Source of the DNA: Desulfomicrobium sp.
GTDB taxonomy: Bacteria > Desulfobacterota > Desulfovibrionia > Desulfovibrionales > Desulfomicrobiaceae
DNA: 64,000 nucleotides
Direction: 5' to 3'
Assembly (NCBI GenBank): GCA_040768745.1
Contig: JAXGMI010000002.1
Location: forward strand, 64,001 to 128,000
Position 1 is the stretch's first letter, and the number at the start of each line of letters is the position of its first letter. Below are positions 1-64,000 of the stretch, in pieces. Under the pieces are notes generated by a model that saw nothing but the letters and a program-made list of their open reading frames with translations, did not search any database and was not told the DNA's origin. The position numbers and the translations under genes are program-made.

Positions 1-2225
1 AACAGGAAGCAGGAGAGCCAGGAAAGGATGAGAAAGCGATCCCCCTGTGGACAGGTCATGTTGCCCACCAGCAGATCGACCAGGAGCCGGTCCGCCTCTT
101 CGAGATCAGCGTCGGGCAGGAATTTCAGCGGCTTCATCTTGCGCGAGCCGTCCAGGATGATGCCGTCCTCGTTGCCACCGTTCTTCATGATCTGAATCTC
201 GTCCGGGGTGATCTTGGCGATCTCATGCTCCGGATTGTTCAGGTTGAAATAGACGGTGTAGGAAGCCACATCTGTGTGCAGCCAGGAAAAATGGTCTCGC
301 ACCTGGCCACGGATCATTGCCAGGCTGGGCAGTACCTCAAAAAATGTCCGCCCGCCGTTGGAGGTCGGCACCATGCCCGTGTGTTTGTAGAGCATGGCCG
401 CGTAATGGCGCTTGCGGCCTCGGTCCGGTGAATCCATCCAGTAAATGGCGTTATCGAAATACATGAACGGCTCGCCCTGCAGGGTGTGAAAGAACTGGGC
501 ACCGTTGGAGGTGAACCAGTCGTAGGCGGCCTCGGCGGCCAGGGTGTAGTCGGGAGCGCCGTTCTCCAGTTCCGTGTCGATCAGCACCTCGTCGACCCGG
601 GCGCGGCACGATCCGGGCATCGCGCCGGACATCCGCTTGGCCTTCTTCTTTTCGTTACGGAACTCGACCTTGCGGTCCTTCTGGATGGCGCGGATCTGCT
701 CTTTCAGGGTGGCCATGGAAACACCACCACCGATGCGCTCCTGCACCAGCTTCAGCAGGCGGGCCTGTTCCAGCGGAGACTGCTCGGAAATCTCCCCCAG
801 TATCGGTTCGAGCAGGCGGTTGCGTTCCTCTTCCTCAGCGCCCTCGGGCAGCGAGCGCACGCCGAACTCGATGGGCGTGCTGGCCTCGGCGAGCAGGCGT
901 TCGAAATCCTCCCGGGTATGCCCGGCGGCAATGAAATCGTTGACGTCGATCTTTGCGGTGGCGAGAAGCGCCTCGGCCGCCTGGACTTCCTCGGCGGGAC
1001 GTCCCGCCAGCAGCTTGGCCAGCTCCTTCGGCCCCACGCTCGCCGTCAGGCTGAAGCGTTCGGTCAGCTCCTGCCGGGCCGAGATCTGTGTCTCCGACAA
1101 GGGCAGCGTCACCAGGCGGGTGTCGATCTTGTGTTCGGCCAGGGTGCGGGCGGTTTGCAGCGCCCCTTTGAGACCGGCCTGGGAGAGTTCGTTGTCCTGG
1201 CAGATGTAGACGGTTTCGACGCCGCGCAGCTTGGGGATCAGGCGCTCCCAATCGGCGGCCCGGATGCGGACGGTGACCGGCGATACGGTGGGCAGGCCCA
1301 GTTGCATCAGCGCCAGGCAATCGGTCACCCCCTCGGTGATGATCACCTTGCCGGGCCTGGCCAGCAGGCAGTCCTCGTTGAACAGCAGCGCGTTGTTGAT
1401 GAAATCGGCGACGTAAGGGCGCTGGTGCTCGTCGTGAACCGGCAGTTTCTTGTATTTCCCTTGCTCCCAGCCCACGTCCGGGGTCCACGGCGTCTTGCGG
1501 CCGATCATGAACACCACCCGGCCACGGCTCCAGTAGGGAAAGACGATGCGGCGCTCGAAAAATGGCGTCAGGCCATCCTGGCTCGTGGGACGGAAAGCGC
1601 CGGTGGCGGCAAGCTCCCGCTTGGAGAAGCCGTCTTCGCCCCGGGTCAGTTGGGCGACCGCGCCGGACGCGTTGTCCGCGTAGCCGATCAGGAGATCGTC
1701 GATGGTCTCCTCGCTCAGGGCGTATTTGGATTTCAGCCAGTCGAGGACCTCCGGCGACTCTTTGAGTCTGGCGTGGTAAAGCCTGGCCAGCGAGGTCAGC
1801 GCGTCCTTGACCCGCAGTTCGAAGGCGCGGTCGGCCTCCGTCTGGGCGAGACGCTCCTGGCTGAGGCCATAGCGCGACAGCGGCGGCAAGCCCGCCTTCT
1901 TGGCGAGATAGTCCCGGGCCTGACGGTGGCTGTCCGGCATCGGACCGGATTGCCCGGCGGTGACCGAGCCCGTCTGAATGAACTCAACGAGTTGCAACAC
2001 ATCACCGCCGACTCCGCAGCCGAAGCAGTACCAGCCCTGCTTGTCGAGCATCACGTGCAGCGACAGACGCGACTGGCTCTGATGGTTGGGGCAGTCGCAC
2101 ATCAGGCGCTGGCCGGTCTCTTGGGTGATCCGTCCCGGCAGGAGTGCCCGGGCCACGTCACCGATGTCCATCTCGGTGACGAGCCGGTAATACTCCCTGA
2201 CATTATCCGTTCCGCCCATACTCAT
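1..2225 (-). CDS. DnaG-like DNA primase (CHC2 zinc finger + TOPRIM) with long C-terminal extension; runs off the window edge
   Basis: Not in ORF track because it has no stop in the window. Manual translation from ATG 2225 (overlaps RecD2 stop): MSMGGTDNVREYY...CDCPNHQSQSRLSLHVMLDKQGWYCFGCGVGGD...KVIITEGVTDCLAL...VYICQDNE; the frame is still open at the left edge. Confidence 0.85.
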   Translation of the reverse strand, partial: MSMGGTDNVREYYRLVTEMDIGDVARALLPGRITQETGQRLMCDCPNHQSQSRLSLHVMLDKQGWYCFGCGVGGDVLQLVEFIQTGSVTAGQSGPMPDSHRQARDYLAKKAGLPPLSRYGLSQERLAQTEADRAFELRVKDALTSLARLYHARLKESPEVLDWLKSKYALSEETIDDLLIGYADNASGAVAQLTRGEDGFSKRELAATGAFRPTSQDGLTPFFERRIVFPYWSRGRVVFMIGRKTPWTPDVGWEQGKYKKLPVHDEHQRPYVADFINNALLFNEDCLLARPGKVIITEGVTDCLALMQLGLPTVSPVTVRIRAADWERLIPKLRGVETVYICQDNELSQAGLKGALQTARTLAEHKIDTRLVTLPLSETQISARQELTERFSLTASVGPKELAKLLAGRPAEEVQAAEALLATAKIDVNDFIAAGHTREDFERLLAEASTPIEFGVRSLPEGAEEEERNRLLEPILGEISEQSPLEQARLLKLVQERIGGGVSMATLKEQIRAIQKDRKVEFRNEKKKAKRMSGAMPGSCRARVDEVLIDTELENGAPDYTLAAEAAYDWFTSNGAQFFHTLQGEPFMYFDNAIYWMDSPDRGRKRHYAAMLYKHTGMVPTSNGGRTFFEVLPSLAMIRGQVRDHFSWLHTDVASYTVYFNLNNPEHEIAKITPDEIQIMKNGGNEDGIILDGSRKMKPLKFLPDADLEEADRLLVDLLVGNMTCPQGDRFLILSWLSCFL

Positions 2226-4450
2226 TCGGCCTCCGCGACACGGGCGAAATCGGCCTCCGCGTGCTGGGCGGCGTCCAGAAACAGGGGCAGAAAGGTCCGG
2301 CGGTCATCCACCTGACACCGCTTGGCGCAGTTCTGGATGCCCCAGTGATCACCCAGAACAATGGCGGTGCGCCGGGCGCGGGTCACCCCGGTGTAGAGCA
2401 GATTGCGGTGGTGCATGAAGGAATGCGCCTTGTGGACCACCACCACGGCGCAGGGGAATTCGGAACCCTGGGTTTTGTGGATGGTGAGCGCATAGGCGAG
2501 CTGCAGGTCCTGAAGGTCGGGCGAACCCTTTTCCATCTCCACCGGCATGCCGTCGAAGTCGATGACCAGGGTGCCGTTCGCGAGGACATCGACCACATAG
2601 CCGATGGCACCGTTCATCACATTCAGGTCGTAATTGTTCCGGGTCTGGATGACCTTGTCGTGCTTGAGAAACGGAGCGCGGCGTCCCATGGCGACCGGCG
2701 GTACCTCGGCGTTCCAGAGCTTGCGCTGGATGAGCCGCTGCAGTTCCTCGTTCAGTTCCTTGGTGCCGAGTGGCCCCTTGTGGGTCGGCGTCAGCACCTG
2801 CACATCCTTGATGATGTCGAACCCCAGGGCGTCGAGCCGCTCCTGAAACAGCTCCAGCAGGAACGAGCGTGCAGCCATCGGGTCGGTGAACTGATCCACC
2901 AGATACCAATCCCGGCATCCGCCCACCGACGCCTCGCTGGTCTTGCGCACCTCGCCCTTGAGAACGGCGGTGCAGTTCTCCTTAAGGACGCCAGCCTGGC
3001 GCACGACCTTGTCGAGGATGACCGTGGGAATGGCGCGTGTCTGGATCAGATCGCGCAGGATGTTTCCCGGTCCCACCGGCGGAAGCTGGTTGTGGTCCCC
3101 GACCAGCAGCACCGTGGTCCGCGACAGGTCGACCGCCTCGAACAAGTGCCAGGCCAGGGACACGTCCACCATCGAAAACTCGTCGACCACCAAGACGTCG
3201 GCATCGATGGGATTCTCCTTGCTGCGCGAGAAACCCTTGCCGTCATAGCCGAGCAGGCGGTGAATGGTGGTGCCGCTGCGACCACTGACTTCCTCCAGGC
3301 GCTTGGCGGCCTTACCGGTCGGCGCGGCGAGCACGACCTCCAGATCACTCTCCTCGCAAATCGTGTTGATGACCGAAATGGTGTAGCTCTTGCCCGAACC
3401 GGCTCCACCCGAGATCAGGCTGATGCTGTGATTGAGGGCCGAGCGGACCGCGTCGAGCTGCTTCTCGTTCAGCGTTGATGCGCAGCGCCGAATCAGGGCA
3501 TCGAGTTTCTTGACGGACTGGAAATGCGGATTGGGTGTTTCGGCCCGGCCGAACAACGAGGCCAGCTCCCGCTCCATGCGGACGATCTCCGGCAGAGCGA
3601 CCACGAAACGTCCGCCGTGGGAATCGCAGGCAAGCGCCTGTTCTTCGATGAGCGCGTCGAGGGCGCTCTCGATACGGACCCGGCTGTCCAGGGCATCCAT
3701 GACCAGCAGCAGATTGGCCTGATCCACCAGATCCTCGTATTCGATCCAACAGTGGCCATTGTCCAGGGCATCACGGACGCAAAACAGCAGACCGGCCCGG
3801 ATACGGGGAACGTGGTCCTTGGGGGTTCCCAGCTTGCGGGCGATCTTGTCGACCTTCTTGAAGCCGAATCCCCGGATCTCCCGAATGAGGATGTACGGGT
3901 CTTCCTTCAGAATATCGAGGCAATTGCCGCCGAGTCTTTCGACCAGGGTGGTGACCTGATGATGGGTCAGGCCGAATGCCGAAAGCCAGGCCATGACGGT
4001 GTTGACGCTACGGTTCTTCAACCATTCGTCACGCAGCCGCTTGGCCGCATCCAGGGGCAGCCGAGCTTTGAGCGCGATGCGCTCGGGGTCATTCAGAAGG
4101 GTTTCTTCAAAGGCGTCGCCGAAACTCTCGACGATCAATCTGGCCTTGGCCGGACCAATGCCCTTGATCTCCGGATGGTTGGCCAGATAGTGGATCAGCC
4201 CCTCCGGATCGAGTTCGAGGTCGTGCTCCATCCCGTCGACCTTGAACTGACGGCCGTATTTGGGATGGGTGGCCCACGACCCGAGCAGGACCACAGGCTG
4301 ATTTTCCCGGGCGAACAAATTGCCCGCGAACTGGACTTCCTCACCGGTCGGGGTGAGCAGTCGGCCTGCGGAGAACTTGGGTCCGGCATAGTAAACGCGC
4401 TCTATTCTTCCCCGGAGTCGCGCCGGGTTACTCTCATTTCTTTTTGGCAT
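2222..4450 (-). CDS. recD2: ATP-dependent RecD2-like (SF1B) DNA helicase
   Basis: HhH (IKGIGPAKA), Walker A GGAGSGKS, DEFSM, VGDHNQL, LAYALTIHKTQGSEF, LLYTGVTRAR; start reassigned to MPKRNES at 4450. Confidence 0.9.
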   Translation of the reverse strand: MPKRNESNPARLRGRIERVYYAGPKFSAGRLLTPTGEEVQFAGNLFARENQPVVLLGSWATHPKYGRQFKVDGMEHDLELDPEGLIHYLANHPEIKGIGPAKARLIVESFGDAFEETLLNDPERIALKARLPLDAAKRLRDEWLKNRSVNTVMAWLSAFGLTHHQVTTLVERLGGNCLDILKEDPYILIREIRGFGFKKVDKIARKLGTPKDHVPRIRAGLLFCVRDALDNGHCWIEYEDLVDQANLLLVMDALDSRVRIESALDALIEEQALACDSHGGRFVVALPEIVRMERELASLFGRAETPNPHFQSVKKLDALIRRCASTLNEKQLDAVRSALNHSISLISGGAGSGKSYTISVINTICEESDLEVVLAAPTGKAAKRLEEVSGRSGTTIHRLLGYDGKGFSRSKENPIDADVLVVDEFSMVDVSLAWHLFEAVDLSRTTVLLVGDHNQLPPVGPGNILRDLIQTRAIPTVILDKVVRQAGVLKENCTAVLKGEVRKTSEASVGGCRDWYLVDQFTDPMAARSFLLELFQERLDALGFDIIKDVQVLTPTHKGPLGTKELNEELQRLIQRKLWNAEVPPVAMGRRAPFLKHDKVIQTRNNYDLNVMNGAIGYVVDVLANGTLVIDFDGMPVEMEKGSPDLQDLQLAYALTIHKTQGSEFPCAVVVVHKAHSFMHHRNLLYTGVTRARRTAIVLGDHWGIQNCAKRCQVDDRRTFLPLFLDAAQHAEADFARVAEAE

Positions 4451-4884
4451 CTCGCGATCCTCCGGTGAAAACGTGTCAGGTACTCCTCGACAAAACGGCA
4501 GGCGGCCTGCCGGTCCGAGCAGAAGTAGACGGGGACACCGAAGTCGACGACGATGGAGGCGACCGTTCCGATCAGCGCATGCGGGTGGGCATCGCTGCGG
4601 TAGCGGCCATCGACCAGATCGCGAAAGTTGCATTCGACAACCACGCAGGCGGACTCGTAGGCGGAGAGCTTTTCCAACTCGCGGTGAAACCGCTTTCTCC
4701 CCCGGATGACGGTGGAGACGAAATCCGTCAGGGATTTGCGCTCCACCGCCACCCGTTCCTCGAGGCCGACCAGCGAGTAATCACCGGCGGGCAACGCCTT
4801 GCGAACCGCCGAAACCTTGTCGCTATCGAAGCTGTAGGGCTCCTGTTCGCGGGTGTCGACGACAACGGTGATCCGGTCCATCAT
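4402..4884 (-). CDS. ERCC4/XPF-domain nuclease
   Basis: VVVDTREQ...GDYS...VERKS motif typical of ERCC4. Confidence 0.85.
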   Translation of the reverse strand: MMDRITVVVDTREQEPYSFDSDKVSAVRKALPAGDYSLVGLEERVAVERKSLTDFVSTVIRGRKRFHRELEKLSAYESACVVVECNFRDLVDGRYRSDAHPHALIGTVASIVVDFGVPVYFCSDRQAACRFVEEYLTRFHRRIARCQKEMRVTRRDSGEE

Positions 4885-5357
4885 CAGAACGGGATCATGT
4901 CGTCCATCGCCGCGCCGGGAGCCCCGGCATCGTCGGCCATGACAATGCGACGGTTGAAGTAGATGTTCTCGTTTTCACCGCGAGTGCGCTTGGTCACCTC
5001 CAGCTTGATGTTGAGAAGCTGCTCGAGGTGGCCCGGCAGGTCGGAGAGCTTCTGAAGCTGCAGCCCGCAGGTGTAGAGGTCCTGCTTGAGCCACTTGATG
5101 TTCTCGTTGCTGGCCATGACGTTGTTGCGCCAGAGCAGACGGCCCTTGTGGGTCGGCGCGAGAATGCGCAGGGTCCACTTGAGCATGGGATTGCCCGAGG
5201 TCTGGGCGCGAGTCAGTTCGACCCGGTCAACGTTGACCTGGTACTTGCCGTCGGGAACGGCCTCGAACTCACGTTCCTCGACTTCGGCGGTTTCGAAGGC
5301 GTCGTCGAACTGCGCCAGGTCGAGGTTGCTGTTGGATTGGTTTTCGTAGTGTTCCAT
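4884..5357 (-). CDS. DUF669-family phage protein (putative ssDNA-binding)
   Basis: VPDGKYQVNV...SGNPMLKWTLRI; acidic SSB-like tail DDMIPF; follows Sak4-like gene. Confidence 0.75.
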   Translation of the reverse strand: MEHYENQSNSNLDLAQFDDAFETAEVEEREFEAVPDGKYQVNVDRVELTRAQTSGNPMLKWTLRILAPTHKGRLLWRNNVMASNENIKWLKQDLYTCGLQLQKLSDLPGHLEQLLNIKLEVTKRTRGENENIYFNRRIVMADDAGAPGAAMDDMIPF

Positions 5358-5369
5358 GGTCGGATCTCC

Positions 5370-6140
5370 TTACTGTTGGGGTTTCGCCGCCGCACTCGCG
5401 GTCGGCTCCGGCTTCGGCCGGGCGGCACTCGCCGCAGCTCCGGCTGCCGTGTTGTTGAACGCTTTCATGAAGCTCGGAAAATCGAGGGGGATGACTTCGG
5501 GGAGTCGGCCGGTGCGGTCACCGGCGTCGTAGTTGGGACTGGGCTTGGTGCGCATCACGCGCTGCCAGACCGGCTTGCCGTCCTCGCCGGTTTTCATGTC
5601 CAGGTCGCAGAACAGGATCAGGTCCACCAGACCGGTGACCAGCTTCCGCGCCTTTTCCGGCAGCGTCGGCACGATGCGGGTGTGTTTGCCGGTCCGGGTC
5701 TCGATGTCCCGCTCCTGGGAGTGGGAAATCAGGATCAGCCCGTAGGGCAGGAAGGCGAGCTTGTTGATGACGCGCTGGAACTCGTTGTTGATCAGCGCGT
5801 AGCCCTTGCCGTAGCCCAGGTCGGATTCGTGCTCGATCTTGAATTTCTTGCAGACGTAGTCCGAGCACATCTTGTAGGCGTTATCCACCGTGTCGACGAC
5901 GATGGTCTTGAACTCGTGCTTGCCCTCGGCGATCTCCGCGCAGGCCTGTAGGAGGTCGTCCCAGCAGGTGATCGGGGTCTGGAACACCTCCAGGGCGTTC
6001 AGGCCCGGCTCGGTCGCCAGGAACAGTGCGTCATCGGCCTTGGAGCACCAGGTGCTCTTGCCGATCTTGCTCGGGCCGTACACCAGGGCGGTGAGGTCCG
6101 AGAGCGTGTGTTTGGGTTTGCTTTTGGTCTTGGGAAGCAT
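5370..6140 (-). CDS. AAA_24 / Sak4-like phage recombination ATPase
   Basis: LVYGPSKIGKST Walker A, TIVVDTVD Walker B, LILISH. Confidence 0.8.
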   Translation of the reverse strand: MLPKTKSKPKHTLSDLTALVYGPSKIGKSTWCSKADDALFLATEPGLNALEVFQTPITCWDDLLQACAEIAEGKHEFKTIVVDTVDNAYKMCSDYVCKKFKIEHESDLGYGKGYALINNEFQRVINKLAFLPYGLILISHSQERDIETRTGKHTRIVPTLPEKARKLVTGLVDLILFCDLDMKTGEDGKPVWQRVMRTKPSPNYDAGDRTGRLPEVIPLDFPSFMKAFNNTAAGAAASAARPKPEPTASAAAKPQQ

Positions 6141-6166
6141 GGCTTCGTCTCCTTATGGTTGGGATT

Positions 6167-7183
6167 TCAAAACACCGGAGCGGCGTCTTCACCGGCTCCG
6201 TCCCGCAGCTCTTCGTGCGGGGCGATCCGTTGGAAATGGTTTTCGATGACGTTGGGGTTGCCGCCCGAGCGGCAGAGCTGGAAGTAGGCGCAGGGCCTTC
6301 CGTACTGGAAGCAGTAGCTGGTGTTGCGGTAGAAGGTGTCGCGCCGACGGGCGTCGAGCATGGCCTTGGAGAGTTCCCACAGCTCCGCCCGCAGTTCCTC
6401 GAACTGGTCGCGGGAGATGTAGAGCACCTCGCGATGAAACATGCCCGGCTCGAGGTACTTTTCCTGGAGCCGTTGCTGGAAGGTTTCGTCGTCCTCCGGC
6501 AGCTTGCGCTTGGCGCTGCTCTTGCCGGTTTTCGACTTGGCAATCAGCTCCGCCCGGCGGGCCTCGAATTCGGCTTCGGTCTCACCCTTGCCCTGGCGCA
6601 ACTTGGCCTTGACCAGGACGTTGTAGATGATGCCGCTGACCGTGATGCCGAGGGTCTGCTCCAGGTACCAGGCGTAGAGGATGATCTGGAAATCGGTCCA
6701 CAGCCGCTCCAGGTAACTGGCGTCGATCTGCGAGGCGGTTTTGTGTTCCAGTAGGAAATACTGGCCATCCTGACGGACGATGCCGTCCACCTTCCCGGCG
6801 AGAATGAAACTGCGCGAGGTCGCCCCGGTCGCCGGGTTGACGATGGGACCTTCGAAGGTTTTCTCGAGCGCGACGACCTCGAACTCTTCGGCCGGGTAGT
6901 GTTCCGCATAGGCGCTCATCATGGCCCGGGCGAGATGCCAGTCGGCCTGTTGATGGTCGTCCTGCGCCCGGTTCGGATAGGTCCGGTCGATGTGGTCGAG
7001 GACCTTGGCCAGATTCCGCTCGCCGTGCCAGCACTCCAGGCAGTCGTGGATGACCGAGCCGAAGGCCAGATTGGGGTCGCGCTCGAGCGGCACCAGCTCG
7101 TCGATGTAGCGCCACTTGCAGGCCATGCGGCAGTTGCGGAACAGCCGCCACATGGAATAGGTGGTGGTCATCAGCTCGCTCAT
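6167..7183 (-). CDS. PD-(D/E)XK nuclease superfamily protein (RecB/Cas4-like)
   Basis: FGSVIHDCLE, GKVDGIV...LLEHKT, QIILYA, C-terminal C..C..C cluster; start MSELMTT at 7183. Confidence 0.85.
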   Translation of the reverse strand: MSELMTTTYSMWRLFRNCRMACKWRYIDELVPLERDPNLAFGSVIHDCLECWHGERNLAKVLDHIDRTYPNRAQDDHQQADWHLARAMMSAYAEHYPAEEFEVVALEKTFEGPIVNPATGATSRSFILAGKVDGIVRQDGQYFLLEHKTASQIDASYLERLWTDFQIILYAWYLEQTLGITVSGIIYNVLVKAKLRQGKGETEAEFEARRAELIAKSKTGKSSAKRKLPEDDETFQQRLQEKYLEPGMFHREVLYISRDQFEELRAELWELSKAMLDARRRDTFYRNTSYCFQYGRPCAYFQLCRSGGNPNVIENHFQRIAPHEELRDGAGEDAAPVF

Positions 7184-7515
7184 ACCGCCACCCCCGCTTC
7201 GGCGGCGGGCGCTGCGCGATGCTTGGAGGCACAGGCGCAACCCGACGGCTGGGTACGTTCGATCAGGACCGAGCGTTCGCCGTATTCCTTGGTGGCGAAG
7301 CCGGTGAAAATGCGGGCGAGGTCGCTGCCGACATCGGTGGAGGCGTCGATCACGCAGGTGCGTCGGGCCTTGTCCAGATTGAACCGGCTCTCCATCCGCA
7401 CACGGGAACGGCCATGCAGGCTTTCGACGGCCAGCATCGCCAGCATGAAAGTGTCTTCCAGTTCCTGGGCCGGGACCGACTCGTCAAAACGGTACTTGTA
7501 GGTGTCGTGAGTCAT
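7180..7515 (-). CDS. Hypothetical protein, first gene of the replication operon
   Basis: ATG 7515 preceded by AGAGGAG SD; stop overlaps next start. Confidence 0.7.
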   Translation of the reverse strand: MTHDTYKYRFDESVPAQELEDTFMLAMLAVESLHGRSRVRMESRFNLDKARRTCVIDASTDVGSDLARIFTGFATKEYGERSVLIERTQPSGCACASKHRAAPAAEAGVAV

Positions 7516-7584
7516 GGTTGAACTCCTCTTTTGTTCAGGTTCTGATTTCCGAGGCCCCGGATAGCCGCACCATGCGGCACGGTG

Positions 7585-7622
7585 CTTACTTACCGGAGGC
7601 GGAGCCGATGCGTCGGAGATCA
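7585..7622 (-). promoter_or_regulatory. Putative promoter for element-encoded sigma factor (copy 1): TGATCTCCGAC-N16-CGGTAAGTAAG
   Basis: Same bipartite motif and spacer as 12088-12125; lies upstream of the replication operon. Confidence 0.55.
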
Positions 7623-8204
7623 CAGGTAGTCCTCGAGCCCGGCCTCGCGGAACGCGTCCCGGAGCTTGCTCAGCCGGTCGTAGAGGGTGGTTCTGGGAAT
7701 GCCCATTTCCCGGGCGACTTCGGCCATGGTGCTGTCGTGCAGGCGCAAGCACAGATCCCGGAGCTCTTCCGGCAGCGAGGCGATGGCCTGGCCGAGATCC
7801 ATGCGGATCTCATGGGCGAGGCGCTCTCTTGTTTCGCGTGTGCCGCCCCCAAGAGAGCCTTCGCTATCCAGGAAGTCGATCCGCTCGGTGCTGTCGCCCT
7901 CACCGTTGTCGAGGGGTTCGTTGAGTGATGTTTGGCAGAGCCGCCAGTCCCGGCATTGGGCGAACCGGGCCTCCAGAATGGTGGAGATGTGACGTTCGAC
8001 GATCCGGGCCATGAAGGTGGTCTTCTTGGCCTTGGCGGGATTGAAATGCCGCATCCGCTGCAGCAGATCGATCATCAGTTCCTGTTCGAGGTCGGGTCTG
8101 TCGTCCTCGGTGAATCCGGCCTTGCCTACGAGTTGACGTGCTTTGTGCCGAATGAGGTCGGCGGCATACTTGTCGATGCCGTCGTAAGAATTCTGTGAAA
8201 CCAT
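7620..8204 (-). CDS. Sigma-70/ECF-like RNA polymerase sigma factor
   Basis: Region-2-like DLEQELMIDLL...FMARIVERH and region-4 HTH LPEELRDLC...TMAEVAREMGIPRTTLYDRL. Confidence 0.75.
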   Translation of the reverse strand: MVSQNSYDGIDKYAADLIRHKARQLVGKAGFTEDDRPDLEQELMIDLLQRMRHFNPAKAKKTTFMARIVERHISTILEARFAQCRDWRLCQTSLNEPLDNGEGDSTERIDFLDSEGSLGGGTRETRERLAHEIRMDLGQAIASLPEELRDLCLRLHDSTMAEVAREMGIPRTTLYDRLSKLRDAFREAGLEDYL

Positions 8205-8379
8205 CGGGGCCTCCTCGGAGCGAGGAGGAGGTCCGCGTGGGTGTCGGCACGGGCCAGATCACAGGACAAAGCTGTCGCGTGGGCGAAGGGGTCGCAGGTA
8301 CGCCGCCAATTGCCGTATTCGGCTCGGCGACACCCACAACAGCCTCCGCCATGCGTCCAGCTTGTTGTCCAGTGTCTAA
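8205..8379 (-). ncRNA. Candidate structured cis-regulatory leader RNA, copy A (5' UTR of sigma gene)
   Basis: 10-bp stem GUGGGUGUCG/CGACACCCAC (8328-8337 with 8237-8246); hairpin CCUCCUCG/CGAGGAGG over the SD; homologous to 12161-12288. Confidence 0.55.
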
Positions 8380-8399
8380 GGGTTCAGGTCGTTACGTGT

Positions 8400-8726
8400 T
8401 CAGGCTGCCCGTTCCTCGATGCGCATCAGGAACGGGAGACCGTGCTTGATCTCGAGCAGGCAGACTTTTCCGCTGCCCATCTGCGCGAGGTGCTCCAGCA
8501 GCGCCACGACCTCTTGCTTGAGGATGAAGTCATCCTGGTCGCGCTCGGGCCGGGGACCGCTCTGTCCGCCCAGCTTGATCTCGCGCTCGATGACCGTGTC
8601 AGGGGTGAGTTCCGGCTCGCCGTCGCGGACCGGAATGTTGGTGATGCGGCCGAAGTTGATGTCCTGCATCAGCTCGATGAGTCGCCGCTTCGGTGGGGTG
8701 AGATGTGCTTTGTTGACTTGTGCCAC
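8400..8726 (-). CDS. Small hypothetical protein
   Basis: GTG start at 8726 with AAGGAG SD; VAQVNKAHLTPPKRRLIELMQ...ERAA. Confidence 0.7.
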   Translation of the reverse strand: MAQVNKAHLTPPKRRLIELMQDINFGRITNIPVRDGEPELTPDTVIEREIKLGGQSGPRPERDQDDFILKQEVVALLEHLAQMGSGKVCLLEIKHGLPFLMRIEERAA

Positions 8727-8785
8727 TGCCAGTCTCCTTGTTCGGAAGTTCTGGCGCGCCCGGTGGCCAACCCTGTGCTGACCAA

Positions 8786-8838
8786 TAAAAAACGCCGGAT
8801 GTCGCGCCTTCAAAGCTGAAGGGGCGACATCCGGCGTC
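8786..8838 (-). terminator. Long GC-rich hairpin followed by U-tract (terminator/attenuator-like)
   Basis: Minus strand ACGCCGGATGTCGC...GCGACATCCGGCGT-TTTTT. Confidence 0.6.
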
Positions 8839-8893
8839 GTGCATCACGACAAAGAGCGTCGTGGGAAATTTTTTTAAACTTTTTTTGCCTGGG

Positions 8894-10159
8894 CTATCCG
8901 ATCACGGGCTTTGTTTCCCATGATATGGATTCGGAGGGCTGATATCTCATCTCGCCACCGAATTCCAGTGAAGACTCAAGGTGTTCTGCAAAGGCAGTCA
9001 TTCTGGCATCCTTGAGATTCTTCAAGGTGCGACGAACGGCCTTGCTGACATTATCTCGTGGCTTTCGAAGGGGATCGTTCGCGTGCCTCAGTTTTCCACC
9101 TGGCCCTATCATTGCCTTTACTTGAGAAAGGAGCATCTCCCGATTCTCATGTAAATCATCGAGACGTGATAAATCGGAACATTCGCGGGAATTTTCTATT
9201 TCTTGATCGATTCGGTTCAATTCGTTTCTGATTTCAGCAGCGGCCTGGTAATCGCCAACTTCCAATCCGCTGGACTCGAGCGCCTTTCTCGTTTCCTCGT
9301 CCAAAGTACCTCCGTGGTAGAGATCCAGCACCGAGATATAGCGGCCAGGTGCGGCAAGCAGGAGGGTGAGATATTCGACACCCTTTTGCCTCTCAAATGG
9401 GACTGATTCCCCACCTTGGAATCGAATTTGCCATCTGTCTCCGCATTGCCGGAAAATATTTGCCGGTAAAGGATCTGTAGATGCAGCAAAATGGTTATCG
9501 GGAAACAATATTCGGAATGGCGATTCATTCCGTATCCGCTTAAGGCGGCCGCCTTCCTGGAAGGCAACTTCCTCGCAAAGTGCCATAAACAGTGCAGCTC
9601 TTTGATTCATGAGGCGTTCAGCGCTTCTGCTTAGCAGTTTTCGAGTCGGTGCGAGCAAAACGAAAGGGTTCTGGTTTTCTAAACAAAGCTCACGGACGGT
9701 TTCAGTCATATCGTCCTTTTTCTCTGGGAGCGTCAAATAGACCGGAAACACTGTGCCGGTAGAAGGTAGAAAGTCGCCCAATCGCCAAGTATGGCTCAGG
9801 ATAGGAATAGGCTCTTCGCGGTGCTGAATGTCGAGTGCTCTGCATATCGCCTTATTGACGGCCGACTGTTTGAGCCTGTAGATGAAAGTCTGTTGCCGGA
9901 CAAGAGGAACCGCCCCAGCTTCCTTCTCCTGGCAGACGGCTACGATTTCGGAGTCCGAATGCACAACGACCTTGCGTGGGCATCCCAGTCCACAATCGGT
10001 TGGACAATCCACAGCAGTCGCGTGATTCTTGGTTAGCTGAAGAAAGTGGTCCCGAAACAACGGATACCGATCCCAGCCGGAGAGCGCGTGATCCCAATCG
10101 AACAGCGCCGCCGACTTTCCAGGCAGTGCTTCCAGGAACTCCCAGACAGGGTCATTCAT
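8894..10159 (-). CDS. Hypothetical protein: N-terminal Cys cluster, C-terminal putative DNA-binding effector domain
   Basis: 421-aa ORF; CPTDCGLGC...C; C-terminal WQIRFQG...KGVEYLTLLLAAPG...ISVLDL...R.NVSKAVRR...HLESSL; visibly AT-richer than flanks. Confidence 0.75.
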   Translation of the reverse strand: MNDPVWEFLEALPGKSAALFDWDHALSGWDRYPLFRDHFLQLTKNHATAVDCPTDCGLGCPRKVVVHSDSEIVAVCQEKEAGAVPLVRQQTFIYRLKQSAVNKAICRALDIQHREEPIPILSHTWRLGDFLPSTGTVFPVYLTLPEKKDDMTETVRELCLENQNPFVLLAPTRKLLSRSAERLMNQRAALFMALCEEVAFQEGGRLKRIRNESPFRILFPDNHFAASTDPLPANIFRQCGDRWQIRFQGGESVPFERQKGVEYLTLLLAAPGRYISVLDLYHGGTLDEETRKALESSGLEVGDYQAAAEIRNELNRIDQEIENSRECSDLSRLDDLHENREMLLSQVKAMIGPGGKLRHANDPLRKPRDNVSKAVRRTLKNLKDARMTAFAEHLESSLEFGGEMRYQPSESISWETKPVIG

Positions 10160-11318
10160 CCAGATTCCCTCTGTTCCCCGTAATGAAGCCGCGCAAAAAG
10201 AGCCAACGTTCCAGGATTACGGAGTCATCGTCACACCTGAAGCTTGCCCTGTTCCCTGAACTAATAGTGAGCGACCTTGGCTTCTTAACTTCTTTAAATT
10301 TCACATAAAAACTAGCCTGTGTAATTCGTCCATGTTGGGGAAACTGAAAGCCTCGATCTCGGAGTGAAGCGAAAAAATCCTCAGATCTCCTGATTTCCTT
10401 GTCTTTGTAAGCTCCTGCGTAAGAGAGCTGAACTTCTTTAAGCTTTACGTATTCAAGGCCATCAACATCCTCACACGATAGCGATTCTTCTCCCACCGTG
10501 CGCAATGACTCTAAATTAAATTGGCTTCTCTGGCTGAAAAAATTCTCATCACCAAAAAGATGTTTTCCAAACATCTTTCGATACAGTTCCTTTTCTCCTT
10601 TCGTTACTGCATGCATTCTTATTTCGCCAATCAGGGGATTGTATATGAGAACATCGAATTTCTCTGGTCTGAAGTATTGGCTCTTAGACTTGCCAGATTC
10701 GATAACGGACTCACGATTGAAAGAGCTGCCATGCCTAACTACGATCCATATGTAGTCATCCTTAGAAAATATTTTCACTTTGGAATATTTGCCTTTTCGT
10801 TTCTTGGCAAACCATTCATCAAGGTCGTTTTCCAACGCGGTTATTCTTTCTGAGGATGGAATTGTGAAAACTGGCAGAGGAGTAACCACCGTTTTGAAAT
10901 ATTCGAATGAGCGTTTATTGAGAGGCAATAGTTCAGCGATTACTCTTTCGATGATGGATTTATCCTTCATCCAAACCTGAATCGCAAGATCAGCAGGAGT
11001 GGCGGTTTCCTCAATCTCGGTGTCGAGTTCTGTCCCGTATATTTCTGCCTGAACTGCTTCAAACCCTTCTTGAGTCGAGACCTCGTTCACATAATACAAT
11101 GCCTCTGCCAAATCGCCCGGGGTCGAATTGTCCGGGGTCAATAAAACGTGACTGAGCTCGTTGTAATCCAGGCCATCTTCCTCCTGGATTGGTGGCAACT
11201 CTACGCCGCGAGCTGAAAAATAGGCGGCATGAGGCTCCAGAAAGGCAATGAGATGCTTCCTGTCGATTCGCCGGAGCATTCCCGGCTTCGAAAAGCGGCG
11301 TAGGGTGAATGATGCCAT
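10152..11318 (-). CDS. Hypothetical protein (388 aa)
   Basis: Long ORF with GAGGAG SD; overlaps the next gene by 8 bp; AT-richer than flanks. Confidence 0.75.
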   Translation of the reverse strand: MASFTLRRFSKPGMLRRIDRKHLIAFLEPHAAYFSARGVELPPIQEEDGLDYNELSHVLLTPDNSTPGDLAEALYYVNEVSTQEGFEAVQAEIYGTELDTEIEETATPADLAIQVWMKDKSIIERVIAELLPLNKRSFEYFKTVVTPLPVFTIPSSERITALENDLDEWFAKKRKGKYSKVKIFSKDDYIWIVVRHGSSFNRESVIESGKSKSQYFRPEKFDVLIYNPLIGEIRMHAVTKGEKELYRKMFGKHLFGDENFFSQRSQFNLESLRTVGEESLSCEDVDGLEYVKLKEVQLSYAGAYKDKEIRRSEDFFASLRDRGFQFPQHGRITQASFYVKFKEVKKPRSLTISSGNRASFRCDDDSVILERWLFLRGFITGNRGNLDE

Positions 11319-11363
11319 AAGTTACTCCTCTGTTTTGTCGTTACTCTTCCATATCTGTCTCGA

Positions 11364-11987
11364 TCAATTCCGTTTCCATCCAACGATCTTGCCCAGCACG
11401 CGAAGGTCATCCTCCGGCCTGACTCGGATCTTCCGTACCTCCGGGTTCTCGGGCACCAATTCGATAAGCTCGTCTTTGATTCTCAGCCGTTTCACGGTCA
11501 CTTCGTCGTTGAACAGCGCTACAACGATGTCTCCGTCCTCGGCGATGGGCTGCTGCCGCACGATGATCAAATCACCATCGTTGATACCGGCACCGACCAT
11601 GCTGTCACCCACCGCACGGAGTGCGAAGTGCTGACCGGAACGAACGACGTCCGATTCGACCAGTACTTGGCCGGTGACGTTCTCTTCCGCCAGGATGGGG
11701 CAGCCAGCTGCCACCATACCCACAACAGGTACTGAAACCAGGGAGGCAGCCATCTCGCTGGGACGGCGGGCGACGGCAATGCCGCGAGACTTCCCGTCCT
11801 CTCGCTTCAGGTATCCCTTGCGCACTAGTTGGTTGATCCGGTCGTGGGCACTCGCCGGGCTGATTTCAAAGATCTCGCTCAGTTCCTTCACCGTTGGAGG
11901 GAAGCCCTTGGCATCGACAAAACGACATATCGCTTCGAGCGTTTTCCGCTGCAACGGCGTTATCTCATCCGTCTTCGCTTTGCCCAT
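11364..11987 (-). CDS. lexA: LexA-family self-cleaving repressor (element-borne)
   Basis: wHTH GFPPTVKELSEIF; cleavage site VAAG; catalytic GDSM and TVKRL; start MGKAKTD at 11987. Confidence 0.85.
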   Translation of the reverse strand: MGKAKTDEITPLQRKTLEAICRFVDAKGFPPTVKELSEIFEISPASAHDRINQLVRKGYLKREDGKSRGIAVARRPSEMAASLVSVPVVGMVAAGCPILAEENVTGQVLVESDVVRSGQHFALRAVGDSMVGAGINDGDLIIVRQQPIAEDGDIVVALFNDEVTVKRLRIKDELIELVPENPEVRKIRVRPEDDLRVLGKIVGWKRN

Positions 11988-12042
11988 GGCGTCTCCATTT
12001 CTGTTGAAAGACAAAAAGGCGCAATGCGCCAGCAAACCCTAA

Positions 12043-12071
12043 TAATATAAACCTGATGCATATCAGGTCAA
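12043..12071 (-). promoter_or_regulatory. Sigma70-type promoter of lexA overlapped by palindromic operator ACCTGAT-N4-ATCAGGT (12051-12068)
   Basis: Minus strand TTGACC-N16-TATATT (or N18-TATTAT); the palindrome fills the spacer. Confidence 0.6.
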
Positions 12072-12087
12072 GAAATAATCTCACACC

Positions 12088-12125
12088 TGATTTCCGACAC
12101 TTCCATGAGCCCCTCGGTAGGTAAG
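12088..12125 (+). promoter_or_regulatory. Putative promoter for element-encoded sigma factor (copy 2): TGATTTCCGAC-N16-CGGTAGGTAAG
   Basis: Matches 7585-7622; upstream of the DUF2924-recombinase operon. Confidence 0.55.
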
Positions 12126-12160
12126 GCCTGAAGAAAGCCGGTTTGAAACCGGACGAGCAG

Positions 12161-12288
12161 TTAGAAACCAGATAACCGACCAGAGGCGGAGCTGAGGCGG
12201 TTGTGGGTGCCATCGAACGCGCATCCCGACCGCCACCGTTTTCTGGCATCCACACCATCCAGCCCCCCGGTCCCACCGGAGGTGTTCG
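12161..12288 (+). ncRNA. Candidate structured cis-regulatory leader RNA, copy B
   Basis: 11-bp stem UGUGGGUGCCA/UGGCAUCCACA (12202-12212 with 12244-12254); CCGGU/ACCGG hairpin overlapping GGAGG SD; homologous to 8205-8379. Confidence 0.55.
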
Positions 12289-12531
12289 ATGTTGGATGTA
12301 CAGGAAATGAATGATGTACCGGGGACGGATGACCTTGGCGAAAACGGCAAACCCGGCCGCCTGTCGGGTGAGGCGAGGCTCCAGTCAGCCGCCTCCATTC
12401 TGGCCACGGCGATCCTGCGCCGAAAGGCAAAAAACGCATGTGTGGGCAATGAGTTAGAGGTTTTCGAAGATTCTTCCCCTGTGCTCGGAGAAGGACTTGA
12501 TTCATTGCCGGAACAGAGCATTCATTCATGA
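12289..12531 (+). CDS. Small hypothetical protein
   Basis: ATG with GGAGG SD at 12278-12282; precedes DUF2924. Confidence 0.55.
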   Translation: MLDVQEMNDVPGTDDLGENGKPGRLSGEARLQSAASILATAILRRKAKNACVGNELEVFEDSSPVLGEGLDSLPEQSIHS

Positions 12532-12565
12532 CAACTCGTCCGGAAACCAAAATAAGGAGTTGAAA

Positions 12566-13090
12566 ATGAATGAGTTACAGAACGCCGCCACCGGCGGCAA
12601 GATCCAGGACCGAACCCGAAACTCAGTCCTTCGGCAGATGGCCCTGCTGCAATCCATGTCCCTGGAGCAGCTCCGGGAAAAATGGCTCGACCTCTACGGA
12701 GAAGAGCCACCCCAGTACAAGAAACAATTCCTCATCAAGCGGCTGGCCTATCGCATCCAGGAGCTTTTCTACGGCGGGCTGTCCGAACAGGCCAAGGTCC
12801 ATCTCCAGCAGGCCGCCAAGGAGGACCCGGTCGCCACTGTCAATCGACGCATCCCAGAAGAGCGGAAATCGAACGAAGCGATCCTGCCCGGGACCAGACT
12901 GGTGCGGGTCTGGAACGACCGGCGCTATGAGGTGATCGTCCTTGCCGATGGCTACGAGTTCGAAGGCCGCACCTTCCGGTCGCTCAGCGCGGTGGCCAGG
13001 GAGATCACCGGGACCAGGTGGAACGGCAAGGTCTTTTTCGGACTGAAGAAGGTTTACGGCAGAAAAGCCGAGGGAGGTTCGGATGCTTGA
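12566..13090 (+). CDS. DUF2924 domain protein
   Basis: LREKWLDLYG..PP, LAYRIQE..YGGL, PGTRLVRVW, SLSAVAREITGTRWNGKVFFGL; AAGGAG SD. Confidence 0.9.
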   Translation: MNELQNAATGGKIQDRTRNSVLRQMALLQSMSLEQLREKWLDLYGEEPPQYKKQFLIKRLAYRIQELFYGGLSEQAKVHLQQAAKEDPVATVNRRIPEERKSNEAILPGTRLVRVWNDRRYEVIVLADGYEFEGRTFRSLSAVAREITGTRWNGKVFFGLKKVYGRKAEGGSDA

Positions 13091-14669
13091 TAACAGCAAT
13101 GTCGCGCCGGGCAAAAACAAGACCCTGCGCTGTGCCATCTACACCCGCAAGAGCCACGAGGAAGGTCTCGAACAGGAGTTCAACTCGTTGGATGCGCAAC
13201 GGGAATCGGCGGAACACTATATCGAAGCCCAGAGGATGCGTGGCTGGACGGCTCTGCCGGATCGCTACGACGATGGTGGATTCTCGGGTGGAAACATGGA
13301 GCGCCCGGGGCTGCGTCGCCTGCTGGCGGACATCAATGCCGGGAAGATTGACGTGATCGTGGTCTACAAGGTCGACCGGCTGTCCCGCTCGCTGCTGGAC
13401 TTCATGAAGATGATCGACCTCTTCAACGAGAAGGGTGTCAGCTTCGTCTCGGTCACCCAGCACTTCAGCACCACCGACCCCACCGGACGGATGTTTCTCG
13501 GCATCCTGATCACCTTCGCCCAGTACGAGCGGGAGGTCATCGCCGAGCGCATCCGGGACAAGGTGGCGGCCGCCAAGCGCCGGGGGAAATACTGCGGCGG
13601 CGTACCCATTCTTGGATACGACGTCGACCGGGACAACAAGAAGCTGCTGGTCAACCCGGATGAAGCCAGGACGGTGCAGTACATCTTCCGCCGATTCATC
13701 CAGATCGGCTCGGCCAAGAAGCTGGGCCAGGAATTGAACGAACAGGGATACCGCACAAAAGCCTGGACCACCAAGAAAGGCAAGGTTCGCGAGGGCTCAG
13801 AATGGAATACAGGCCACATCTACCGGCTGCTGAACAACCGGGTCTATATCGGCGAGATTGCCCACAAGGATCGCAGCTACCCCGGTGAGCACGAAGGAAT
13901 CATCGACCGGACGACCTGGGACAAGGTGCAGGCCATCCTGGAGGACAACAAACCGGTCAAGGTTTCCATGGCAAGAACCAAAATGGTCGCCCCGCTGAAA
14001 GGCGTCATCCGCTGCGGCCACTGCGGATGCGCGATGGGACCGACCTACGCCCGCAAGAACGGCCGCCACTACACCTATTACATCTGCCAGAAGGACAGCA
14101 AGCGGACCGTGAGCCGGTGCCCCCTCAAACGGATTCCCGCCGGGGACATCGAGCAGGCCGTGGTCGAGCAGTTGAGCGCGGTGTTCCGCACGCCGACGCT
14201 GGTGGCCAAAACCTACTTCGCGGCCCGGGACATCGAGCAGGTGGAGCGGGAGCGGCTGTTCAAGCAGAAAGCCCAACTCGAAATGGAGCTGTCGCAGGCG
14301 CGGGAGCAAGCCATCGAACTTATGAAACCCGGCAACGATCAGCCGGGCAAGACCGAGATGCTCACGACCGTCAACCGCCAGGCGGTCGAGCTCTCGAAAC
14401 AACTGACGCACGTGAGCGAGCGATGCAGAGCCTACCGGGGGAACAACATCACGGAACAGGACGTTTCGGAGGCCTTCCAGAATGTCGAGGGCTTCTGGGA
14501 GGACCTTTTCCCGGTGGAGCGAAACCGGCTCATCCGCCTCCTGGTGGATAAGGTCGAGATCCGCGAGACCGGAATCGACATGGAGCTGCGCACCAACGGG
14601 CTGACTACGCTCATCGCCGAGCTGGCCGGTCTGGCATGCGAAGTCACCGAACGGAGGGCAAGCCGATGA
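13083..14669 (+). CDS. Large serine recombinase (resolvase + recombinase + Zn-ribbon)
   Basis: CAIYTRKS catalytic Ser, VYKVDRLSRS, CGHCG...YYIC...C. Confidence 0.95.
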   Translation: MLDNSNVAPGKNKTLRCAIYTRKSHEEGLEQEFNSLDAQRESAEHYIEAQRMRGWTALPDRYDDGGFSGGNMERPGLRRLLADINAGKIDVIVVYKVDRLSRSLLDFMKMIDLFNEKGVSFVSVTQHFSTTDPTGRMFLGILITFAQYEREVIAERIRDKVAAAKRRGKYCGGVPILGYDVDRDNKKLLVNPDEARTVQYIFRRFIQIGSAKKLGQELNEQGYRTKAWTTKKGKVREGSEWNTGHIYRLLNNRVYIGEIAHKDRSYPGEHEGIIDRTTWDKVQAILEDNKPVKVSMARTKMVAPLKGVIRCGHCGCAMGPTYARKNGRHYTYYICQKDSKRTVSRCPLKRIPAGDIEQAVVEQLSAVFRTPTLVAKTYFAARDIEQVERERLFKQKAQLEMELSQAREQAIELMKPGNDQPGKTEMLTTVNRQAVELSKQLTHVSERCRAYRGNNITEQDVSEAFQNVEGFWEDLFPVERNRLIRLLVDKVEIRETGIDMELRTNGLTTLIAELAGLACEVTERRASR

Positions 14670-15088
14670 AAATGAAGCCGACCATTACCGTAGCCGACAA
14701 CGGCAACCTGCAGATCCATATCCCGATGCTGATCCGGCGCATGCGCGGCCGCAAGACGGTCATCGCTCCCCAGGCACTGGATGGAGAAATCACCGGAGCG
14801 CAGGAACCGGTGCAGTCCGCCGTCCTCCAGGCGCTGGGAAGGGCCTTTTCTTGGGCCGACATCCTCGAATCCGGCCAGATCAAGTCCATCAGCGAGCTTG
14901 CCCGTACCCTTGACGTCGATGGCTCGTATGTGGCCCGCATCCTCAAACTGACGACCCTGGCCCCCGACATCGTCGAAGCCCTGATCAACGGTGAGGAACC
15001 CAACGGGCTCTCGCTGGCCAAGCTGACCCAGACCTTTCCAGAGGACTGGGCCGAGCAGCGCCGCCAGTTCGGCTTTGCCACCGACTGA
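14666..15088 (+). CDS. HTH-containing accessory protein of recombinase operon
   Basis: SISELARTLDVDGSYVARILKL; ATGA coupling to recombinase. Confidence 0.75.
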   Translation: MKMKPTITVADNGNLQIHIPMLIRRMRGRKTVIAPQALDGEITGAQEPVQSAVLQALGRAFSWADILESGQIKSISELARTLDVDGSYVARILKLTTLAPDIVEALINGEEPNGLSLAKLTQTFPEDWAEQRRQFGFATD

Positions 15089-15114
15089 CGACCGGACCGG
15101 AGACCGCCCCAGAG

Positions 15115-15145
15115 AGCCGACCATCAGCGTCGGCTTTTCTTCTTT
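15115..15145 (+). terminator. Rho-independent terminator
   Basis: AGCCGAC-N7-GTCGGCT followed by T-rich tract. Confidence 0.65.
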
Positions 15146-15444
15146 AGGGGGCAGGAAGCCGGAGTTGACCGCGCTTCTTTTCATGGCCGAGGCGGGCGAT
15201 TTCGAAAAAAACGTCCGGTTGCGGCATCGAACGACGACCTAAGACAACCGCCAAAAATGGCAATCAGCCGCAAACCCATATCAATCAAGGATGTAGCTTT
15301 CCGGACGAGCTTCGGACTTGGTCCGGAGAAAACAGAGAATCAGGGGCCAAACAGAGAAAGAAAGGCGGGAGGATGGGGAGAATCGATGGTGCGAAGAGGT
15401 GCTTTGGAAAGATGTGAAACGGGCGCAACCCCTTTAGAAACAAG

Positions 15445-15495
15445 GGGAAAAAGAAAACCCGTCACCCCGGAGAATGACCCCAGAGAGACGGGTTT
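15445..15495 (-). terminator. Terminator downstream of tmRNA (on the element side)
   Basis: AAACCCGTC...GACGGGTTT stem followed on minus strand by TCTTTTT. Confidence 0.6.
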
Positions 15496-15507
15496 GTCTT
15501 TTCTAAA

Positions 15508-15898
15508 TGGTGGAGCCGGGGAGAATCGAACTCCCGTCCGAGAACGCTCCGCGCAAAGCTTCTACAGGTTTAGTTCAGGTTCTGCTTCTCGCTCCACGGG
15601 TAGCCCCTGAACGGGCTTCCGTGACGCCAGCCTGGATGATGTCTCGCGATCGGCTGTCCAGACAGCGGCTTTTCGCCAGCCTGATGGGGTTTGACACCCG
15701 GATACGGCTTATCAGACATCCACCGCACGGATGTGACGATCTGTGTCGTCATGCAAGGGTTGCCTAGAGACTAGGCGGCCATTGCGTAGTCATAATTGTC
15801 GTTGGCAATTATGTGTGTGCTGGGTTTTAACGAGGACCTCCCAGCGCCTCGACCTGCGACTTTGGCCTCATCATCCCCGTCGAAACCAGGGCGGCCCC
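15508..15898 (-). ncRNA. ssrA: tmRNA, tag peptide (A)ANDNYDYAMAA*
   Basis: 5' GGGGCCG..GGTTTCGACGG; 3' GTTCGATTCTCCCCGGCTCCACCA; tag frame 15806-15771. Confidence 0.97.
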
Positions 15899-15952
15899 TT
15901 TTCAAAGAACGTGACCAATACAATAAGAATGTTTCGGCAAAAGGCAAGGGAT

Positions 15953-15990
15953 GAAAAAAAAGGAGCAAACCTGGTTTGCTCCTTCATTTT
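15953..15990. terminator. Terminator after tRNA-Arg
   Basis: AAGGAGCAAAC-CTG-GTTTGCTCCTT with A-run on the left. Confidence 0.7.
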
Positions 15991-15994
15991 CGAG

Positions 15995-16071
15995 TGGTGC
16001 GCCCGGCAAGATTCGAACTTGCGACCTACTGATTCGTAGTCAGGCACTCTATCCAACTGAGCTACGGGCGC
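15995..16071 (-). tRNA. tRNA-Arg (ACG)
   Basis: GCGCCCGTAGCTCAGTTGGATAGAGTGCCTGACT-ACG-AATCAG...GTTCGAATC...GCGCACCA; 77 nt cloverleaf. Confidence 0.97.
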
Positions 16072-16248
16072 GTCGAGAAGTCGCTTTCTATGTGCATGTG
16101 CCCTTGTCGTCAAGCAGTTTTCGGAAATTATTTCGGCCTGGGCCTCTGGCCAGGAATTTCACCACCTTTCCCTTGACAAGGGGGGGGAAGTGTCCATTGT
16201 TTGATTTTCTTTCACATGCGCCCATGCGCTTCAACCAAGGACAAACCA

Positions 16249-16797
16249 ATGCACGATATGCGCGGAACAACCATCCTGGCCGTGAAGGACGACCACGGCG
16301 TGGCCATCGCCGGGGACGGCCAGGTCACCCTTGGGCAGGCCATCGCCATCAAGCACGGTGCGCGCAAGGTCCGGCGTCTGTACCGGGACAGGATCATTTG
16401 CGGCTTTGCCGGGTCCACGGCCGATGCGTTCACCCTGTATGAAAAATTTGAAGCAAAGCTTGAGGAATTTGGAGGGAATCTGGTCCGGGCCAGCGTGGAG
16501 CTGGCCAAGGACTGGCGGGGCGACAAGTATCTGCGCCGACTGGAGGCCATGCTGCTGGTGGCCGACGCCGAAACCATCCTCATGCTCAGCGGCACGGGGG
16601 ACGTCATCGAGCCCGACGACGGCGTGGCCGCCATCGGATCGGGCGGGGCCTATGCCGTGGCCGCGGCCAGGGCCCTGCGCCGGCATACGGACCTCAGCGC
16701 CGAGGACATCGTGCGCAAATCCATGGCCATCGTGGCCGAGATCTGTGTCTTCACCAACGACCACGTGGTCTTTGAAACAGCCCCCAGGAACGCCTGA
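16249..16797 (+). CDS. hslV: ATP-dependent protease subunit HslV
   Basis: [31 protein letters not shown]. Confidence 0.97.
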
Positions 16798-18143
16798 TGA
16801 ACACCCTGACCCCCAGAGAAATCGTGTCCGAGCTGGACAAATACATTGTCGGCCAGACCCAGGCCAAGCGCATGGTTGCCATCGCCCTGCGCAACCGCTG
16901 GCGCCGCCGCCAGCTGGATCCGGAACTGGCCGAGGAGATCGCGCCCAAGAACATCCTCATGATCGGACCCACAGGCGTGGGCAAGACCGAGATCGCCCGG
17001 CGGCTGGCCAAATTGGCCGGCTCACCCTTCATCAAGGTGGAGGCCACCAAGTTCACGGAAGTGGGCTATGTGGGCCGGGACGTGGAATCCATCGTCCGCG
17101 ACCTGATGGAGATCGGGGTCAACCTGGTCCGCCAGGAGGAGGAAGCCAGCGTGCGGATCAAGGCCGAGGCCTCGGCCGAGGAGCGCCTGCTGGACATCCT
17201 CCTGCCCACCAAACCCCTGGAGTCGGGCAGCATGGAGTACATCGGCCCCGAACCGGCCACGCCCGACACCACCCGCGAGAAACTGCGCCAGCTGTGGCGG
17301 GCGGGCAAGCTGGACGAACGCATGGTGGAGGTGGAGGTCAGCGCCTCCGGGGCCAACGTGCAGGTCATGAGCATCCCGGGCATGGAAGGCATGGAAATGC
17401 AGATGCAGGACATGTTTTCCAAGGTCTTTCCCAAGCGCAAGAAGACCAAGAAGGTGCGGGTCAGGAACGCCTACGAGATCCTTATCCAGTCCGAATGCGA
17501 GCGTCTCATCGACATGGACAAGGTGCACGAGACCGCCCGTGAGCGGGTGCAGGAGTCGGGCATCGTCTTTCTGGACGAGATCGACAAGATCTGCGGTGGG
17601 GGGGGCGGCAGCGGCAAGGCCGACGTGTCCCGCGAGGGCGTGCAGCGAGACCTGCTGCCCATTGTCGAGGGGTCCACGGTGGGCACCAAATACGGCATGG
17701 TCCGCACGGACCACATCCTGTTCATCGCTGCCGGGGCCTTCCATATGTCCAAGCCCTCGGACCTGGTGCCGGAGCTGCAGGGACGCTTCCCTTTGCGGGT
17801 GGAACTCTCGGCCCTGACCAGGGACGACTTCTACCGCATCCTGACCGAACCCCAGAACGCTCTGACCGTACAGTACAAGGCCCTTCTGGGCACGGAAAGC
17901 GTGGATATCGAGTACACGGACGAGGCCCTGAACGAGATCGCCCGCTTCGCCCAGAAGATCAACGAGGAGACCGAAAACATCGGGGCCAGAAGGCTGTACA
18001 CCATCATGGAAAAGATCGTCGCCGACCTGTCCTTCGAGGCGCCGGACATGGACGGCGCGACCGTGACCATCGACCGCGACTACGTGGCCAGGGCCCTGCA
18101 GGACGTGCAGGAGAACCGGGACCTGACGCGGTACATCCTGTAG
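16797..18143 (+). CDS. hslU: ATP-dependent protease ATPase subunit HslU
   Basis: [42 protein letters not shown]. Confidence 0.98.
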
Positions 18144-18417
18144 GGGCCGGAAAATCCGACCATTTCAGGACAGAGCCGAAGATGGATTTCACGCTGCGCC
18201 TGACATGGCCGCGTCGAAGACTCCCAGCGATGACGGGGAGTGCAATGCATCATTGCGCGCGCAGCGTGGCAATCCACCTTTTCCGCGGTCCGAACGCGGA
18301 CATCCGAATGGACCATGATCCCTGAATTATCCTTGAATTTTCACCCTCGCCTTGCCAAAGTACCCATCACGCCGTTATCCCGGCCCCTTTCCGCACCATC
18401 AAGCCCACGGGGGAATC

Positions 18418-19299
18418 ATGACCGACGACGCCCTTAAAGCCTCCATTCTGCTGGAGGCGCTGCCCTATATCCGAGAATTCTACGGCCAGACCATTGTCAT
18501 CAAGTACGGCGGCCACGCCATGAAGGACGAGTCACTGCGCCGCGGGTTCGCCCTCAACATCCAGCTGCTGCGCTACATCGGCGTCAACCCCGTCATTGTG
18601 CACGGCGGCGGGCCCCAGATCGGTATCATGCTCAAGCAGCTGGGCATCACCTCTGAATTCCGGCAGGGTCTGCGCGTGACCGACGACGCGACCATGGACG
18701 TGGTGGAGATGGTTCTGGTGGGCAAGGTCAACAAGGAGATCGTCAATCTGATCAATGTCCAGGGCGGCCGGGCCGTTGGCCTGTCGGGCAAGGACGGCGG
18801 GCTGATCCGGGCCCAGAAGCTGGAAATGGCCGTGGAGCGGGCAGACGCCCCGCCCGAGATCATCGACCTGGGCAAGGTGGGCGAGGTCGTGGCCGTGGAC
18901 ACCAAGCTCATCGATTCCCTGCAGCGGTCTGGATTCGTGCCGGTCATCGCCCCCGTGGGCGTGGACGAGGAGGGCAATACCTACAACATCAACGCCGATT
19001 CCGTGGCCAGCGCCGTGGCCGTGGCCGTGGGCGCCAAGAAGCTGATCCTGCTGACCGACGTGTCCGGGGTGCTGGACAAGGAGGGCAGGCTCATCTCCTC
19101 CATGACCATGCATCAGGCCATCCACGCCTTGGAGCGAGGGGTGGTCACGGGCGGGATGATCCCCAAGATCAAGTGCTGCCTGGAGGCCGTGGACGGCGGC
19201 GTGGGTAAGGCCCACATCCTGGACGGCCGGGTGGAGAACGTCATCCTCCTGGAGATGTTCACCCAGGGAGGGATCGGTTCGGAAATCGTGAACAGGTAG
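18418..19299 (+). CDS. argB: Acetylglutamate kinase
   Basis: [34 protein letters not shown]. Confidence 0.97.
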
Positions 19300-19326
19300 G
19301 GCCGCAGCCCCCATACCGATAATCGT

Positions 19327-19358
19327 ACCCGGCAGGCGCGTCCTGCCGGGTATTTTTT
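19327..19358 (+). terminator. argB terminator
   Basis: ACCCGGCAGG/CCTGCCGGGT stem + T7. Confidence 0.8.
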
Positions 19359-19710
19359 GTGCGCCGGGCATGGCGCTTCAGTTATGGGTTGGCAGCCTCC
19401 TGCGGGTCGAGACGTGCGGAACCACGAGTCGCGGGGGCAACTGCGTTACCGCGAGGTGTGGCGGGAAGGAAGCCCGAGACAAGACCTTTGCTTTGATCCA
19501 GGACCATGCGGCCGATCTGTCCGCACTTGGGCCAGCGTACCCCGGACTCGGAGCCGTCGCACTGCACGCAACACACGCCATGGCAGGAGATGTACCGATG
19601 CAGGACGGGATGGGGTATTTCCTTGCCGCAGCTTGGGCCTGTCCCTTTCTGTTCTTCCATGGTCGGCGTCTGCTGTTGGTCGGGGACGGTGGAACGGCTT
19701 CCTTCCATGG

Positions 19711-20032
19711 GCAGAGCGCGGGCCGGTCCATCATGGAGGCCACCATCCAGGCCGGCGAACAGCGCCTGCGGCCCATCATCATGACCTCCCTGGCCTTCGC
19801 CTTCGGCGTGCTGCCCCTGGCCATGGCCAGGGGCGCCGGGGCCAATGCCCGCCACTCCATCGGTACGGGCATCATCGGCGGCATGATCGGCGAGACCACG
19901 CTGGCCATGCTCTACGTGCCGCTGCTGTTCTACCTCTTCGACCGCTTCGCCGAACGCTCCGAGGCCGGGTGGACGACCGCTGCGACGGCCCCCGACGCGG
20001 CCGACGCGCAGGACCAGACGGAGGTGCAGTGA
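19711..20032 (+). pseudogene. C-terminal fragment of RND (AcrB-type) efflux permease
   Basis: RLRPIIMTSLAFAFGVLPLAMARGAGA...IGTGIIGGM; the rest of the ~1000-aa gene is absent. Confidence 0.85.
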
Positions 20033-20033
20033 C

Positions 20034-20192
20034 ATGCGCGCCCTGGCGACCCTCGCCCTGATGCTCCTCGTGGCTGGCTGCACGGCCGGCCCGGATTACG
20101 TCCGCCCCGTCCTGGACGTGCCGCAGGCCTTCGTCAGGAAGGATGTCGCCCCGGCTGTTACGTACGGTGGTGGGGGAGGACGGCTGGCGTGA
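20034..20192 (+). pseudogene. N-terminal fragment of OprM/NodT outer-membrane efflux lipoprotein
   Basis: MRALATLALMLLVAGCTAGPDYVRP lipobox, then stop after 52 aa. Confidence 0.75.
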
Positions 20193-20224
20193 CCCCGCCT
20201 CCTACCCGATATTGATGCCCGGAG

Positions 20225-21340
20225 CTAGTTGAGCATGGCCTGCACGACATGGACGTTGCTGAGCACGTCACGGACCAGGCCGGGGCTGAGGAGGATTTGG
20301 CGGGCTTCGGCCTTGGAAATGATTTCCCGGTAGCTGGGGTCGAACTGGTCGAGCCGCCTCACATCGTCCAGCAGCGTGCCATCGGGAGAAACGAGCTTGG
20401 CGACCTGGTTGGCCAGGAAGAGGATGCACAGATTTTTGGCGTGCTCTGCACTGCACTCCAACTGTGTGACGGGGAGCAGGGCAGGGAGATGGTGATCGAG
20501 AACCAGGGCGTGGAGCTGATCAGGGATGATGCCCGACCTGGCCATGATCTGGGCGGCCTGCAGATGGGTGACAGCCAAACGTTCGAATTCGCGGCCCAGG
20601 CACTGCGGATACGCTTCCGTCTCGTCCGGATTCCTGATCAGGAGGATGAGCACGAGCTTGCCGATGTCGTGCATGAGTCCCGCCGTGTACAGAGCGCCGC
20701 TGTCCATGTCCCGGCTGGCCCTGGCCATGAAGGAAGCCGTGATGGCCGTGGAGTTCATGTGCTGCCAGATGGATTTGAACATGGCCTGCTGGCCGGGGTT
20801 CTTGAACAGGCCGTAGGGCACGGTGCCGAAGGCGATCAGGTTCTTGAGGTGGGTCAGGCCAAGGATGTTCACTCCGGTGTGAATGGATTTGACAGGGATG
20901 GCGGTGCGGAAAAACGGGGAATTGACCGTCTTCAGCACGCGGGCCGAAAGAACAGGATCCCTGGTGACGATGTTGCCCAGTTCTTTCATGCTGATGCCGG
21001 GGTCGCCCATGATGGACAGCTGGGAGTGCAGCGTGCCCACTTTTCTGAAGGCATTGACCAGATCGGTGATGGCCGCAGTGACCAGGGCCGGCGGAGTGGC
21101 GAAGACATGGGTCATCTGCTGGTCCGTTGTGGAAGGGGATCCGCCATAGATGTGTTCCAGGGCGGAGAGCAGCACCGCCTCCCATTCTGAAAGGACCTTG
21201 GTGGGGTTGTCGGCCAGATCGATTTTAACTGGGTTGCGGTCCTCGCCCACAAGGGATTCCAGTTTGGGTTTTCTGGACGCAATCCAGCAGATGCCCACGA
21301 GGCAGGCCAGAAAGGCGATGAGTGCAAGAATGGAGGACAC
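20225..21340 (-). CDS. Membrane-anchored HDOD domain protein
   Basis: N-terminal TM; DPVLSARVLKTVNSPFF, AGLMHDIGKL, DHH. Confidence 0.9.
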   Translation of the reverse strand: MSSILALIAFLACLVGICWIASRKPKLESLVGEDRNPVKIDLADNPTKVLSEWEAVLLSALEHIYGGSPSTTDQQMTHVFATPPALVTAAITDLVNAFRKVGTLHSQLSIMGDPGISMKELGNIVTRDPVLSARVLKTVNSPFFRTAIPVKSIHTGVNILGLTHLKNLIAFGTVPYGLFKNPGQQAMFKSIWQHMNSTAITASFMARASRDMDSGALYTAGLMHDIGKLVLILLIRNPDETEAYPQCLGREFERLAVTHLQAAQIMARSGIIPDQLHALVLDHHLPALLPVTQLECSAEHAKNLCILFLANQVAKLVSPDGTLLDDVRRLDQFDPSYREIISKAEARQILLSPGLVRDVLSNVHVVQAMLN

Positions 21341-21437
21341 GGCGACCTCACGCTGAGCGAACTGCGTTGGAACAGTTGTTGGGAGGCAAAGCAGAACGCA
21401 TGAAAACTTCTGGAGATGTTTTCATGCGTTCAACTGT

Positions 21438-22889
21438 TTACAGCCCTGCGTTGTCCACCAGTTCCATGGCCCGGGCCGCATGGACTTCGTCCAGGCGCTG
21501 GACCGGAAGGTTGCGCGGGGCCTCAAGAATGGACTGGGGGTCGCTCTCCACCCGTTCCAGGATCTCGATCAGATCGTCCACGAACTGGTCCAGGGTTTCC
21601 TTGCTTTCGGTTTCTGTGGGCTCGAACATCAGGCATTCCTTGACAATGAGGGGGAAGTAGATGGTCGGCGCGTAGTGCCCTTTCTCCAGCAGGGCCTTGG
21701 CGATGTCCAGGGCGCGTACGCCTTGGTGGACCTGGCGCACGGCCGAGGCCACGAACTCGTGCATGCAGATGCGGTCGTGGGGGATTTCCAGATGGTTTTG
21801 CAGCCGCTTGCGCAGATAGTTGGCGGCCAGCACGGCGTTTTCCGAGGCCCGGACAATGCCTTCCCTGCCCAGGCGCAGGATGTAGGCATAGGCCTTGAGG
21901 ATGACTCCAAAATTGCCGTAAAAGGGGGCGATGTAGCCGATGGACTTGGGATAGTCGTAGTCCAGGAAGTACTGGCCGTCCTCCAGTTTGACCACCCGGG
22001 AAATGGGCAGGTACTCCACCAGGCGCTGGCTGACCCCGACCGGTCCGGCCCCGGGCCCGCCGCCCCCGTGGGGGGTGGCGAAGGTCTTGTGCAGGTTCAG
22101 GTGCACGACATCGAAGCCCACGTCGCCCACCCGCATCTTGCCCATGATGGCATTCAGGTTGGCGCCGTCGTAGTAGAGCAGGCCGTCCACGCTGTGCACC
22201 AGTTCGACAATGCGCTGCAGGTTGCATTCGAACAGGCCCAGTGTGTTGGGGCAGGTCATCATGACCCCGGCCACTTTGTCATCCAGGACTTTTTCCAGCT
22301 CGTCGGGGTCGATCATGCCGTTTTTGGATTCGATGGACACCACTTCGTAGCCGGCGATGGCTGCCGAGGCCGGATTGGTGCCGTGGGCCGAATCGGGCAC
22401 GATGATCTTGGTCTTGGTGTTGCCCTTGTCGTGGTGGTAGGCGGCCATGAGCATGACGCCCGTCAGCTCGCCGTGGGCCCCGGCCATGGGCTGCAAGGTG
22501 AACGCGTGCATGCCGGTGATCTCGGCCAGGAGCTGCTCGGTTTCATACAGGATCTCGAGTGCGCCCTGGGTCAGATATCCGGCGCCCTTGAGCTGCGGGA
22601 TGAGGGGGTGCAGGCTGGTGAACCCCGGGTGAGAGGCGATGACCTCGGTGAATTTGGGGTTGTACTTCATGGTGCACGACCCCAACGGATAAAAGTTGCT
22701 GTCCACGCTGTAGTTCAGGCGCGAGAGTCTGGTGAAATGGCGGATGACATCGATCTCGGACAGTTCGGGCAGCTTCGGGGCGGTGTCCCGCAACAGGTGG
22801 GCCGGAATGTCCGCCGCCGTGTTTCCCCTGGGTGCCTTGGGCCATACGCCGGTTCTGCCAGCGGAGGAATTGGAGAAAAGGGTTTTCAC
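21438..22889 (-). CDS. gcvPB: Glycine dehydrogenase (decarboxylating) subunit 2
   Basis: YPLGSCTMKYNPK, SAHGTNPASA, HLNLHKTFATPHGGGGPG; GTG start at 22889. Confidence 0.96.
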   Translation of the reverse strand: MKTLFSNSSAGRTGVWPKAPRGNTAADIPAHLLRDTAPKLPELSEIDVIRHFTRLSRLNYSVDSNFYPLGSCTMKYNPKFTEVIASHPGFTSLHPLIPQLKGAGYLTQGALEILYETEQLLAEITGMHAFTLQPMAGAHGELTGVMLMAAYHHDKGNTKTKIIVPDSAHGTNPASAAIAGYEVVSIESKNGMIDPDELEKVLDDKVAGVMMTCPNTLGLFECNLQRIVELVHSVDGLLYYDGANLNAIMGKMRVGDVGFDVVHLNLHKTFATPHGGGGPGAGPVGVSQRLVEYLPISRVVKLEDGQYFLDYDYPKSIGYIAPFYGNFGVILKAYAYILRLGREGIVRASENAVLAANYLRKRLQNHLEIPHDRICMHEFVASAVRQVHQGVRALDIAKALLEKGHYAPTIYFPLIVKECLMFEPTETESKETLDQFVDDLIEILERVESDPQSILEAPRNLPVQRLDEVHAARAMELVDNAGL

Positions 22890-24214
22890 AGCGCACCTCC
22901 GATGATCTCGGCCAGGATGCCGACGCTCTGCTTGGTTGTTTTTTCGGTGCAGGCCACCAGGAGATGGTTGTCCATGCCCTGATAGTACCGGCCCAGGGGA
23001 AATCCGGGCACGAATTTTTTGTCCAGGAGCTGGCCGATGATCTCGTAGGCGCGCACTGGCAATTGCACGGTGAATTCGTTTCCGAAGGGCTGGTTGACGA
23101 CGCGCACTCCGGGCAGCCTCTCCAGTCGGTTGGCTGCGTAATGGGCGCGTTCGATGCTCAGCTGGGCTGTTTTCTTCAGGCCCTGGGGCCCCAGCAGGCT
23201 GACGTACATGAGGGCGCGCAGGGCGCACAGGGCCTGGTTGGAGCAGATGTTCGAGGTGGCCTTTTCGCGGCGGATGTGCTGCTCCCTGGCCTGCAGGGTC
23301 AGGACATACCCGGTTCTGCCGTTCTTGTCCGTGGTCCGGCCCACGATGCGCCCGGGCATCTGGCGGATGAGCTGTTTGGAGCAGGTCATGATGCCCAGGT
23401 AGGGACCGCCGAAGCTCAAGGGCAGCCCCAGGCTCTGGCCTTCGGCCACGGCGATGTCCGCACCCATCTGGCCAGGCGTCTTGAGTACCGTCTGCAGAAC
23501 CGGATACACCGACATGATGGAGACAATCTTGTGTTCCCGGGCTGTGGAGAACAGGGCGCTGAAATCCTGGATCGTGCCGAAGAAATTGGGGTTCTGCACG
23601 ATGACGGCCGCTGTCTGGTCGTCGAGGGCGGCCGTGAGGGCGTCCACGTCGGTGTCACAATTCTTGTGCGGGATGGTCACCAGATCGAGCTTCAGGTTGG
23701 TGGTGTAGCTGTCGAGCATGACCCGATAGATGGGGTTGACGCTCTCGGAGATGACAATGCGGGTCCGCTTGGTGTGCCGCACGGCCATCATGATGGCCTC
23801 GTACAGTGCCGTGCCTCCGTCGTACAGGGATGCGTTGGCGTACTGCATGTCCAGCAGGCGGGCCATGGCGGTCTGGTACTCGAAGATGGCCTGCAGCATG
23901 CCCTGGGAGGCCTCGGCCTGATAGGGCGTGTAGGCCGTGTAGAATTCTCCCCTGGAGCACAGGGCGTCAACGGCGCTGGGGATATAGTGGTCGTAGAAGC
24001 CCGCACCCAGGAAGGAAACCAGATCCGTGTGGTTCTTGGCGGCCGTCTTGTCGAGCTTCTGGCGGACGTCCATTTCGCTCAGCCCAGCGGGCAGGTTCAG
24101 TTCCCTGGCCCGGAAGGCGGTGGGGATGTCCTCGAACAGCGCTTCGATGTCCGGGACGCCGACGGCGTCCAGCATTTCCCGCTGTTCTGCCGGAGTGTGG
24201 GGGATGAAGGGCAT
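22886..24214 (-). CDS. gcvPA: Glycine dehydrogenase (decarboxylating) subunit 1
   Basis: FYTAYTPYQAEASQG, NASLYDGGTA, REQHIRREKATSNICSNQ. Confidence 0.97.
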   Translation of the reverse strand: MPFIPHTPAEQREMLDAVGVPDIEALFEDIPTAFRARELNLPAGLSEMDVRQKLDKTAAKNHTDLVSFLGAGFYDHYIPSAVDALCSRGEFYTAYTPYQAEASQGMLQAIFEYQTAMARLLDMQYANASLYDGGTALYEAIMMAVRHTKRTRIVISESVNPIYRVMLDSYTTNLKLDLVTIPHKNCDTDVDALTAALDDQTAAVIVQNPNFFGTIQDFSALFSTAREHKIVSIMSVYPVLQTVLKTPGQMGADIAVAEGQSLGLPLSFGGPYLGIMTCSKQLIRQMPGRIVGRTTDKNGRTGYVLTLQAREQHIRREKATSNICSNQALCALRALMYVSLLGPQGLKKTAQLSIERAHYAANRLERLPGVRVVNQPFGNEFTVQLPVRAYEIIGQLLDKKFVPGFPLGRYYQGMDNHLLVACTEKTTKQSVGILAEIIGGAL

Positions 24215-24235
24215 GCTGCCTCCAGATTGTTTGTT

Positions 24236-24616
24236 CTAGTGGGCTTCGGCGGCGCAGAGCGCGGCGTAGGCGTGGGCATCGAGAAGACCGGCTGGTGCGG
24301 CGGAGAGCCTGATCTTGAACATCCACCCCGCGCCAAATGCGTCCTTGTTGACCAACTCCGGTGCACTTTCCAGGGCAGTGTTGACCTCGATGACCTCTCC
24401 GCTGACCGGCGCATAGATTTCGCTGGCCGCCTTGACCGACTCCACGCTGCCGATTTCCGTTCCGGCCTGGGCTGCTGCTCCGGGCTGGGGAAGTTCCACA
24501 AATGTCAGGTCGCCGAGCTGTTCCTGGGCATAATGGGTGATGCCGCATACGGCCATGTCGCCTTCTATTCTGACCCATTCGTGCGATTTGGCATAGAGAA
24601 GATCTGTTGGGTTCAT
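24236..24616 (-). CDS. gcvH: Glycine cleavage system H protein
   Basis: [17 protein letters not shown], lipoyl site [13 protein letters not shown]. Confidence 0.97.
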
Positions 24617-24770
24617 GACGTCCTCCGTCTGAAATTTTGGTGGATAGGGCAGGTTTTTTCTGCCGCTTGAGTTTGGGCTGACATAAATATAATGACATGA
24701 AAGCGCAATGAAAGAGATGCGCTGGCCTGGAGATGGAAGATGCATCCTTGGGAATGCTCGAGGAGGAAGG

Positions 24771-25310
24771 ATGAAATTGCTGAGCTTCTGTGTTGTTGCA
24801 GTGGCGGCTTCCATGATGTGGACGCCGGTCTGGTCTGCCGGCCTGACCGGGGCCCAGGTCAAGGGTTTTGTGCATGTCATGCAGGAGTTGAAGCCCCTCT
24901 TCGACAAATACGCCGACGAAATCGGCGACGACGGGGATGCGATGAGCACGGCGCACATTGTCAGGGATTGGGCCGGAGGGTTGCAGGGACAGACTGAGGC
25001 CGAAGGCGTGCTGCGCAGGTACAGCTTCGATTCCACGAGCTGGTCCGCTGTTTCCCAGCAGGTGACAGAGGCCTACATGGCGCTCAAGTTCGGTAAAGAC
25101 GGCCAGGACATTTCCGCTCAACTGCAGGATGCCCTGCGCGCCATCGAGGACAGTTCTGATTTTCCGGCGGAAGACAAGGAACAGATGGTCGCCCGGATGA
25201 AGCAGAGCATCGAGGAGTTTGAACGAATCCGCAATGTCCCACAGGCGGATCAGGATGCGGTGCAGCCGTATCTTACGAATCTGGATACGATCTTCGACTG
25301 GCAGGAGTGA
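24771..25310 (+). CDS. Exported hypothetical protein
   Basis: Signal peptide [13 protein letters not shown]...VWSA; GAGGA SD. Confidence 0.75.
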
Positions 25311-26419
25311 GCCCCGGACGAAGATTTTCCTCAGCCATGCCGCCCCAGGGCGGCATCGCTGTTTACGGAGGCGGCGTGTTCCACAGAAGAGTTGCCTGTG
25401 TCTGCTGCGTGGTGTGCGCCTGTCTGTTTTTCCCGTCCCTCGGGGCGATGGCCGGGTTCGGATCGGAGAGCCTGCTGCGTTCCCTGTGGACGCAAGGGGA
25501 GCTGGCCGGCAATCCGGCCGATCATGTGGTGACCAGACCCTATGCAAACCCTGCCGATCTTTCGCCGCCAGCCCGCACGGGACCTCTCATTCAGCTCGAC
25601 CCCACGTCCGAGGGACTGCGCGGGGTCATCCGCAGGGTGCGCATTGCCAATGACGCAAAGGTCCTGGCCCTGACCTTCGACCTGTGTGAGCGGGCCAGCA
25701 ACCGCACGGGCTACCGCACCGAGATCGTCAACTGTCTGCGAGAGAAGGGCGTGGCGGCCACTTTTTTCGCCGGTGGCAAGTGGATGCGCTCGCACCCGAA
25801 GCAGACCATGCAGCTCATGGCCGATCCGCTCTTCGAACTGGGCAATCACTCCTGGACCCACGCCAACCTGGCTCTGACCGACGGGACCGAGACCCGCGAC
25901 CAGGTGCTCTGGACCCAGGCCCAGTACGAGTTGCTGCGCGAGGAACTGGCGCGCCGGGCCCAGGCGCGAGGCCTGGAGGCGGAGATGGCGGCGGTGCCGA
26001 TGTCCATGTCGGTCTTCCGGTTGCCTTACGGCCGCAACGCCCCGGAAACCCTCCAGCGCCTGGCGGCCATGGGGTTGCCCGTGGTGCAGTGGGACGTCCT
26101 GGGCGAGGCTGGGGCCGGATCCGCGAGGAACATGGCCCTGCGTGCGGCGGGCGAGGTGAGGTCCGGATCCATTGTGCTCATGCACGCCAACGCCGTTCCG
26201 CGCCACACCCACGACATTGTTCCGCTCTTCGTGGACGAACTGTTGCATCGTGGCTGGCGATTCGTGACCGTGAGCGACCTCCTGGCCATGGGCAAGCCCG
26301 AGACGGTCCAGGACGGATACTTCGAGCGCCCCGGAGACAACCGGCAGTTCGACACGGGCTATCCGGGCAAGGGCACCCTGCACCCGGACCCGCAGGCGGC
26401 GGCCAGGACTGGAAAATAA
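25307..26419 (+). CDS. Polysaccharide deacetylase (NodB/CE4) family, probably exported; start uncertain
   Basis: LALTFD, ATFF, GNHSWTH, FRLPYG, GSIVLMH, GWRFVTVS. Confidence 0.9.
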   Translation: MSPGRRFSSAMPPQGGIAVYGGGVFHRRVACVCCVVCACLFFPSLGAMAGFGSESLLRSLWTQGELAGNPADHVVTRPYANPADLSPPARTGPLIQLDPTSEGLRGVIRRVRIANDAKVLALTFDLCERASNRTGYRTEIVNCLREKGVAATFFAGGKWMRSHPKQTMQLMADPLFELGNHSWTHANLALTDGTETRDQVLWTQAQYELLREELARRAQARGLEAEMAAVPMSMSVFRLPYGRNAPETLQRLAAMGLPVVQWDVLGEAGAGSARNMALRAAGEVRSGSIVLMHANAVPRHTHDIVPLFVDELLHRGWRFVTVSDLLAMGKPETVQDGYFERPGDNRQFDTGYPGKGTLHPDPQAAARTGK

Positions 26420-26658
26420 CGGCTGGACCGCTCTCTTTTCGCGTCGCGGAAAACATCCGGCTGCGGCCCGAAACCTGCCCGTGATCCCCTGCGCGACCTC
26501 CGGAAGCCCCCTGCGTCCTCAAATCCATTGCCCCCGACTCTTGTCCGATCAAATCCAGTGGCAGCCAGGCCGTGTCTCGTCGCCGTTCCGGCGGGAAGGC
26601 CTCTTGCCCGGGCCCGACAAGAGCCGGGTGTACGGGTCGGGGACGGCCAGGGGGGTGT

Positions 26659-27087
26659 TCAGGACAACCGTTTCATGCGGATCGCCAGGGCGCGGCCCAG
26701 GCTGACCAAGCCCAGGAGCATGACAAAGCCCAGGTGCCCCCAGTCCACGAGCACGACGAAAGTCGGGGAGAAGAAGGCGTCGGGCTGGTTTTTCATGACC
26801 CGCACGAGGCCCGTGCTCACCACGCCGGCCCAGGTCAGGGCCAGTAGAATGCCGCCGGCGTTCCAAGTCCTGCGCATAGCCAGGGGCAGCCGCCAGCCCA
26901 GGAAGACCAGCAGCACGGCGGCCAGTCCGTAGTGCAGAACGTGGTTCAGGTAGTAGTCGGCGGTCCAGGCGAAGCCGGGCACATCGGCCAGGTAGTAGCG
27001 CGCGAAGATGGGCATCTGCGCGAAGCCCGTGAAGAGCAGGGCGAAGACGGTCAGTCGGAAGACGATGTCGAGAACTCGCTTATTCAT
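26659..27087 (-). CDS. Small membrane subunit (cytochrome-b-like) partnering the Fe-S protein
   Basis: Four hydrophobic segments, TGFAQMP, His residues (HVLH, WGH); overlaps upstream gene. Confidence 0.75.
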   Translation of the reverse strand: MNKRVLDIVFRLTVFALLFTGFAQMPIFARYYLADVPGFAWTADYYLNHVLHYGLAAVLLVFLGWRLPLAMRRTWNAGGILLALTWAGVVSTGLVRVMKNQPDAFFSPTFVVLVDWGHLGFVMLLGLVSLGRALAIRMKRLS

Positions 27088-28042
27088 TTTTTCCCTCCGA
27101 GGTCGCGCCACGGATCAGATGCAGGGCCCCGGCCATCAATCCGGCCAGAGGCGCGGCATAGACAGCGCGGGCCAGGACGTCTTCCGCGGTGAAGGGGTCC
27201 GCCACGGCGGCCAGGTGCGGCCTTCCAGGACCCTTCTCGATGGACTGGTTCAGGACGTCGAATGGCACGGGCGAGACGTAGAAGGTGTTGGTCCCGCCGT
27301 TCTCCGTGTCGCCGTAGAGAAATCCGCCGCTCTCCTCGGCCAGCTTCCTGGCCTGGGCAAGGATTTCATCCCTGGGTCCGATGGTCTGCACTCCCTCGGG
27401 GCAGGCCTCGATGCAGGCGGGCGTGCCGCCGGCAACCACGCGGTCCTGGCAGCGGTCGCACTTGAACATGACGCCGTTGCCCGCGAAGCTGGGGGCGAGC
27501 TTCAGGTACAGGCCCACGCCTGTCTGGCGCTCGGGGATGTGCCAGGGGCAGACGTCCTTGCACTTGGAGCCGCCCAGGCAGATCTCGTCGTCTATGGCCA
27601 CGATGCCGCGCCCGTCCTTTGACGCCGCGCCCCAGGGGCAGAGGTTGGCGCAGGGCGGGTTCTGGCAGTGCAGGCAGCGCCGCGGGATGTTCAGCTCGAA
27701 GGGCTTGCCGTCGTATGTCCCCGAGGCCGTCTGGATGTAGAGCCAGTTGTAGGGCGTCAGACGGTCGTCCACATGGCGCTTGTCGCTCCAGTCCGCAGCC
27801 TTGACCCTGGACGGGTACATTTTCGGGAACGGTTTGACGGGCTCGGGGTATTTGCGGGCGTTGGCCTCGCGGCAGGCCTGCACGCAGGCCCCGCAGGCGA
27901 TGCATTTTGACAGGTCCAGCAGGGTGGCCAGGACGACCTCCTCGGCGCCGTCACTCTGGGCGCGTGCCTTCGCCGGGCCCGCAACAGTCCCCGCGGCAAC
28001 GGCAAGGCCGGAGGCGAGGAAGGATCTGCGGTTGATTTTCAT
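27080..28042 (-). CDS. Tat-exported 4Fe-4S dicluster protein (DmsB/HybA/FdnH-like)
   Basis: NRRSFL Tat motif; CIACGAC..AC, CLHC..PPC..LCP, CLG...C..VCP, KCDRC...PAC..ACP. Confidence 0.92.
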   Translation of the reverse strand: MKINRRSFLASGLAVAAGTVAGPAKARAQSDGAEEVVLATLLDLSKCIACGACVQACREANARKYPEPVKPFPKMYPSRVKAADWSDKRHVDDRLTPYNWLYIQTASGTYDGKPFELNIPRRCLHCQNPPCANLCPWGAASKDGRGIVAIDDEICLGGSKCKDVCPWHIPERQTGVGLYLKLAPSFAGNGVMFKCDRCQDRVVAGGTPACIEACPEGVQTIGPRDEILAQARKLAEESGGFLYGDTENGGTNTFYVSPVPFDVLNQSIEKGPGRPHLAAVADPFTAEDVLARAVYAAPLAGLMAGALHLIRGATSEGKNE

Positions 28043-28084
28043 GCGTTTCTCCAAAATATTCTGTGTGCGATGTTCAAAGGCATA

Positions 28085-28312
28085 ATGGATCCCCGCCTGC
28101 GCGGGGATGACGTCGAGGCGGGGCGGCTGGTGGCGGGAGATGTCTGAACCCGAGCAATGCCGGATTCCGGATTTTTAGACAAGAGGTGCCCCTTGCGGTG
28201 AGCGCGGAGGACGCACTTGTACGCTGTCATCCCAGTGGAGGCGTGACTCATGTCCAGTCAGGAGCCTCCTCCGCACTCCAGGAACGTCATCCCAGTGGAG
28301 GCGCGGATCCAT
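28085..28312. repeat. Three REP-like palindromic units, consensus GTCATCCC(C/A)G(C/T)G(C/G)AGGCG.GGATCCAT
   Basis: 28085-28111 (minus, intact palindrome), 28226-28251 and 28286-28312 (plus, degenerate). Confidence 0.7.
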
Positions 28313-28339
28313 GCCTTCCCGTAAACGCCTTCGACTCAC

Positions 28340-28466
28340 CCGCAGCGCTCTGCACGGGCAACAGAGCCGTCAGCAGCGGCACGGGGCTCAGGCGCAGGAC
28401 CTTCCCGGCCACGGATCCCAGCGGCATGTCGACGAACACGCCTCGCCCGTGAGCTCCCATGACCAA
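28340..28466 (-). pseudogene. C-terminal remnant of a universal stress protein (UspA)
   Basis: LVMGAHGRGVFVDMPLGSVAGKVLRLSPVPLL is the USP C-terminal motif; N-terminal part absent. Confidence 0.7.
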
Positions 28467-28566
28467 TTGACAAATGGTAATCAGTAGCAAATATACTGTG
28501 CCAGACACGTCTTACCCGCGCAGCAGGGCGAAATCGACACTGCGCCGCGCAAAATCCGGAGCTGAC

Positions 28567-30045
28567 ATGACATCCGCCGACAACGCCCGTTCGACCCGGA
28601 AGGGATGGAACTTCGACAACAGCTACGCCAGGCTGCCGAAGCACTTGTACGACCTGCAGGGTCCGGTGCAGGTGGACTCCCCGCGTCTGGTCGTCTTCAA
28701 CCGCGAGCTGTCCGACGCCCTGGGCCTCGACACCGCGGCCCTGGACGGGCCCGAGGGCGCCGCCGTCCTCTCCGGCAACCGCGTGCCGAACGGCGCCCTG
28801 CCCATGGCCCAGGCCTACGCCGGGCACCAGTTCGGCCATTTCACCATGCTCGGCGACGGCCGCGCCATCCTGCTGGGCGAGCAGGTCACCCCGGCCGGGG
28901 AGCGCTTCGACATCCAGCTCAAGGGCTCCGGCCGCACCCGCTTTTCCCGGCGCGGGGACGGTCGCGCGGCCCTGGGGCCCATGTTGCGGGAATACATCGT
29001 CAGCGAGGCCATGCACGCCCTCGGCATCCCGACCACGCGCAGCCTGGCCGTGGTCACCACGGGGATGCCCGTGTACCGCGAGACAGAACTGCAGGGTGCG
29101 GTTTTGACCCGCGTGGCGGCCAGTCACCTCCGCGTGGGCACCTTCGAGTACCTGGCCGCCCTGGGCAATCCCGATGATCTGCGCACCCTGGCCCTCTACA
29201 CCATCGATCGCCACTTCCCGCATCTGCGTGCCGCCGACAACCCGTTTCTGGCCCTGCTCGACGCAGTCATCCGCCGGCAGGCATCCCTGATGGCCAAGTG
29301 GCTGCATGTCGGCTTCATCCATGGGGTCATGAACACCGACAACATGGCCCTCAGCGGAGAGACCATCGACTACGGTCCCTGCGCCTTCATGGACGCTTAC
29401 GACCCGGCCACGGTCTTCAGTTCCATCGACCATCAGGGGCGCTACGCCTACGGCAATCAGCCACACATGGCCCAGTGGAACCTGACCCGCTTTGCAGAGA
29501 CCCTGCTGCCCCTGGTTCACGAGGATCACGTTAGGGCCGTGGACCTGGCCACGCAGTCCGTAGAATCTTTTCAGGACATGTTTCGGAGGGACTGGCTCGG
29601 GATTATGCGGGCCAAGCTCGGGCTCTTCAGCGCGGAGGAGGGTGACATGACGCTCTTCCAGGACCTGCTCAAGACCATGCAGGAGGCGGGGGCCGACTAC
29701 ACCTCCACCCTGCGCGGCCTGGCCTCGACAGACCCATCCGGCGTCCCGATCTTCCGGCACGGGGCGTTCCTGCATTGGCATGAGAGCTGGCAGGCCAGAC
29801 TGGCCCGCCAGCGCCAAGGCGTGGAGGAGGCGCGGGCCCTCATGCGCACACACAACCCCGCAGTCATCCCCCGCAATCACCGGGTGGAGGAAGCCCTGGC
29901 CGCAGCCGAAAAGGGCGACATGACCGTCATGGAACGGCTCCTGGCAGCCCTGAAAAATCCATACGCCGATCATGGCGAACACGACGCCTATCGCATGCCG
30001 CCACCGTCCGCTGCCGCCCCGTACAGGACATTCTGCGGGACGTGA
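28567..30045 (+). CDS. selO: Protein adenylyltransferase SelO (YdiU/UPF0061)
   Basis: AQAYAGHQFG, LGDGRA, QLKGSG, HGVMNTDNM, IDYGP, C-terminal TFCGT. Confidence 0.96.
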   Translation: MTSADNARSTRKGWNFDNSYARLPKHLYDLQGPVQVDSPRLVVFNRELSDALGLDTAALDGPEGAAVLSGNRVPNGALPMAQAYAGHQFGHFTMLGDGRAILLGEQVTPAGERFDIQLKGSGRTRFSRRGDGRAALGPMLREYIVSEAMHALGIPTTRSLAVVTTGMPVYRETELQGAVLTRVAASHLRVGTFEYLAALGNPDDLRTLALYTIDRHFPHLRAADNPFLALLDAVIRRQASLMAKWLHVGFIHGVMNTDNMALSGETIDYGPCAFMDAYDPATVFSSIDHQGRYAYGNQPHMAQWNLTRFAETLLPLVHEDHVRAVDLATQSVESFQDMFRRDWLGIMRAKLGLFSAEEGDMTLFQDLLKTMQEAGADYTSTLRGLASTDPSGVPIFRHGAFLHWHESWQARLARQRQGVEEARALMRTHNPAVIPRNHRVEEALAAAEKGDMTVMERLLAALKNPYADHGEHDAYRMPPPSAAAPYRTFCGT

Positions 30046-30086
30046 CGGTGCCCGTACAGGGGAGTATGAGAGGAGAGGGGAGGGCC

Positions 30087-32216
30087 ATGAACACACATTC
30101 CGCGCCGAACCACAGGTCCGGACCCGCAGTCACGGCGGTACTGGCTGCCATGATTGTGCTGGGTTTGCCGGGCCGGCCTTTGCTGCACGCGGCCCAAACC
30201 CAAGTGCAGAGGCTGCGCATCGTCCTTGATCTTCAGGGCGGTCACCTGCGCGGTTACGGGTCCATCCCACTGCCTCCCGGACTGTCGGGGGGGCCGGCAA
30301 TCCTCCTGCACCCGGACATGCGGGTTCTTTCCGTGCGCCTGAACGGCAGGCCGGTGGAGTTCTCCTTTGACGGCGGCATGCTCCGCCCCGACGTCGGGCC
30401 TGCCGGAAACAGAGACCAGCGGGTGCTGGATCTGGAATATGAGGGCCGTTTCCACAATCCCGTTCCCCGGGAACAGTTCGACATGGACAATCCCGGTTCC
30501 GGGGTCGAGGCCAGCGTGACCGAAGAAGGCGTCTTTTTCCAGGCCGGGAGCGCCTGGCACCCCCGGCTCAGGGGCTTCGATCCGGTCCTGGACCTTGAGA
30601 TTGACGCGCCGCGCGGCGTCCTGGCCGTCACAGCGGGCCGTCTCCTGGGCCACGAGGACCTGGGCGAGAGGACCTTCTCGCGCTGGCGCGCCGGGCGTAC
30701 GGCCGGGGGACTGCCCCTCTCTGCCGGAGAATACATCCAGGGCCGCCTCGACACGCCGACCGTCCCCGTGCTGACCTATTTCTCCTCCGGAAGCCAAGCC
30801 CTGGCCGAGACCTACCTGCAGGCCTCGGCCCGCCACCTGGCCGTCTGCGAAAAACTGCACGGTCCTTACCCCTTTGACCATTTCGCCGTAGTCGAGAACT
30901 TCTTTCCCACGGGGTACGGCATGCCCGGCTACACCCTGCTGGGTTCCTCCGTCGTGCGTCTGCCCTTCATTCCTGCAACCAGCCTGCGCCACGAGGTGGC
31001 CCACTGCTGGTGGGGCAATGGCGTCCTCGTCGATTCCGCCACGGGCAACTGGAGCGAAGGCCTGACAACCTACGTCGCAGACCACCTGGCCCAGGAGGAG
31101 ATCTCTGCCGAGGCGGCCAGGGAGTACCGCCAGCGTATCCTGCGCGACTATGCCCTGCTGGCCGCAGGCCCCCGTGATTTTCCTGTCCATGGCTTCCGTT
31201 TCCGGTCCGACCCGGCCACCCAGGTGGTGGGCTACGGCAAAGCCATGTTCCTCCTGCACATGATCCGTCAGCGCATGGGAGATGAGCGCTTCTGGGCCGC
31301 ACTGCGCCAATTCTACGCGGGCTGGCTGTTCCGCGAGGCGGGCTGGGGGGACATGCTTGCGGCCTTCGAGGCCGCGGGATGGGACCTGAGGGAGCGGAAC
31401 GTCTTCGAGCGGCAGTGGATCCGGTCCCCCGGAGCGCCGGACTTGGCCCTGGGTCCGGTGACGGTCTCGCCCGTGGCTTCGGGTTTTGTCACGCAGGGCA
31501 CGGTCACCCAGAAGGCCCCCTTCTACGACCTGTTTGTGACCGTGCGCGTCGAAACCGTTGACGGGCCCCGGGAAACGCAGATCTTTCTGAACGGGGAGAG
31601 CTCCGGTTTTTCCATCCCCAGTCCGTCCAGACCCCTGCGGCTGGGCGTGGATCCGGACCGCCACATTTTCCGTTTGCTGGCCCCGTCGGAAATTCCGCCC
31701 ACCGTGAACAGCGTCAAGGGCGCGGACAACCTGCTCGTCGTCGTCAGCGACGACCTCGCGCACATGTCCGGTGCCAACCTCGCCGCTTTTCTGGCCAGCC
31801 TGAACCAGGAGGAGGCCCGTGTTGTGTCCGAATCTGAAGCGCAGGCCATCGCGTCCTCGGCCTCGAACCTGCTCTTTTTCGGTTTTCCCCGCAGCGCAGC
31901 CCTGCAGACCCTGCTTTCGTCCCCCGAGGGGTATGGTCTGGACCGGTGGGCTCGGGGCTTCGCCTTCCGCGACAAACCCGCCGGCGCCGAACTTGACGTC
32001 CTCTTCCTGGCCATGCCCAACCCGCGCGGCGACAAGGGGGTCGCGGCCGTCCTGCAGGTCGGCCCGGAGCTGGGGGAGGCAGCCGTGGCTGACGCGGCCC
32101 GTCGGGTCACCCACTACGGCAGGGACAGCTTCGTTGGTTTCAGTCAGGGCGTGAACCGTCTGCGCGGGGCATGGCCTGCGCTGGATTCACCGCTGATCGT
32201 GGAGTTCCAGCCATGA
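30087..32216 (+). CDS. M1-family zinc aminopeptidase-like protein, exported
   Basis: GYGMP, HEVAH..W.GN, WSEGL, YGK. Confidence 0.85.
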   Translation: MNTHSAPNHRSGPAVTAVLAAMIVLGLPGRPLLHAAQTQVQRLRIVLDLQGGHLRGYGSIPLPPGLSGGPAILLHPDMRVLSVRLNGRPVEFSFDGGMLRPDVGPAGNRDQRVLDLEYEGRFHNPVPREQFDMDNPGSGVEASVTEEGVFFQAGSAWHPRLRGFDPVLDLEIDAPRGVLAVTAGRLLGHEDLGERTFSRWRAGRTAGGLPLSAGEYIQGRLDTPTVPVLTYFSSGSQALAETYLQASARHLAVCEKLHGPYPFDHFAVVENFFPTGYGMPGYTLLGSSVVRLPFIPATSLRHEVAHCWWGNGVLVDSATGNWSEGLTTYVADHLAQEEISAEAAREYRQRILRDYALLAAGPRDFPVHGFRFRSDPATQVVGYGKAMFLLHMIRQRMGDERFWAALRQFYAGWLFREAGWGDMLAAFEAAGWDLRERNVFERQWIRSPGAPDLALGPVTVSPVASGFVTQGTVTQKAPFYDLFVTVRVETVDGPRETQIFLNGESSGFSIPSPSRPLRLGVDPDRHIFRLLAPSEIPPTVNSVKGADNLLVVVSDDLAHMSGANLAAFLASLNQEEARVVSESEAQAIASSASNLLFFGFPRSAALQTLLSSPEGYGLDRWARGFAFRDKPAGAELDVLFLAMPNPRGDKGVAAVLQVGPELGEAAVADAARRVTHYGRDSFVGFSQGVNRLRGAWPALDSPLIVEFQP

Positions 32217-33070
32217 ACGCAGTGCAGCCCAGATACATCGCAATCTTCATCGCGCAGCTCCTGGCCCTGGTCGCGTCCAGCCCGGCGTTTTCCAATGCAC
32301 CTCTGACGCTGCTGGACCTGGCCCGGTCCCGCACTGCAAGCCTGACGGAGCTGGCCCCCGAGCTGGCCAAGGCCGACCTGGTCCTGGTCGGCGAATCCCA
32401 TGGCAACCCCCTCCACCACCAGGCACAGCTGGCTGTCATCCGCGGTCTGCACGAGGCCGGGCACCCTGTGTCCGTGGGGCTGGAGATGTTCCAGCGGCTG
32501 GAACAGAATGTCCTGGACCGATGGATCGCCGGAAGCCTTGCGGAAGCAGATATGGTTCAGGCGTTTTCCCGGAACTGGAGCATCGCATGGGAGGCCTACC
32601 GGGACATCTTTGTCTACTGTCGCGACAACGGCATCCCCATGGCCGGGCTGAACGTCCCGCTGAAGATCACCCGCAAGGTGGCCAGGGAGGGCTTCTTTGC
32701 CCTGACCGCCGAGGAGGTCGGCCTGCTCCCGCCCATCACCTGCAGCGTCGACCCGCAGTACGAAGCCTTTCTGCGTGGATTTGCGGGCTCGAGCGGCCAC
32801 GAGGCGAGCTTTGACCGCTTCTGTCAGGCCCAGCTGGTCTGGGATGCGGCCATGGCCGTGCACGCCCTGGACTTCCTGAAGACGAGGCCGGACCGGACCA
32901 TGATCATCATGGCCGGTTCGGTCCACGCCTGGAAGCCGGCCGTACCTGATCAGGTCCGCCGTCTGGCGCCGCAGGCCGCCGTGATTTCCATCCTGCCGGA
33001 AACAGGGATCAAGGGGGACAGGTCCGGCATCGGCACGTCCGACGCGGACTTTCTGATTCCGGGCCGCTGA
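32213..33070 (+). CDS. ChaN family (heme/iron-regulated, EreA-like fold) protein
   Basis: VLVGESH, HQAQL, GLEMF, AQLVWDAAMA, AGSVH. Confidence 0.88.
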   Translation: MNAVQPRYIAIFIAQLLALVASSPAFSNAPLTLLDLARSRTASLTELAPELAKADLVLVGESHGNPLHHQAQLAVIRGLHEAGHPVSVGLEMFQRLEQNVLDRWIAGSLAEADMVQAFSRNWSIAWEAYRDIFVYCRDNGIPMAGLNVPLKITRKVAREGFFALTAEEVGLLPPITCSVDPQYEAFLRGFAGSSGHEASFDRFCQAQLVWDAAMAVHALDFLKTRPDRTMIIMAGSVHAWKPAVPDQVRRLAPQAAVISILPETGIKGDRSGIGTSDADFLIPGR

Positions 33071-33328
33071 ATGCGGCGGACGCACAGCGAATCCCGGCCT
33101 GGATCAGGTTGCGAGACCCAGGCTTGAATTTTTCGAGGGTGATTGTGCGCGCAAAAACCGGTTTGCGCTTCGCTGAAGGAGGAGAATCAATCTGGAGAGG
33201 GCACAATGATGGCTCAATTTCTGACCATCTGAGTGCTGTTCTCCCGCGCAAATTCCCGACGAGTTCACTTCTTCTTAACCAAGGGGGAAGCCACCTTCCC
33301 CCTGTGTTTTTTCATCATGCGGCGCAGT

Positions 33329-35710
33329 CTATTCCAGCGGCGTGTTCGGAATGAGGGTCCAGATGCCGCAGGGACAGGCTCCGGCGCAGAATCCGCAGCC
33401 AATGCACTTCGTTGCGTCGCAGACCATGGCGAATTCATTGTCCGGCAGGGTCTGGCGGCTGATGGCCCCACGCGGGCAGACCGCCTCGCAGATGCCGCAG
33501 TCCCGGCATACCCCGCAGGAGGAGCACTCCTCGGCGCATTGGTCCAGGCTTTCGAACCCCGCCATGCGCGGATCGAAGTAGGCCAGGTTCATGCGCGCGT
33601 AGTCGATGGTCTCGGACATGTGATTGCCCGGATCCATGTAGTCGATACGGGTTTTCAGCCCCTCGGCCATGTCCTCGGTGACAGACAGGGGGCGGCGACC
33701 GGAGATGATGTCGTCAATGGCCTGGGCCGCGCGGCGGCCGTCGCCGATGGCCTGGGTCAGCAGGCCCAGCTTGACCAGGTCGCCGATGGCGAAGACCCGC
33801 GGGTCCGTGGTCTGGTTCACGTCATTGACCTGGATGAAGCCGCGCTCCCGGGCAATGTTGTCCGGAAAGGCCTCCAGGTCAGGGACGTCTCCGATGGAAA
33901 CGATGACCGTGTCCGCCGGGAGCAGGCGGCCGTCGGTCAGGAGCACGCCCTCGGCCGTGATTTCCTTGGTGAAGCAGGGCCACAGGAACTGCGCTCCGGC
34001 CTTTTCCGCCTCGTCGCGCTCCTTTCCGAAGGAGGCGGGTTTCTGCACGTCGATGAGCGTGATGCTCCTGGCCCCGAGGCGTCCGGCCTCGGAGGCCACG
34101 TCGCAACCGACGTTGCCCGCGCCGATGATGACGACGCGCTCCCCGACCTTGGCATCGCCATGCTTGCAGGCCTTCAGGAAGTCGGTGGCTGTGACCAGGC
34201 GTTCATTGCCGGGCACCGGCAGGGTCCGTGGGCGCTGGGCGCCTGTGGCCAGGACGATGAAGTCATAGTCGTTCCTGATGGCTTCAAAGTCGTCCCTGGA
34301 CAGCTTCTTGGACAGTCGCACGTGGGGAATGATCTCCCGGGCCCGATCCAGTTCGGCAGCCAGCACCTCGGGAGGGATGCGGTTGGCCGGTATGGAAGCC
34401 TGCAGTTTTCCGCCCAGCTTTTCGTCCATGTCGAAGACCGAGGCCTTGTGTCCCTTGAGCCGCAGTTGCCAGGCCACGGAAATGCCTGCAGGGCCGCCGC
34501 CGATGACCGCGACCTTTTTGTCAGAAGACATGGGCAGCATGGGCGGGTGGGCGTTGATACCTTCCTTGCCCAGCATCTTGGCGTCCACGGGTTTGAGATT
34601 GCCGAGGCCGCGGGTGCAACCTTCCATGCACAGGTTGGGGCAGAGATACCCGCAGACCGTGGCCGGAAACGGTGTGTATTCCAGAGACAGGTCCACTGCC
34701 TCGGCCAGGCGGCCTTCGCGCACCAGCTGCCAGCGTTTTTGTACGGGTATGCCCGAGGGGCAGCTGGCCTGACAGGGCGGCATGTACTTGCAGTTTTCCC
34801 ACACCGGAACGAAGCGGCGCAGTTCATCCGTGGTAATCAGCCCGATGGGTGAACGGTCCACCGCGGTCAGATCCCCAACCAGTCCTCCCCGCCCCAGTTC
34901 CTTGTCCCAGACCTGAGAGTGGAACTCGGCCATGGACTTTCGTTTCTTGGTGACCTTTTCATACGGGGTCTTGGCGCGCACCAGCCGCCACTGATCACGG
35001 GAGGCCAGGGAATCAAAGAGGCCGCTTCTGTTGATTTTATTCAAATACAACTTGAGATTTTCCGTGAGCCAGGCCCAATCCTCGTCGTTGATGGGAGTGT
35101 GCACGGCGTCGGCGGTGCTGACGGCCTGCTCCTGGCCGCGGTAAAAGATGCGGCCTCCGACCATGCCCACGCAGGGCCGGTAGCCCAGGATCGAGGCGTT
35201 GTCTCCGGCATCCACTCCGCAGACCACGGCCACCCCCCCGGCCATGAATTCGGCGAAATAGTCTCCTGCATGGCCCAGGACCCATAATTCCGGAGCAGGG
35301 AAGCGGGGGTTCTGCTTGGTCATGGTCATGGAGCGTGAGCCGACGTTGCCGGCGATGAAAACCCTGCCCTGGGCCATGGCATTGGCAATGCCGTTGCCGG
35401 CGTTGCCGTGGACGATGATTTCCGCCCCGGCGTTCAGCCAGCCGATGTCGTCGGAGCCGGGTCCCATGGCCTCGATGGTCGTGCCGGGAAAACCGAAGGA
35501 GCCCAGCCGCTGGCCCGCGGCCCCGGTCACGGTGATCCTGACGGGTTCCTTTTTGGAGATCCAGAGGCGGCCGCCGATGCCGTGCTGGCCTCTGGCCTCG
35601 ATGACGAGTTCGCGTGCTCCTGCCTTGACGGCGTCCTGGATGCGCTCCTCGAGGATGCGGGATTCCAGCCGGACGCCGTTTTCCTGTCCTGCAATGAATG
35701 TGTTCTGCAT
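33329..35710 (-). CDS. Glutamate synthase subunit: GXGXG domain + GltD-like FAD/NAD(P)H domain + ferredoxin domain
   Basis: GQHGIGG/GXGXG repeats, PPCQASCP, IGGGPAG, IGAGNVG, terminal 2x CxxCxxC. Confidence 0.9.
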   Translation of the reverse strand: MQNTFIAGQENGVRLESRILEERIQDAVKAGARELVIEARGQHGIGGRLWISKKEPVRITVTGAAGQRLGSFGFPGTTIEAMGPGSDDIGWLNAGAEIIVHGNAGNGIANAMAQGRVFIAGNVGSRSMTMTKQNPRFPAPELWVLGHAGDYFAEFMAGGVAVVCGVDAGDNASILGYRPCVGMVGGRIFYRGQEQAVSTADAVHTPINDEDWAWLTENLKLYLNKINRSGLFDSLASRDQWRLVRAKTPYEKVTKKRKSMAEFHSQVWDKELGRGGLVGDLTAVDRSPIGLITTDELRRFVPVWENCKYMPPCQASCPSGIPVQKRWQLVREGRLAEAVDLSLEYTPFPATVCGYLCPNLCMEGCTRGLGNLKPVDAKMLGKEGINAHPPMLPMSSDKKVAVIGGGPAGISVAWQLRLKGHKASVFDMDEKLGGKLQASIPANRIPPEVLAAELDRAREIIPHVRLSKKLSRDDFEAIRNDYDFIVLATGAQRPRTLPVPGNERLVTATDFLKACKHGDAKVGERVVIIGAGNVGCDVASEAGRLGARSITLIDVQKPASFGKERDEAEKAGAQFLWPCFTKEITAEGVLLTDGRLLPADTVIVSIGDVPDLEAFPDNIARERGFIQVNDVNQTTDPRVFAIGDLVKLGLLTQAIGDGRRAAQAIDDIISGRRPLSVTEDMAEGLKTRIDYMDPGNHMSETIDYARMNLAYFDPRMAGFESLDQCAEECSSCGVCRDCGICEAVCPRGAISRQTLPDNEFAMVCDATKCIGCGFCAGACPCGIWTLIPNTPLE

Positions 35711-35723
35711 GGTGCCCTCCGTC

Positions 35724-37358
35724 TCAGACCACGTATTTGATGGCCAGTCTGTCCGCTGCGTCCTTGTCGGCGATGCCCAGGGCGTCGGACATGCCGACGG
35801 GCAGAGATGTGGACCTGCCCAGGGGGGCGAAGACCTTTTTCAGCTCGGTATCGAAGCTGACATAGAGATCCACCAGCCGCTCAGCCACCTTTTCCGGATC
35901 AAGGCGGCGGTAAACGCGCGGATCCTGGGAGGTGATGCCCTTGGGACAGACGCCGATGTTGCAGACGTTGCAGCGATCAGACTCGGAGCCCACGCATCCG
36001 GCCGCGGCCTGCATGACGTACTTGCCGATTTGCACGGCCGAGGCGCCCAGCATGATGAGCGAGGCCGCATTGGCTGCCAGGTTGCCGTTCTTGCCGATGC
36101 CGCCGCCGGCGATGAGGGGCACTTCGTTCTGCTTGCCCATGGCGCACAGGGTCAGATAGGCGTCGCGGATGTTGGAGGCGATGGGACTGCCCATGTGGTT
36201 CATGGATACGTTGTAGGCCGCGCCTGTGCCGCCGTCCTCGCCGTCCACGGCCAGACCGGCGGCATAGGGATTGCGGCAGAGGTTGTTCAGCACCGCGTTG
36301 GTCGTACTCGTGGCCGAGATCTTGGGGTACACGGGCACGCGGAATCCCCAGGCCATGGACATGGACTGGATCATCTTGGCCACGGCCTCCTCGATGGAGT
36401 ATTTGGTCTGGTGGGTCGGCGGACTGGGCAGACTCACTCCCGGAGGGACCCCGCGGATGGCCGCGATGAGCTTGTTGACCTTGTGCCACATGAGGAGTCC
36501 CCCGTCCCCGGGCTTGGCGCCCTGGCCGTACTTGATCTCGATGGCGCAGGGGTCTTCCTTCATGTCCGGTATGGCGTGGATGATCTCGTCCCATCCGAAA
36601 TAGCCCGAGGCGATCTGCAGGATGACATATTTGAGAAACCGCGAGCGGAGCAGGCGCGGGGGGCAACCTCCCTCTCCCGTGCAGATGCGCACGGGCATAC
36701 CCAGCTCCTCGTTCAGGTAGGCCACGCCCATCTGCAGGCCTTCCCACATGTTGGGTGACAGGGCGCCGAAGGACATGCTCCCGATCATCAGCGGGTAGAT
36801 CTCGCGCACCGGCGGGGCCCACCCGTGTTCCTTGATGGTGGCCAAGCCGTCCAGGGGGCTCTGCACGCGGCCGATGAGGGTCTTCAGGTCGAATTCATGG
36901 CGGCCCGAATCGAGGGCAGGGTCCGTCAGCATGGAGATGCGGATGAATTTGATCTGGTCCAGGACCGAGCCGTTGTCGTTGCGGCGTCCCCCCCGGGTGC
37001 GGGGCTGGCCTCCCAGGTTGATATGGAAGCGGAGCTTGTCCTTTTCATCCGAGTGCATGGGCAGGATGGCATCGTTGGGACAGACCATGCTGCAGGTTCC
37101 GCAGCCCACGCAGGCCTGGTGAGGGGCCGTGCGCTGGCGGATGCCGTAGTAGATGGTGTGCTCGTTCTCGGGCTTGTTCTTGAACCCCGCCGCGACCTTG
37201 ATGCTGCGCTTGCGGAAGGTGCCGAGTTCCAGGGACTGCATGGGACACACGGCGCAGCACTGGCCGCAGAGGGTGCAGCGTTCCTTGTTCCAGACAATCT
37301 GCCAGGGCAGATCCTTGATACTCAGTTGTGAAGGGGTAATGGCTGCGACTGCCGACAT
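35724..37358 (-). CDS. Glutamate synthase FMN-binding subunit with N-terminal ferredoxin
   Basis: MSFGALS, TGEGG, QIASG.FG, EIKYGQGAKPG.GG, DG.DGGTGAA. Confidence 0.93.
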   Translation of the reverse strand: MSAVAAITPSQLSIKDLPWQIVWNKERCTLCGQCCAVCPMQSLELGTFRKRSIKVAAGFKNKPENEHTIYYGIRQRTAPHQACVGCGTCSMVCPNDAILPMHSDEKDKLRFHINLGGQPRTRGGRRNDNGSVLDQIKFIRISMLTDPALDSGRHEFDLKTLIGRVQSPLDGLATIKEHGWAPPVREIYPLMIGSMSFGALSPNMWEGLQMGVAYLNEELGMPVRICTGEGGCPPRLLRSRFLKYVILQIASGYFGWDEIIHAIPDMKEDPCAIEIKYGQGAKPGDGGLLMWHKVNKLIAAIRGVPPGVSLPSPPTHQTKYSIEEAVAKMIQSMSMAWGFRVPVYPKISATSTTNAVLNNLCRNPYAAGLAVDGEDGGTGAAYNVSMNHMGSPIASNIRDAYLTLCAMGKQNEVPLIAGGGIGKNGNLAANAASLIMLGASAVQIGKYVMQAAAGCVGSESDRCNVCNIGVCPKGITSQDPRVYRRLDPEKVAERLVDLYVSFDTELKKVFAPLGRSTSLPVGMSDALGIADKDAADRLAIKYVV

Positions 37359-38452
37359 ATTCTGACCTCCTGGCGGTCCGGGCCAACAATGGCCGAGTCA
37401 AGATGCATGGGTTGAAAATCCTTGGTTCTGTCACGATCCGGGATGGCCAGGTCCAGGCCGCATATCTCGGAGGAGAATGCGAACAGGCCAGGCCTGCCGC
37501 CGACCACGCCGGGGCGGAGCTTTTTGCTGTCCTGGACCATGAACATGGACTTGTCCGGCAGGCAGCCGATGACGCAGTTGGGTCCGTCGATGATCAGGCG
37601 GCGGCAGATCTGCTTCAGCTTGGTCAGGAATTCCCTGTCCGGATGGTTATGCATTTCATGATCCTTCAGAGGGGTGATGACGTGCTTGTATGCCTCGAAA
37701 GGAAGGGCCAGCCTCTTCAAGGCATAGTGCAGGATATGCGTGAACACCTCCGAATCGGAATTGTAGCCCTCGTAGCCGGGGATGCCCTGGCCCATGAGGT
37801 AGTCCCGGATGGGCACGAATGCGGTGTTTTCACCGTTGGTCATGGTGCTGATGCCTTCGATGAAGAAGGGGTGGCAGGCGTAGAGATTGATGGCATAGTT
37901 GGTGTTCTGCCGACCCTGGGCCAGGATGAGTCGGCTGTGGATTTCAGGACGGTCCAGGCCCAGGTATTCCCCGACCTGCAAGGGATCTCCGATCTCCTTG
38001 ATCATGATTGTGTCCGGCCAGAAGGAGAAGACAGTGATGTCCTCGCTGTCCAGTCCCATGTGCTTGAGCTGCAGGCGGGTTCTCAGGCAGGCCAGCCCTT
38101 TTTCCTCTGCTGTCAGGGTGGCCCAGGACTCGGGAACGTCATAGGCGCGGACCACGTAGGCATCGCGCTTGGGCGTCCAGGTCGGCAGCGCCCCCTTGGG
38201 GGTGATGGGCATGTCGTACCTGAGGGTGAAGCCCTTGGCCTCCATGAATTCGTCGAGGCGTTTCATGCCCGGGTCGGTGAATATTCCGGACAGGACGGGG
38301 TTGTCCTTCATGGATTCGAACGGACCGGCCAGATCCGACAGGTACAGTCCGACGCCCGAGCCGTCGTGTCCCTCGCGCATGACATCCAGGGCCCGGATGG
38401 CATCCATGGGGGAGACGGGATCGCTGCTCGTCAGAGCAAATAATCGACACAT
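37322..38452 (-). CDS. Glutamate synthase glutamine amidotransferase (class II) subunit
   Basis: N-terminal MC (Ntn Cys), GHDGSG, HPFF, NGEN, SDSEV, KLRPGV. Confidence 0.9.
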   Translation of the reverse strand: MCRLFALTSSDPVSPMDAIRALDVMREGHDGSGVGLYLSDLAGPFESMKDNPVLSGIFTDPGMKRLDEFMEAKGFTLRYDMPITPKGALPTWTPKRDAYVVRAYDVPESWATLTAEEKGLACLRTRLQLKHMGLDSEDITVFSFWPDTIMIKEIGDPLQVGEYLGLDRPEIHSRLILAQGRQNTNYAINLYACHPFFIEGISTMTNGENTAFVPIRDYLMGQGIPGYEGYNSDSEVFTHILHYALKRLALPFEAYKHVITPLKDHEMHNHPDREFLTKLKQICRRLIIDGPNCVIGCLPDKSMFMVQDSKKLRPGVVGGRPGLFAFSSEICGLDLAIPDRDRTKDFQPMHLDSAIVGPDRQEVRICRQSQPLPLHN

Positions 38453-38507
38453 AGCGCATCACTCCCTTTGCTGTTCAATCCCGGATTGCGCGCAGAGGCA
38501 CAGAGAA

Positions 38508-38527
38508 ATATGACAATTCTGTCATAT
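38508..38527. promoter_or_regulatory. Inverted repeat ATATGACA-N4-TGTCATAT upstream of glutamate synthase operon
   Basis: Perfect 8-bp arms ~56 bp upstream of the first start codon. Confidence 0.5.
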
Positions 38528-38719
38528 GGCGATGCGTCAAACCGGGCTGTTATGACAAATTTGAAAAAAAAGAATGCATTCCCGGCTTCAGAAGAAGGGG
38601 ACCACACGTACAGCAAGGACAGGGCCAAAGTCGGTTATCGGGGCGGGGGAATCGGAAGGGGTTTTGAAAGAGGTGCCATGCATGGGTTGCCGATGTTCCG
38701 CAGCGCAACCCTTACTGCC

Positions 38720-39013
38720 TCACGTTCGGGGCACAGACGGGTTCTTGCGTTCCGGGGTGAAGAACCACCAAGGGCGAGGGTCGTCGCCGTCCATGAAGCG
38801 GATCACGGACACGAAAACGTCCAGGATACAGGGATCCTGCCGCGCTCCGGTCAGTTCGCAGAGGCGGTCGAAGAGGGCCAGCGGGTCCTGCCCGGCGAGC
38901 TGTTCCGGCCGATCGAAGCCCAGGAGTCGCAGGTCCTCGGCCATGGCGGGTCCGATGTTGGGCAGGTCGGTCAGGGAGGACAGGCGGTCGCGCCTGACTT
39001 TGTTCGGGTTCAA
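38720..39013 (-). CDS. Helix-hairpin-helix protein (Cdd1/mitomycin-resistance-like)
   Basis: LTDLPNIGPAMAEDL, QDPCILDVF, WW.FT. Confidence 0.85.
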   Translation of the reverse strand: MNPNKVRRDRLSSLTDLPNIGPAMAEDLRLLGFDRPEQLAGQDPLALFDRLCELTGARQDPCILDVFVSVIRFMDGDDPRPWWFFTPERKNPSVPRT

Positions 39014-39020
39014 GGGGTCC

Positions 39021-40076
39021 TCAGACCATCCGGCGGCTGATTTCGTGATGGTTGATGAGGATCTTGCTCACGTAGTCAACGGTTTCGGCGAAGTTGGGGA
39101 TGCGGCCATAGGCTGTGTATATGCCTGCCTGATAGTCCGTATTGCCCAGTCCGGCGTTGTATCCGGCCGTTGCCGCCAGAATATTCCCGCTGCGGGAGCG
39201 CATGTTTTCAGCCATCATCCTGATCATGGCGTTGATGCTGTGGGAGTAGAGCACGCGCTGTTCGAATTTCTCGAAAAATGCCACATCCTGAGGGTCAAAA
39301 ATGGAGCGACCCTGGAAATTTTCGGCGAGGTATTGGCGGCAGTTGTCCCGCGCCTGGGTGTACTGGGCCTGGGCCAGATCCATGCGCTCCAGGGCAAGGC
39401 TCAGGTCGTCTGCCTCGGCGAAGGGAAGGCCCTGCACCTGTCTGGAGAGCAGAGTCCGCAACATCTTGGCGGGATTGTTGAACAGATCGGATTGGTCCCT
39501 GCGCATGTTCCGCATCTGCTCGCGCAGCCTGGAGGCGCGCTCGAATTCAGTTTCCAAGTCCATCCGGCGGGCCTGCCCAGGAGGGAGACTGTGGGCATCG
39601 GCGCAGATCAGTCCATACCCCCTGGCCGTCGGGGCTATGAACTGGCAGGGACCCACGGCCAGGGCCGAGGACACAGCGAACTCATAAAAAAAGGATTCTG
39701 CCATCATCTGACCCATGATCCAGCAAGGATCCACTGGATAGATGGAGGCGTTGCGGATGACCCCCTGGACCACGTGTCGGCAGATCTCCGGAATGCGCGC
39801 ATGCAGGTCCACTTGGCTCAAGGGCTGTTTCCAGACCGGCAGATTGCCGCTGGGGTAGTTTTCCATGACAAAGGTCAGGACCGACTGGGCCAGAGCGTGG
39901 GCAAATCCTGGTGCGGAAACCGTGCCCACCACGCGGGAGGGGTCCTTGGTCTGGATGACCCGGATTTCCGAAACCTCGGACAACGGAGTCTGGGCCGCCT
40001 TGGCCGCCGGACTCAGCAAGGGAAGGAGCAGGGGGGCAAGGGAGGCCTTGAGCATGGTACGGCGTGCTGTATTCAT
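39021..40076 (-). CDS. Lytic transglycosylase (SLT domain) with Tat-like signal
   Basis: ARRTML signal; MAES, A.GPCQFIAPTA, AGYNAG, ETVDYV. Confidence 0.85.
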   Translation of the reverse strand: MNTARRTMLKASLAPLLLPLLSPAAKAAQTPLSEVSEIRVIQTKDPSRVVGTVSAPGFAHALAQSVLTFVMENYPSGNLPVWKQPLSQVDLHARIPEICRHVVQGVIRNASIYPVDPCWIMGQMMAESFFYEFAVSSALAVGPCQFIAPTARGYGLICADAHSLPPGQARRMDLETEFERASRLREQMRNMRRDQSDLFNNPAKMLRTLLSRQVQGLPFAEADDLSLALERMDLAQAQYTQARDNCRQYLAENFQGRSIFDPQDVAFFEKFEQRVLYSHSINAMIRMMAENMRSRSGNILAATAGYNAGLGNTDYQAGIYTAYGRIPNFAETVDYVSKILINHHEISRRMV

Positions 40077-40080
40077 CGTA

Positions 40081-40455
40081 TCAACCGGAATTGAGGGTCA
40101 TGCGGGCCACGACCTTGCGGAAATACTCCTCGTTTTCTTCCAGGAGCAGCCCGCCACTGCGGATCTTGGCTTTGGCGATGACAAGTTGGACTTTCTGGAT
40201 CTGACGCATTTTTTGCGCTTCGTCTGTTTCCCTTTCCAGGCATTCGATCAGGGATCGGATTTCGCGTTGGGTCTGGATTTCCTCGGGCACATAGCCCCCG
40301 TTCTTGAGCACCTTGTAGGCCATGCGCAGATGCTCAGGCATGAACGGGTCCGAGTCCAGGGTCAGGGGTTGTCCCTGACCCTGGAGGTTGTCGAACTCTC
40401 CGCGCTGCTGGGCGTTCTGAATGGCCTGTTCGGCCAAATCAGCAAGAATTTTCAT
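40081..40455 (-). CDS. DUF1992 / DnaJ-family-associated domain protein
   Basis: AEQAIQNAQQRGEFDNLQGQGQPL, RMAYKVLKNGGYVPEE. Confidence 0.9.
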   Translation of the reverse strand: MKILADLAEQAIQNAQQRGEFDNLQGQGQPLTLDSDPFMPEHLRMAYKVLKNGGYVPEEIQTQREIRSLIECLERETDEAQKMRQIQKVQLVIAKAKIRSGGLLLEENEEYFRKVVARMTLNSG

Positions 40456-40922
40456 CGCATCAGAGAGGCCTTTTTCACGATGTGGCGGAACCCTTCTTCG
40501 GAGATGATTCCCAGATGGTCCAGGATCATTTCTCCGCTGGGACTGTAAATTATGGTCCTGGGAATGGATTTGACGGAAAGCGTGGAGCCGATATCCCCAT
40601 TGTCGATGTAAACGGGGAAATTGATCTTCTGCCGGGTGACGAACGCATCCACCGCCTTGGGACTGTAATCCAGGGAAATCCCGACGATATGCAGGTCGCG
40701 CTCGGGGAATTCCTGGCGAGTGGCCATCAGAGCGGGTAACTCCTTGACGCAGGGTCCGCACCAGGTGGCCCAGAAATTGACGATGAGAACCCGTCCCTTG
40801 CTGGAGTCCACGATTTGCTTCAGGTCCTGGGGACCGATCGTGCGGACCCCCTGGGCCAGGGCTGCGCCGTTCAGACAGAAGGTCAGCAGGAGAAGCGCGG
40901 TCAATGTTTTGATGGCGTGCAT
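40452..40922 (-). CDS. TlpA-family thiol:disulfide oxidoreductase
   Basis: Signal peptide; VNFWATWCGPCVKELP. Confidence 0.92.
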   Translation of the reverse strand: MHAIKTLTALLLLTFCLNGAALAQGVRTIGPQDLKQIVDSSKGRVLIVNFWATWCGPCVKELPALMATRQEFPERDLHIVGISLDYSPKAVDAFVTRQKINFPVYIDNGDIGSTLSVKSIPRTIIYSPSGEMILDHLGIISEEGFRHIVKKASLMR

Positions 40923-41057
40923 GTGCGAATCCTTGTTTCCGTTGTTGTTGCACGATTGCTAGCCTGTTTGCCGTTTGGCAGTCAATCGAGGGAAGAGGTC
41001 ATTGCCTTTTGCGGGCAATTGGCTGATTGCAGGGACGCGAAGACCCCAGGAGGGAAT

Positions 41058-41714
41058 ATGACGCAATTCGTCAAGAAAAAAGTTGAGGTCGAAGACGCAG
41101 AGGCGACCATGGTTTTCCGGCCCGGTCAATTCAAGCGCGAGCCCTTTTCTCTGGAAAAAAAGAACATTTTTCTGCTCGGCATGCGCGCCAGCGGCAAAAC
41201 CACCTTGGGCCGGGCCCTGGCCGTGGCACTGGGCTGCGACTGGGTGGACACCGACGCCCTGGTCGTCGAGGCCGCCGGGCGGAGCATCGAGGCCATCGTC
41301 GCCGCCGAGGGCTGGGACGGGTTCCGTCGGCTGGAGTCCGGGGCCCTGGCCAGTGCCGCCGGGCTGCCGGGCAAGGTGGTGTCCACGGGCGGCGGGATTG
41401 TCCTCTCGGAGGCCAACCGGGATCTCATGGGCAAGACCGGGGTCAGTTTCTATCTGGCCGCGGACGCGGGGTTGTTGGTTGGCCGGATGATGCGCGATCC
41501 CAACGCAGCCCAGCGACCTCCGTTGACTCCTCTGGACGTGCATGAGGAAGTCGTGGCCGTCATGACCGAACGCGAACCCCTGTACATGTCCAGCATGGAT
41601 CACCTGCTGCAGGCCAACCGGGCCGTGGAGGAGCTGGTGGACGACGTGCTCGTGGCCCTGGGGCTGAAGGAGTGGGACTACAGGCAAAAAGAGAGGGTCA
41701 TGGACCGCTATTGA
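41058..41714 (+). CDS. aroL: Shikimate kinase (AroK/AroL)
   Basis: LLGMRASGKTT, VDTD, GWDGFR..E, STGGG, RPPL, REPLY. Confidence 0.92.
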   Translation: MTQFVKKKVEVEDAEATMVFRPGQFKREPFSLEKKNIFLLGMRASGKTTLGRALAVALGCDWVDTDALVVEAAGRSIEAIVAAEGWDGFRRLESGALASAAGLPGKVVSTGGGIVLSEANRDLMGKTGVSFYLAADAGLLVGRMMRDPNAAQRPPLTPLDVHEEVVAVMTEREPLYMSSMDHLLQANRAVEELVDDVLVALGLKEWDYRQKERVMDRY

Positions 41715-41732
41715 AAGTCTGGGGGGTATGCC

Positions 41733-43040
41733 TCAAATTCTGGCCACGGCCAGGAATACGGCATGCAGGGTTGTGACCAGGACGACGAAGAGCTGCCGGC
41801 TGCGTTGGGGATCAAGGCCTGCAAAGGCATAGCCGATGTGCGCGTGAAGGCATCGAGGCAGGCAGTCCCCGCACAGGGAGCAGGTCAGACCGGGCCGATT
41901 GCGATCCAAATCCGCCCGGGTCAGAGCGTTGTAGCGGCAGGCCGCGGCGCAGGCCCCGCAACGGGTGCAGCCGGCGTCGATGCGGATGCGCCAGGGCAGG
42001 ATCCTGCCCAGCAGGTTGTTGACGAGACCGACGGGGCACCAGGTTGTACAGTGGGTCATGGTGCCGGTCCGGCGGGACCACAGCAGCATGATCCCGACCC
42101 CGGCCAGGCCGAAGGCCGCGGCCAATCCTAGGGCCCAGATCCAGGGAATGTGCATGGCCCGCAACACCAGAGGTGTCAAAATGGTCGCGACGAGGATGGC
42201 CATACGCAATCGAGGGGCCCAGGCCGGCAGTGTTTTGGGCCGCCCAAAGTCCCAGCGGGCCAGACGGTCGTCCCAGGCCCCGATATAGCAGAGGTGGCTG
42301 CACCAGGCCGGGCCGACCAGGGCCAGGGAGACAGCCAGCAGGGTGAGCATGAAGAATCCTTCCCCACGGTAGATGGGCCCGGCCAGAATCAGGGCCGGCA
42401 CAGGCAGATGCAGCTTGCCGGTCATGAGGAACGCGGACCAGCCGGCCAGGCCCAAGGCCAACTGTCCGAAGAACACGGCCGAAAACAATGTCCAGATCCG
42501 TCCGCGCACCCTGTCTGCTCTGTTGCCGAGGAGCAGGCCGCCGATGGCTGCACCGTAAAGTGCGAAGGCAACTATCCAGAAGGAACCTGAATCCGGGAAG
42601 AAGCGCTCCCCCATGAGCAGGGGGATCTTTGTTGTGGCCCCGGCAAGGACCAGGGTTGCCGAAACCAGCACGAATATGGCCGTTTTTGACCAAGCCACAC
42701 CATCCAGGTCGCCGAAAAGCCTTCGTCCGGCTTGACCAGCAAGCAGGGCCAGGGCGGTCAGATGCGCCACGCACACTGAACCAAGGATTGCGGCCAGGCG
42801 TACCCAGGGCTGTCCGAGGCTGAGCCGCCATTGGACCAAGTTTGCAGCGTGGTCGACCCAGAGCAACGCTCCGCCCAGGGCTGCCATGCAGAGCAGAGGT
42901 CTGGGCAGGATGCGAGGCCAGGCAAGTGCAGTCATGGGCAGAACGCAGGGTACGGCGTCCCACAGGGTCCCGAAACGCAGAAAGTGGGCCGCCGTGGTCA
43001 GAGAGCACAGGGCCATAAGCACACGCAGCAGGGCGATCAT
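41733..43040 (-). CDS. Polytopic membrane 4Fe-4S binding protein (NapH/NosR-like)
   Basis: Many TMs; WCSHLCY.G, CTTWCP.G, two CxxCxxC clusters. Confidence 0.85.
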   Translation of the reverse strand: MIALLRVLMALCSLTTAAHFLRFGTLWDAVPCVLPMTALAWPRILPRPLLCMAALGGALLWVDHAANLVQWRLSLGQPWVRLAAILGSVCVAHLTALALLAGQAGRRLFGDLDGVAWSKTAIFVLVSATLVLAGATTKIPLLMGERFFPDSGSFWIVAFALYGAAIGGLLLGNRADRVRGRIWTLFSAVFFGQLALGLAGWSAFLMTGKLHLPVPALILAGPIYRGEGFFMLTLLAVSLALVGPAWCSHLCYIGAWDDRLARWDFGRPKTLPAWAPRLRMAILVATILTPLVLRAMHIPWIWALGLAAAFGLAGVGIMLLWSRRTGTMTHCTTWCPVGLVNNLLGRILPWRIRIDAGCTRCGACAAACRYNALTRADLDRNRPGLTCSLCGDCLPRCLHAHIGYAFAGLDPQRSRQLFVVLVTTLHAVFLAVARI

Positions 43041-43666
43041 GGTCGGACCTGCGCGTTGAAGTTTTCCTGTCCCATCCTTGTCACCAGATCCGCCAGGCGC
43101 AGGCCGGGACTGTAGTTTGCCATGAACATGTGCAGGGTGTTGCGGAGAACGGCAAGGGCCGCGGCCTGGGAAAGAAAGCCCAGCTCATGGGCCAGACGGG
43201 GGTGCCTTCCGAGCTTGCCGCCCAGCAACACGCGGTAGCCTTTTTGCCCAATGGCCAGACTTCCGGTAGGGCAGACCCGGGCGCAGGATGCGCAGCCGAG
43301 ACAGAGGGCTCTGTCCAAAACGATTTCTGGCTCAAGCCGCAGGGCCTTTTCAGCGCATGCCCCCACACACAGGCCGCAGGCCGAGCACGAGCCGGTATCG
43401 ACCTCGATGTGCGCGGCCCCGATGAGGCCGAAATCGGCGATGTGGGGCTGCGAGCAGCCATTGGGACAGGCGGATACGGCCGCGCGGAACTGGTGATGGT
43501 GGCGAATGGGGGACTGGCGTTGGATCAGAAACTCCGGCCAGCCCGAATCCCGGATGATTTTTTCCAAGTCAGGGGCCAGATCGTCGGTCGCGACAGCGTG
43601 GGGGCATTTGGGGCCCCGGCAGAATTTCAGGCCAAAGGACGGGATGATGGCATCAGGATGGATCAT
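43037..43666 (-). CDS. Sulfite/nitrite-reductase 4Fe-4S domain + ferredoxin protein
   Basis: SACPNGCSQP, two CxxCxxC...C, LLGGKLGRHP. Confidence 0.85.
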   Translation of the reverse strand: MIHPDAIIPSFGLKFCRGPKCPHAVATDDLAPDLEKIIRDSGWPEFLIQRQSPIRHHHQFRAAVSACPNGCSQPHIADFGLIGAAHIEVDTGSCSACGLCVGACAEKALRLEPEIVLDRALCLGCASCARVCPTGSLAIGQKGYRVLLGGKLGRHPRLAHELGFLSQAAALAVLRNTLHMFMANYSPGLRLADLVTRMGQENFNAQVRP

Positions 43667-43749
43667 GGAGCACGCATGCCATGGCCGGCAAAGGCAATCC
43701 TTGACTTGCGTCAAAATTCCTTTTTTCCTTGTATGCGGTTGTCCTGGGC

Positions 43750-44130
43750 TCAGGAGGTCTTGATGACCAGGGGAATGGCATGCAGGGATTTGGAGATTTC
43801 CCGGGTGGGAGACAGGGTCCAGGAGGCCATGGGCGTGCCCAGCTGCCCGCACAAGGAGGCGGCCATTTTGTCCACGGCCAGCACAGGGTGCCGGGCAAAG
43901 ACCTGCGGCAGCCCGTAAGTCAAATTGCAGGCCAGGCACTTGCCTGGACGCTGGATCAGTTGAAAGGCAAAATGGAGTTCATGCCCCTTTTGCTCCTGGA
44001 AGCGGAGGCGGATATCGTAGGCTCCCTCTTCGGCGTCCCCGAACAGGGCGTCGAAGAATGCCGCGGTTTTGGAGGGGGGGAAGACGTCATCCAGGTAGGC
44101 AGGGGTGAAGATCTGGGCCGCATTGGTCAT
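43750..44130 (-). CDS. Conserved deltaproteobacterial hypothetical protein (CxxC)
   Basis: FFDALFGDAEEGAYDI, RPGKCLACNLTYGLPQVF.RHP; AGGAG SD. Confidence 0.8.
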   Translation of the reverse strand: MTNAAQIFTPAYLDDVFPPSKTAAFFDALFGDAEEGAYDIRLRFQEQKGHELHFAFQLIQRPGKCLACNLTYGLPQVFARHPVLAVDKMAASLCGQLGTPMASWTLSPTREISKSLHAIPLVIKTS

Positions 44131-44255
44131 GGTTTTCTCCTGTACTTCCGGATTGTTCGAGAAATCCTACGCATGACGCCGGGTACAGGTCAAGTGGACA
44201 TCAATGCGGGGTGGCCGGAAATGAAGCATCAGTCACAGCATCAACCGGGGTCGGC

Positions 44256-44456
44256 ATGAATCAGCGCATGGAAAAACTGGAAATCCGGTATTCGTATCTC
44301 CAAAAAACGGTTGATGATCTCAGCACAGTTGTCATAGAGCAACAAAAAGAAATCCAGGAGTTGCGGCGGCTGGTCATTCTTCTGGGCAGCAAGCTCAGAG
44401 AAGTCTCTGCGTTGCAGAGCGAATCCGATCCTGATGAAAAGCCTCCACATTATTGA
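44256..44456 (+). CDS. slyX: SlyX family protein
   Basis: LEIR.SY...VDDLS..V..QQ.EI, C-terminal EKPPHY. Confidence 0.9.
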   Translation: MNQRMEKLEIRYSYLQKTVDDLSTVVIEQQKEIQELRRLVILLGSKLREVSALQSESDPDEKPPHY

Positions 44457-44472
44457 GCAGGTTGGAGATCAA

Positions 44473-47208
44473 GTGCACACCACTTCCCATCAGACTCCGA
44501 CGGCGGACGACAAAGCCGGCTCCTCGACGGGTGAGGAGCGCTCCCTGCGGGCCATATTGCAGCAGATTGAGGCCCTTCCGTCCCTTCCCGCCGTGGCCAA
44601 CACCATTTTCGAGCAGGTCCTCAATCAGGATTTCGAGCATTCCAGACTGGCCCGCGTCATCGAGACCGATCCCGGGCTGACGGTCAAGATTCTTGATTAC
44701 TCCAATCGGGCCATCTATGCCGCCCGGGGAGAAGTCAACCAGGTGGAGCAGGGTCTGAACCGGTTGGGCAGCAGGGTCGTGCGGGCCTTGCTCTTGTCCG
44801 TGCTGATCAAGGATTCCCTCATCTGGGGCGACAAGGCCGCGGAAACCACCCAGGCCGGGTTGTGGAAGCACAGTCTGGCCACAGCCGTTTATGCGTCCCT
44901 CATCGCCGCCAAGTCCTTTCCTGTTCTGGCGGACGAAGCCTTTGCCGCTGGGGTCATGCACGACATCGGCCGTATTTTTCTGCAGCTCTATGTCAGTGAC
45001 GAATACGCGCAGGTCACGACCCACAAGGAAGAACTGTTCGAGTCCACTCTCGAGGCCGAACAGGCCGTTTTCAAGACAGACCACACGGCAGTGGGGCGGT
45101 GGATTGCCCAGAAATGGAAGCTTTCAGCAGCCATGGCCGATGTCATCTGGCTGCACCATCAATCCGCGCCCGCCTTGGGTGTGATGAAGGAGAACTCCAG
45201 CCTGGTGGCCATCGTGGCCTTGGCGAATCTCCTGGCCCATGCCACGCTCATGGATGAACCCAGGGCCATGGTCCGTGAGCATCAGCGCCAGAGCGGCCTG
45301 GTCGCCATGCTGGGCCTGACCGACAGGGATCTTCTCGCCATCCAGGCCGCTTTTGCCCCGGCATTTGCCGAACGGGCCGAACCGTTCGATCTGGAAGGCG
45401 ACCAGGTCGAGCTTTTTCTTTCCTCCCTGCAGAAGGCCAATCAGCATCTGCTGCGCATGAGTCTGGACCTGGACCAGATCAATACCCGCCTGGAGGACGC
45501 CAACCGTTTCACTGCCCTGGGATCCATGGTCGGACTGAAGATGAGCAAGGCCAGGGTGCCGGGTGACGTCTTTGAGTCCATAGCCTCCTGCATGCTGGAA
45601 TCGGCAGGGATCCGGGGCGGGTTCGTGTACTGGATCCTCCCGGGCGATCGGACCATGCAGGGGCTGATCTGGAACGGGAGTGGCAATCAGCGGCCGGTTT
45701 CCTACGCCCTGGATGGAGACGGACTTCCTGATTTGCACGGCGGCACGCCGTTGCCCGAGACCATCAAGTCCATCGTGCTTTCCCATCGCCAGCGGTACGG
45801 CGGGGCCTCGCTCATGGATTGGGAGTTGAGACTGAAGCAGTTCTTCGTGGTCAGCGGGTACTACATCTTCCCGCTGGTGGGCAGCGATTTTTCAGGCGAG
45901 ATGTGCATCCTGCGCTCCCAATCCAGGCCTCCCAAAATGACTCCCCAGGAATACATGGGCTACTCGCAGGTCACCTGCGTGGCTTCAGCCACCCTGGACC
46001 GGGTCAGGCTCTTTGACAATCTGCAGATCCGGGCTGACGAACTGTCCCATGCCTTGTGGAAGAATCAGCAGATCAATCTGCAGCTCCTGCAGACCGAGCG
46101 GCTGGCAGCGGTTGGGCAGCTGGCAGCGGGAGCAGCCCACGAGATCAACAACCCCCTGGCCATCATTTCGGCCCGCACCCAGCTGCTGGAAAACCGGGAA
46201 ATGGATGAGAAAAAACGCCGGGATCTGCGCCAGATCTCGCAGCAGATCGAGCGCATTTCATCTATCCTGCAAAGCCTGATGGGTTTCGCCCGGCCCAATG
46301 CCCCGCAGGTTGGCAAGGTCGATCTCAATGCCCTGCTGGCCAAGATCTGCGGGCTGGTGGAGTCGATCTTCCACACCCACCGCATCCCCATCGTCCAGCA
46401 ACTTGACCCGAATTTGCCCTTCATCCTGGCCGACTCCAACCAGCTGGAACAGGTCTTTCTCAATCTGTTCATCAACGCCCAGCACGCCATGGAGAAGGAT
46501 GGCGGGGTCCTCAGCGTTGTTTCCTCCTTCATGCCCGACAAAAAACGGGTTGCGGTGTCCGTGCGGGACACGGGCACAGGCATCGCACCAGAAAATCTCT
46601 CCCGCATTTTCGACCCGTTCTTTTCCACCAAAGCCGAAGGCAAGGGGACGGGCCTGGGACTGTCCACAGCCTACGGGATCATCACCAACCACTACGGTGA
46701 GATCAAGGTTGCCAGCGAACTGGGGAAAGGCACGGAAATGATTGTCATTCTGCCTGTGTCCACCCCCGTGACCGTTCCGGACAAGACAGCGGCCGTGGTG
46801 GAACCCGCAGCTTCGCCTCCTGAAACTGCGGAGGGGCGCATTCTGGTCGTCGATGATGAGCAGTACATCCGGGACGTCCTGACCGAGACCCTGCACGATG
46901 CGGGGTATGCGGTGGATACTGCCACCAACGGGGAGGAGGCGATGGTCAAGTTGCGGTCCGGATTCTACAACCTGATTCTGCTCGACATCCGGATGCCCAT
47001 CCATTCCGGATTGGACCTGCTCAAGGCCCTGGCCCGCAGCGGCTCGCATCCTCCCATCCTGGTCCTGACAGGACACGCTTCCTCGGAAGAGATTGACGAG
47101 GCGTTGCGTTTTGGGGCCAGCAAATGCATCCACAAGCCCTTCCACCTGAAGAGCCTGCTGGCCGAAATTGCCGGGATCATGCAGCCAGGCACGACCGCCA
47201 ACACCTGA
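44473..47208 (+). CDS. HDOD-domain hybrid sensor histidine kinase (HDOD-HisKA-HATPase-REC)
   Basis: LPSLP, MHDIGR, AHEINNPL, QVFLNL..NA, GTGLGLS, ILVVDDE, LLDIRMP; GTG start with GGAG SD (track start 44434). Confidence 0.92.
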   Translation: MHTTSHQTPTADDKAGSSTGEERSLRAILQQIEALPSLPAVANTIFEQVLNQDFEHSRLARVIETDPGLTVKILDYSNRAIYAARGEVNQVEQGLNRLGSRVVRALLLSVLIKDSLIWGDKAAETTQAGLWKHSLATAVYASLIAAKSFPVLADEAFAAGVMHDIGRIFLQLYVSDEYAQVTTHKEELFESTLEAEQAVFKTDHTAVGRWIAQKWKLSAAMADVIWLHHQSAPALGVMKENSSLVAIVALANLLAHATLMDEPRAMVREHQRQSGLVAMLGLTDRDLLAIQAAFAPAFAERAEPFDLEGDQVELFLSSLQKANQHLLRMSLDLDQINTRLEDANRFTALGSMVGLKMSKARVPGDVFESIASCMLESAGIRGGFVYWILPGDRTMQGLIWNGSGNQRPVSYALDGDGLPDLHGGTPLPETIKSIVLSHRQRYGGASLMDWELRLKQFFVVSGYYIFPLVGSDFSGEMCILRSQSRPPKMTPQEYMGYSQVTCVASATLDRVRLFDNLQIRADELSHALWKNQQINLQLLQTERLAAVGQLAAGAAHEINNPLAIISARTQLLENREMDEKKRRDLRQISQQIERISSILQSLMGFARPNAPQVGKVDLNALLAKICGLVESIFHTHRIPIVQQLDPNLPFILADSNQLEQVFLNLFINAQHAMEKDGGVLSVVSSFMPDKKRVAVSVRDTGTGIAPENLSRIFDPFFSTKAEGKGTGLGLSTAYGIITNHYGEIKVASELGKGTEMIVILPVSTPVTVPDKTAAVVEPAASPPETAEGRILVVDDEQYIRDVLTETLHDAGYAVDTATNGEEAMVKLRSGFYNLILLDIRMPIHSGLDLLKALARSGSHPPILVLTGHASSEEIDEALRFGASKCIHKPFHLKSLLAEIAGIMQPGTTANT

Positions 47209-47224
47209 TTCCGTCCTGGTCACC

Positions 47225-48646
47225 ATGCAGCACTCCACATCCACACCGACATCCAGATCTGCTCACACGCGCATTCTGGCCCTGGCCAGCGGCAAGGGCG
47301 GAACGGGCAAGACCACGGTGGCCGTGAATCTGGCCCTGGCCCTGAACCGGGCGGGGCATACGGTCTGCCTCATCGACGCGGATTTCGGTCTGGCCAACGC
47401 CGAGGTCCACCTGGGTCTGCCTGCCCCGCTGAAGACCCTGGAGCATGTACTTTTCGAGGCGCTGCCATTGGAGGAGTGTCTGGTTCCGGTCCGTCCGGGA
47501 TTCGACCTCATCTCCGGCAGCAACGGCGTGGCCCGCATGGCCGAACTGGATCTGGAGGCCCGGCGGCGCCTGGTCCGGGAGTTCACGGCCCTGTCCGGCT
47601 ACGACTTTATCGTCCTGGACAATTCTCCCGGCATTTCCGCACAGGTCGTCTCCCTCTGCCTGGCCACGCGCGAAATTATCCTGATTCTCAATCCCGAGGC
47701 CGCCTCTCTTGTGGATGCCTACGCCTTGATCAAGGTCCTCAAGGAACACGGCCTGTGGTGGCCTCCCCTCGTGCTGGTCAACCGGGCCGAATCCGGGATG
47801 CAGGCCAAGCAGCTGTTCACCCGGTTCCAGGAAACTGTGCAGCAGTATCTGGGCCTCAAGCCTCTGTTCCTGGGGGTCATCCCCTTGGACAACACTGCGC
47901 GCAGGATGTCTGCGGCCGGCATGCCCTTTGTCACCCTGCGTGACGATCTCCCGGCGAGCCAGGCTGTCATGGGTGTGGCCAAGCTCCTGGTCGAGAGGCT
48001 GAACAAGGAATGGACCAGGAACGATCCGGCCGTTTTTTTCGAGAGCGTGGTTGTCCGCATGAAGCAGCGCCCGGAGTTCGGATTGACGGGCTTGCTGGGC
48101 AACCTGAGCGGGGTAGCCCCGTCCTCCTCCCAGCCCGATGTCTACATGGAACTGGTAGCCCTGATCGACAGGGCCTCAGCATTGTGCGAGAATTTGTTGG
48201 AAAATCCAGCCTACGCCTTTGTACGGGATCGCTTTGGGCTGGTGCGTCTGGCAGTGGACAATTTTCTCCACCCCTTGGACAGGCTGCGTTCGCCGCAGGG
48301 GTCAGGCAAACATCGCATTCTCGTCCTTTCCAACCATGAGCAGATGAGGACCATGCTCAAAGAAATCGTGACCGAGATGGGCTATGACGCGGAGGTCTGC
48401 ATGCCTGCCCATGGCGGCGTTGCGCAATCCCGGGGCACATGCAACCTCATGCTTGTTTCGTGTGACCGGCCGGAATCCCTGATCCGATCCACCCTGACCC
48501 AGATACCGGAACTCCCCCTTGTGTTGTTGACCGGGTTTGGCACGTCCAGTCTGGAAAGGGAATTTCGCCACCGCACGGTGGCCGTGCTGCCCAGGCCTTT
48601 CCATGTGGACGAATTGCGCACGATCCTGCAGTCGGCCCTGCGTTAG
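47225..48646 (+). CDS. MinD/FlhG-family ATPase with C-terminal receiver-like domain
   Basis: SGKGGTGKTT, DADFGLAN, LDNSPGIS; C-terminal RILVLS...LVLLTG...LPRPF. Confidence 0.85.
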   Translation: MQHSTSTPTSRSAHTRILALASGKGGTGKTTVAVNLALALNRAGHTVCLIDADFGLANAEVHLGLPAPLKTLEHVLFEALPLEECLVPVRPGFDLISGSNGVARMAELDLEARRRLVREFTALSGYDFIVLDNSPGISAQVVSLCLATREIILILNPEAASLVDAYALIKVLKEHGLWWPPLVLVNRAESGMQAKQLFTRFQETVQQYLGLKPLFLGVIPLDNTARRMSAAGMPFVTLRDDLPASQAVMGVAKLLVERLNKEWTRNDPAVFFESVVVRMKQRPEFGLTGLLGNLSGVAPSSSQPDVYMELVALIDRASALCENLLENPAYAFVRDRFGLVRLAVDNFLHPLDRLRSPQGSGKHRILVLSNHEQMRTMLKEIVTEMGYDAEVCMPAHGGVAQSRGTCNLMLVSCDRPESLIRSTLTQIPELPLVLLTGFGTSSLEREFRHRTVAVLPRPFHVDELRTILQSALR

Positions 48647-48771
48647 CCTGTATCCCTCTTTACAATCCATGTCCCCTGGCATAACCATTTTGTCCTTCAT
48701 CAATCCCTTCATCGGGGATCGCCATTTTCCTGCGGAACTGGTGTGACGTTCAGCAGCCATCGGAAAAACAT

Positions 48772-50073
48772 ATGCGCAGAGATATCGAGCACGTCGGTTG
48801 GGGAAAACTGACCTACGAAATCCGGGCCATCGTGGCGGTGGCCCAGGATCTTCGCAATCTGGGCCTGGAGATCATCTGGGAAAACATCGGCGATCCCATC
48901 GAAAAGGGCGAGCAGGTGCCGGTATGGATCAAGGAGATCATCGCCGACCTGGCCATGGATGATAAATCATACGGATACTGCGCCACGCAGGGCATCCTGG
49001 AGACCCGCGAATTTGTGGCCCAACTGGTCAATCAGCGCGGCAGCTACCAGGTCACCTCCGACGATATCATCTTTTTCAACGGCCTGGGTGACGCCGTGGC
49101 CAAGATTTTCGGCTTTCTCAAGCGCGAGGCCCGGGTCATTGGACCGTCTCCGGCCTATTCGACCCATTCTTCGGCCGAAGCGGCCCATTCCGGATACGAA
49201 CACCTGACCTATGAACTGGACCCGAACAACGGCTGGATGCCGGACCTGGTCGATCTGGAGAACAAGGTCCGCTACAACGATTCCATCGCCGGCATCCTGT
49301 TCATCAACCCGGACAACCCCACGGGTGCGGTCTATCCCTGCGAGTTGATCGAGAAGATCGTGGATATCGCCCGCCGCTACAACATTTTTGTCCTGGCCGA
49401 TGAAATATACGCCAACATCGTGTACAGCGGCCAACCGACCTGCAGTCTGTCCGAGGTCATCGGCGAGGTGCCGGGCATGGCCCTGCGCGGGATTTCCAAG
49501 GAGTACCCATGGCCTGGGGGCCGCTGCGGGTGGATCGAGGTGTATAACAAGGACAAGAATCCGGACTTCAAGGCGTACATCAAGAGTCTGCTCAACGCCA
49601 AGATGCTGGAGGTCTGCTCCACCACCTTGCCCCAGCTCTCCATTCCGCTGGTTATGGGCGACCCGCGCTACAAGGCGCACCTGGACGCCCGGCGCAGGCT
49701 GTTCGAAAAGCGCGCCCAGGAAGCATGGGAAGCCTTCCAGGGTGTGTCCGGGATTCGGGTCATCAAGCCCCAGGGCGCCTTCTACATGGCGGTCATGTTC
49801 GAGGAAGGGGTGCTGAACGCCAATCAGACTCTGGACATCCAGAACCCCCGCGTGCGGGCCCACGTGAGGGAAATCGTCAAGGGCGTGGAGGTGGACAAGC
49901 GTTTTGTCTATTATCTCCTGGGCGCCACTGGTATCTGCGTGGTTCCCCTGACCGGCTTCTGCTGTAACCGCAAGGGATTCCGGGTCACCCTTCTGGAGAT
50001 GAACGACGAAAAGCGTCGTTACACATGGAAGACCATCGGGGAAGCCATTGCCCGCTACCTCGCTTCGGCCTGA
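48772..50073 (+). CDS. PLP-dependent aminotransferase class I/II (AlaA-like)
   Basis: NIGDP, INPDNPTG, ADEIY, GISKEYPWPGGRCGW. Confidence 0.92.
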   Translation: MRRDIEHVGWGKLTYEIRAIVAVAQDLRNLGLEIIWENIGDPIEKGEQVPVWIKEIIADLAMDDKSYGYCATQGILETREFVAQLVNQRGSYQVTSDDIIFFNGLGDAVAKIFGFLKREARVIGPSPAYSTHSSAEAAHSGYEHLTYELDPNNGWMPDLVDLENKVRYNDSIAGILFINPDNPTGAVYPCELIEKIVDIARRYNIFVLADEIYANIVYSGQPTCSLSEVIGEVPGMALRGISKEYPWPGGRCGWIEVYNKDKNPDFKAYIKSLLNAKMLEVCSTTLPQLSIPLVMGDPRYKAHLDARRRLFEKRAQEAWEAFQGVSGIRVIKPQGAFYMAVMFEEGVLNANQTLDIQNPRVRAHVREIVKGVEVDKRFVYYLLGATGICVVPLTGFCCNRKGFRVTLLEMNDEKRRYTWKTIGEAIARYLASA

Positions 50074-50077
50074 TCTC

Positions 50078-50707
50078 ATGACCGAGGGTTCCAATGTTCG
50101 TTGGCTGGACTGGGCCAGAGAAATTCAGGCCCTGGCCCAGACCGGGCTGGCCTTCACCACAAGTCAGTACGACCGTCTGACCTTTGAGCGCCTGTCCGAG
50201 ATCGCGGCCGAGATCGTGGCCGGACATTCCCAGCTTGTATTCCCGGAAATCAAGCGCGTCTTTTCCCTGGAGCCTGGGTACGCGACGCCCAAAGTGGACA
50301 TCCGGGCTGCTGTCGTCCGTGACGGACGGATTTTGCTGGTCCGGGAGAAGGCTGACGGCAAATGGGCCATGCCCGGGGGATGGGCTGACGTGGGTGACCG
50401 TCCGTCAGAAACAGCCGAACGGGAAACACAAGAGGAAAGCGGGTTTGTGGTTCGGGCGGCCAAGCTCCTGGGCGCCTTTGACGCCAATCGCGGGGAGAAG
50501 GCCAGCGTGTTCTTCCATGCCGTGAAGCTCGTGTTTCTGTGCGAACTTCTGGGCGGTGAGGCCAATCCGAGCATGGAGACCCTGGCCGTGGATTTTTTTG
50601 ATTTCGACAACCTGCCGCCCTTGTCCGAGCACCGCACCAGCCTGCGGCTTCTGGATGAGGTCCGTGCGCATCTGGCCGACCCCCTGCGACCGGCTGCCTT
50701 TGACTGA
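50078..50707 (+). CDS. NUDIX hydrolase with Nudix_N domain
   Basis: WAREIQALAQTGL, GYATPKVD, PGGWADVG......AERETQEESG. Confidence 0.93.
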   Translation: MTEGSNVRWLDWAREIQALAQTGLAFTTSQYDRLTFERLSEIAAEIVAGHSQLVFPEIKRVFSLEPGYATPKVDIRAAVVRDGRILLVREKADGKWAMPGGWADVGDRPSETAERETQEESGFVVRAAKLLGAFDANRGEKASVFFHAVKLVFLCELLGGEANPSMETLAVDFFDFDNLPPLSEHRTSLRLLDEVRAHLADPLRPAAFD

Positions 50708-50708
50708 C

Positions 50709-51527
50709 ATGCACGCTGAAACCTGTTCACTGCCCATTGGTGTTTTCGACTCCGGTATCGGCGGTCTGACCGTTCTCAAGGCCCTGACCGAGGCCCTGCC
50801 CCAGGAGAGCTTCGTCTATCTGGGAGACACAGCCCGTTTGCCCTATGGGACCAAAAGCGCGCGGTCCGTGACACGCTATGCCCTGCAGACCACGGCCCTG
50901 TTGAAGGACCGGGGGGTGAAGCTGCTGGTCATCGCCTGCAACACGGCCACAGCCATGTCTCTGGATGCCCTGCACGAGGCCTATCCCGACCTGCCTGTGG
51001 TGGGCGTGATCCGTCCCGGGGCCGCAGCCGCCTGCCGGGCCAGCAAGAGCGGCCGGATCGGCGTCATCGCCACGGAAAACACTGTGAACGGACGCAGCTA
51101 CGAACGCGAAATAGTGCGCCTGCGTCCTGATGCCCAGATTTTCGCCCAGCCCTGTCCGCTTTTTGTGCCTTTGGCCGAGGAGGGATGGTGCAATGGAGAA
51201 ATCGCCGAGCTCATCGCTACCCGCTACCTCGGCTCCATGGTTGAAAACACGGGCATCGACACCCTGGTCCTGGGCTGCACCCACTTCCCGGTCCTGTCCG
51301 AAGCCATCCAGAGCGTGGTCGGGCCGGACGTGACCCTGGTTGATTCGGCCTGGACGACTGCGGAATTCGTGCGGGATATGCTTGCCCGGAGGGACATCTG
51401 TTCCACCACCGCAAGTCGGACCCTGTCCTTTCTGGCTACGGACGGGGCGGAACGCTTTGCGCGCATCGGAGGGGTGTTTCTCGATCGTCCTCTGCAGGCC
51501 CAAGACGTGGAGATCGTGGACCTCTGA
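50709..51527 (+). CDS. murI: Glutamate racemase
   Basis: IGVFDSGIGGLTV, PYGTKS, IACNTAT, LGCTHFP. Confidence 0.97.
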   Translation: MHAETCSLPIGVFDSGIGGLTVLKALTEALPQESFVYLGDTARLPYGTKSARSVTRYALQTTALLKDRGVKLLVIACNTATAMSLDALHEAYPDLPVVGVIRPGAAAACRASKSGRIGVIATENTVNGRSYEREIVRLRPDAQIFAQPCPLFVPLAEEGWCNGEIAELIATRYLGSMVENTGIDTLVLGCTHFPVLSEAIQSVVGPDVTLVDSAWTTAEFVRDMLARRDICSTTASRTLSFLATDGAERFARIGGVFLDRPLQAQDVEIVDL

Positions 51528-51985
51528 TGTCCGCCCTCCTGGCCGTGGATGCCGGACTGCGCACTGGACTGGCACTCTATTCCCGCCATGGGCGGTTGAT
51601 GTGGTGCCGTTCGCACAATCTGGGCACCACCACGCGATTGAAAAAAGCTGCGGCCCGGGTTCTTTTTGAGTTGCCGGAGCTGGAGTACATCGTGGTCGAA
51701 GGCGGAGGGCAGACCGCGGGGATCTGGGAGCACGCGGCTCAGAAACGCGGAGTTCCGTGTCTTGCCATTCAGGCCCAGGACTGGCGATCAGACTTCATTC
51801 TGCCCCGGCAGATGGTCAGCGGGCAGAAGGCCAAGGCGGCCGCTTGCGCCTTGGTCAACAGTATTTTGCGCAGGGAGGGGTGGTCCTCGCCGACCACGCC
51901 GGGCCATGATGCCGCCGAGGCAGCACTCATCGGCCTGTGGGCAGCAGTGCGGCTCGGATGGCGGATCATGCCCGATCTGAGGTAG
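51527..51985 (+). CDS. Hypothetical protein with RuvC/RNase H-like acidic motifs
   Basis: LLAVDAGLRTGLA, IVVEGG, HDAAEAALIG. Confidence 0.7.
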   Translation: MSALLAVDAGLRTGLALYSRHGRLMWCRSHNLGTTTRLKKAAARVLFELPELEYIVVEGGGQTAGIWEHAAQKRGVPCLAIQAQDWRSDFILPRQMVSGQKAKAAACALVNSILRREGWSSPTTPGHDAAEAALIGLWAAVRLGWRIMPDLR

Positions 51986-51992
51986 GAACCAT

Positions 51993-52841
51993 ATGGATTC
52001 ACTGTGTTACGATCTTCCTGGCATGAGCCCCGTGGGTCTGGGTCTCATAGCCCTGCTGAACACCCCCGGGGCCACGGTGAAGCAGATCGCGGTCCAGGCT
52101 GAGCTCGACCCAGCCATATTCGGCAATATCGTTGGCTGTGCCAATTCCCCGGCCTATACCGGACTGAACAAATCCACCGACATCCTGGCCTCCCTGCTCC
52201 GGCTGGGGCAGCGGGAAGTCAGGCGCATCGTGTTCCAGGTCGTGCTGCGTGGGGCGTTCCATCACGAATCGCAGCCCATCAGCACCATCCTGCGCCGGAT
52301 CTGGCTGCAGAGCCTGGCGACCAACGTGTCTATGCACAAACTCACTGCCGCGGCATCAGAGTCCTTTGCCCTCGACCAGGAGGAGGCAAGGTTTGCGGAA
52401 TGTCTGGGCCTTTTGCACAACATCGGGTACTTGGTGCTGCTGGCCAATTTTCCCCATCGATTCCTTGACTTTTTTTCCCGGCACGAGGATCTGCCACTGC
52501 CAGTGTTTTTTGACCAGGAGCAAAGGTGGTTTCATCCCCATGACCATTTTTCCTGTGGCCGCGCAGTGCTCGAGGTCTGGAATTTTCCCAGATCCTTCTC
52601 GGAAATCGTGGCAGGCTATAAAGAGCCCACTGGGGAGTTCCGCGGCAGTCATCCGCGCCTGCACGGCATGTTGCGCCTGTCCAGGCACGCCATCAGCATG
52701 ACCGAGTACGCGTTCCATCCCGTTCAACCTGACGGATTCTGGGTGGAGGGGGCGGAACTGCCGGATGGGCAACCGGATTTCAGCACTCTCATCCCGGATG
52801 TGCGGCAGAGCGTCCAGCATGTGGAGGCATCGTTTTCATGA
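51993..52841 (+). CDS. Stand-alone HDOD domain protein
   Basis: LDPAI...ANSPAY, RLG, GLLHNIGYL, DH..CG..V...WNFP. Confidence 0.85.
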   Translation: MDSLCYDLPGMSPVGLGLIALLNTPGATVKQIAVQAELDPAIFGNIVGCANSPAYTGLNKSTDILASLLRLGQREVRRIVFQVVLRGAFHHESQPISTILRRIWLQSLATNVSMHKLTAAASESFALDQEEARFAECLGLLHNIGYLVLLANFPHRFLDFFSRHEDLPLPVFFDQEQRWFHPHDHFSCGRAVLEVWNFPRSFSEIVAGYKEPTGEFRGSHPRLHGMLRLSRHAISMTEYAFHPVQPDGFWVEGAELPDGQPDFSTLIPDVRQSVQHVEASFS

Positions 52842-53038
52842 CCTTCGAACACCGCGATTTTCGCACAAACCTCCGCTGCACCACATGCAGGGGCCTGTTG
52901 CAGGTCAGGCGGACCTGACGGTCCGTGTCGCTGCGCTGCAGGTCCTGTGGCGCGCATTTTGGACTCCAGGAATTCGGCACGACCCTCGACGACCTGATGG
53001 AGGAGTATCTGGCCAACATTCCCTGTGATCGCGTATGA
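52838..53038 (+). CDS. Dual-CXXC small selenoprotein candidate (UGA at codon 27)
   Basis: MTFEHRDFRTNLRCTTCRGLLQVRRT-U-RSVSLRCRSCGAHFGLQEFGTTLDDLMEEYLANIPCDRV*; fills the gap with ATGA overlaps at both ends; SECIS-like hairpin after UGA. Confidence 0.8.
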
Positions 53039-53535
53039 ATAGATCCAAACCCGTGTCCGCCAGCCGGGCGACCATCTCCTGTTCCGTGCAGCCGCAGAAT
53101 GCCAATCCAGCCGGCATTGTGCACGGCGGGTTCATCCTGCATCAGATCGATACAGTGGCCGCCGTAGCGGCCATGCGCCATGTGCGAGGGAACGTGGTCA
53201 CCCTTTCCATAGACCGGACCATTTTCCACGAGCCGGTGCATATCGGAGAACTGGTCACGTTTTTCGCCAGCGTGAACATGGTCGGCACGACGTCACTGGA
53301 GGTGGGGGTGCGGGTGGAGGCTGAAAACCTGTTCACCGGGGCCATCAGGCACACCAATTCGGCCTATCTGACCTTTGTGGCCCTTGACCGCCGTCATCGC
53401 CCCGTACCTGTTCCGGGGCTGATTCTGGAATCCGAGGAGGACCGGCGGCGCAACGAGGAAGCACTGGCCCGCCGCGCCCAACGGCTGGCCGAACGGTCAC
53501 ACTCAACACCGTCAAGGATTACATTTCGCCCATGA
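53035..53535 (+). CDS. Acyl-CoA thioesterase (hotdog fold)
   Basis: ANPAGIVHGG, VGTTSLEVGVRV, TFVALD. Confidence 0.92.
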   Translation: MNRSKPVSASRATISCSVQPQNANPAGIVHGGFILHQIDTVAAVAAMRHVRGNVVTLSIDRTIFHEPVHIGELVTFFASVNMVGTTSLEVGVRVEAENLFTGAIRHTNSAYLTFVALDRRHRPVPVPGLILESEEDRRRNEEALARRAQRLAERSHSTPSRITFRP

Positions 53536-54800
53536 CTTCCGTCATTATCCCGCGTTCCGAGCATCCCGTCTCCCGCAAGCATATCCATCCTGACGCACTG
53601 AAGGTCATGTACCGCCTGGCGCGCAAAGGATTCACCGCCTATCTCGTGGGAGGAAGTGTGCGCGATCTCATCCTCGGCCGCACGCCCAAGGATTTCGACG
53701 TCAGCACCAATGCCACTCCCTCCCAGATCAAGAAAATATTCCAGAATTGCTTCCTGATCGGTCGCAGGTTCCGGCTGGCCCACATCCGTTTTGACGACCA
53801 CATCATCGAAACGGCCACCTTCCGGCGTTGCCCGGTGCAGGAAGAGGAGACCGATGACGGCGAGCTGTATATGTTGCGTGACAATTGCTACGGGACGCCG
53901 GAGGAGGACGCCCTGCGCCGGGATTTCACCATCAACGGACTCTTCTACGAGATTGAACGGTTCACCATCATCGACCATGTGGGAGGCCTGAGCGACATCC
54001 GCAATCGTCTCATCCGCAGCATCGGGGACCCGAACATCCGTTTCCGGGAGGACCCGGTGCGCATGATACGGGCGATCCGTTTTGCCGCCAGGCTCGACTT
54101 CCATATCGAGCCCGTCACCTACAACGCCATCCTGCGCCACCACGAAGAAATTATGAAGGCTTCCTCCCCGCGCATCTTCGAGGAGCTGCAGAAGCTCTTC
54201 GCCTTCGGATGCGGGGAGAAGGCGTTCCGCCTGCTGTACAAGACCGGCCTGCTGCACGACATGCTGCCGGAGGTGGCCGAATTCCTGGATCACGACCACG
54301 GTCAGGACTCCGTGCTGTGGGATTGGCTGGCGCACCTGGACGAGCGGATCCGGGACACGGGCAAGGCCGAACCGGTCCTGCTTTTTGCGGCCCTTTTATT
54401 CGCGCCGGTGCGGCGCGTGGCGGACAGGTACGCGGCCCAGGGCGAGCGGGTGGTCTTCGCCGAACTCCTGGCGGACCTCCTCACGCCCCTGTGTACGCGC
54501 ATCTGTATGCCCAAGTGGATGTCTGCCCGTTTGATCCAGATCATGGTCAACCAGACCCGGTTCGAGCCAGACAAGCGCAAGCGTTTTTCCAAGCGTGGGT
54601 TCGTGGCCCAGGACTGTTTTCCCGAGACTCTGGCCCTGTACGAACTGGGTTTGCGCGTGGCCGGCGACGACCTAAGCCACACCACAGCCTGGAAGGATCT
54701 GCGCAGAGAAGTGGAGTCTGAGCGGCCAGTATCCGACGGGTTCCGTTCCGAACATCCAAGACCGCCCCGCAAGCGGCCCTCCCGCCGGCGGCGCAGATGA
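53532..54800 (+). CDS. pcnB: Poly(A) polymerase I-like nucleotidyltransferase
   Basis: AYLVGGSVRDL, KDFD, LIGRRFRLAH (PAP signature), RRDFTING, EDPVRMIRA. Confidence 0.92.
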   Translation: MTSVIIPRSEHPVSRKHIHPDALKVMYRLARKGFTAYLVGGSVRDLILGRTPKDFDVSTNATPSQIKKIFQNCFLIGRRFRLAHIRFDDHIIETATFRRCPVQEEETDDGELYMLRDNCYGTPEEDALRRDFTINGLFYEIERFTIIDHVGGLSDIRNRLIRSIGDPNIRFREDPVRMIRAIRFAARLDFHIEPVTYNAILRHHEEIMKASSPRIFEELQKLFAFGCGEKAFRLLYKTGLLHDMLPEVAEFLDHDHGQDSVLWDWLAHLDERIRDTGKAEPVLLFAALLFAPVRRVADRYAAQGERVVFAELLADLLTPLCTRICMPKWMSARLIQIMVNQTRFEPDKRKRFSKRGFVAQDCFPETLALYELGLRVAGDDLSHTTAWKDLRREVESERPVSDGFRSEHPRPPRKRPSRRRRR

Positions 54801-56632
54801 ATCTGCGAGAGGATCTGGTCAGTTTCCCCACCTGCCCGGGCGTCTATCTGATGAAGAACGCCGCGGGCAGAATCATTTATGTGGGGAAGGCCAAGCACCT
54901 GCGCCGCCGGGTGGCCTCCTATTTCCAGCCTGACCACCGCCTGCCGATCAAGGTCAGGGCCATGATGCCGAAGGTGCAGGGCATCGACTTCCTGTGCACG
55001 TCCACGGAAAAGGAGGCGTTGCTCCTGGAAGCGAGCCTGATCAAGAAGCACCGGCCCAAATACAACATCGTTCTGCGTGACGACAAACAGTACGTTCTCT
55101 TTTGTCTGGCCCGTAACCATCCCTTCCCGGCTTTGCGCCTGACCCGCAGGGTCATCCGCGACGGATCGGTCTATTTCGGTCCTTTCACCTCGGCCCTGGC
55201 CGCCCGGGAGACCAAGCGGGTCATCGATCGCCTCTTTCCCTTGCGTAAATGCCGGGATACGGTCTTCGCCAACCGGGTCCGGCCCTGTCTGCAATACCAC
55301 ATCGGCCGCTGTCTGGCGCCGTGCTGTCTCCCCGTATCCCAGGAGGCGTACCTGGAGGTGGTCAGGCAGGTGGAGCTTTTCCTGTCCGGCAAGTCGGCCG
55401 AGCTGGTGGCCGGCTTAGAGACCGAGATGCTGGCCGCCTCCGAGGCTCTGGACTTCGAGCGGGCAGCCCGGCTGCGGGACAGCATCCGGTCCCTGCAGGA
55501 GACCACCGAGCGCCAGGCTGCGGTCCTGTCCGACGGCCGGGATCTGGACGTCCTGGGCCTGCACAGCCATGACACAGGGATCAGTCTGGCCGTCGTTTTC
55601 GTCCGTCAGGGCCGGATCATCGACGGTCAGACCTTCTGGTTTCCGGGGGCGTCAGTGCAGACAGCCGAGGACGAACGGACCGTGATCAATGCGTTCATCC
55701 TGCAGTTCTACACCGCTGAGCGCTTCATTCCTGCGCGTCTGGTCACGGCTTTGGGCGGGGCGGATCCCGGAGTGGGCGAGATCCTGTCGGATCTGCGTGG
55801 AGGCAAAACAGTCCTGGCCAAGGCCCGGGGAGAACAGGAGCGCCGATTGGTGGACATCGCCACTGCCAACGCCCGGGCCGACGTGCGCCAGCACCGCCGG
55901 GCCGGAGCCGACGGCAAGGGGCTGGCCCGTGCCCTGGGCCTGGACAGGGAGATCGGTCGCGTGGAATGCGTGGATGTATCCCACATCCAGGGCGAAGGCA
56001 TGCGGGCAGGCCTGGTCGCGTTCACCGACGGACAGGAGGACAAGGAGGCCTACCGCATTTACGCCTTTCCCGAACTGGAGGGCAGTGCGGACGACTATCT
56101 GGCCCTGGCCCGTTTCGCAGTGCGGCGCGTCCAGTCAGGTCCGCCCTGGCCGGATTTGCTGCTCATCGACGGGGGCAGGGGGCAGCTCAGGGCCGTGGAA
56201 CGGGCCCTGAACGAGGTCGGGGCTGCTGGTCTGTTCGCTCTGGCCGCCATTGCCAAGGGCGAGAGCCGCCGGGCCGGGGAGCTGGGCGATGCGGTGTTTC
56301 TTCCTGGCCGCAAGAATCCTGCGCACCTCAAGGCCGGCAGCCCCGAGCTGCTCTTCCTGCAGCATGTGCGGGACACGGCCCACCGCTTCGCCATCTCCCG
56401 CCTGCGTCGGCACAAGCGCGGGACCCAGTTCAAATCCGAGCTGGACAGTCTGTCGGGCATCGGTCCCAAGAACGCCCGGCTGCTTTGGGAGCGGTTCGGG
56501 AGTCTGGAGGCCATGGTGGCCGCATCCGTGGATGAACTGGCCGCTTTGCCCGGGCTGGGGTTCCGGAAAGCAGTGGCCATCCACGCTGCGTTGGGGGCCC
56601 TCGGATCAGTCCCAGCCAATGCGAAGTGCTGA
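54797..56632 (+). CDS. uvrC: Excinuclease ABC subunit C
   Basis: PGVYLM, IYVGKAKHL, PKYNI.LRDDK, FERAARLRD, LIDGGRGQ, HhH tail. Confidence 0.97.
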   Translation: MNLREDLVSFPTCPGVYLMKNAAGRIIYVGKAKHLRRRVASYFQPDHRLPIKVRAMMPKVQGIDFLCTSTEKEALLLEASLIKKHRPKYNIVLRDDKQYVLFCLARNHPFPALRLTRRVIRDGSVYFGPFTSALAARETKRVIDRLFPLRKCRDTVFANRVRPCLQYHIGRCLAPCCLPVSQEAYLEVVRQVELFLSGKSAELVAGLETEMLAASEALDFERAARLRDSIRSLQETTERQAAVLSDGRDLDVLGLHSHDTGISLAVVFVRQGRIIDGQTFWFPGASVQTAEDERTVINAFILQFYTAERFIPARLVTALGGADPGVGEILSDLRGGKTVLAKARGEQERRLVDIATANARADVRQHRRAGADGKGLARALGLDREIGRVECVDVSHIQGEGMRAGLVAFTDGQEDKEAYRIYAFPELEGSADDYLALARFAVRRVQSGPPWPDLLLIDGGRGQLRAVERALNEVGAAGLFALAAIAKGESRRAGELGDAVFLPGRKNPAHLKAGSPELLFLQHVRDTAHRFAISRLRRHKRGTQFKSELDSLSGIGPKNARLLWERFGSLEAMVAASVDELAALPGLGFRKAVAIHAALGALGSVPANAKC

Positions 56633-56826
56633 CCACCGGCGTGGAAGTGCCTTCCATAAAATTCATCTTTGTCTTGTATGACGAAGGGTTGCCTTGCATT
56701 CGTGGTCGCTTCGGGCTACCTCTGGTGCAGGGCAGGCAGGAGAACGTCGGATACATCCGAAGCACAATCCCTGATTCTGGAACCTTGAGCATTTCAAACA
56801 TCAATCCGGCAAGGAGTTGTAGATCC

Positions 56827-58542
56827 ATGTCCAACGCCGCACACCATTTTGCCTCCGATCCCGCGATACATCCCGATCTCGTTTCCGTGTCGCCGGAAGG
56901 CCAAGTTTTTCCCCTCCCCACGCAAGCCGACTACGACAGGGAAAACCAGCGACTGCTCCAACTGGTCGAAGCCCAGCGCGCATTGGGTCGCGAGATCGTG
57001 GTGGTCATGGGAGTGGGCTTTGTGGGCGCGGTCATGGCCGGCGTGGTGGCCGATGCCGTGCACAAGGACACGGGGGCGCCGCTCTACTGTGTCATGGGCA
57101 TGCAGCGCCCAAGCCCGCGGTCCTACTGGAAGATCCCCTACCTGAACCGGGGTCAGGCCCCGGTGGAGGCTGAGGACCCTGAGGTGGCGCCCCTCATCGC
57201 GCGATGCGTGCGGGACAAGAAGACCCTGACCGCGACCTTCTCGTACGAGGCCCTGGCGTTAGCCGATGTCGTGGTCGTGGACGTGCAGTGCGACTACCAC
57301 AAGAACGCCCTGGGCGACGTGCGCGATGGCCATGCCGAGATCAAGGCCCTGGAGGAGAGCCTTCGGGTTGTCGGGGAGAAGATTCAGCCCCATTGTCTGG
57401 TACTCATCGAAACCACTGTACCCCCGGGCACGACCGAGTATGTGGCCTATCCCATTCTGAAAAAGGCCTTTGCCCAACGCGGTCTGGTCCAGGATCAGGG
57501 GGCTGACCAGGTCTCCCGATCCGAACCGCTGCTGGCCCATTCCTACGAAAGGGTCATGCCCGGTCGCCAGTACGTGGCCTCGATCCGGGATTTCTGGCGG
57601 GTCTGCTCCGGGGTCAACGCCGAGGCCCGGGACAAGGTGGTGCGTTTCCTGGGCAATGTGCTCAATGTGGACAAATTCCCCCTGACCGTGCTGGACCGGC
57701 CCATCGAATCCGAGACGTGCAAGATCGTGGAAAACTCCTACCGGGCGACCATCCTGGCCTTTCTGGACGAATGGAGCAGGTTCGCCGAGCTCAACGGAGT
57801 GGACCTGATCAAGGTCATTGAGGCCATCAAGGTCCGGCCAACCCACGACAACATCATCTTTCCCGGGCCCGGGGTGGGCGGATACTGCCTGCCCAAGGAC
57901 GGAGGTCTTGGGGTATGGGCCTACAACACCCTGATGGGGTTTGAGGACGACATCTTCAAGATCACCCCCCTGGCCATCGACATCAACGATACGCGTTCCC
58001 TGCACGTGGCCCAGCTGGTGCGCGACGCCCTGCGCAACATGGGCAAAATCGTGGCCGCTTCGCGGGTCGCTGTGCTCGGGGCCTCGTACCGCCAGGACGT
58101 GGGGGACACCCGGTACAGCGGTTCGGAAATGATCGTGCGCAAACTGGCCGAGATGGGCGCGGAGGTCGCTGTCCATGACCCGTATGTGCGCCACTGGTGG
58201 GAGTTTGAAAAACAGGAAACCTATCCGGCCTCGGGCAAGAGCTGGGCACGGTTTTTCCGCAATCAGGACCACCTGCGTGACCTGAAGATGGCTGACACCC
58301 TGCCCCAGGCCCTGGCCGGAGTCGATGCGGTGGTCCTGGCCGTGCCCCATCAGCCCTACAAGGCCCTGACCCCCGAGGCCGTGGTGGACATGATCGGCAC
58401 CTGCGCCGCGGTGATCGACTGTTTCGGCATGCTCAGCGACGCCCAGATCGAACGCTATTTCGAGTTGGGCTGCGAGGTGAAGGGGCTGGGTCGGGGACAT
58501 ATCCAGAGGATCAAGAAAAAGGTGCAGAAAGGGGAAAATTGA
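56827..58542 (+). CDS. Nucleotide-sugar dehydrogenase (UDP-glucose/GDP-mannose dehydrogenase family)
   Basis: GVGFVG, ETTVPPGTT, ERVMPG, KIVENSYR, GPGVGGYCLPKD. Confidence 0.93.
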   Translation: MSNAAHHFASDPAIHPDLVSVSPEGQVFPLPTQADYDRENQRLLQLVEAQRALGREIVVVMGVGFVGAVMAGVVADAVHKDTGAPLYCVMGMQRPSPRSYWKIPYLNRGQAPVEAEDPEVAPLIARCVRDKKTLTATFSYEALALADVVVVDVQCDYHKNALGDVRDGHAEIKALEESLRVVGEKIQPHCLVLIETTVPPGTTEYVAYPILKKAFAQRGLVQDQGADQVSRSEPLLAHSYERVMPGRQYVASIRDFWRVCSGVNAEARDKVVRFLGNVLNVDKFPLTVLDRPIESETCKIVENSYRATILAFLDEWSRFAELNGVDLIKVIEAIKVRPTHDNIIFPGPGVGGYCLPKDGGLGVWAYNTLMGFEDDIFKITPLAIDINDTRSLHVAQLVRDALRNMGKIVAASRVAVLGASYRQDVGDTRYSGSEMIVRKLAEMGAEVAVHDPYVRHWWEFEKQETYPASGKSWARFFRNQDHLRDLKMADTLPQALAGVDAVVLAVPHQPYKALTPEAVVDMIGTCAAVIDCFGMLSDAQIERYFELGCEVKGLGRGHIQRIKKKVQKGEN

Positions 58543-58990
58543 ACGCACTCGTGTTCTTCCGGTAAAAAAAATCGGCCATCCGGCAGCATGCACAATGCCG
58601 CGCGGGGTCCTTTTTTGGCGTTTCTGGCCATGGCAGCCCGTCATGCCCTGATCCGCGTCAACGCGCGGGCCATGGACCAGGCTATGCCCGGGGGGCTTCG
58701 AGGCCGGTCAATCTGCATGGGTTGTTGCTTTCCCTTTTGCTCGCGGGCAGTCCCACCTCCACTTCATCGGCATGGACAGGCCGGAATGGGGCAAAGCCTG
58801 AGCCACGGCAGTTGGCAGGAGCCTGCCCGTGTTCAGTTCAGGAGACGGATGAATCCAATTTCCCATGGAACAGAAGTTCGTTCCTTGACTATCCCGGACA
58901 GTGAACGTTGCGGACAGCTGTTTCATCCACAGCCAGAGTGCTTTCCGGTCATGGCGAACGGAATGGCCCAGAATATCCAGAGAGGACACC

Positions 58991-59446
58991 ATGCGCAGAC
59001 AGGACAGACTGATGCCCCAAGCAGAAGCTTTTTCCCTTCTCCAGAAGGGCGAGTACGGGATTTTGAGCACCGCGTCCGCCACGAACGAGCCATACGGCGT
59101 GCCTGTCAATTACTGCGTCATCGATGAAAGCATTTATTTCCACTGCGCCACAACAGGGAAAAAGATCGAGAACATAACTGCCACCCCCCGGGTCTCTTTC
59201 TGTGTGGTGGGAGAGACCGAGATCGTGCCCGCTGATTTCGGGACAAAATATGAAAGCTGCATTGTCACCGGTCTTGCTTCCGAAGCTTTTGGTGCTGAAA
59301 AGCAGCTGGCCCTCGAAGGCCTTGTTCGCAAGTATTCCGCGCAATTCATCCCCCAAGGATTGCGGTACATCGAAAAGTTCAGGGACAAGGCGCGGGTGTT
59401 CAGGATTTCCATCCAGTCCATTTTTGGGAAGGCCAATAAGGCATAA
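58991..59446 (+). CDS. Pyridoxamine 5'-phosphate oxidase-like / NimA-family flavin-binding protein
   Basis: MRRQDR, PYGVPVNY, IYFHCA..GKK, VSFCVV. Confidence 0.9.
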   Translation: MRRQDRLMPQAEAFSLLQKGEYGILSTASATNEPYGVPVNYCVIDESIYFHCATTGKKIENITATPRVSFCVVGETEIVPADFGTKYESCIVTGLASEAFGAEKQLALEGLVRKYSAQFIPQGLRYIEKFRDKARVFRISIQSIFGKANKA

Positions 59447-59590
59447 GTACTGCACTGCAAAATTCCCCTCCGACACAGACCAGGATCCCATTCACTGAAC
59501 TTTTTCCTGTATTTTGCCATTGATACGCAACGAGTTGCGTTGCTGCAGTGCTGGTTGTTGAGCGGTTCCGGACGGAGGAAGGAGTAAGTC

Positions 59591-60234
59591 ATGAGCGCCA
59601 AGAAAAAAATCTATCTGTACACGCGATTCGAGCGGTTCTGGCATTGGGTGCAGTCCCTGCTCATCTTCCTGCTCCTTTTGACCGGATTCGAGGTCCATGG
59701 CACGTTCTCTCTCTTCGGGTTCCAGAATGCAGTGGAATACCACAACTTCCTGGGCCTGACCTGGATCGTGCTCTTCATCTTCATTGTCTTCTGGGTCTTC
59801 ACCACGGGCGAGTGGCGGCAGTACATCCCGACAACCAAGAAGCTGTTCGAAGTCATTGGCTATTATTCCTCGGGCATTTTCAAGGGGCTGCCGCACCCCG
59901 TGGCAAAATCCAAAGAAGCAAAGCACAACCCCCTGCAGCGTTTGACCTATCTCGGCCTGACGGCCGTTCTGTTGACCCTGCAGATGGGCACGGGGTTTTG
60001 CTGTATTACCTGTATAACGACTGGGCCATCTGGGGCTGGACCTTTCTGAACCTGCGCCTGCTGGCAATCATCCACCTCGGCTGCGCCTTCGCCATTCTGG
60101 CCTTTGTCATCGTGCATGTGTACATGACAACCACCGGCCATACTCTGACCAGCCACATCGCGGCCATGTTCAGTGGCTGGGAAGAGGTGGAGGAGGGCGA
60201 AGTGGCGGATTGGGAAGTGCAGCAGAAGCGTTAG
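59591..60234 (+). pseudogene. Cytochrome b/b6-type membrane subunit (PhsC/YdhU-like), frameshifted near 59995
   Basis: RFERFWHW...HNPLQRLTY in one frame, continuing LLYYLYNDW...IHL...HVYMTTTG..MFSGWEEV in another. Confidence 0.8.
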
Positions 60235-60279
60235 CCGTTGCATTTTACCGCATGCAAGAAACCGCGGTTCGCACCGAAG

Positions 60280-60648
60280 CGGGCCGCGGGTGCGGCCATC
60301 GGCGGTCTGGCCGGGGCCGGAATCGGCCGCATGATGGACAACCAGGAAGCGGAGATGCGCCAAGCCCTGGCCCAGTCCGACGAGGTGGCCGTCCGGCGCG
60401 AGGGCGATCTTCTGGCCCTGACCCTCAAAGGGGACGTGACCTTTGCCGTGAATTCCGACGTGGTCCTGTCCGGCCTCTACAACGAGCTGGACCGCATCGC
60501 CCAGATCCTGGTCAAATATCCCCAGACCAGCATCGTGGTGGAGGGCCACACGGACAGTACCGGTTCCGATGCCTATAACCAGGGTCTGTCCGAACGCCGG
60601 GCCTGGAGCGTGCAGCGCCTCCTGGTGGACCGCGGCGTGGTTCCGGCC
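60280..60648 (+). pseudogene. OmpA-family lipoprotein, 5' part (N-terminus missing; interrupted by IS)
   Basis: Gly-zipper GAAIGGLAGAGIG..MD.QE, VEGHTDSTGSDAYNQGLSERRA. Confidence 0.85.
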
Positions 60649-62524
60649 CCCAAGTTTGACAGCGGCCTGAGGCTAACACCTCGAAGTTATGACTTATATT
60701 GTTTTTTAATGCCCAATTTGTAGTACGTACAAAATAGACATAAACATTGCTATTCATGAATAATAATGCTACTCGTAGTTTATGTTTGTACGAATAGCCA
60801 AGCAGAAACGAGGCGACAAAGTCTACCGCCATCTTCAGATCGCGGAATCTTTCCGTGATCCCGAGAAAGGCGGATCTCCGCGCACACGCATCCTGGCTCA
60901 TCTCGGCACTATCGAGAGTTTGGGCGAAGACCAGGTCGAGAGACTCATCGCTGGCTTCCAGAAAGCTCTCGGTCGAGACCCGGTTCAGACTGGACCGCCG
61001 CTCCTCACGTTTGCACGTGATTTCGGACATGTTCACGCGGTCAAACATCTCTGGGAAATCCTGGGACTCTCCAAAGCCCTGGCCCGTGCAGGAGTAAAGA
61101 CCGGGGCCGGGATGGATTATGCTGAACTGATCAAGTTGCTGATCGTCAATCGACTCTGCGATCCGTGCTCCAAACTGGCGCTACTGGATTGGCTCGATGG
61201 CGTCTGGCTTTCTGGATTTGAGCAACACCGCCCGGCCTATCACCATCTCCTGCGCGCCATGGATAGATTGCTGGATGCGAAGGAAGCTTTGGAGCCCTTG
61301 ATAGCCAAGCGCTTCATGCCCAAGGCGCATTGGGAAGGCGACCTGCTCTTCTATGACATCACTTCCACATGGTTCGACGGGGATCGATCGTTGGTGGAGG
61401 ATGACATTCGGCGCTTCGGATACAGTCGCGATGGCCGGTTTGATCGGCGCCAAATCACCATCGGCGTGGTCATGGGCAAGGACGGCATACCGCTTTGCCA
61501 CCATGTCTTTCCGGGGAACACCGTGGATAAGACCACTGTGGTTGAGGTGGTGAAGGATCTGAAGACTCGCTTCAAGCTACGCAGCGTGGTGTTTGTCGGG
61601 GACAGGGGAATGCTCTCGGACCAAAATCTCGAGACGTTGCTGGCCGAGGAATTCGGCTTCATCGTGGCGCATCCATTGCGTCGTGGAGAGGAGGCGCGGA
61701 GCGTGATCGAGGCGTTGCGTCTTAAGATCTCGTTTAATGGGCAGGACGAGGAGATTGTCGAGGAAGTTCGCAGCGGGGTCCGGTTCGTTATGGCCTATTC
61801 TCCGAAGATCGCAGCCGAAACCAAGGCGAACCGCCAGGAGCGCCTTGCCAAGGCCGATGCCAAGATCCGGGAAATACTCGCCCCAAGGTCAGGCAAGGGA
61901 CGCAAACCAAGCCCACAGGGTCAATACGACCGCATCAGGGATTACCTGCGTGACAAGGGCTTGCTCTCATTGTTCCAAGTTGCGCTCACTCAGGATCAGG
62001 TCATCGTCAAGGCCCACAGGAAACGCAGGGCTTGGGAGGAAAAGATCGATGGCGTCTTGCTTCTCGAAACAACCGACATGGATGCACCATGCGCAGACAT
62101 TATCAAACATTACAAAGAGCTTGCTGAAATTGAACGGGGATGGAGAGCGCTCAAAAGCACCTTGGAACTACGCCCTGTGTATCACTGGACTGAGGAGCGA
62201 ATCAGGGCACATGTGTTTGTCTGCGTGATCGCATTGCAGTTAGAGCGCTGGATGCGCAACAAGCTCAAAGGAATGGCAGTGTCTGTGCCGACAGCCATCC
62301 GCCTTCTGCGTCAGATCAAGATGGGGGAGATCATGGTCGGAGAGGAGACGCTGATGACTCCTAGTCGCCCCACGGACGCGCAGAAAAAGATCCTGCGTGC
62401 TCTGGGAGTCCCGCCGATCCCGACCCGTGGAGAAAAAGGAAATGTAGTGTAAACTCCAACTAGCGCCGAAGCGATAATATCCTAATTTTAAACAAATAAG
62501 CTCGATATTGCTGTCAAACTTGGG
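60649..62524 (+). mobile_element. IS1634-family insertion sequence
   Basis: 15-bp perfect terminal IRs CCCAAGTTTGACAGC (60649-60663) / GCTGTCAAACTTGGG (62510-62524); flanking CGGC(C/A) duplication. Confidence 0.92.
60782..62452 (+). CDS. IS1634-family DDE transposase
   Basis: FYDITSTWF, GYSRDGR, FPGNTVD, VGDRGM, IERGWR.LK..LELRPVYHW...IRAHVFVC. Confidence 0.93.
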   Translation: MFVRIAKQKRGDKVYRHLQIAESFRDPEKGGSPRTRILAHLGTIESLGEDQVERLIAGFQKALGRDPVQTGPPLLTFARDFGHVHAVKHLWEILGLSKALARAGVKTGAGMDYAELIKLLIVNRLCDPCSKLALLDWLDGVWLSGFEQHRPAYHHLLRAMDRLLDAKEALEPLIAKRFMPKAHWEGDLLFYDITSTWFDGDRSLVEDDIRRFGYSRDGRFDRRQITIGVVMGKDGIPLCHHVFPGNTVDKTTVVEVVKDLKTRFKLRSVVFVGDRGMLSDQNLETLLAEEFGFIVAHPLRRGEEARSVIEALRLKISFNGQDEEIVEEVRSGVRFVMAYSPKIAAETKANRQERLAKADAKIREILAPRSGKGRKPSPQGQYDRIRDYLRDKGLLSLFQVALTQDQVIVKAHRKRRAWEEKIDGVLLLETTDMDAPCADIIKHYKELAEIERGWRALKSTLELRPVYHWTEERIRAHVFVCVIALQLERWMRNKLKGMAVSVPTAIRLLRQIKMGEIMVGEETLMTPSRPTDAQKKILRALGVPPIPTRGEKGNVV

Positions 62525-62667
62525 CGGCACGCATCACAGCCATCGGCTACGGCGAATCACGCCCAGTGGCCAGCAACGATACCCCGGAAGGCCGTCAGAT
62601 GAATCGCCGCGTGGAAATCCGCGTCAACCCGAACGCACAGCAGCCCCAGACTGCGCCGGCGCAATAA
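62525..62667 (+). pseudogene. OmpA-family lipoprotein, 3' part
   Basis: [33 protein letters not shown]...*; in frame with the 5' part once the IS is removed. Confidence 0.88.
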
Positions 62668-62739
62668 GGCCCTTTGCTTTTGAAAGCAAAAAAGGCAGGG
62701 TCCAGTGACTCTGCCTTTGTCGTCTGATGATGGGAGTGG

Positions 62740-63410
62740 TTACTGGCGTTTTGTTCGAGCAACGCCCAATAAACCCAACAGCCCCGCTGCAACAAGCACC
62801 ATGGTTCCGGGTTCGGGAACAACCTGCCCATTTCCGTTTCCAGAATATGAAGTTGTTACGTAATCAACATAATTTTGTGTCCCTGACACAAGAGGAGTCC
62901 CATTTACAGTAATATTGACAAACAATTGATTGACGAGGTGACCAGATGTTACATTTACAGTAGCTAAGGTCCAAAGAGGTAAATATGCACCAGCTATTGG
63001 ATCTCCAGATAAAGGAAAGTAAGAGCCAAAATAAAAACTAGAATCTCCATCAATCGTATAACCAACCCTGCCATAAACATCTATCGAATCTGGGATTCCA
63101 GTTTCCAAGTCTGCAATGATAAAATAGGCAGAAATGCTATCCATTGCTTGTGGAGTAAATATGGGTGATGCAAAACTTGAAATTGAATCACCTGATCCAA
63201 TTCCTTGTAGTGCTCCTTTATTGTCTTCTAAAGGATCAAAAGGGCCAGTTACTGGTGGACGACCAGTTCGTTGATCTCCAGAATAATTAACACCATCATA
63301 CCAAGTTGCAGCCGTTTCTCCAGAACCTGTATTAAAAACTACAGTCCATCCCTCATTAGTTCCAGAATTAAAATCGTATGTTAGAGAATAGGCTTGACTT
63401 TTTATAGAAC
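62740..63410 (-). pseudogene. PEP-CTERM sorting-domain protein, start and most of the signal peptide cut off by IS
   Basis: C-terminal VPEPGTMVLVAAGLLGLLGVARTKRQ; AT-rich; begins ...SIKSQAYSLTYDF at the IS boundary. Confidence 0.85.
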
Positions 63411-64000
63411 TGTATCGGTCTACGGTTTTTTGGACACGTTTTTGGTTAATCAAGCCGCAACGTTCGGCCTCTTTCTGGATGGCCCGCACCGCTGCCGGAG
63501 TCTTGTAGCCGTGGCGTCCAATGATCCATTCCCGGTTGTACGTCTCCTTGAACTCCAAGAGGGCAAGTCGGAGTTCCTCGACCGTATCGAACCGCCGGAC
63601 CCAGAGCAGGTTTTCCTTGAGCGTGCGCACGAACCTCTCGGCGATGCCGTTGCCTTGGGGTTCTCTGACGAAAGCAGGCGAACTCCGGATGCCCAGGAAG
63701 GAAACCTCCTCTTGAAACACACTGGAAACGTACTGGCTACCATTGTCATGTCGCAGGGTCAGGCCCTCTGCCACGGCGGGTCCAAAGGCTCCAAAGCTGT
63801 GGCGCACACCTTGGCGAATCGGCTCCAGGGCTTCAAAGCGCGTCCCGTACTTAGCGGCGTGGATGCCGACACACTCCAGAGAGCAGTGGTCCACGGCCAG
63901 GAAGATCGAAGCGTTGCCTTCCTGCATGGTCATCGTCGTGGTCATGTCCGTGCCCCACATCTCGTCCACCCGGGCAGTCTTGATCGTCCCGTCATGCGCC
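63411..64000 (-). mobile_element. IS3/IS481-like element (partial; rve integrase-core transposase)
   Basis: WGTDMT, RHDNGSQY, PQGNGIAERFVRTLKE; terminus TGTATCGGTCTACGGTTTTTTGGACAC at 63411 coincides with a sharp GC shift. Confidence 0.85.

Follow-up and report, generated by a model that had tools for sequence, protein, structure and literature searches.

Which regulators decide when the excision and replication genes of a mobile element in Desulfomicrobium sp. are switched on? The question is raised by a 64,000 nt stretch of contig JAXGMI010000002.1 (here called the window), in which a lexA-like gene, two genes outside known families and a sigma factor gene lie next to a DUF2924/serine-recombinase operon. 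A first-pass annotation had proposed a multilayer switch for this locus. We followed this proposal by sequence and structure comparison. All features discussed below are listed in Table 1.

Table 1. Position, strand and characteristics of the features of the switch region (window coordinates).
Feature	Position	Strand	Characteristics
Conserved ORF	7180..7560	-	Between sigma and exonuclease gene; start codon uncertain
Phage-type promoter	7586..7617	-	TCCGACG-N15-CCGGTAAGTAA; right after sigma stop codon, ahead of replication operon
Sigma factor, ECF-type	7620..8204	-	194 aa; TIGR02937 56.4 bits (cut-off 42.9); phrog_1740 E 7e-25
Leader RNA copy 1	8205..8399	-	195 nt, before sigma; core 8324-8375
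Small gene	8400..8726	-	108 aa; starts with GTG behind AAGGAG; conserved partner ahead of sigma
lexA-operon intrinsic terminator	8783..8837	-	21-nt arms (8792-8837, 95% complementary), then T6, UUUUUUAUU
Type-specific repeats	8836..8863	.	CACGAC-N7-GTCGTG-N3-CACGAC; motif type tracks u421 head type
A-tract element	8864..8886	-	AAAAAAAGTTTAAAAAAATTTCC; one genomic site (overlapping matches); kept in control regions of relatives
u421	8894..10159	-	421 aa; conserved N-domain (residues 1-220) and swappable C-terminal head
u388	10152..11318	-	388 aa; N-terminal helical domain and RdgC-fold domain (residues 130-385)
lexA	11364-11987	-	207 aa; winged-helix DNA-binding domain and S24 self-cleaving domain
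PlexA	12044..12071	-	Sigma-70-type promoter; TTGACC, 16-nt spacer, TATATT
LexA palindrome	12052-12067	-	CCTGATATGCATCAGG; between -35 and -10 of PlexA
Phage-type promoter	12093..12124	+	TCCGACA-N15-TCGGTAGGTAA; ahead of recombinase operon
Leader RNA copy 2	12135..12288	+	P0 hairpin (12138-12152), core (12167-12214), hairpin around SD
orf80	12289..12531	+	80 aa; first ORF of operon, ahead of DUF2924
DUF2924 protein	12497..13090	+	PF11149 E 8e-53; likely start ATG 12566
Large serine recombinase (integrase)	13083..14669	+	Resolvase, Recombinase, Zn_ribbon_recom; phrog_95 E 5e-128
150-aa protein	14636..15088	+	phrog_14161 E 3e-56; other matches weak, ParB-like

The Switch Region Belongs to a Complete Prophage

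The switch region forms one end, that with the lysogeny and early genes, of a complete, myovirus-like tailed prophage of about 58 kb, which lies beside the tmRNA gene. Left of the window the prophage encodes portal, major head, sheath, tube, tape measure, baseplate and endolysin, the replication module occupies positions 3-7240, and the tmRNA gene and host hslVU follow on the right side. The term island used in the first-pass annotation was therefore too narrow. The gene order it gave, from lexA over the two unknown genes, repeats and hairpin, small gene and leader to sigma on the minus strand, was confirmed with every listed element in its place, as was the divergent recombinase operon on the plus strand. 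The layout had to be amended by the conserved ORF behind sigma, which shows 48% identity to an ORF of the related locus L062 (tblastn, E 2e-21), and by orf80. The start codon context of orf80 is kept in relatives, and the protein had no Pfam match at E up to 1.

Across 59 related loci with a length of 10 kb or more, gene order was conserved beyond chance. A u421 homolog directly followed the u388 homolog in 55 of them, lexA stood directly ahead of the u388 homolog in 43, and sigma came after the small gene in 42; all five genes were found in 35 loci. lexA was undetectable in 13 of the 59 loci, and in L024 MarR and ArsP replace it. u388 and u421 are conserved core genes and not cargo. The switch is likely built from the phage's own parts and largely independent of host regulators.

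A LexA Protein with a Single Perfect Operator

The repressor proved to be a true LexA, as its description as LexA-like had suggested: it scored 177.7 bits against TIGR00498 (cut-off 110.95), and an Ala-Gly cleavage site (VAAG), GDSM and VKRL can be read in its sequence. Its true start, also read from the sequence, is the ATG at 11987. No other protein of this genome exceeded the TIGR00498 cut-off, and among 31 genomes of the genus and related genera it was passed in only two, the second of which carries the same prophage. The perfect LexA palindrome CCTGAT-N4-ATCAGG occurs once in the 3.09-Mb genome that we searched for sites and motifs, and relatives keep promoter and operator as TTGACCTGAY-N4-RTCAGG..TATAAT. 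Since there is only this one perfect copy, the sole evident output of LexA would be its own operon, which consists of lexA, u388 and u421 and is closed by a strong terminator. RecA is encoded by the host.

The u388 and u421 Proteins

The AF2 model of u388 (mean pLDDT 81.8) matched RdgC (PDB 2owl) with Z 12.0 over 223 aligned residues; the wide search gave Z 11.7 and Foldseek E 1e-5. At the sequence level u388 had no match in Pfam, PHROG, PADLOC or NCBIfam and no similarity to any solved chain. For the N-domain of u421 a nuclease-like fold was predicted, with pLDDT values of 74-96, mostly >90, in 10-residue blocks to residue 210. Its best fold matches were Can2, Cdn1, EcoT38I, VC1899 and LlaBIII (Z 6.2-7.0). 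Cys52, Cys60, His67 and Cys76 were near-invariant in an alignment of 22 sequences, and the other near-invariant residues were hydrophobic. The head of the window's u421 is of a coiled-coil type and was modelled with low confidence; a Pfam search with E up to 1 revealed no DNA-binding family in any head type.

The ORFs of u388 and u421 share 8 overlapping bases. The predicted complex of u388 with residues 1-220 of u421 scored 0.50 compared to 0.00 for the best control, with at least 92% of contacts agreeing between runs and a partner pLDDT of at least 84. This lends weak support to an interaction: among solved complexes, 116 of 157 came up to this mark, against 2 of 215 mismatched pairs, and passing scores of 0.60 or less comprised only 18 of the 157 solved complexes, yet both passing mismatches.

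Site Motifs Ahead of the Small Gene Track the u421 Head

The hairpin, previously placed among operator-like elements, is the intrinsic terminator of the lexA operon, with 21-nt arms and a T-run; a hairpin of -19 kcal/mol or below before a T-run was present in 46 of 49 loci. The small gene had Pfam matches to DUF2292 only, which were not significant (E 0.04-0.13), and its promoter was not located in the window.

The perfect palindrome of the type-specific repeats has one copy in the genome. When site motifs were sought within 420 nt of u421, the motif of another type was never found with any head. Loci with a type A head had their own motif in 34 cases and no motif in 19, those with type B in 3 and 1 and those with type C in 5 and 1, while the 9 loci with unclassified heads had none. 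L083 has a type-A head and the small gene without the type-A motif, and L049 has a type-C head with no motif nearby. In 10 rearranged loci, the type-A site pair stands immediately ahead of the small gene, with u421 at a distance of about 5 kb, and in 2 further loci it precedes the small gene across a 1.4-kb insertion. The window and two relatives (G003 and L022) have LexA proteins with 93-95% identity, identical operators and small and sigma proteins with 95-98% identity, but three different u421 heads and three different site motifs. LexA, the small protein and sigma thus stay >92% identical while the repeats change with the head type. This change in step supports a link, as assumed earlier, of u421 with the small gene-sigma unit. 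Part of the covariation may be mere linkage, since the swapped block is contiguous in many loci.

All 5 type B loci have 32 nt between the end of the last repeat and GCCCTC, which has a TAnnnT hexamer right in front of it (L075 counted by eye). Promoters that depend on an activator are arranged in this way.

A Structured Leader RNA Is Present in Two Copies

The leader RNA has a conserved structure, in which a predicted hairpin hides the SD, and it is duplicated ahead of the recombinase operon. For copy 1, the anti-SD CCTCCTC (8222-8228) is predicted to pair with the SD GAGGAGG (8210-8216), nhmmer gave E 6e-14, and RNAalifold found 31 pairs, 6 of them compensatory. In its alternative fold, 90.9% is paired compared to 47-59% in slid controls. 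Copy 2 was recovered with nhmmer E 4e-4 genome-wide, and RNAalifold on 19 leaders gave 22 pairs, 6 compensatory. No Rfam match was obtained at E up to 1. Structure, SD-hiding hairpin and second copy therefore agree with the gated leaders of the first-pass annotation; the effect on translation would follow from the predicted folds.

A Common Promoter Motif Precedes the Phage Operons

The genome contains 7 strict matches to the phage-type promoter TCCGACA-N15/16-CGGTAAGTAA, every one of them located within the prophage and co-oriented with its genes. They stand ahead of replication, integrase and late structural operons. The idea of two effector promoters is supported in that replication and recombinase units share this motif, and was incomplete in that late structural operons have it too. 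Among relatives, the motif occupied the position directly 3' of sigma in 39 of 45 cases and preceded DUF2924 in 53 of 56. To our knowledge, it is unlike textbook ECF promoters. Its use by the sigma factor is suggested solely by this co-occurrence.

A Proposed Damage-Triggered Cascade and Its Alternatives

We propose that a temperate tailed phage has its master switch in this region, in the form of a four-layer, damage-triggered cascade made of phage-encoded parts, and give this reading about an even chance of being right. The cascade outlined before is partly supported by comparison. In the first layer, LexA bound to the palindrome inside PlexA would hold lexA-u388-u421 low, until DNA damage leads to host RecA filaments and LexA self-cleavage; this function and the RecA dependence are deduced from domains and promoter anatomy. 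In the second layer, u388 and u421 would act in trans on the head-type-specific repeats of the small gene-sigma control region. u421 would combine its nuclease-like, Cys-rich domain with an exchangeable DNA-reading head and be the partner of RdgC-fold u388. Covariation argues for this link; as to its direction, we infer that the pair most likely turns the unit on. In the third layer, the leader could hide the RBS or free it via the alternative long-range helix and would gate translation of sigma and, through copy 2, of the recombinase operon. In the fourth layer, the ECF-type sigma, as the presumed reader of the phage-type motif, would recruit host RNA polymerase for transcription of the replication genes, of the DUF2924/serine-recombinase operon and of the late structural operons.

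The pair could instead belong to a lambda-like lysogeny operon, in which LexA is the maintenance repressor and u388/u421, similar to rexA-rexB, are expressed in the lysogenic state, where they keep out other phages or make the switch more stable, with no role as a link between LexA and sigma. The order of repressor, two genes and terminator is that of cI-rexA-rexB, an RdgC fold is also reported for lambda RexA (PMC11077077), and the window's copies of the pair are low in G+C (44-51% compared to about 60% in the flanks) and have been exchanged between near-identical phages. We nevertheless consider this unlikely. With the palindrome inside the promoter of lexA itself, the operon should be expressed at a low level in the lysogen, and the genome search revealed no second perfect operator near any lytic promoter. 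u421 is a soluble protein with a modular head, and RexB, as PMC11077077 states, a small membrane protein. RexA (8TWQ) was not among the best 50 fold matches of u388, the pair had no PADLOC match, and the site motifs track the head type even at a distance of about 5 kb.

Regulator and sites that are swapped together between near-identical phages are a classic mark of an immunity repressor and not of an activator, as in heteroimmune lambdoid phages. u421, with u388, might accordingly be the true immunity repressor of the small gene-sigma unit and loop two operator sets, while LexA merely tunes the level of the operon. In type-A relatives the A-tract region is flanked by two palindromes at a distance of 129-130 bp, which also fits repression by DNA looping, and type B has two site pairs about 100-114 bp apart. 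However, the window has just one site cluster, the type-B layout is activator-like, and loss of LexA after damage would raise the repressor, so that the phage's own SOS sensor would oppose induction. This makes repression by the pair a doubtful explanation. Very improbable is a DNA-transaction module (a recombination or replication-restart helper or RecA modulator), which would suit the RdgC-like ring protein and nuclease-like folds and the lowering of RecA activities, including RecA-dependent LexA cleavage, that PMC11077077 reports for E. coli RdgC, but leaves the head-type-tracking motifs upstream of the small gene unexplained and meets no conserved D..(D/E)xK in the 22 u421 sequences with their near-invariant Cys, His and hydrophobic residues.

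Comparison with Known Systems

Residues 130-385 of u388 span the whole chain of E. coli RdgC (PDB 2owl). In contrast to RdgC, u388 has a 130-residue N-terminal domain in addition, lies in a phage operon with an obligatory partner and has no Pfam match; identity between the two is about 10%. Lambda RexA is reported to have an RdgC fold, to bind DNA non-specifically and to bias the switch toward lysis (PMC11077077). u388 is much nearer to RdgC (Z 12) than is RexA, for which the same source gives Z 4.4. The cI-rexA-rexB operon of lambda resembles the lexA operon: an S24 self-cleaving repressor comes first, two accessory genes and a terminator follow, and in both operons the product of the first accessory gene is of RdgC-type fold. 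The repressor of the prophage is, however, a complete LexA that has the winged helix and not a CI, and its gene shares a strand with the lytic genes.

In SXT/R391 (SetR and SetCD), pyocins (PrtR and PrtN) and Bacillus PBSX (Xre and the sigma-like factor Xpf), a damage-cleavable or damage-responsive repressor frees a positive regulator that turns on structural or transfer genes, and in PBSX the sigma-like factor is added as a positive layer. The prophage differs from these systems in that the repressor heads the operon of the regulator pair itself, the pair is outside known regulator families, and two more layers are added to it, sigma as the third protein layer and the leader as an RNA layer.

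The leader RNA, which heads two separate operons, resembles nutL/nutR of lambda and putL/putR of HK022, where one RNA element is likewise shared by two operon leaders. It differs from these in lacking sequence or Rfam similarity to them and in its SD-hiding hairpin. Because of this hairpin, the element is no less likely to gate translation than to act in antitermination.

Gene Order and Prophage Setting

The stretch 7620–15088 had been described in the first-pass annotation as a DUF2924/serine-recombinase island carrying a regulatory cascade. All genes listed there were present, as a set on the minus strand and a divergent set on the plus strand (see the table). The large serine recombinase matched PF00239 (Resolvase catalytic domain), PF07508 (recombinase) and PF13408 (zinc ribbon), all above the Pfam cut-offs. 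To the left of the sigma gene, a conserved ORF was followed by a replication module with genes for a PD-(D/E)XK exonuclease, a Sak4-like AAA_24 protein, DUF669 and ERCC4 proteins, a RecD2-like helicase and a primase. Genes for portal, major head, sheath, tube, tape measure, baseplate and endolysin were located farther left in the contig, and tmRNA, tRNA-Arg and the host hslVU genes on the right side. Since the structural genes lie to the left and tmRNA and hslVU to the right, we concluded that 7620–15088 forms the control end of a ~58-kb myovirus-like prophage by the tmRNA gene. The anatomy fitted the cascade with some corrections: the island belongs to a whole prophage, the long hairpin is a terminator, and the phage-type promoters also serve late gene blocks by position.

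The prophage end adjoined the 3' end of the tmRNA gene (15508–15898 and 15089–15507), and copies in other hosts were homologous up to about position 15578. A long att repeat matching the tmRNA end was not detected on the left side of the prophage; a serine integrase would not be expected to leave one. The portal protein matched only distant Bacillus phages (20–23% identity), and the protein of the small gene yielded only non-significant DUF2292 matches. The conserved 80-aa ORF that opens the recombinase operon, orf80, could encode a directionality factor. Elsewhere in the genome that holds the window (G000), a motif scan met by chance 23 copies of a 363-bp tandem repeat (G000:C1:465205-473191).

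Features of the prophage control end (window positions)
Feature	Position	Strand	Remark
phage-type promoter	7586–7617		just after the sigma stop codon
sigma gene	7620–8204	-	ECF-type; follows the small gene after a 195-nt gap
leader core, copy 1	8324–8375	-	sigma leader; E 6e-14
small gene	8400–8726	-	108 aa
intergenic stretch		-	between u421 and the small gene; repeats and long hairpin
long hairpin	8792–8837	-	21-nt arms, then UUUUUUAUU
u421	8894–10159	-	421-aa ORF of unassigned family; overlaps u388 by 8 bases
u388	10152–11318	-	388-aa ORF of unassigned family
lexA	11364–11987	-	first gene of the lexA-u388-u421 operon
phage-type promoter	12093–12124		ahead of the recombinase leader
leader core, copy 2	12167–12214	+	heads the orf80-DUF2924-recombinase operon; E 4e-4
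orf80	12289–12531	+	80 aa
DUF2924, large serine recombinase, 150-aa ORF		+	divergent from lexA
five further strict promoter matches			ahead of or within portal, methyltransferase/head, tail and baseplate gene blocks

A Phage-Borne LexA and Its Putative Operator

The lexA product matched TIGR00498 over its full length (177.7 bits, cut-off 110.95), and Pfam recognized the winged helix (PF01726, E 2.6e-14) and the S24 domain (PF00717, E 1.6e-32). Its translation contained VAAG, which we take to be the Ala-Gly cleavage site, together with GDSM and VKRL, presumably the Ser/Lys catalytic dyad of LexA. This was the only TIGR00498 match above cut-off in G000. Of 31 genomes from this genus and its relatives, only two had such a match, the second being G003, which carries the same prophage (95–97% nucleotide identity) and has hslVU genes 83–86% identical to those of G000. 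A host recA gene was found in the genome.

The lexA promoter was composed of TTGACC, 16 nt and TATATT, with CCTGATATGCATCAGG between the hexamers. The palindrome CCTGAT-N4-ATCAGG is thus placed between -35 and -10 of lexA's own promoter and represents a putative autoregulatory LexA operator. Distant relatives repeated this layout as TTGACCTGAY-N4-RTCAGG followed by TATAAT. The perfect palindrome occurred once in 3.09 Mb. When up to three mismatches were allowed, three sites were observed within the window versus 0.46 expected, and only the copy at the lexA promoter was perfect. LexA operators at other phage promoters were considered and rejected, as no further copy with at most one mismatch was present inside the prophage. 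With this single operator, the evident regulon of LexA is its own operon.

Distribution and Folds of the u388-u421 Pair

The two proteins encoded directly after lexA, u388 and u421 (the pair), matched no model in Pfam, PHROG, PADLOC or NCBIfam, and a search of PADLOC-DB 2.0 (2023 library) gave no match to either at E ≤0.01. The ESM Atlas returned only unnamed clusters, and GAPS4b_N, at 0.77, was below the level that counts. A single search of a large protein set retrieved at least 201 homologues of u388 at E ≤0.001, which among the matches listed were all named 'hypothetical', and a relative was encoded in 221 of 234 candidate stretches from GTDB species genomes. Recorded hosts included Desulfobacterota, Acidobacteriota, Planctomycetota, Nitrospirota and Myxococcota, among others. 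No match was obtained by tblastn with u388 in isolated-phage or plasmid collections. The best 80 loci were retained, and synteny was counted in the 59 that were 10 kb or longer. In these 59, a u421 homologue directly followed the u388 homologue in 55, lexA directly preceded it in 43, and the small gene was followed by sigma in 42. LexA_DNA_bind plus Peptidase_S24 (Pfam) was present in 12 of 21 chosen upstream ORFs.

G003 harbored a distant version of the pair: the u388-type proteins of the window and G003 (P0001 and P0003) shared 21% identity (E 2e-12), and the second proteins matched with E 0.067. Low G+C content and the replacement in G003 had raised the idea of a variable cargo or defense insert; the homology between P0001 and P0003 and the synteny of the pair across phyla led us to dismiss it. 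In the window (9000–11000), the G+C content of the pair was 44–51%, against about 60% for the genome, and in most relatives the pair matched its flanks. A relative of lower G+C, such as locus L049, is the probable source from which recombination brought in the window's version.

The model of u388 (mean pLDDT 81.8) resembled RdgC, with residues 130–385 spanning the whole chain of 2owl (Z 12.0, 223 residues aligned). A search independent of Foldseek gave Z 11.7, with 219–223 residues aligned across both searches. In both fold searches 2owl was clearly ahead of the next unrelated matches (Foldseek E 1e-5). By sequence, u388 belonged to no Pfam family, RdgC included, at E ≤0.01, and a profile search of solved structures retrieved no RdgC chain at E ≤10. 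A main rival explanation, by analogy, is that lexA-u388-u421 would be a lysogeny operon like lambda cI-rexAB. RexA is reported to share the RdgC fold (PMC11077077), where RexA and RdgC themselves are compared with only Z 4.4. RexA (8TWQ) appeared neither in the profile search nor among the best 50 fold matches listed in either search, nor among the Foldseek matches listed for u388. A role of the pair beside LexA would also be relevant to how RexA-like proteins act in phage switches.

The N-domain of u421 was modeled with confidence. The best matches of residues 1–224 were Can2, Cdn1, EcoT38I, VC1899, LlaBIII and SfsA, all of them PD-(D/E)XK-type nucleases, at only Z 5.9–7.0, and NucS was found by Foldseek with E 0.02. 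The u421 alignment A2 contained no invariant or near-invariant Asp or Lys, and catalytic Asp, Glu or Lys residues of a D...(D/E)xK motif were not conserved; conserved were the near-invariant Cys52, Cys60, His67 and Cys76 as well as Trp, Pro and hydrophobic residues. The C-terminal part, the head, occurred in at least three forms unrelated to one another (types A, B and C). For the type-B head, a winged helix of the OmpR kind was seen by eye only; it lacked Pfam support at E ≤1 and was discarded. Modeled as a complex, u388 and u421 residues 1–220 scored 0.50 versus 0.00 for the best control, which weakly supported an interaction: 116 of 157 solved complexes and 2 of 215 mismatched pairs attained the mark, and scores of at most 0.60 came from only 18 of the 157 and from both passing mismatches. 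At least 92% of contacts agreed between runs, with partner pLDDT ≥84.

In two otherwise near-identical prophages (L023 and L024), MarR-family and ArsP-type permease genes were present in place of lexA (~6390–7768), and the RdgC-fold pair was retained.

Head-Matched Sites Upstream of the Small Gene

In 46 of 49 loci, the stretch from the u421 homologue to the small gene contained a hairpin of ≤-19 kcal/mol before a T-run, the sequences varying among loci. The region around the hairpin was composite, with an A-tract and repeated sites. The A-tract was ruled out as a general phage promoter, since the genome contains only one such site.

The repeated sites corresponded to the heads: CGAAATTTCG, present twice, to type A; direct repeats of GTC[CT]AGA to type B; and CACGAC-N7-GTCGTG-N3-CACGAC to type C, the type of the window. 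Within 420 nt of u421, type-A heads were accompanied by type-A motifs in 34 cases, B by B in 3 and C by C in 5, with no cross-type case. No motif was found within this distance for 19 type-A, 1 type-B, 1 type-C and 9 unclassified heads; two type-B loci were under-counted by the pattern, the repeats being present on inspection. The small gene and sigma lay about 5 kb from u421 in 10 rearranged loci and were separated from it by a 1.4-kb insertion in two more. In all 12 displaced loci, a type-A site pair was located directly upstream of the small gene, 129–131 bp apart. The window, G003 and locus L022 had LexA proteins 93–95% identical with the same operator and small and sigma proteins 95–98% identical, together with three different heads and three different site motifs. 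This argues that the specificity determinant lies in the u388/u421 block, subject to exceptions such as L083 (type-A head) and L049 (type-C head), where the matching motif was missing nearby, and to the caveat that part of the covariation may reflect linkage, the swapped block being contiguous in many loci.

In the other main rival reading, u421 is the immunity repressor. In all five type-B loci (L075 by eye), 32 nt separated the end of the last repeat from GCCCTC, which was immediately preceded by a TAnnnT hexamer, an arrangement reminiscent of a promoter that depends on an activator. That of type A would be equally suited to looping.

The small-gene leader of type-A loci (L062, L053, L060 and others) was a conserved structured region. 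The loop GCCGGACC of its terminator-like hairpin was complementary to GGTCCGG at the small-gene ribosome-binding site and also to the upstream GGTCCGGCGAGACC hairpin, which suggests a further RNA switch. A small AATC-centred palindrome in type-A control regions was rejected as a second LexA site, as its arms differ in L060, where the LexA operator is standard.

A Duplicated Leader RNA

A structured leader had been postulated before sigma. The 21 distinct sigma leaders aligned with invariant blocks, and in the RNAalifold prediction the 5' core forms 31 pairs with ACACCCAC and the CUCCUCC strand, compensatory changes being seen in 6 of them. In an alternative fold, the hairpin CCUCCUCGG/CCGAGGAGG masks the Shine-Dalgarno sequence; this fold was 90.9% paired versus 47–59% with slid partners, and its 14 cells changed on both sides were reached by 0 of 500 shuffles. 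Both folds bore out the postulated leader.

A profile of the core had exactly two significant copies genome-wide, one before sigma and one before the recombinase operon. The 19 recombinase-operon leaders were predicted to form 22 pairs, 6 of them compensatory, with the inner stem as CG in 9, AU in 6 and UA in 2. The duplication was clear only with the profile built from relatives: a simple repeat search found nothing, and pairwise local alignment of the copies scored 28, barely above the shuffle maximum of 26. Rfam gave no leader match at E ≤1 (7100–12700), and at gathering scores nothing besides tmRNA and tRNA in the whole window. As an RNA family, the leader would be new, present twice in each genome and able to adopt clear alternative folds.

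Sigma Factor and Phage-Type Promoters

Sigma matched TIGR02937 with 56.4 bits (cut-off 42.9), its Pfam scores being just under the cut-offs (Sigma70_r2 22.8 versus 24, r4_2 21.1 versus 25.7). The strict pattern TCCGAC[AG]-N12-20-GTANGTAA had seven matches in the genome, all in the prophage and all co-oriented with its genes. With one mismatch allowed per box, the motif came 6–23 nt after sigma in 39 of 45 relatives, and in 53 of 56 it preceded DUF2924 by 218–541 nt; the boxes were conserved and the spacer was not. From this co-occurrence we infer that the phage sigma reads the bipartite motif.

Host Range

Nearly the same prophage, with 96–98% nucleotide identity outside the swapped block, was present in L020, L022–L026, L031 and L034 (compared with window 5001–15578). 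Its hosts were isolates of Desulforhopalus, Desulfobulbus and Desulfocarbo and MAGs labeled Omnitrophota and Verrucomicrobiota. Because the prophages are near-identical while the host genes of G000 and G003 are only 83–86% identical, the comparison of sequences suggests either that the host range is unusually wide or that the spread was very recent. Contigs of 2.5–4.5 kb that were 98–100% identical to window ~7.5–12.4 kb occurred in MAGs of six unrelated phyla (L015–L019, L035). The exchangeable block apparently causes breaks in assemblies, the pieces then being mis-binned.

Proposed Cascade and Comparison with Known Systems

In the proposed cascade, LexA would hold its own operon, the pair would relay to the small-sigma unit, as its activator or its repressor, the leader RNA would gate sigma and the recombinase operon, and sigma would drive replication, recombinase and late genes. 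Transcripts of lexA-u388-u421 would be expected first, ending at 8783–8837, followed by those of the small gene and sigma; a third set of transcripts would start about 7–10 nt after each CGGTAAGTAA box.

More tentatively, and with clearly less than even confidence, we consider a widespread phage family with a fully host-independent induction circuit that combines a modular two-protein transcription switch with a new cis-regulatory RNA family. The switch would consist of an RdgC-type DNA ring and a Cys-rich nuclease-fold adaptor with an exchangeable DNA-reading head, and would pass the SOS signal to the phage sigma. The RNA family, common to the sigma and integrase leaders, would gate both. The phage's own LexA, sigma and promoters would let nearly the same phage inhabit hosts of different genera, in a host lineage with few genomes that have a canonical LexA. 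If true, the whole chain of sensor, relay, sigma, promoters and RNA gate would be self-supplied by the phage, a compact regulatory autonomy that may be a reason for the occurrence of the near-same phage (96–98% nucleotide identity) in several genera. A role beside LexA would also give the family of RdgC-fold and nuclease-fold pairs a testable function.

Neither prophage switches triggered by the SOS response nor phage sigma factors are new in themselves. Our literature search, which had most subscription journals outside its reach, found no published description of this switch. A 'phage-encoded LexA homologue' has been reported for GIL01.

Follow-up and report, generated by a model that had tools for sequence, protein, structure and literature searches.

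Within the window, the 64,000-nt stretch of Desulfomicrobium sp. DNA analysed here, a myovirus-like prophage carries two related leaders, copy A ahead of the gene for an ECF-type sigma factor and copy B ahead of a DUF2924/serine-recombinase operon (Table 1). Both copies were found where an earlier note on this DNA had placed them. The first gene after leader B, orf80, gave no family match in Pfam, phrog and other family-profile searches. The strong hairpin and U-run upstream of orf108 are likely to form the terminator of the lexA operon, and the palindromic box at the lexA promoter is a candidate LexA operator; a palindrome resembling this box was present, as read by eye, in several close homologues. 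A search of the left 70 kb of the contig found no attachment repeat for the tmRNA end. Judging by record titles, homologous prophages occur in records from Desulfobacterota, Planctomycetota, Verrucomicrobiota and Proteobacteria.

Table 1. Features of the two leaders and of the surrounding genes (positions in the window).
Feature	Position	Strand	Evidence
Candidate sigma promoter for replication/recombination operon	7587..7616	-	Genome pattern match; kept in homologues
ECF-type sigma-70 factor	7620..8204	-	TIGR02937 above cut-off; phrog_1740
SD-occluding hairpin of sigma gene	8210..8228	-	Fold; includes CCT-N10-AGG look-alike 8210-8225
S3 of A, 3′ strand of the central stem of the earlier note; can extend into anti-SD	8237..8246	-	Covariation, blocking analysis
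S2 of A, partner of S1 in default OFF hairpin	8280..8299	-	Covariation, folding
P4, internal hairpin of A, variable length	8301..8329	-	Fold and homologue comparison
S1 of A, rod 3′ strand, common to three alternative helices	8327..8350	-	Covariation
Rod A, 5′ hairpin holding two 2x1 internal loops, one basal (purine) and one upper; candidate site for protein binding	8330..8379	-	Covariance model R1, 61.4 bits; covariation; rod fold in isolation
orf108 (108 aa, uncharacterised, two alpha-beta-beta repeats; candidate rod-binding activator)	8400..8726	-	Co-occurrence, structure model, internal repeat
Strong hairpin then U-run, upstream of orf108	8792..8837	-	Inverted repeat I13; sequence
LexA repressor	11364..11990	-	TIGR00498 above cut-off; Pfam
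Palindromic CCT-N10-AGG box at lexA promoter	12052..12067		Pattern search of genome
Candidate sigma promoter ahead of leader B	12094..12123	+	Genome pattern match; homologue comparison
Rod B	12161..12210	+	Covariance model R1, 59 bits; rod fold
S2 of B, default S1 partner, then short U-run	12221..12234	+	Fold
S3 of B	12244..12253	+	Sequence comparison
SD hairpin of orf80	12267..12282	+	Fold
orf80, first gene after leader B	12289..12531	+	Conserved; no family match
DUF2924 protein	12566..13090	+	PF11149
Large serine recombinase	13083..14669	+	PF00239, PF07508, PF13408

A sigma-promoter pattern that is kept in homologues has 10 matches genome-wide, every one inside the prophage; these are candidate promoters that the ECF-type sigma factor would read. 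A sigma-70 promoter and terminator scan performed at chance level, and called neither leader copy as a terminator. The candidate sigma promoter before B had been overlooked in the earlier note, as had the 5′ rod, the S2 segment with its frequent terminator U-run and the tight link of the leaders to the protein encoded at 8400-8726.

The rod shared by the two leaders

The first 50 nt of copies A and B are identical at 34/50 positions without gaps, and the local alignment score of the two copies was 41, against a maximum of 38 among 3000 random genomic 128-mers. The fold z-score was -6.6 for copy A (0/200 shuffles as good) and -3.3 for copy B (1/200). Among 16 close relatives, the leader was 100% identical in 12, the sigma gene there being 86.8-99.0% identical. 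What the copies share is not the central stem proposed in the earlier note but the rod, a 50-nt 5′ element with purine-rich internal loops that spans about 45-50 nt. The rod covariance model R1 matched the genome twice, at rods A and B, and in the sets searched the rod was confined to this phage family. In an alignment of 46 A and B homologues, 93.4% of the rod was paired, with two-sided changes in 10/16 pairs (1/500 shuffles) and 41 two-sided cells (0/500), under shuffle controls that, here and for the helices below, ignore relatedness among the homologues. The loop G at alignment column 12 was invariant.

No Rfam family, C4 (RF01695) included, matched over either leader at gathering or E-value thresholds, the other matches being to tRNA/tmRNA or sub-threshold noise; this agrees with the suggestion of the earlier note that the leaders form an undescribed cis-regulatory RNA switch. 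We found no description of the rod RNA in the accessible literature, many subscription papers lying beyond reach, and supplements of motif surveys (e.g., PMC2864571) could hold an uncurated version. The leader RNA as a switch of this kind, real and conserved, is supported by the comparative data.

Alternative partners of S1 and the ribosome-binding site

The 3′ strand of the rod, S1, is nearly identical between A and B and has two further, mutually exclusive partners, S2 and S3; both pairings covary. Where the earlier note had reported compensatory changes in a single stem, covariation supports three mutually exclusive helices, with many G-U pairs. The central stem of that note, S1:S3, exists and covaries (98.1% of cells paired and 12 two-sided cells in 36 homologues; 0/500 shuffles), but in neither copy is it the fold of lowest energy, the 5′ strand defaulting to an internal segment. 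S1:S2, with 93.8% of cells paired, was the default state in 34/36 leaders. A U-run (at least 5 of 8) followed the S1:S2 hairpin in 23/62 leaders, versus a background of 3.8%; copy A of this window has no U-run after S2. The rod is placed on terminator-type platforms in some leaders and on translation-type ones in others, and rod and terminator hairpin are mutually exclusive. The minimal B leaders are without S2, and S2 was not clearly seen in B leaders of the L158/L185 type; in L071, L077 and L079 the 5′ strand is retained, with the S1 complementarity lost. An SD-like GGAGG within S1 lies 4-5 nt before a GUG, but a conserved leader-peptide uORF was rejected because its frame relative to sigma, read by eye, varies among homologues.

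In A the SD hairpin sits 5 nt ahead of the ATG and in B 6 nt, as the earlier note had it. When S2 was blocked in silico, the energy needed to open the SD fell by more than 2 kcal/mol in 29/36 leaders; when, as a control, the blocked window was slid along 14 of these 36, a drop of this size was seen for 93% of S2 windows, 49% of P4 windows and 0-21% of windows elsewhere. With S1 blocked, the SD of A stayed shut (median 11.3 vs 10.6). The pairing of an upstream GGAGG with the anti-SD, proposed earlier for copy A, agrees with the predicted route to the ON state. Forcing the rod lowered the opening energy of the RBS and AUG by 1.1-12.5 kcal/mol in 10/10 hand-picked minimal B leaders, and raised that of the SD in 7/9 long B leaders, this window's among them (5.9 to 14.1). 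In the long leaders the sign of control at equilibrium is not uniform, and its direction there is our reading of the folds. Retaining the rod once S2 is complete costs a median of 16.4 kcal/mol, so that equilibrium binding cannot suffice and a kinetic race is needed.

orf108 and its association with the rod

The predicted structure of orf108 (pLDDT 89.4) shows an alpha-beta-beta repeat occurring twice, and the internal repeat was detected with an HHalign probability of 72.6; such a two-repeat build suits a two-loop RNA target. The family comprises 1857 clusters at 50% identity (E<=0.001). orf108 matched no family, and its fold resembled that of no RNA-binding protein in searches whose best hits were weak (Foldseek PDB, E 0.67; BFVD, E 0.15; VIA-wide, Z 2.9), so that a new fold is not proven. 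An ESM Atlas search returned only unnamed clusters, and tblastn against GenBank phages gave no match. Weak matches to DUF2292 (PF10055) were found for 6/36 homologues (best E 0.017) and none for the protein of the window. Neither the 17 window proteins scanned nor the 36 orf108 homologues matched a CAT or PRD Pfam family, and the family alignment A3 holds no conserved cysteines.

Among 115 distinct sigma proteins, 105 were accompanied by both rod and orf108, nine by neither and one by the rod only; orf108 was thus found at 105/106 rod-bearing sigma loci versus 0/9 rod-less ones. Loci selected by orf108 alone in a second phylum had the rod just downstream in 13/16 cases (one a training genome), and 9/10 records selected by rod B had orf108. 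In five records in which orf108 abuts sigma, leader A is absent and the rod is kept elsewhere, in four of them ahead of DUF2924; leader A is therefore not required for rod B. Exceptions were L145, with a rod and no orf108 detected, L092, with orf108 and rod A and no rod B, and L616, whose 10-kb contig stops close to the B site and has orf108 without a rod. This co-occurrence, drawn from comparison of loci, arises in part from physical linkage and shared descent.

A proposed switch, its alternatives and known systems

The reading we favor, at somewhat better than an even chance, is that orf108 binds the rod and thereby turns on both sigma, with its 10 candidate promoters, and the recombinase operon, in a manner RAT/LicT-like locally and lambda N/nut-like in its wiring. 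The rod would be a modular ligand-binding RNA joined to varied expression platforms, its ligand being orf108. Without the ligand, S2 would capture S1, forming an intrinsic terminator in many homologues, and the SD hairpin would be shut in all of them (OFF). orf108, made first from the operon that it shares with sigma, would bind the internal loops of the nascent rod, keeping S1 away from S2. Transcription could then pass the terminator, and S1 would be handed to S3 and the anti-SD, opening the ribosome site (ON). Sigma would in turn fire about 10 prophage promoters, including one ahead of B, where the same rod would gate the recombinase operon. A wider claim, which we put forward tentatively and rate slightly below even, is that orf108 represents an RNA-binding fold of a new kind, with the rod as its modular aptamer, and that a three-state relay of terminator, antiterminator rod and SD-opening helix may serve as the commitment switch of a widespread, cross-phylum prophage family, coupling an ECF sigma to the excision operon, with minimal copies rewired as a pure translational switch.

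The earlier note had allowed for control by a protein or by antisense RNA, and the data lean towards a protein. A short terminated or processed rod RNA acting in trans could, in the manner of IsrK, bind S2 of a full-length leader and free S1 to take the anti-SD, turning sigma on; it is occupancy of S2 that is predicted to open the SD, the layout resembles that of IsrK structures A and B as given in the accessible part of PMC4825925, and the B-S1:A-S2 trans duplex beat shuffles in 8/15 elements. However, this pairing was at chance level in 7/15 elements, B-S1 against its own A-S2 did no better than shuffles in 5/5 minimal-B elements, and in minimal B leaders a trans rod would pair across the start codon, blocking it. 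It also leaves the orf108 link unexplained, and we consider this trigger unlikely. We judge it just as unlikely that binding to the rod represses, by locking S1 off the anti-SD, or that some other protein, of phage or host, is the binder and orf108 is only linked. The forced-rod result in long B leaders, the failure of S1 blocking to open A and the L158/L185-type leaders would fit this idea, but with A already OFF by default a repressor would gain little, and the rod is the open state in all ten of the hand-picked minimal B leaders and excludes the terminator hairpin. Immunity of the P4 CI or P1 C4 type, in which the S1:S3-closed part of A would be excised as a stable antisense RNA whose S2 would pair with S1 in nascent A and B, seems improbable. 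Its order of target, closed stem and target is that of seqA-CI-seqC in the accessible part of PMC4825925, and S1 hardly differs between the copies. For complementary targets on both sides of the antisense segment the picture is mixed, with S1:S2 pairing present upstream in cis and trans pairing to B in 8/15 elements and in 0/5 minimal-B elements. Against it stand the missing Rfam match over the leaders, the persistence of rod B without leader A and the loss of S1 complementarity in L071, L077 and L079.

Riboswitch aptamers are typically arranged as one domain on varied platforms, and the single conserved domain found here on terminator-type and translation-type platforms recalls this arrangement. 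That the rod makes prophage induction respond to a metabolite or signal is nevertheless very improbable, as it is a simple hairpin restricted to one phage family in the sets searched and lost together with orf108. Least probable of all is that the repeat works as a site on DNA, or is left over from a duplication and devoid of an RNA role, given that three mutually exclusive pairings covary, with many G-U pairs, and that in close relatives the leader is more strictly conserved than the sigma gene.

To our knowledge, few switches between lysis and lysogeny that act at the RNA level have been described outside enterobacterial phages. Binding and activation by orf108, if true, would add a new family to the RNA-binding proteins and provide an orthogonal gene switch of compact size; the 50-nt rod and the 108-aa orf108 make a pair open to direct test, alongside that of sigma and its promoters. 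In phage lambda, the early protein N is made first and, through two copies of an RNA site, nutL and nutR, opens two early operons. By analogy, orf108 would be an early protein with two RNA-site copies and two operons to open, but boxA and boxB are missing here and the switch appears to be local refolding rather than processive modification of RNA polymerase. Com of phage Mu, in the accessible part of PMC6483171, is likewise a small phage protein that, by binding a leader, switches on translation of the neighboring gene, mom; Com, however, is a zinc finger reading a loop motif, whereas orf108 is without conserved Cys and the rod RNA is larger and present twice. As with IsrK of Salmonella Gifsy-1 and SeqA/CI of P4-like phages, insofar as PMC4825925 describes them, the 5′ domain of the leader has alternative folds, long-range with a downstream partner when inactive and a local hairpin of its own when active; the leaders here differ in having no Rfam match, in tracking a protein instead of trans complementarity and in serving two operons as two copies. 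Closest in local design may be the RAT antiterminators of BglG, SacY and LicT, described in the accessible part of PMC5393181 as hairpins of 29-33 nt with two conserved internal loops. The rod, too, has two loops and overlaps a stronger hairpin or terminator on its 5′ side, although here a U-run follows in only 23/62 leaders and not in copy A of the window. As with RAT, a dimeric binder would have to win a kinetic race. Compared with RAT as covered there, the rod is longer, at about 45-50 nt, its candidate binder is an unrelated two-repeat protein instead of a CAT/PRD protein, and a third helix would control translation, in some copies translation only, with phage lytic genes as the targets.

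Two leader copies and their alternative helices

Inspection of the sequence confirmed where the earlier note had placed leader A, before the sigma gene, and leader B, before the orf80/DUF2924/serine recombinase operon. In an ungapped comparison the two copies agree at 34 of 50 nt, and none of 3000 random genomic segments reached their local alignment score. Among 16 close relatives whose sigma genes are 86.8-99.0% identical, 12 have a leader A of 100% identity and the remaining four one of 98.5-99.5%. In line with the novelty claimed for the RNA, no Rfam match was found over either leader or 25 homologous loci, nor did the literature searched yield a description of it.

From 221 sigma leaders, 36 representatives (<=92% identity, core motif present) were aligned; coreless leaders were excluded and tallied separately. 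In these 36 leaders one strand, S1, has three mutually exclusive partners: the 5′ end (96.3% paired, 24 two-sided cells), the internal strand S2 (93.8%, 19 cells) and the distal strand S3 (98.1%, 12 cells). The central stem proposed earlier is S1:S3, and its covariation bears the proposal out. For all three helices, cell counts and covariation scores were above 500/500 shuffles, a control that ignores the relatedness of the sequences; the numbers of pairs with two-sided change were not above all shuffles (79, 158 and 86 of 500 for the 5′ end, S2 and S3, respectively).

When folded alone, the 5′ domain forms a hairpin, the rod; this holds for the A leaders and for 12 of the 15 B leaders, and the hairpin usually has a 2x1 purine loop at its base. 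Over 46 A and B copies the rod is 93.4% paired, and 10 of its 16 pairs have changed on both sides. Its covariance model matched twice in the window and twice in the whole genome, at A and B. When viral contigs were scanned for the motif alone, at least 216 distinct matches were obtained, two of them from three loci picked by orf108, the gene upstream of leader A. All matches listed between orf108 and sigma (at least 30) and before orf80/DUF2924 (at least 14) fold as the rod; at least 18 more are rod-like without assigned context, and the remainder look chance-like. A small hairpin located between the promoter and rod B is also present in homologues, where it has a CCGG stem.

Predicted switching of the leaders

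In computed folds, 34 of the 36 A leaders adopt S1:S2 by default, and the hairpin over the ribosome site (SD) is then shut. In the window's copy A this SD hairpin is also a look-alike of a CCT-N10-AGG palindrome. The predicted SD opening energy has a median of 10.6 kcal/mol, falling to 5.5 when S2 is blocked; the decrease exceeds 2 kcal/mol in 29 of the 36 leaders, and in a sliding-block control (14 of the 36) the effect was centred on S2. In a wider set of 74 representatives, the core was present in 69 and S1:S2 in 62. Since a U-run follows S1:S2 in 23 of these 62 (background, 3.8%), the hairpin is a predicted terminator in many homologues, not in the window's copy A.

In some relatives leader B has shrunk to the rod and the ribosome site. 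In these minimal B leaders the 3′ strand of the rod is otherwise predicted to cover the start codon by pairing; with the rod forced, opening became easier in 10 of 10 leaders, chosen by eye. Both platforms, terminator-type and minimal B, thus point in the models to the rod as the ON state. Against this, seven of the nine long B leaders are predicted to have their SD closed by the forced rod. Because of this closing, and because the rod costs a predicted median of 16.4 kcal/mol once S2 is completed, the model requires that the rod be captured kinetically, before S2 is complete, and that S1 then be handed on to S3. For LicT/RAT, such capture is described in PMC5393181.

Prophage setting and candidate sigma regulon

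The leaders belong to a prophage and lie at its regulatory end. Genes for terminase, sheath, tube and baseplate are found further along the contig, outside the window.

Features of the prophage regulatory end (window coordinates)
Feature	Position	Strand	Remark
Regulatory end	1-15500		
PD-(D/E)XK, AAA_24, DUF669, ERCC4, RecD2 genes		minus	after sigma
Promoter pattern	7587-7616		directly after sigma stop codon
ECF-type sigma	7620-8204	minus	TIGR02937 above cut-off
Leader A	8379-8205	minus	
orf108	8400-8726	minus	upstream of leader A, then sigma
orf388, orf421	8894-11318	minus	
LexA			between orf108-sigma and B-recombinase sides
Promoter pattern	12094-12123		before B
Small hairpin	12129-12160	plus	
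Leader B	12161-12288	plus	
orf80, DUF2924, large serine recombinase		plus	after B; block ends before tmRNA
tmRNA_permuted match	15771-16045	minus	overlaps tmRNA and a tRNA

Relatives, from near-identical to distant, occur in records titled Geobacteraceae, Desulfofustis, Desulfosarcina, Verrucomicrobiota, Phycisphaerae and Gammaproteobacteria, and the sigma profile matched in 8 of 401 host-phylum genomes. Compared with the window, homologous loci L018, L020, L023 and L180 have the lexA-B-recombinase block turned round with respect to orf108-sigma, so that A and B point the same way or diverge, depending on the element. orf388 and orf421, without a match in Pfam, PHROG or NCBIfam, accompany lexA in many relatives and are possibly an upstream activator of the orf108-sigma operon. 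The Rfam tmRNA_permuted match, barely over the gathering score, is probably an artefact of the adjacent tmRNA/tRNA pair. Several structural genes on the same contig (G000:C2:10000-62000) seem split, the tail sheath into two ORFs for example, and appear to reflect assembly errors or prophage decay.

The bipartite pattern CCGWC, 15-18 nt, SGGTANGTA has 10 matches in the 3.09-Mb genome, all in the prophage (G000:C2:26689-76123). It was derived from the post-sigma and pre-B sites and their homologues, and therefore eight of the 10 matches are independent. In most homologues it can be seen behind the sigma gene: the strict pattern finds it in 21 of 47 clusters, and inspection by eye in more. We infer that it is the promoter of the prophage ECF sigma, the ten matches being a candidate regulon. 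If so, leader A would gate the whole lytic programme via sigma, and leader B would add another checkpoint for the recombinase operon.

orf108 as candidate trigger, and known systems

Sufficient upstream DNA was available for 115 distinct sigma proteins, many of them closely related: 105 have both rod and orf108, nine have neither and one has a rod without detected orf108. Rod B was also absent from those elements without orf108 that were inspected, some of which begin orf80 right behind the promoter. In a second phylum 16 loci were picked by orf108 alone; 13 of them have the rod just 3′ of orf108, and in the other three orf108 adjoins sigma directly. Of these three genomes, two have a rod before DUF2924, and the third shows none on a 10-kb contig that stops close to the B site. 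Conversely, when 10 viral records were selected for a B-type rod, nine of them proved to contain orf108; three of the nine have no leader A.

Pairing in trans of B-S1 with the cognate A-S2 was above shuffles in 8 of 15 elements and in none of five further minimal-B elements. Moreover, the very short B leaders before orf80 at L071, L077 and L079, which gave no covariance-model match, keep only the rod 5′ strand and basal stem and have lost S1. Together these sequence comparisons favour a protein over an RNA as trigger. orf108, strongly linked to the rod, is the candidate, with putative RNA binding. Its predicted structure has two alpha-beta-beta repeats (pLDDT 89.4); clustering at the 50% level gives it 1857 relatives, and its only family resemblance, to DUF2292, is faint.

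L088, L089, L090, L064, L144, L146 and L162 are without orf108 and rod, and carry GAAATTTC-type motif repeats before sigma instead, which may be a second module controlling the same sigma, at the DNA level. At L088, L089 and L090 the orf80 ATG lies within a few bases of the candidate sigma promoter, which suggests a leaderless mRNA. Rod-less L104 has, as read by eye, a small Cys-rich ORF before sigma, which we take to resemble a Com-type zinc finger.

Locally, the leader would work like the RAT antiterminator, and we presume the wiring of the system to be like that of lambda N/nut. Minimal B copies would work like Mu Com, and the leader would fold like IsrK, as these are described in PMC6483171 and PMC4825925, respectively. 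The leader system lacks at least some of the membership features tested for these systems. The leader RNA is a genuine, apparently undescribed RNA family, to which an undescribed protein family, orf108, is strongly linked. As judged from the computed folds, its regulation follows a known type of logic, and the predicted third state is new.
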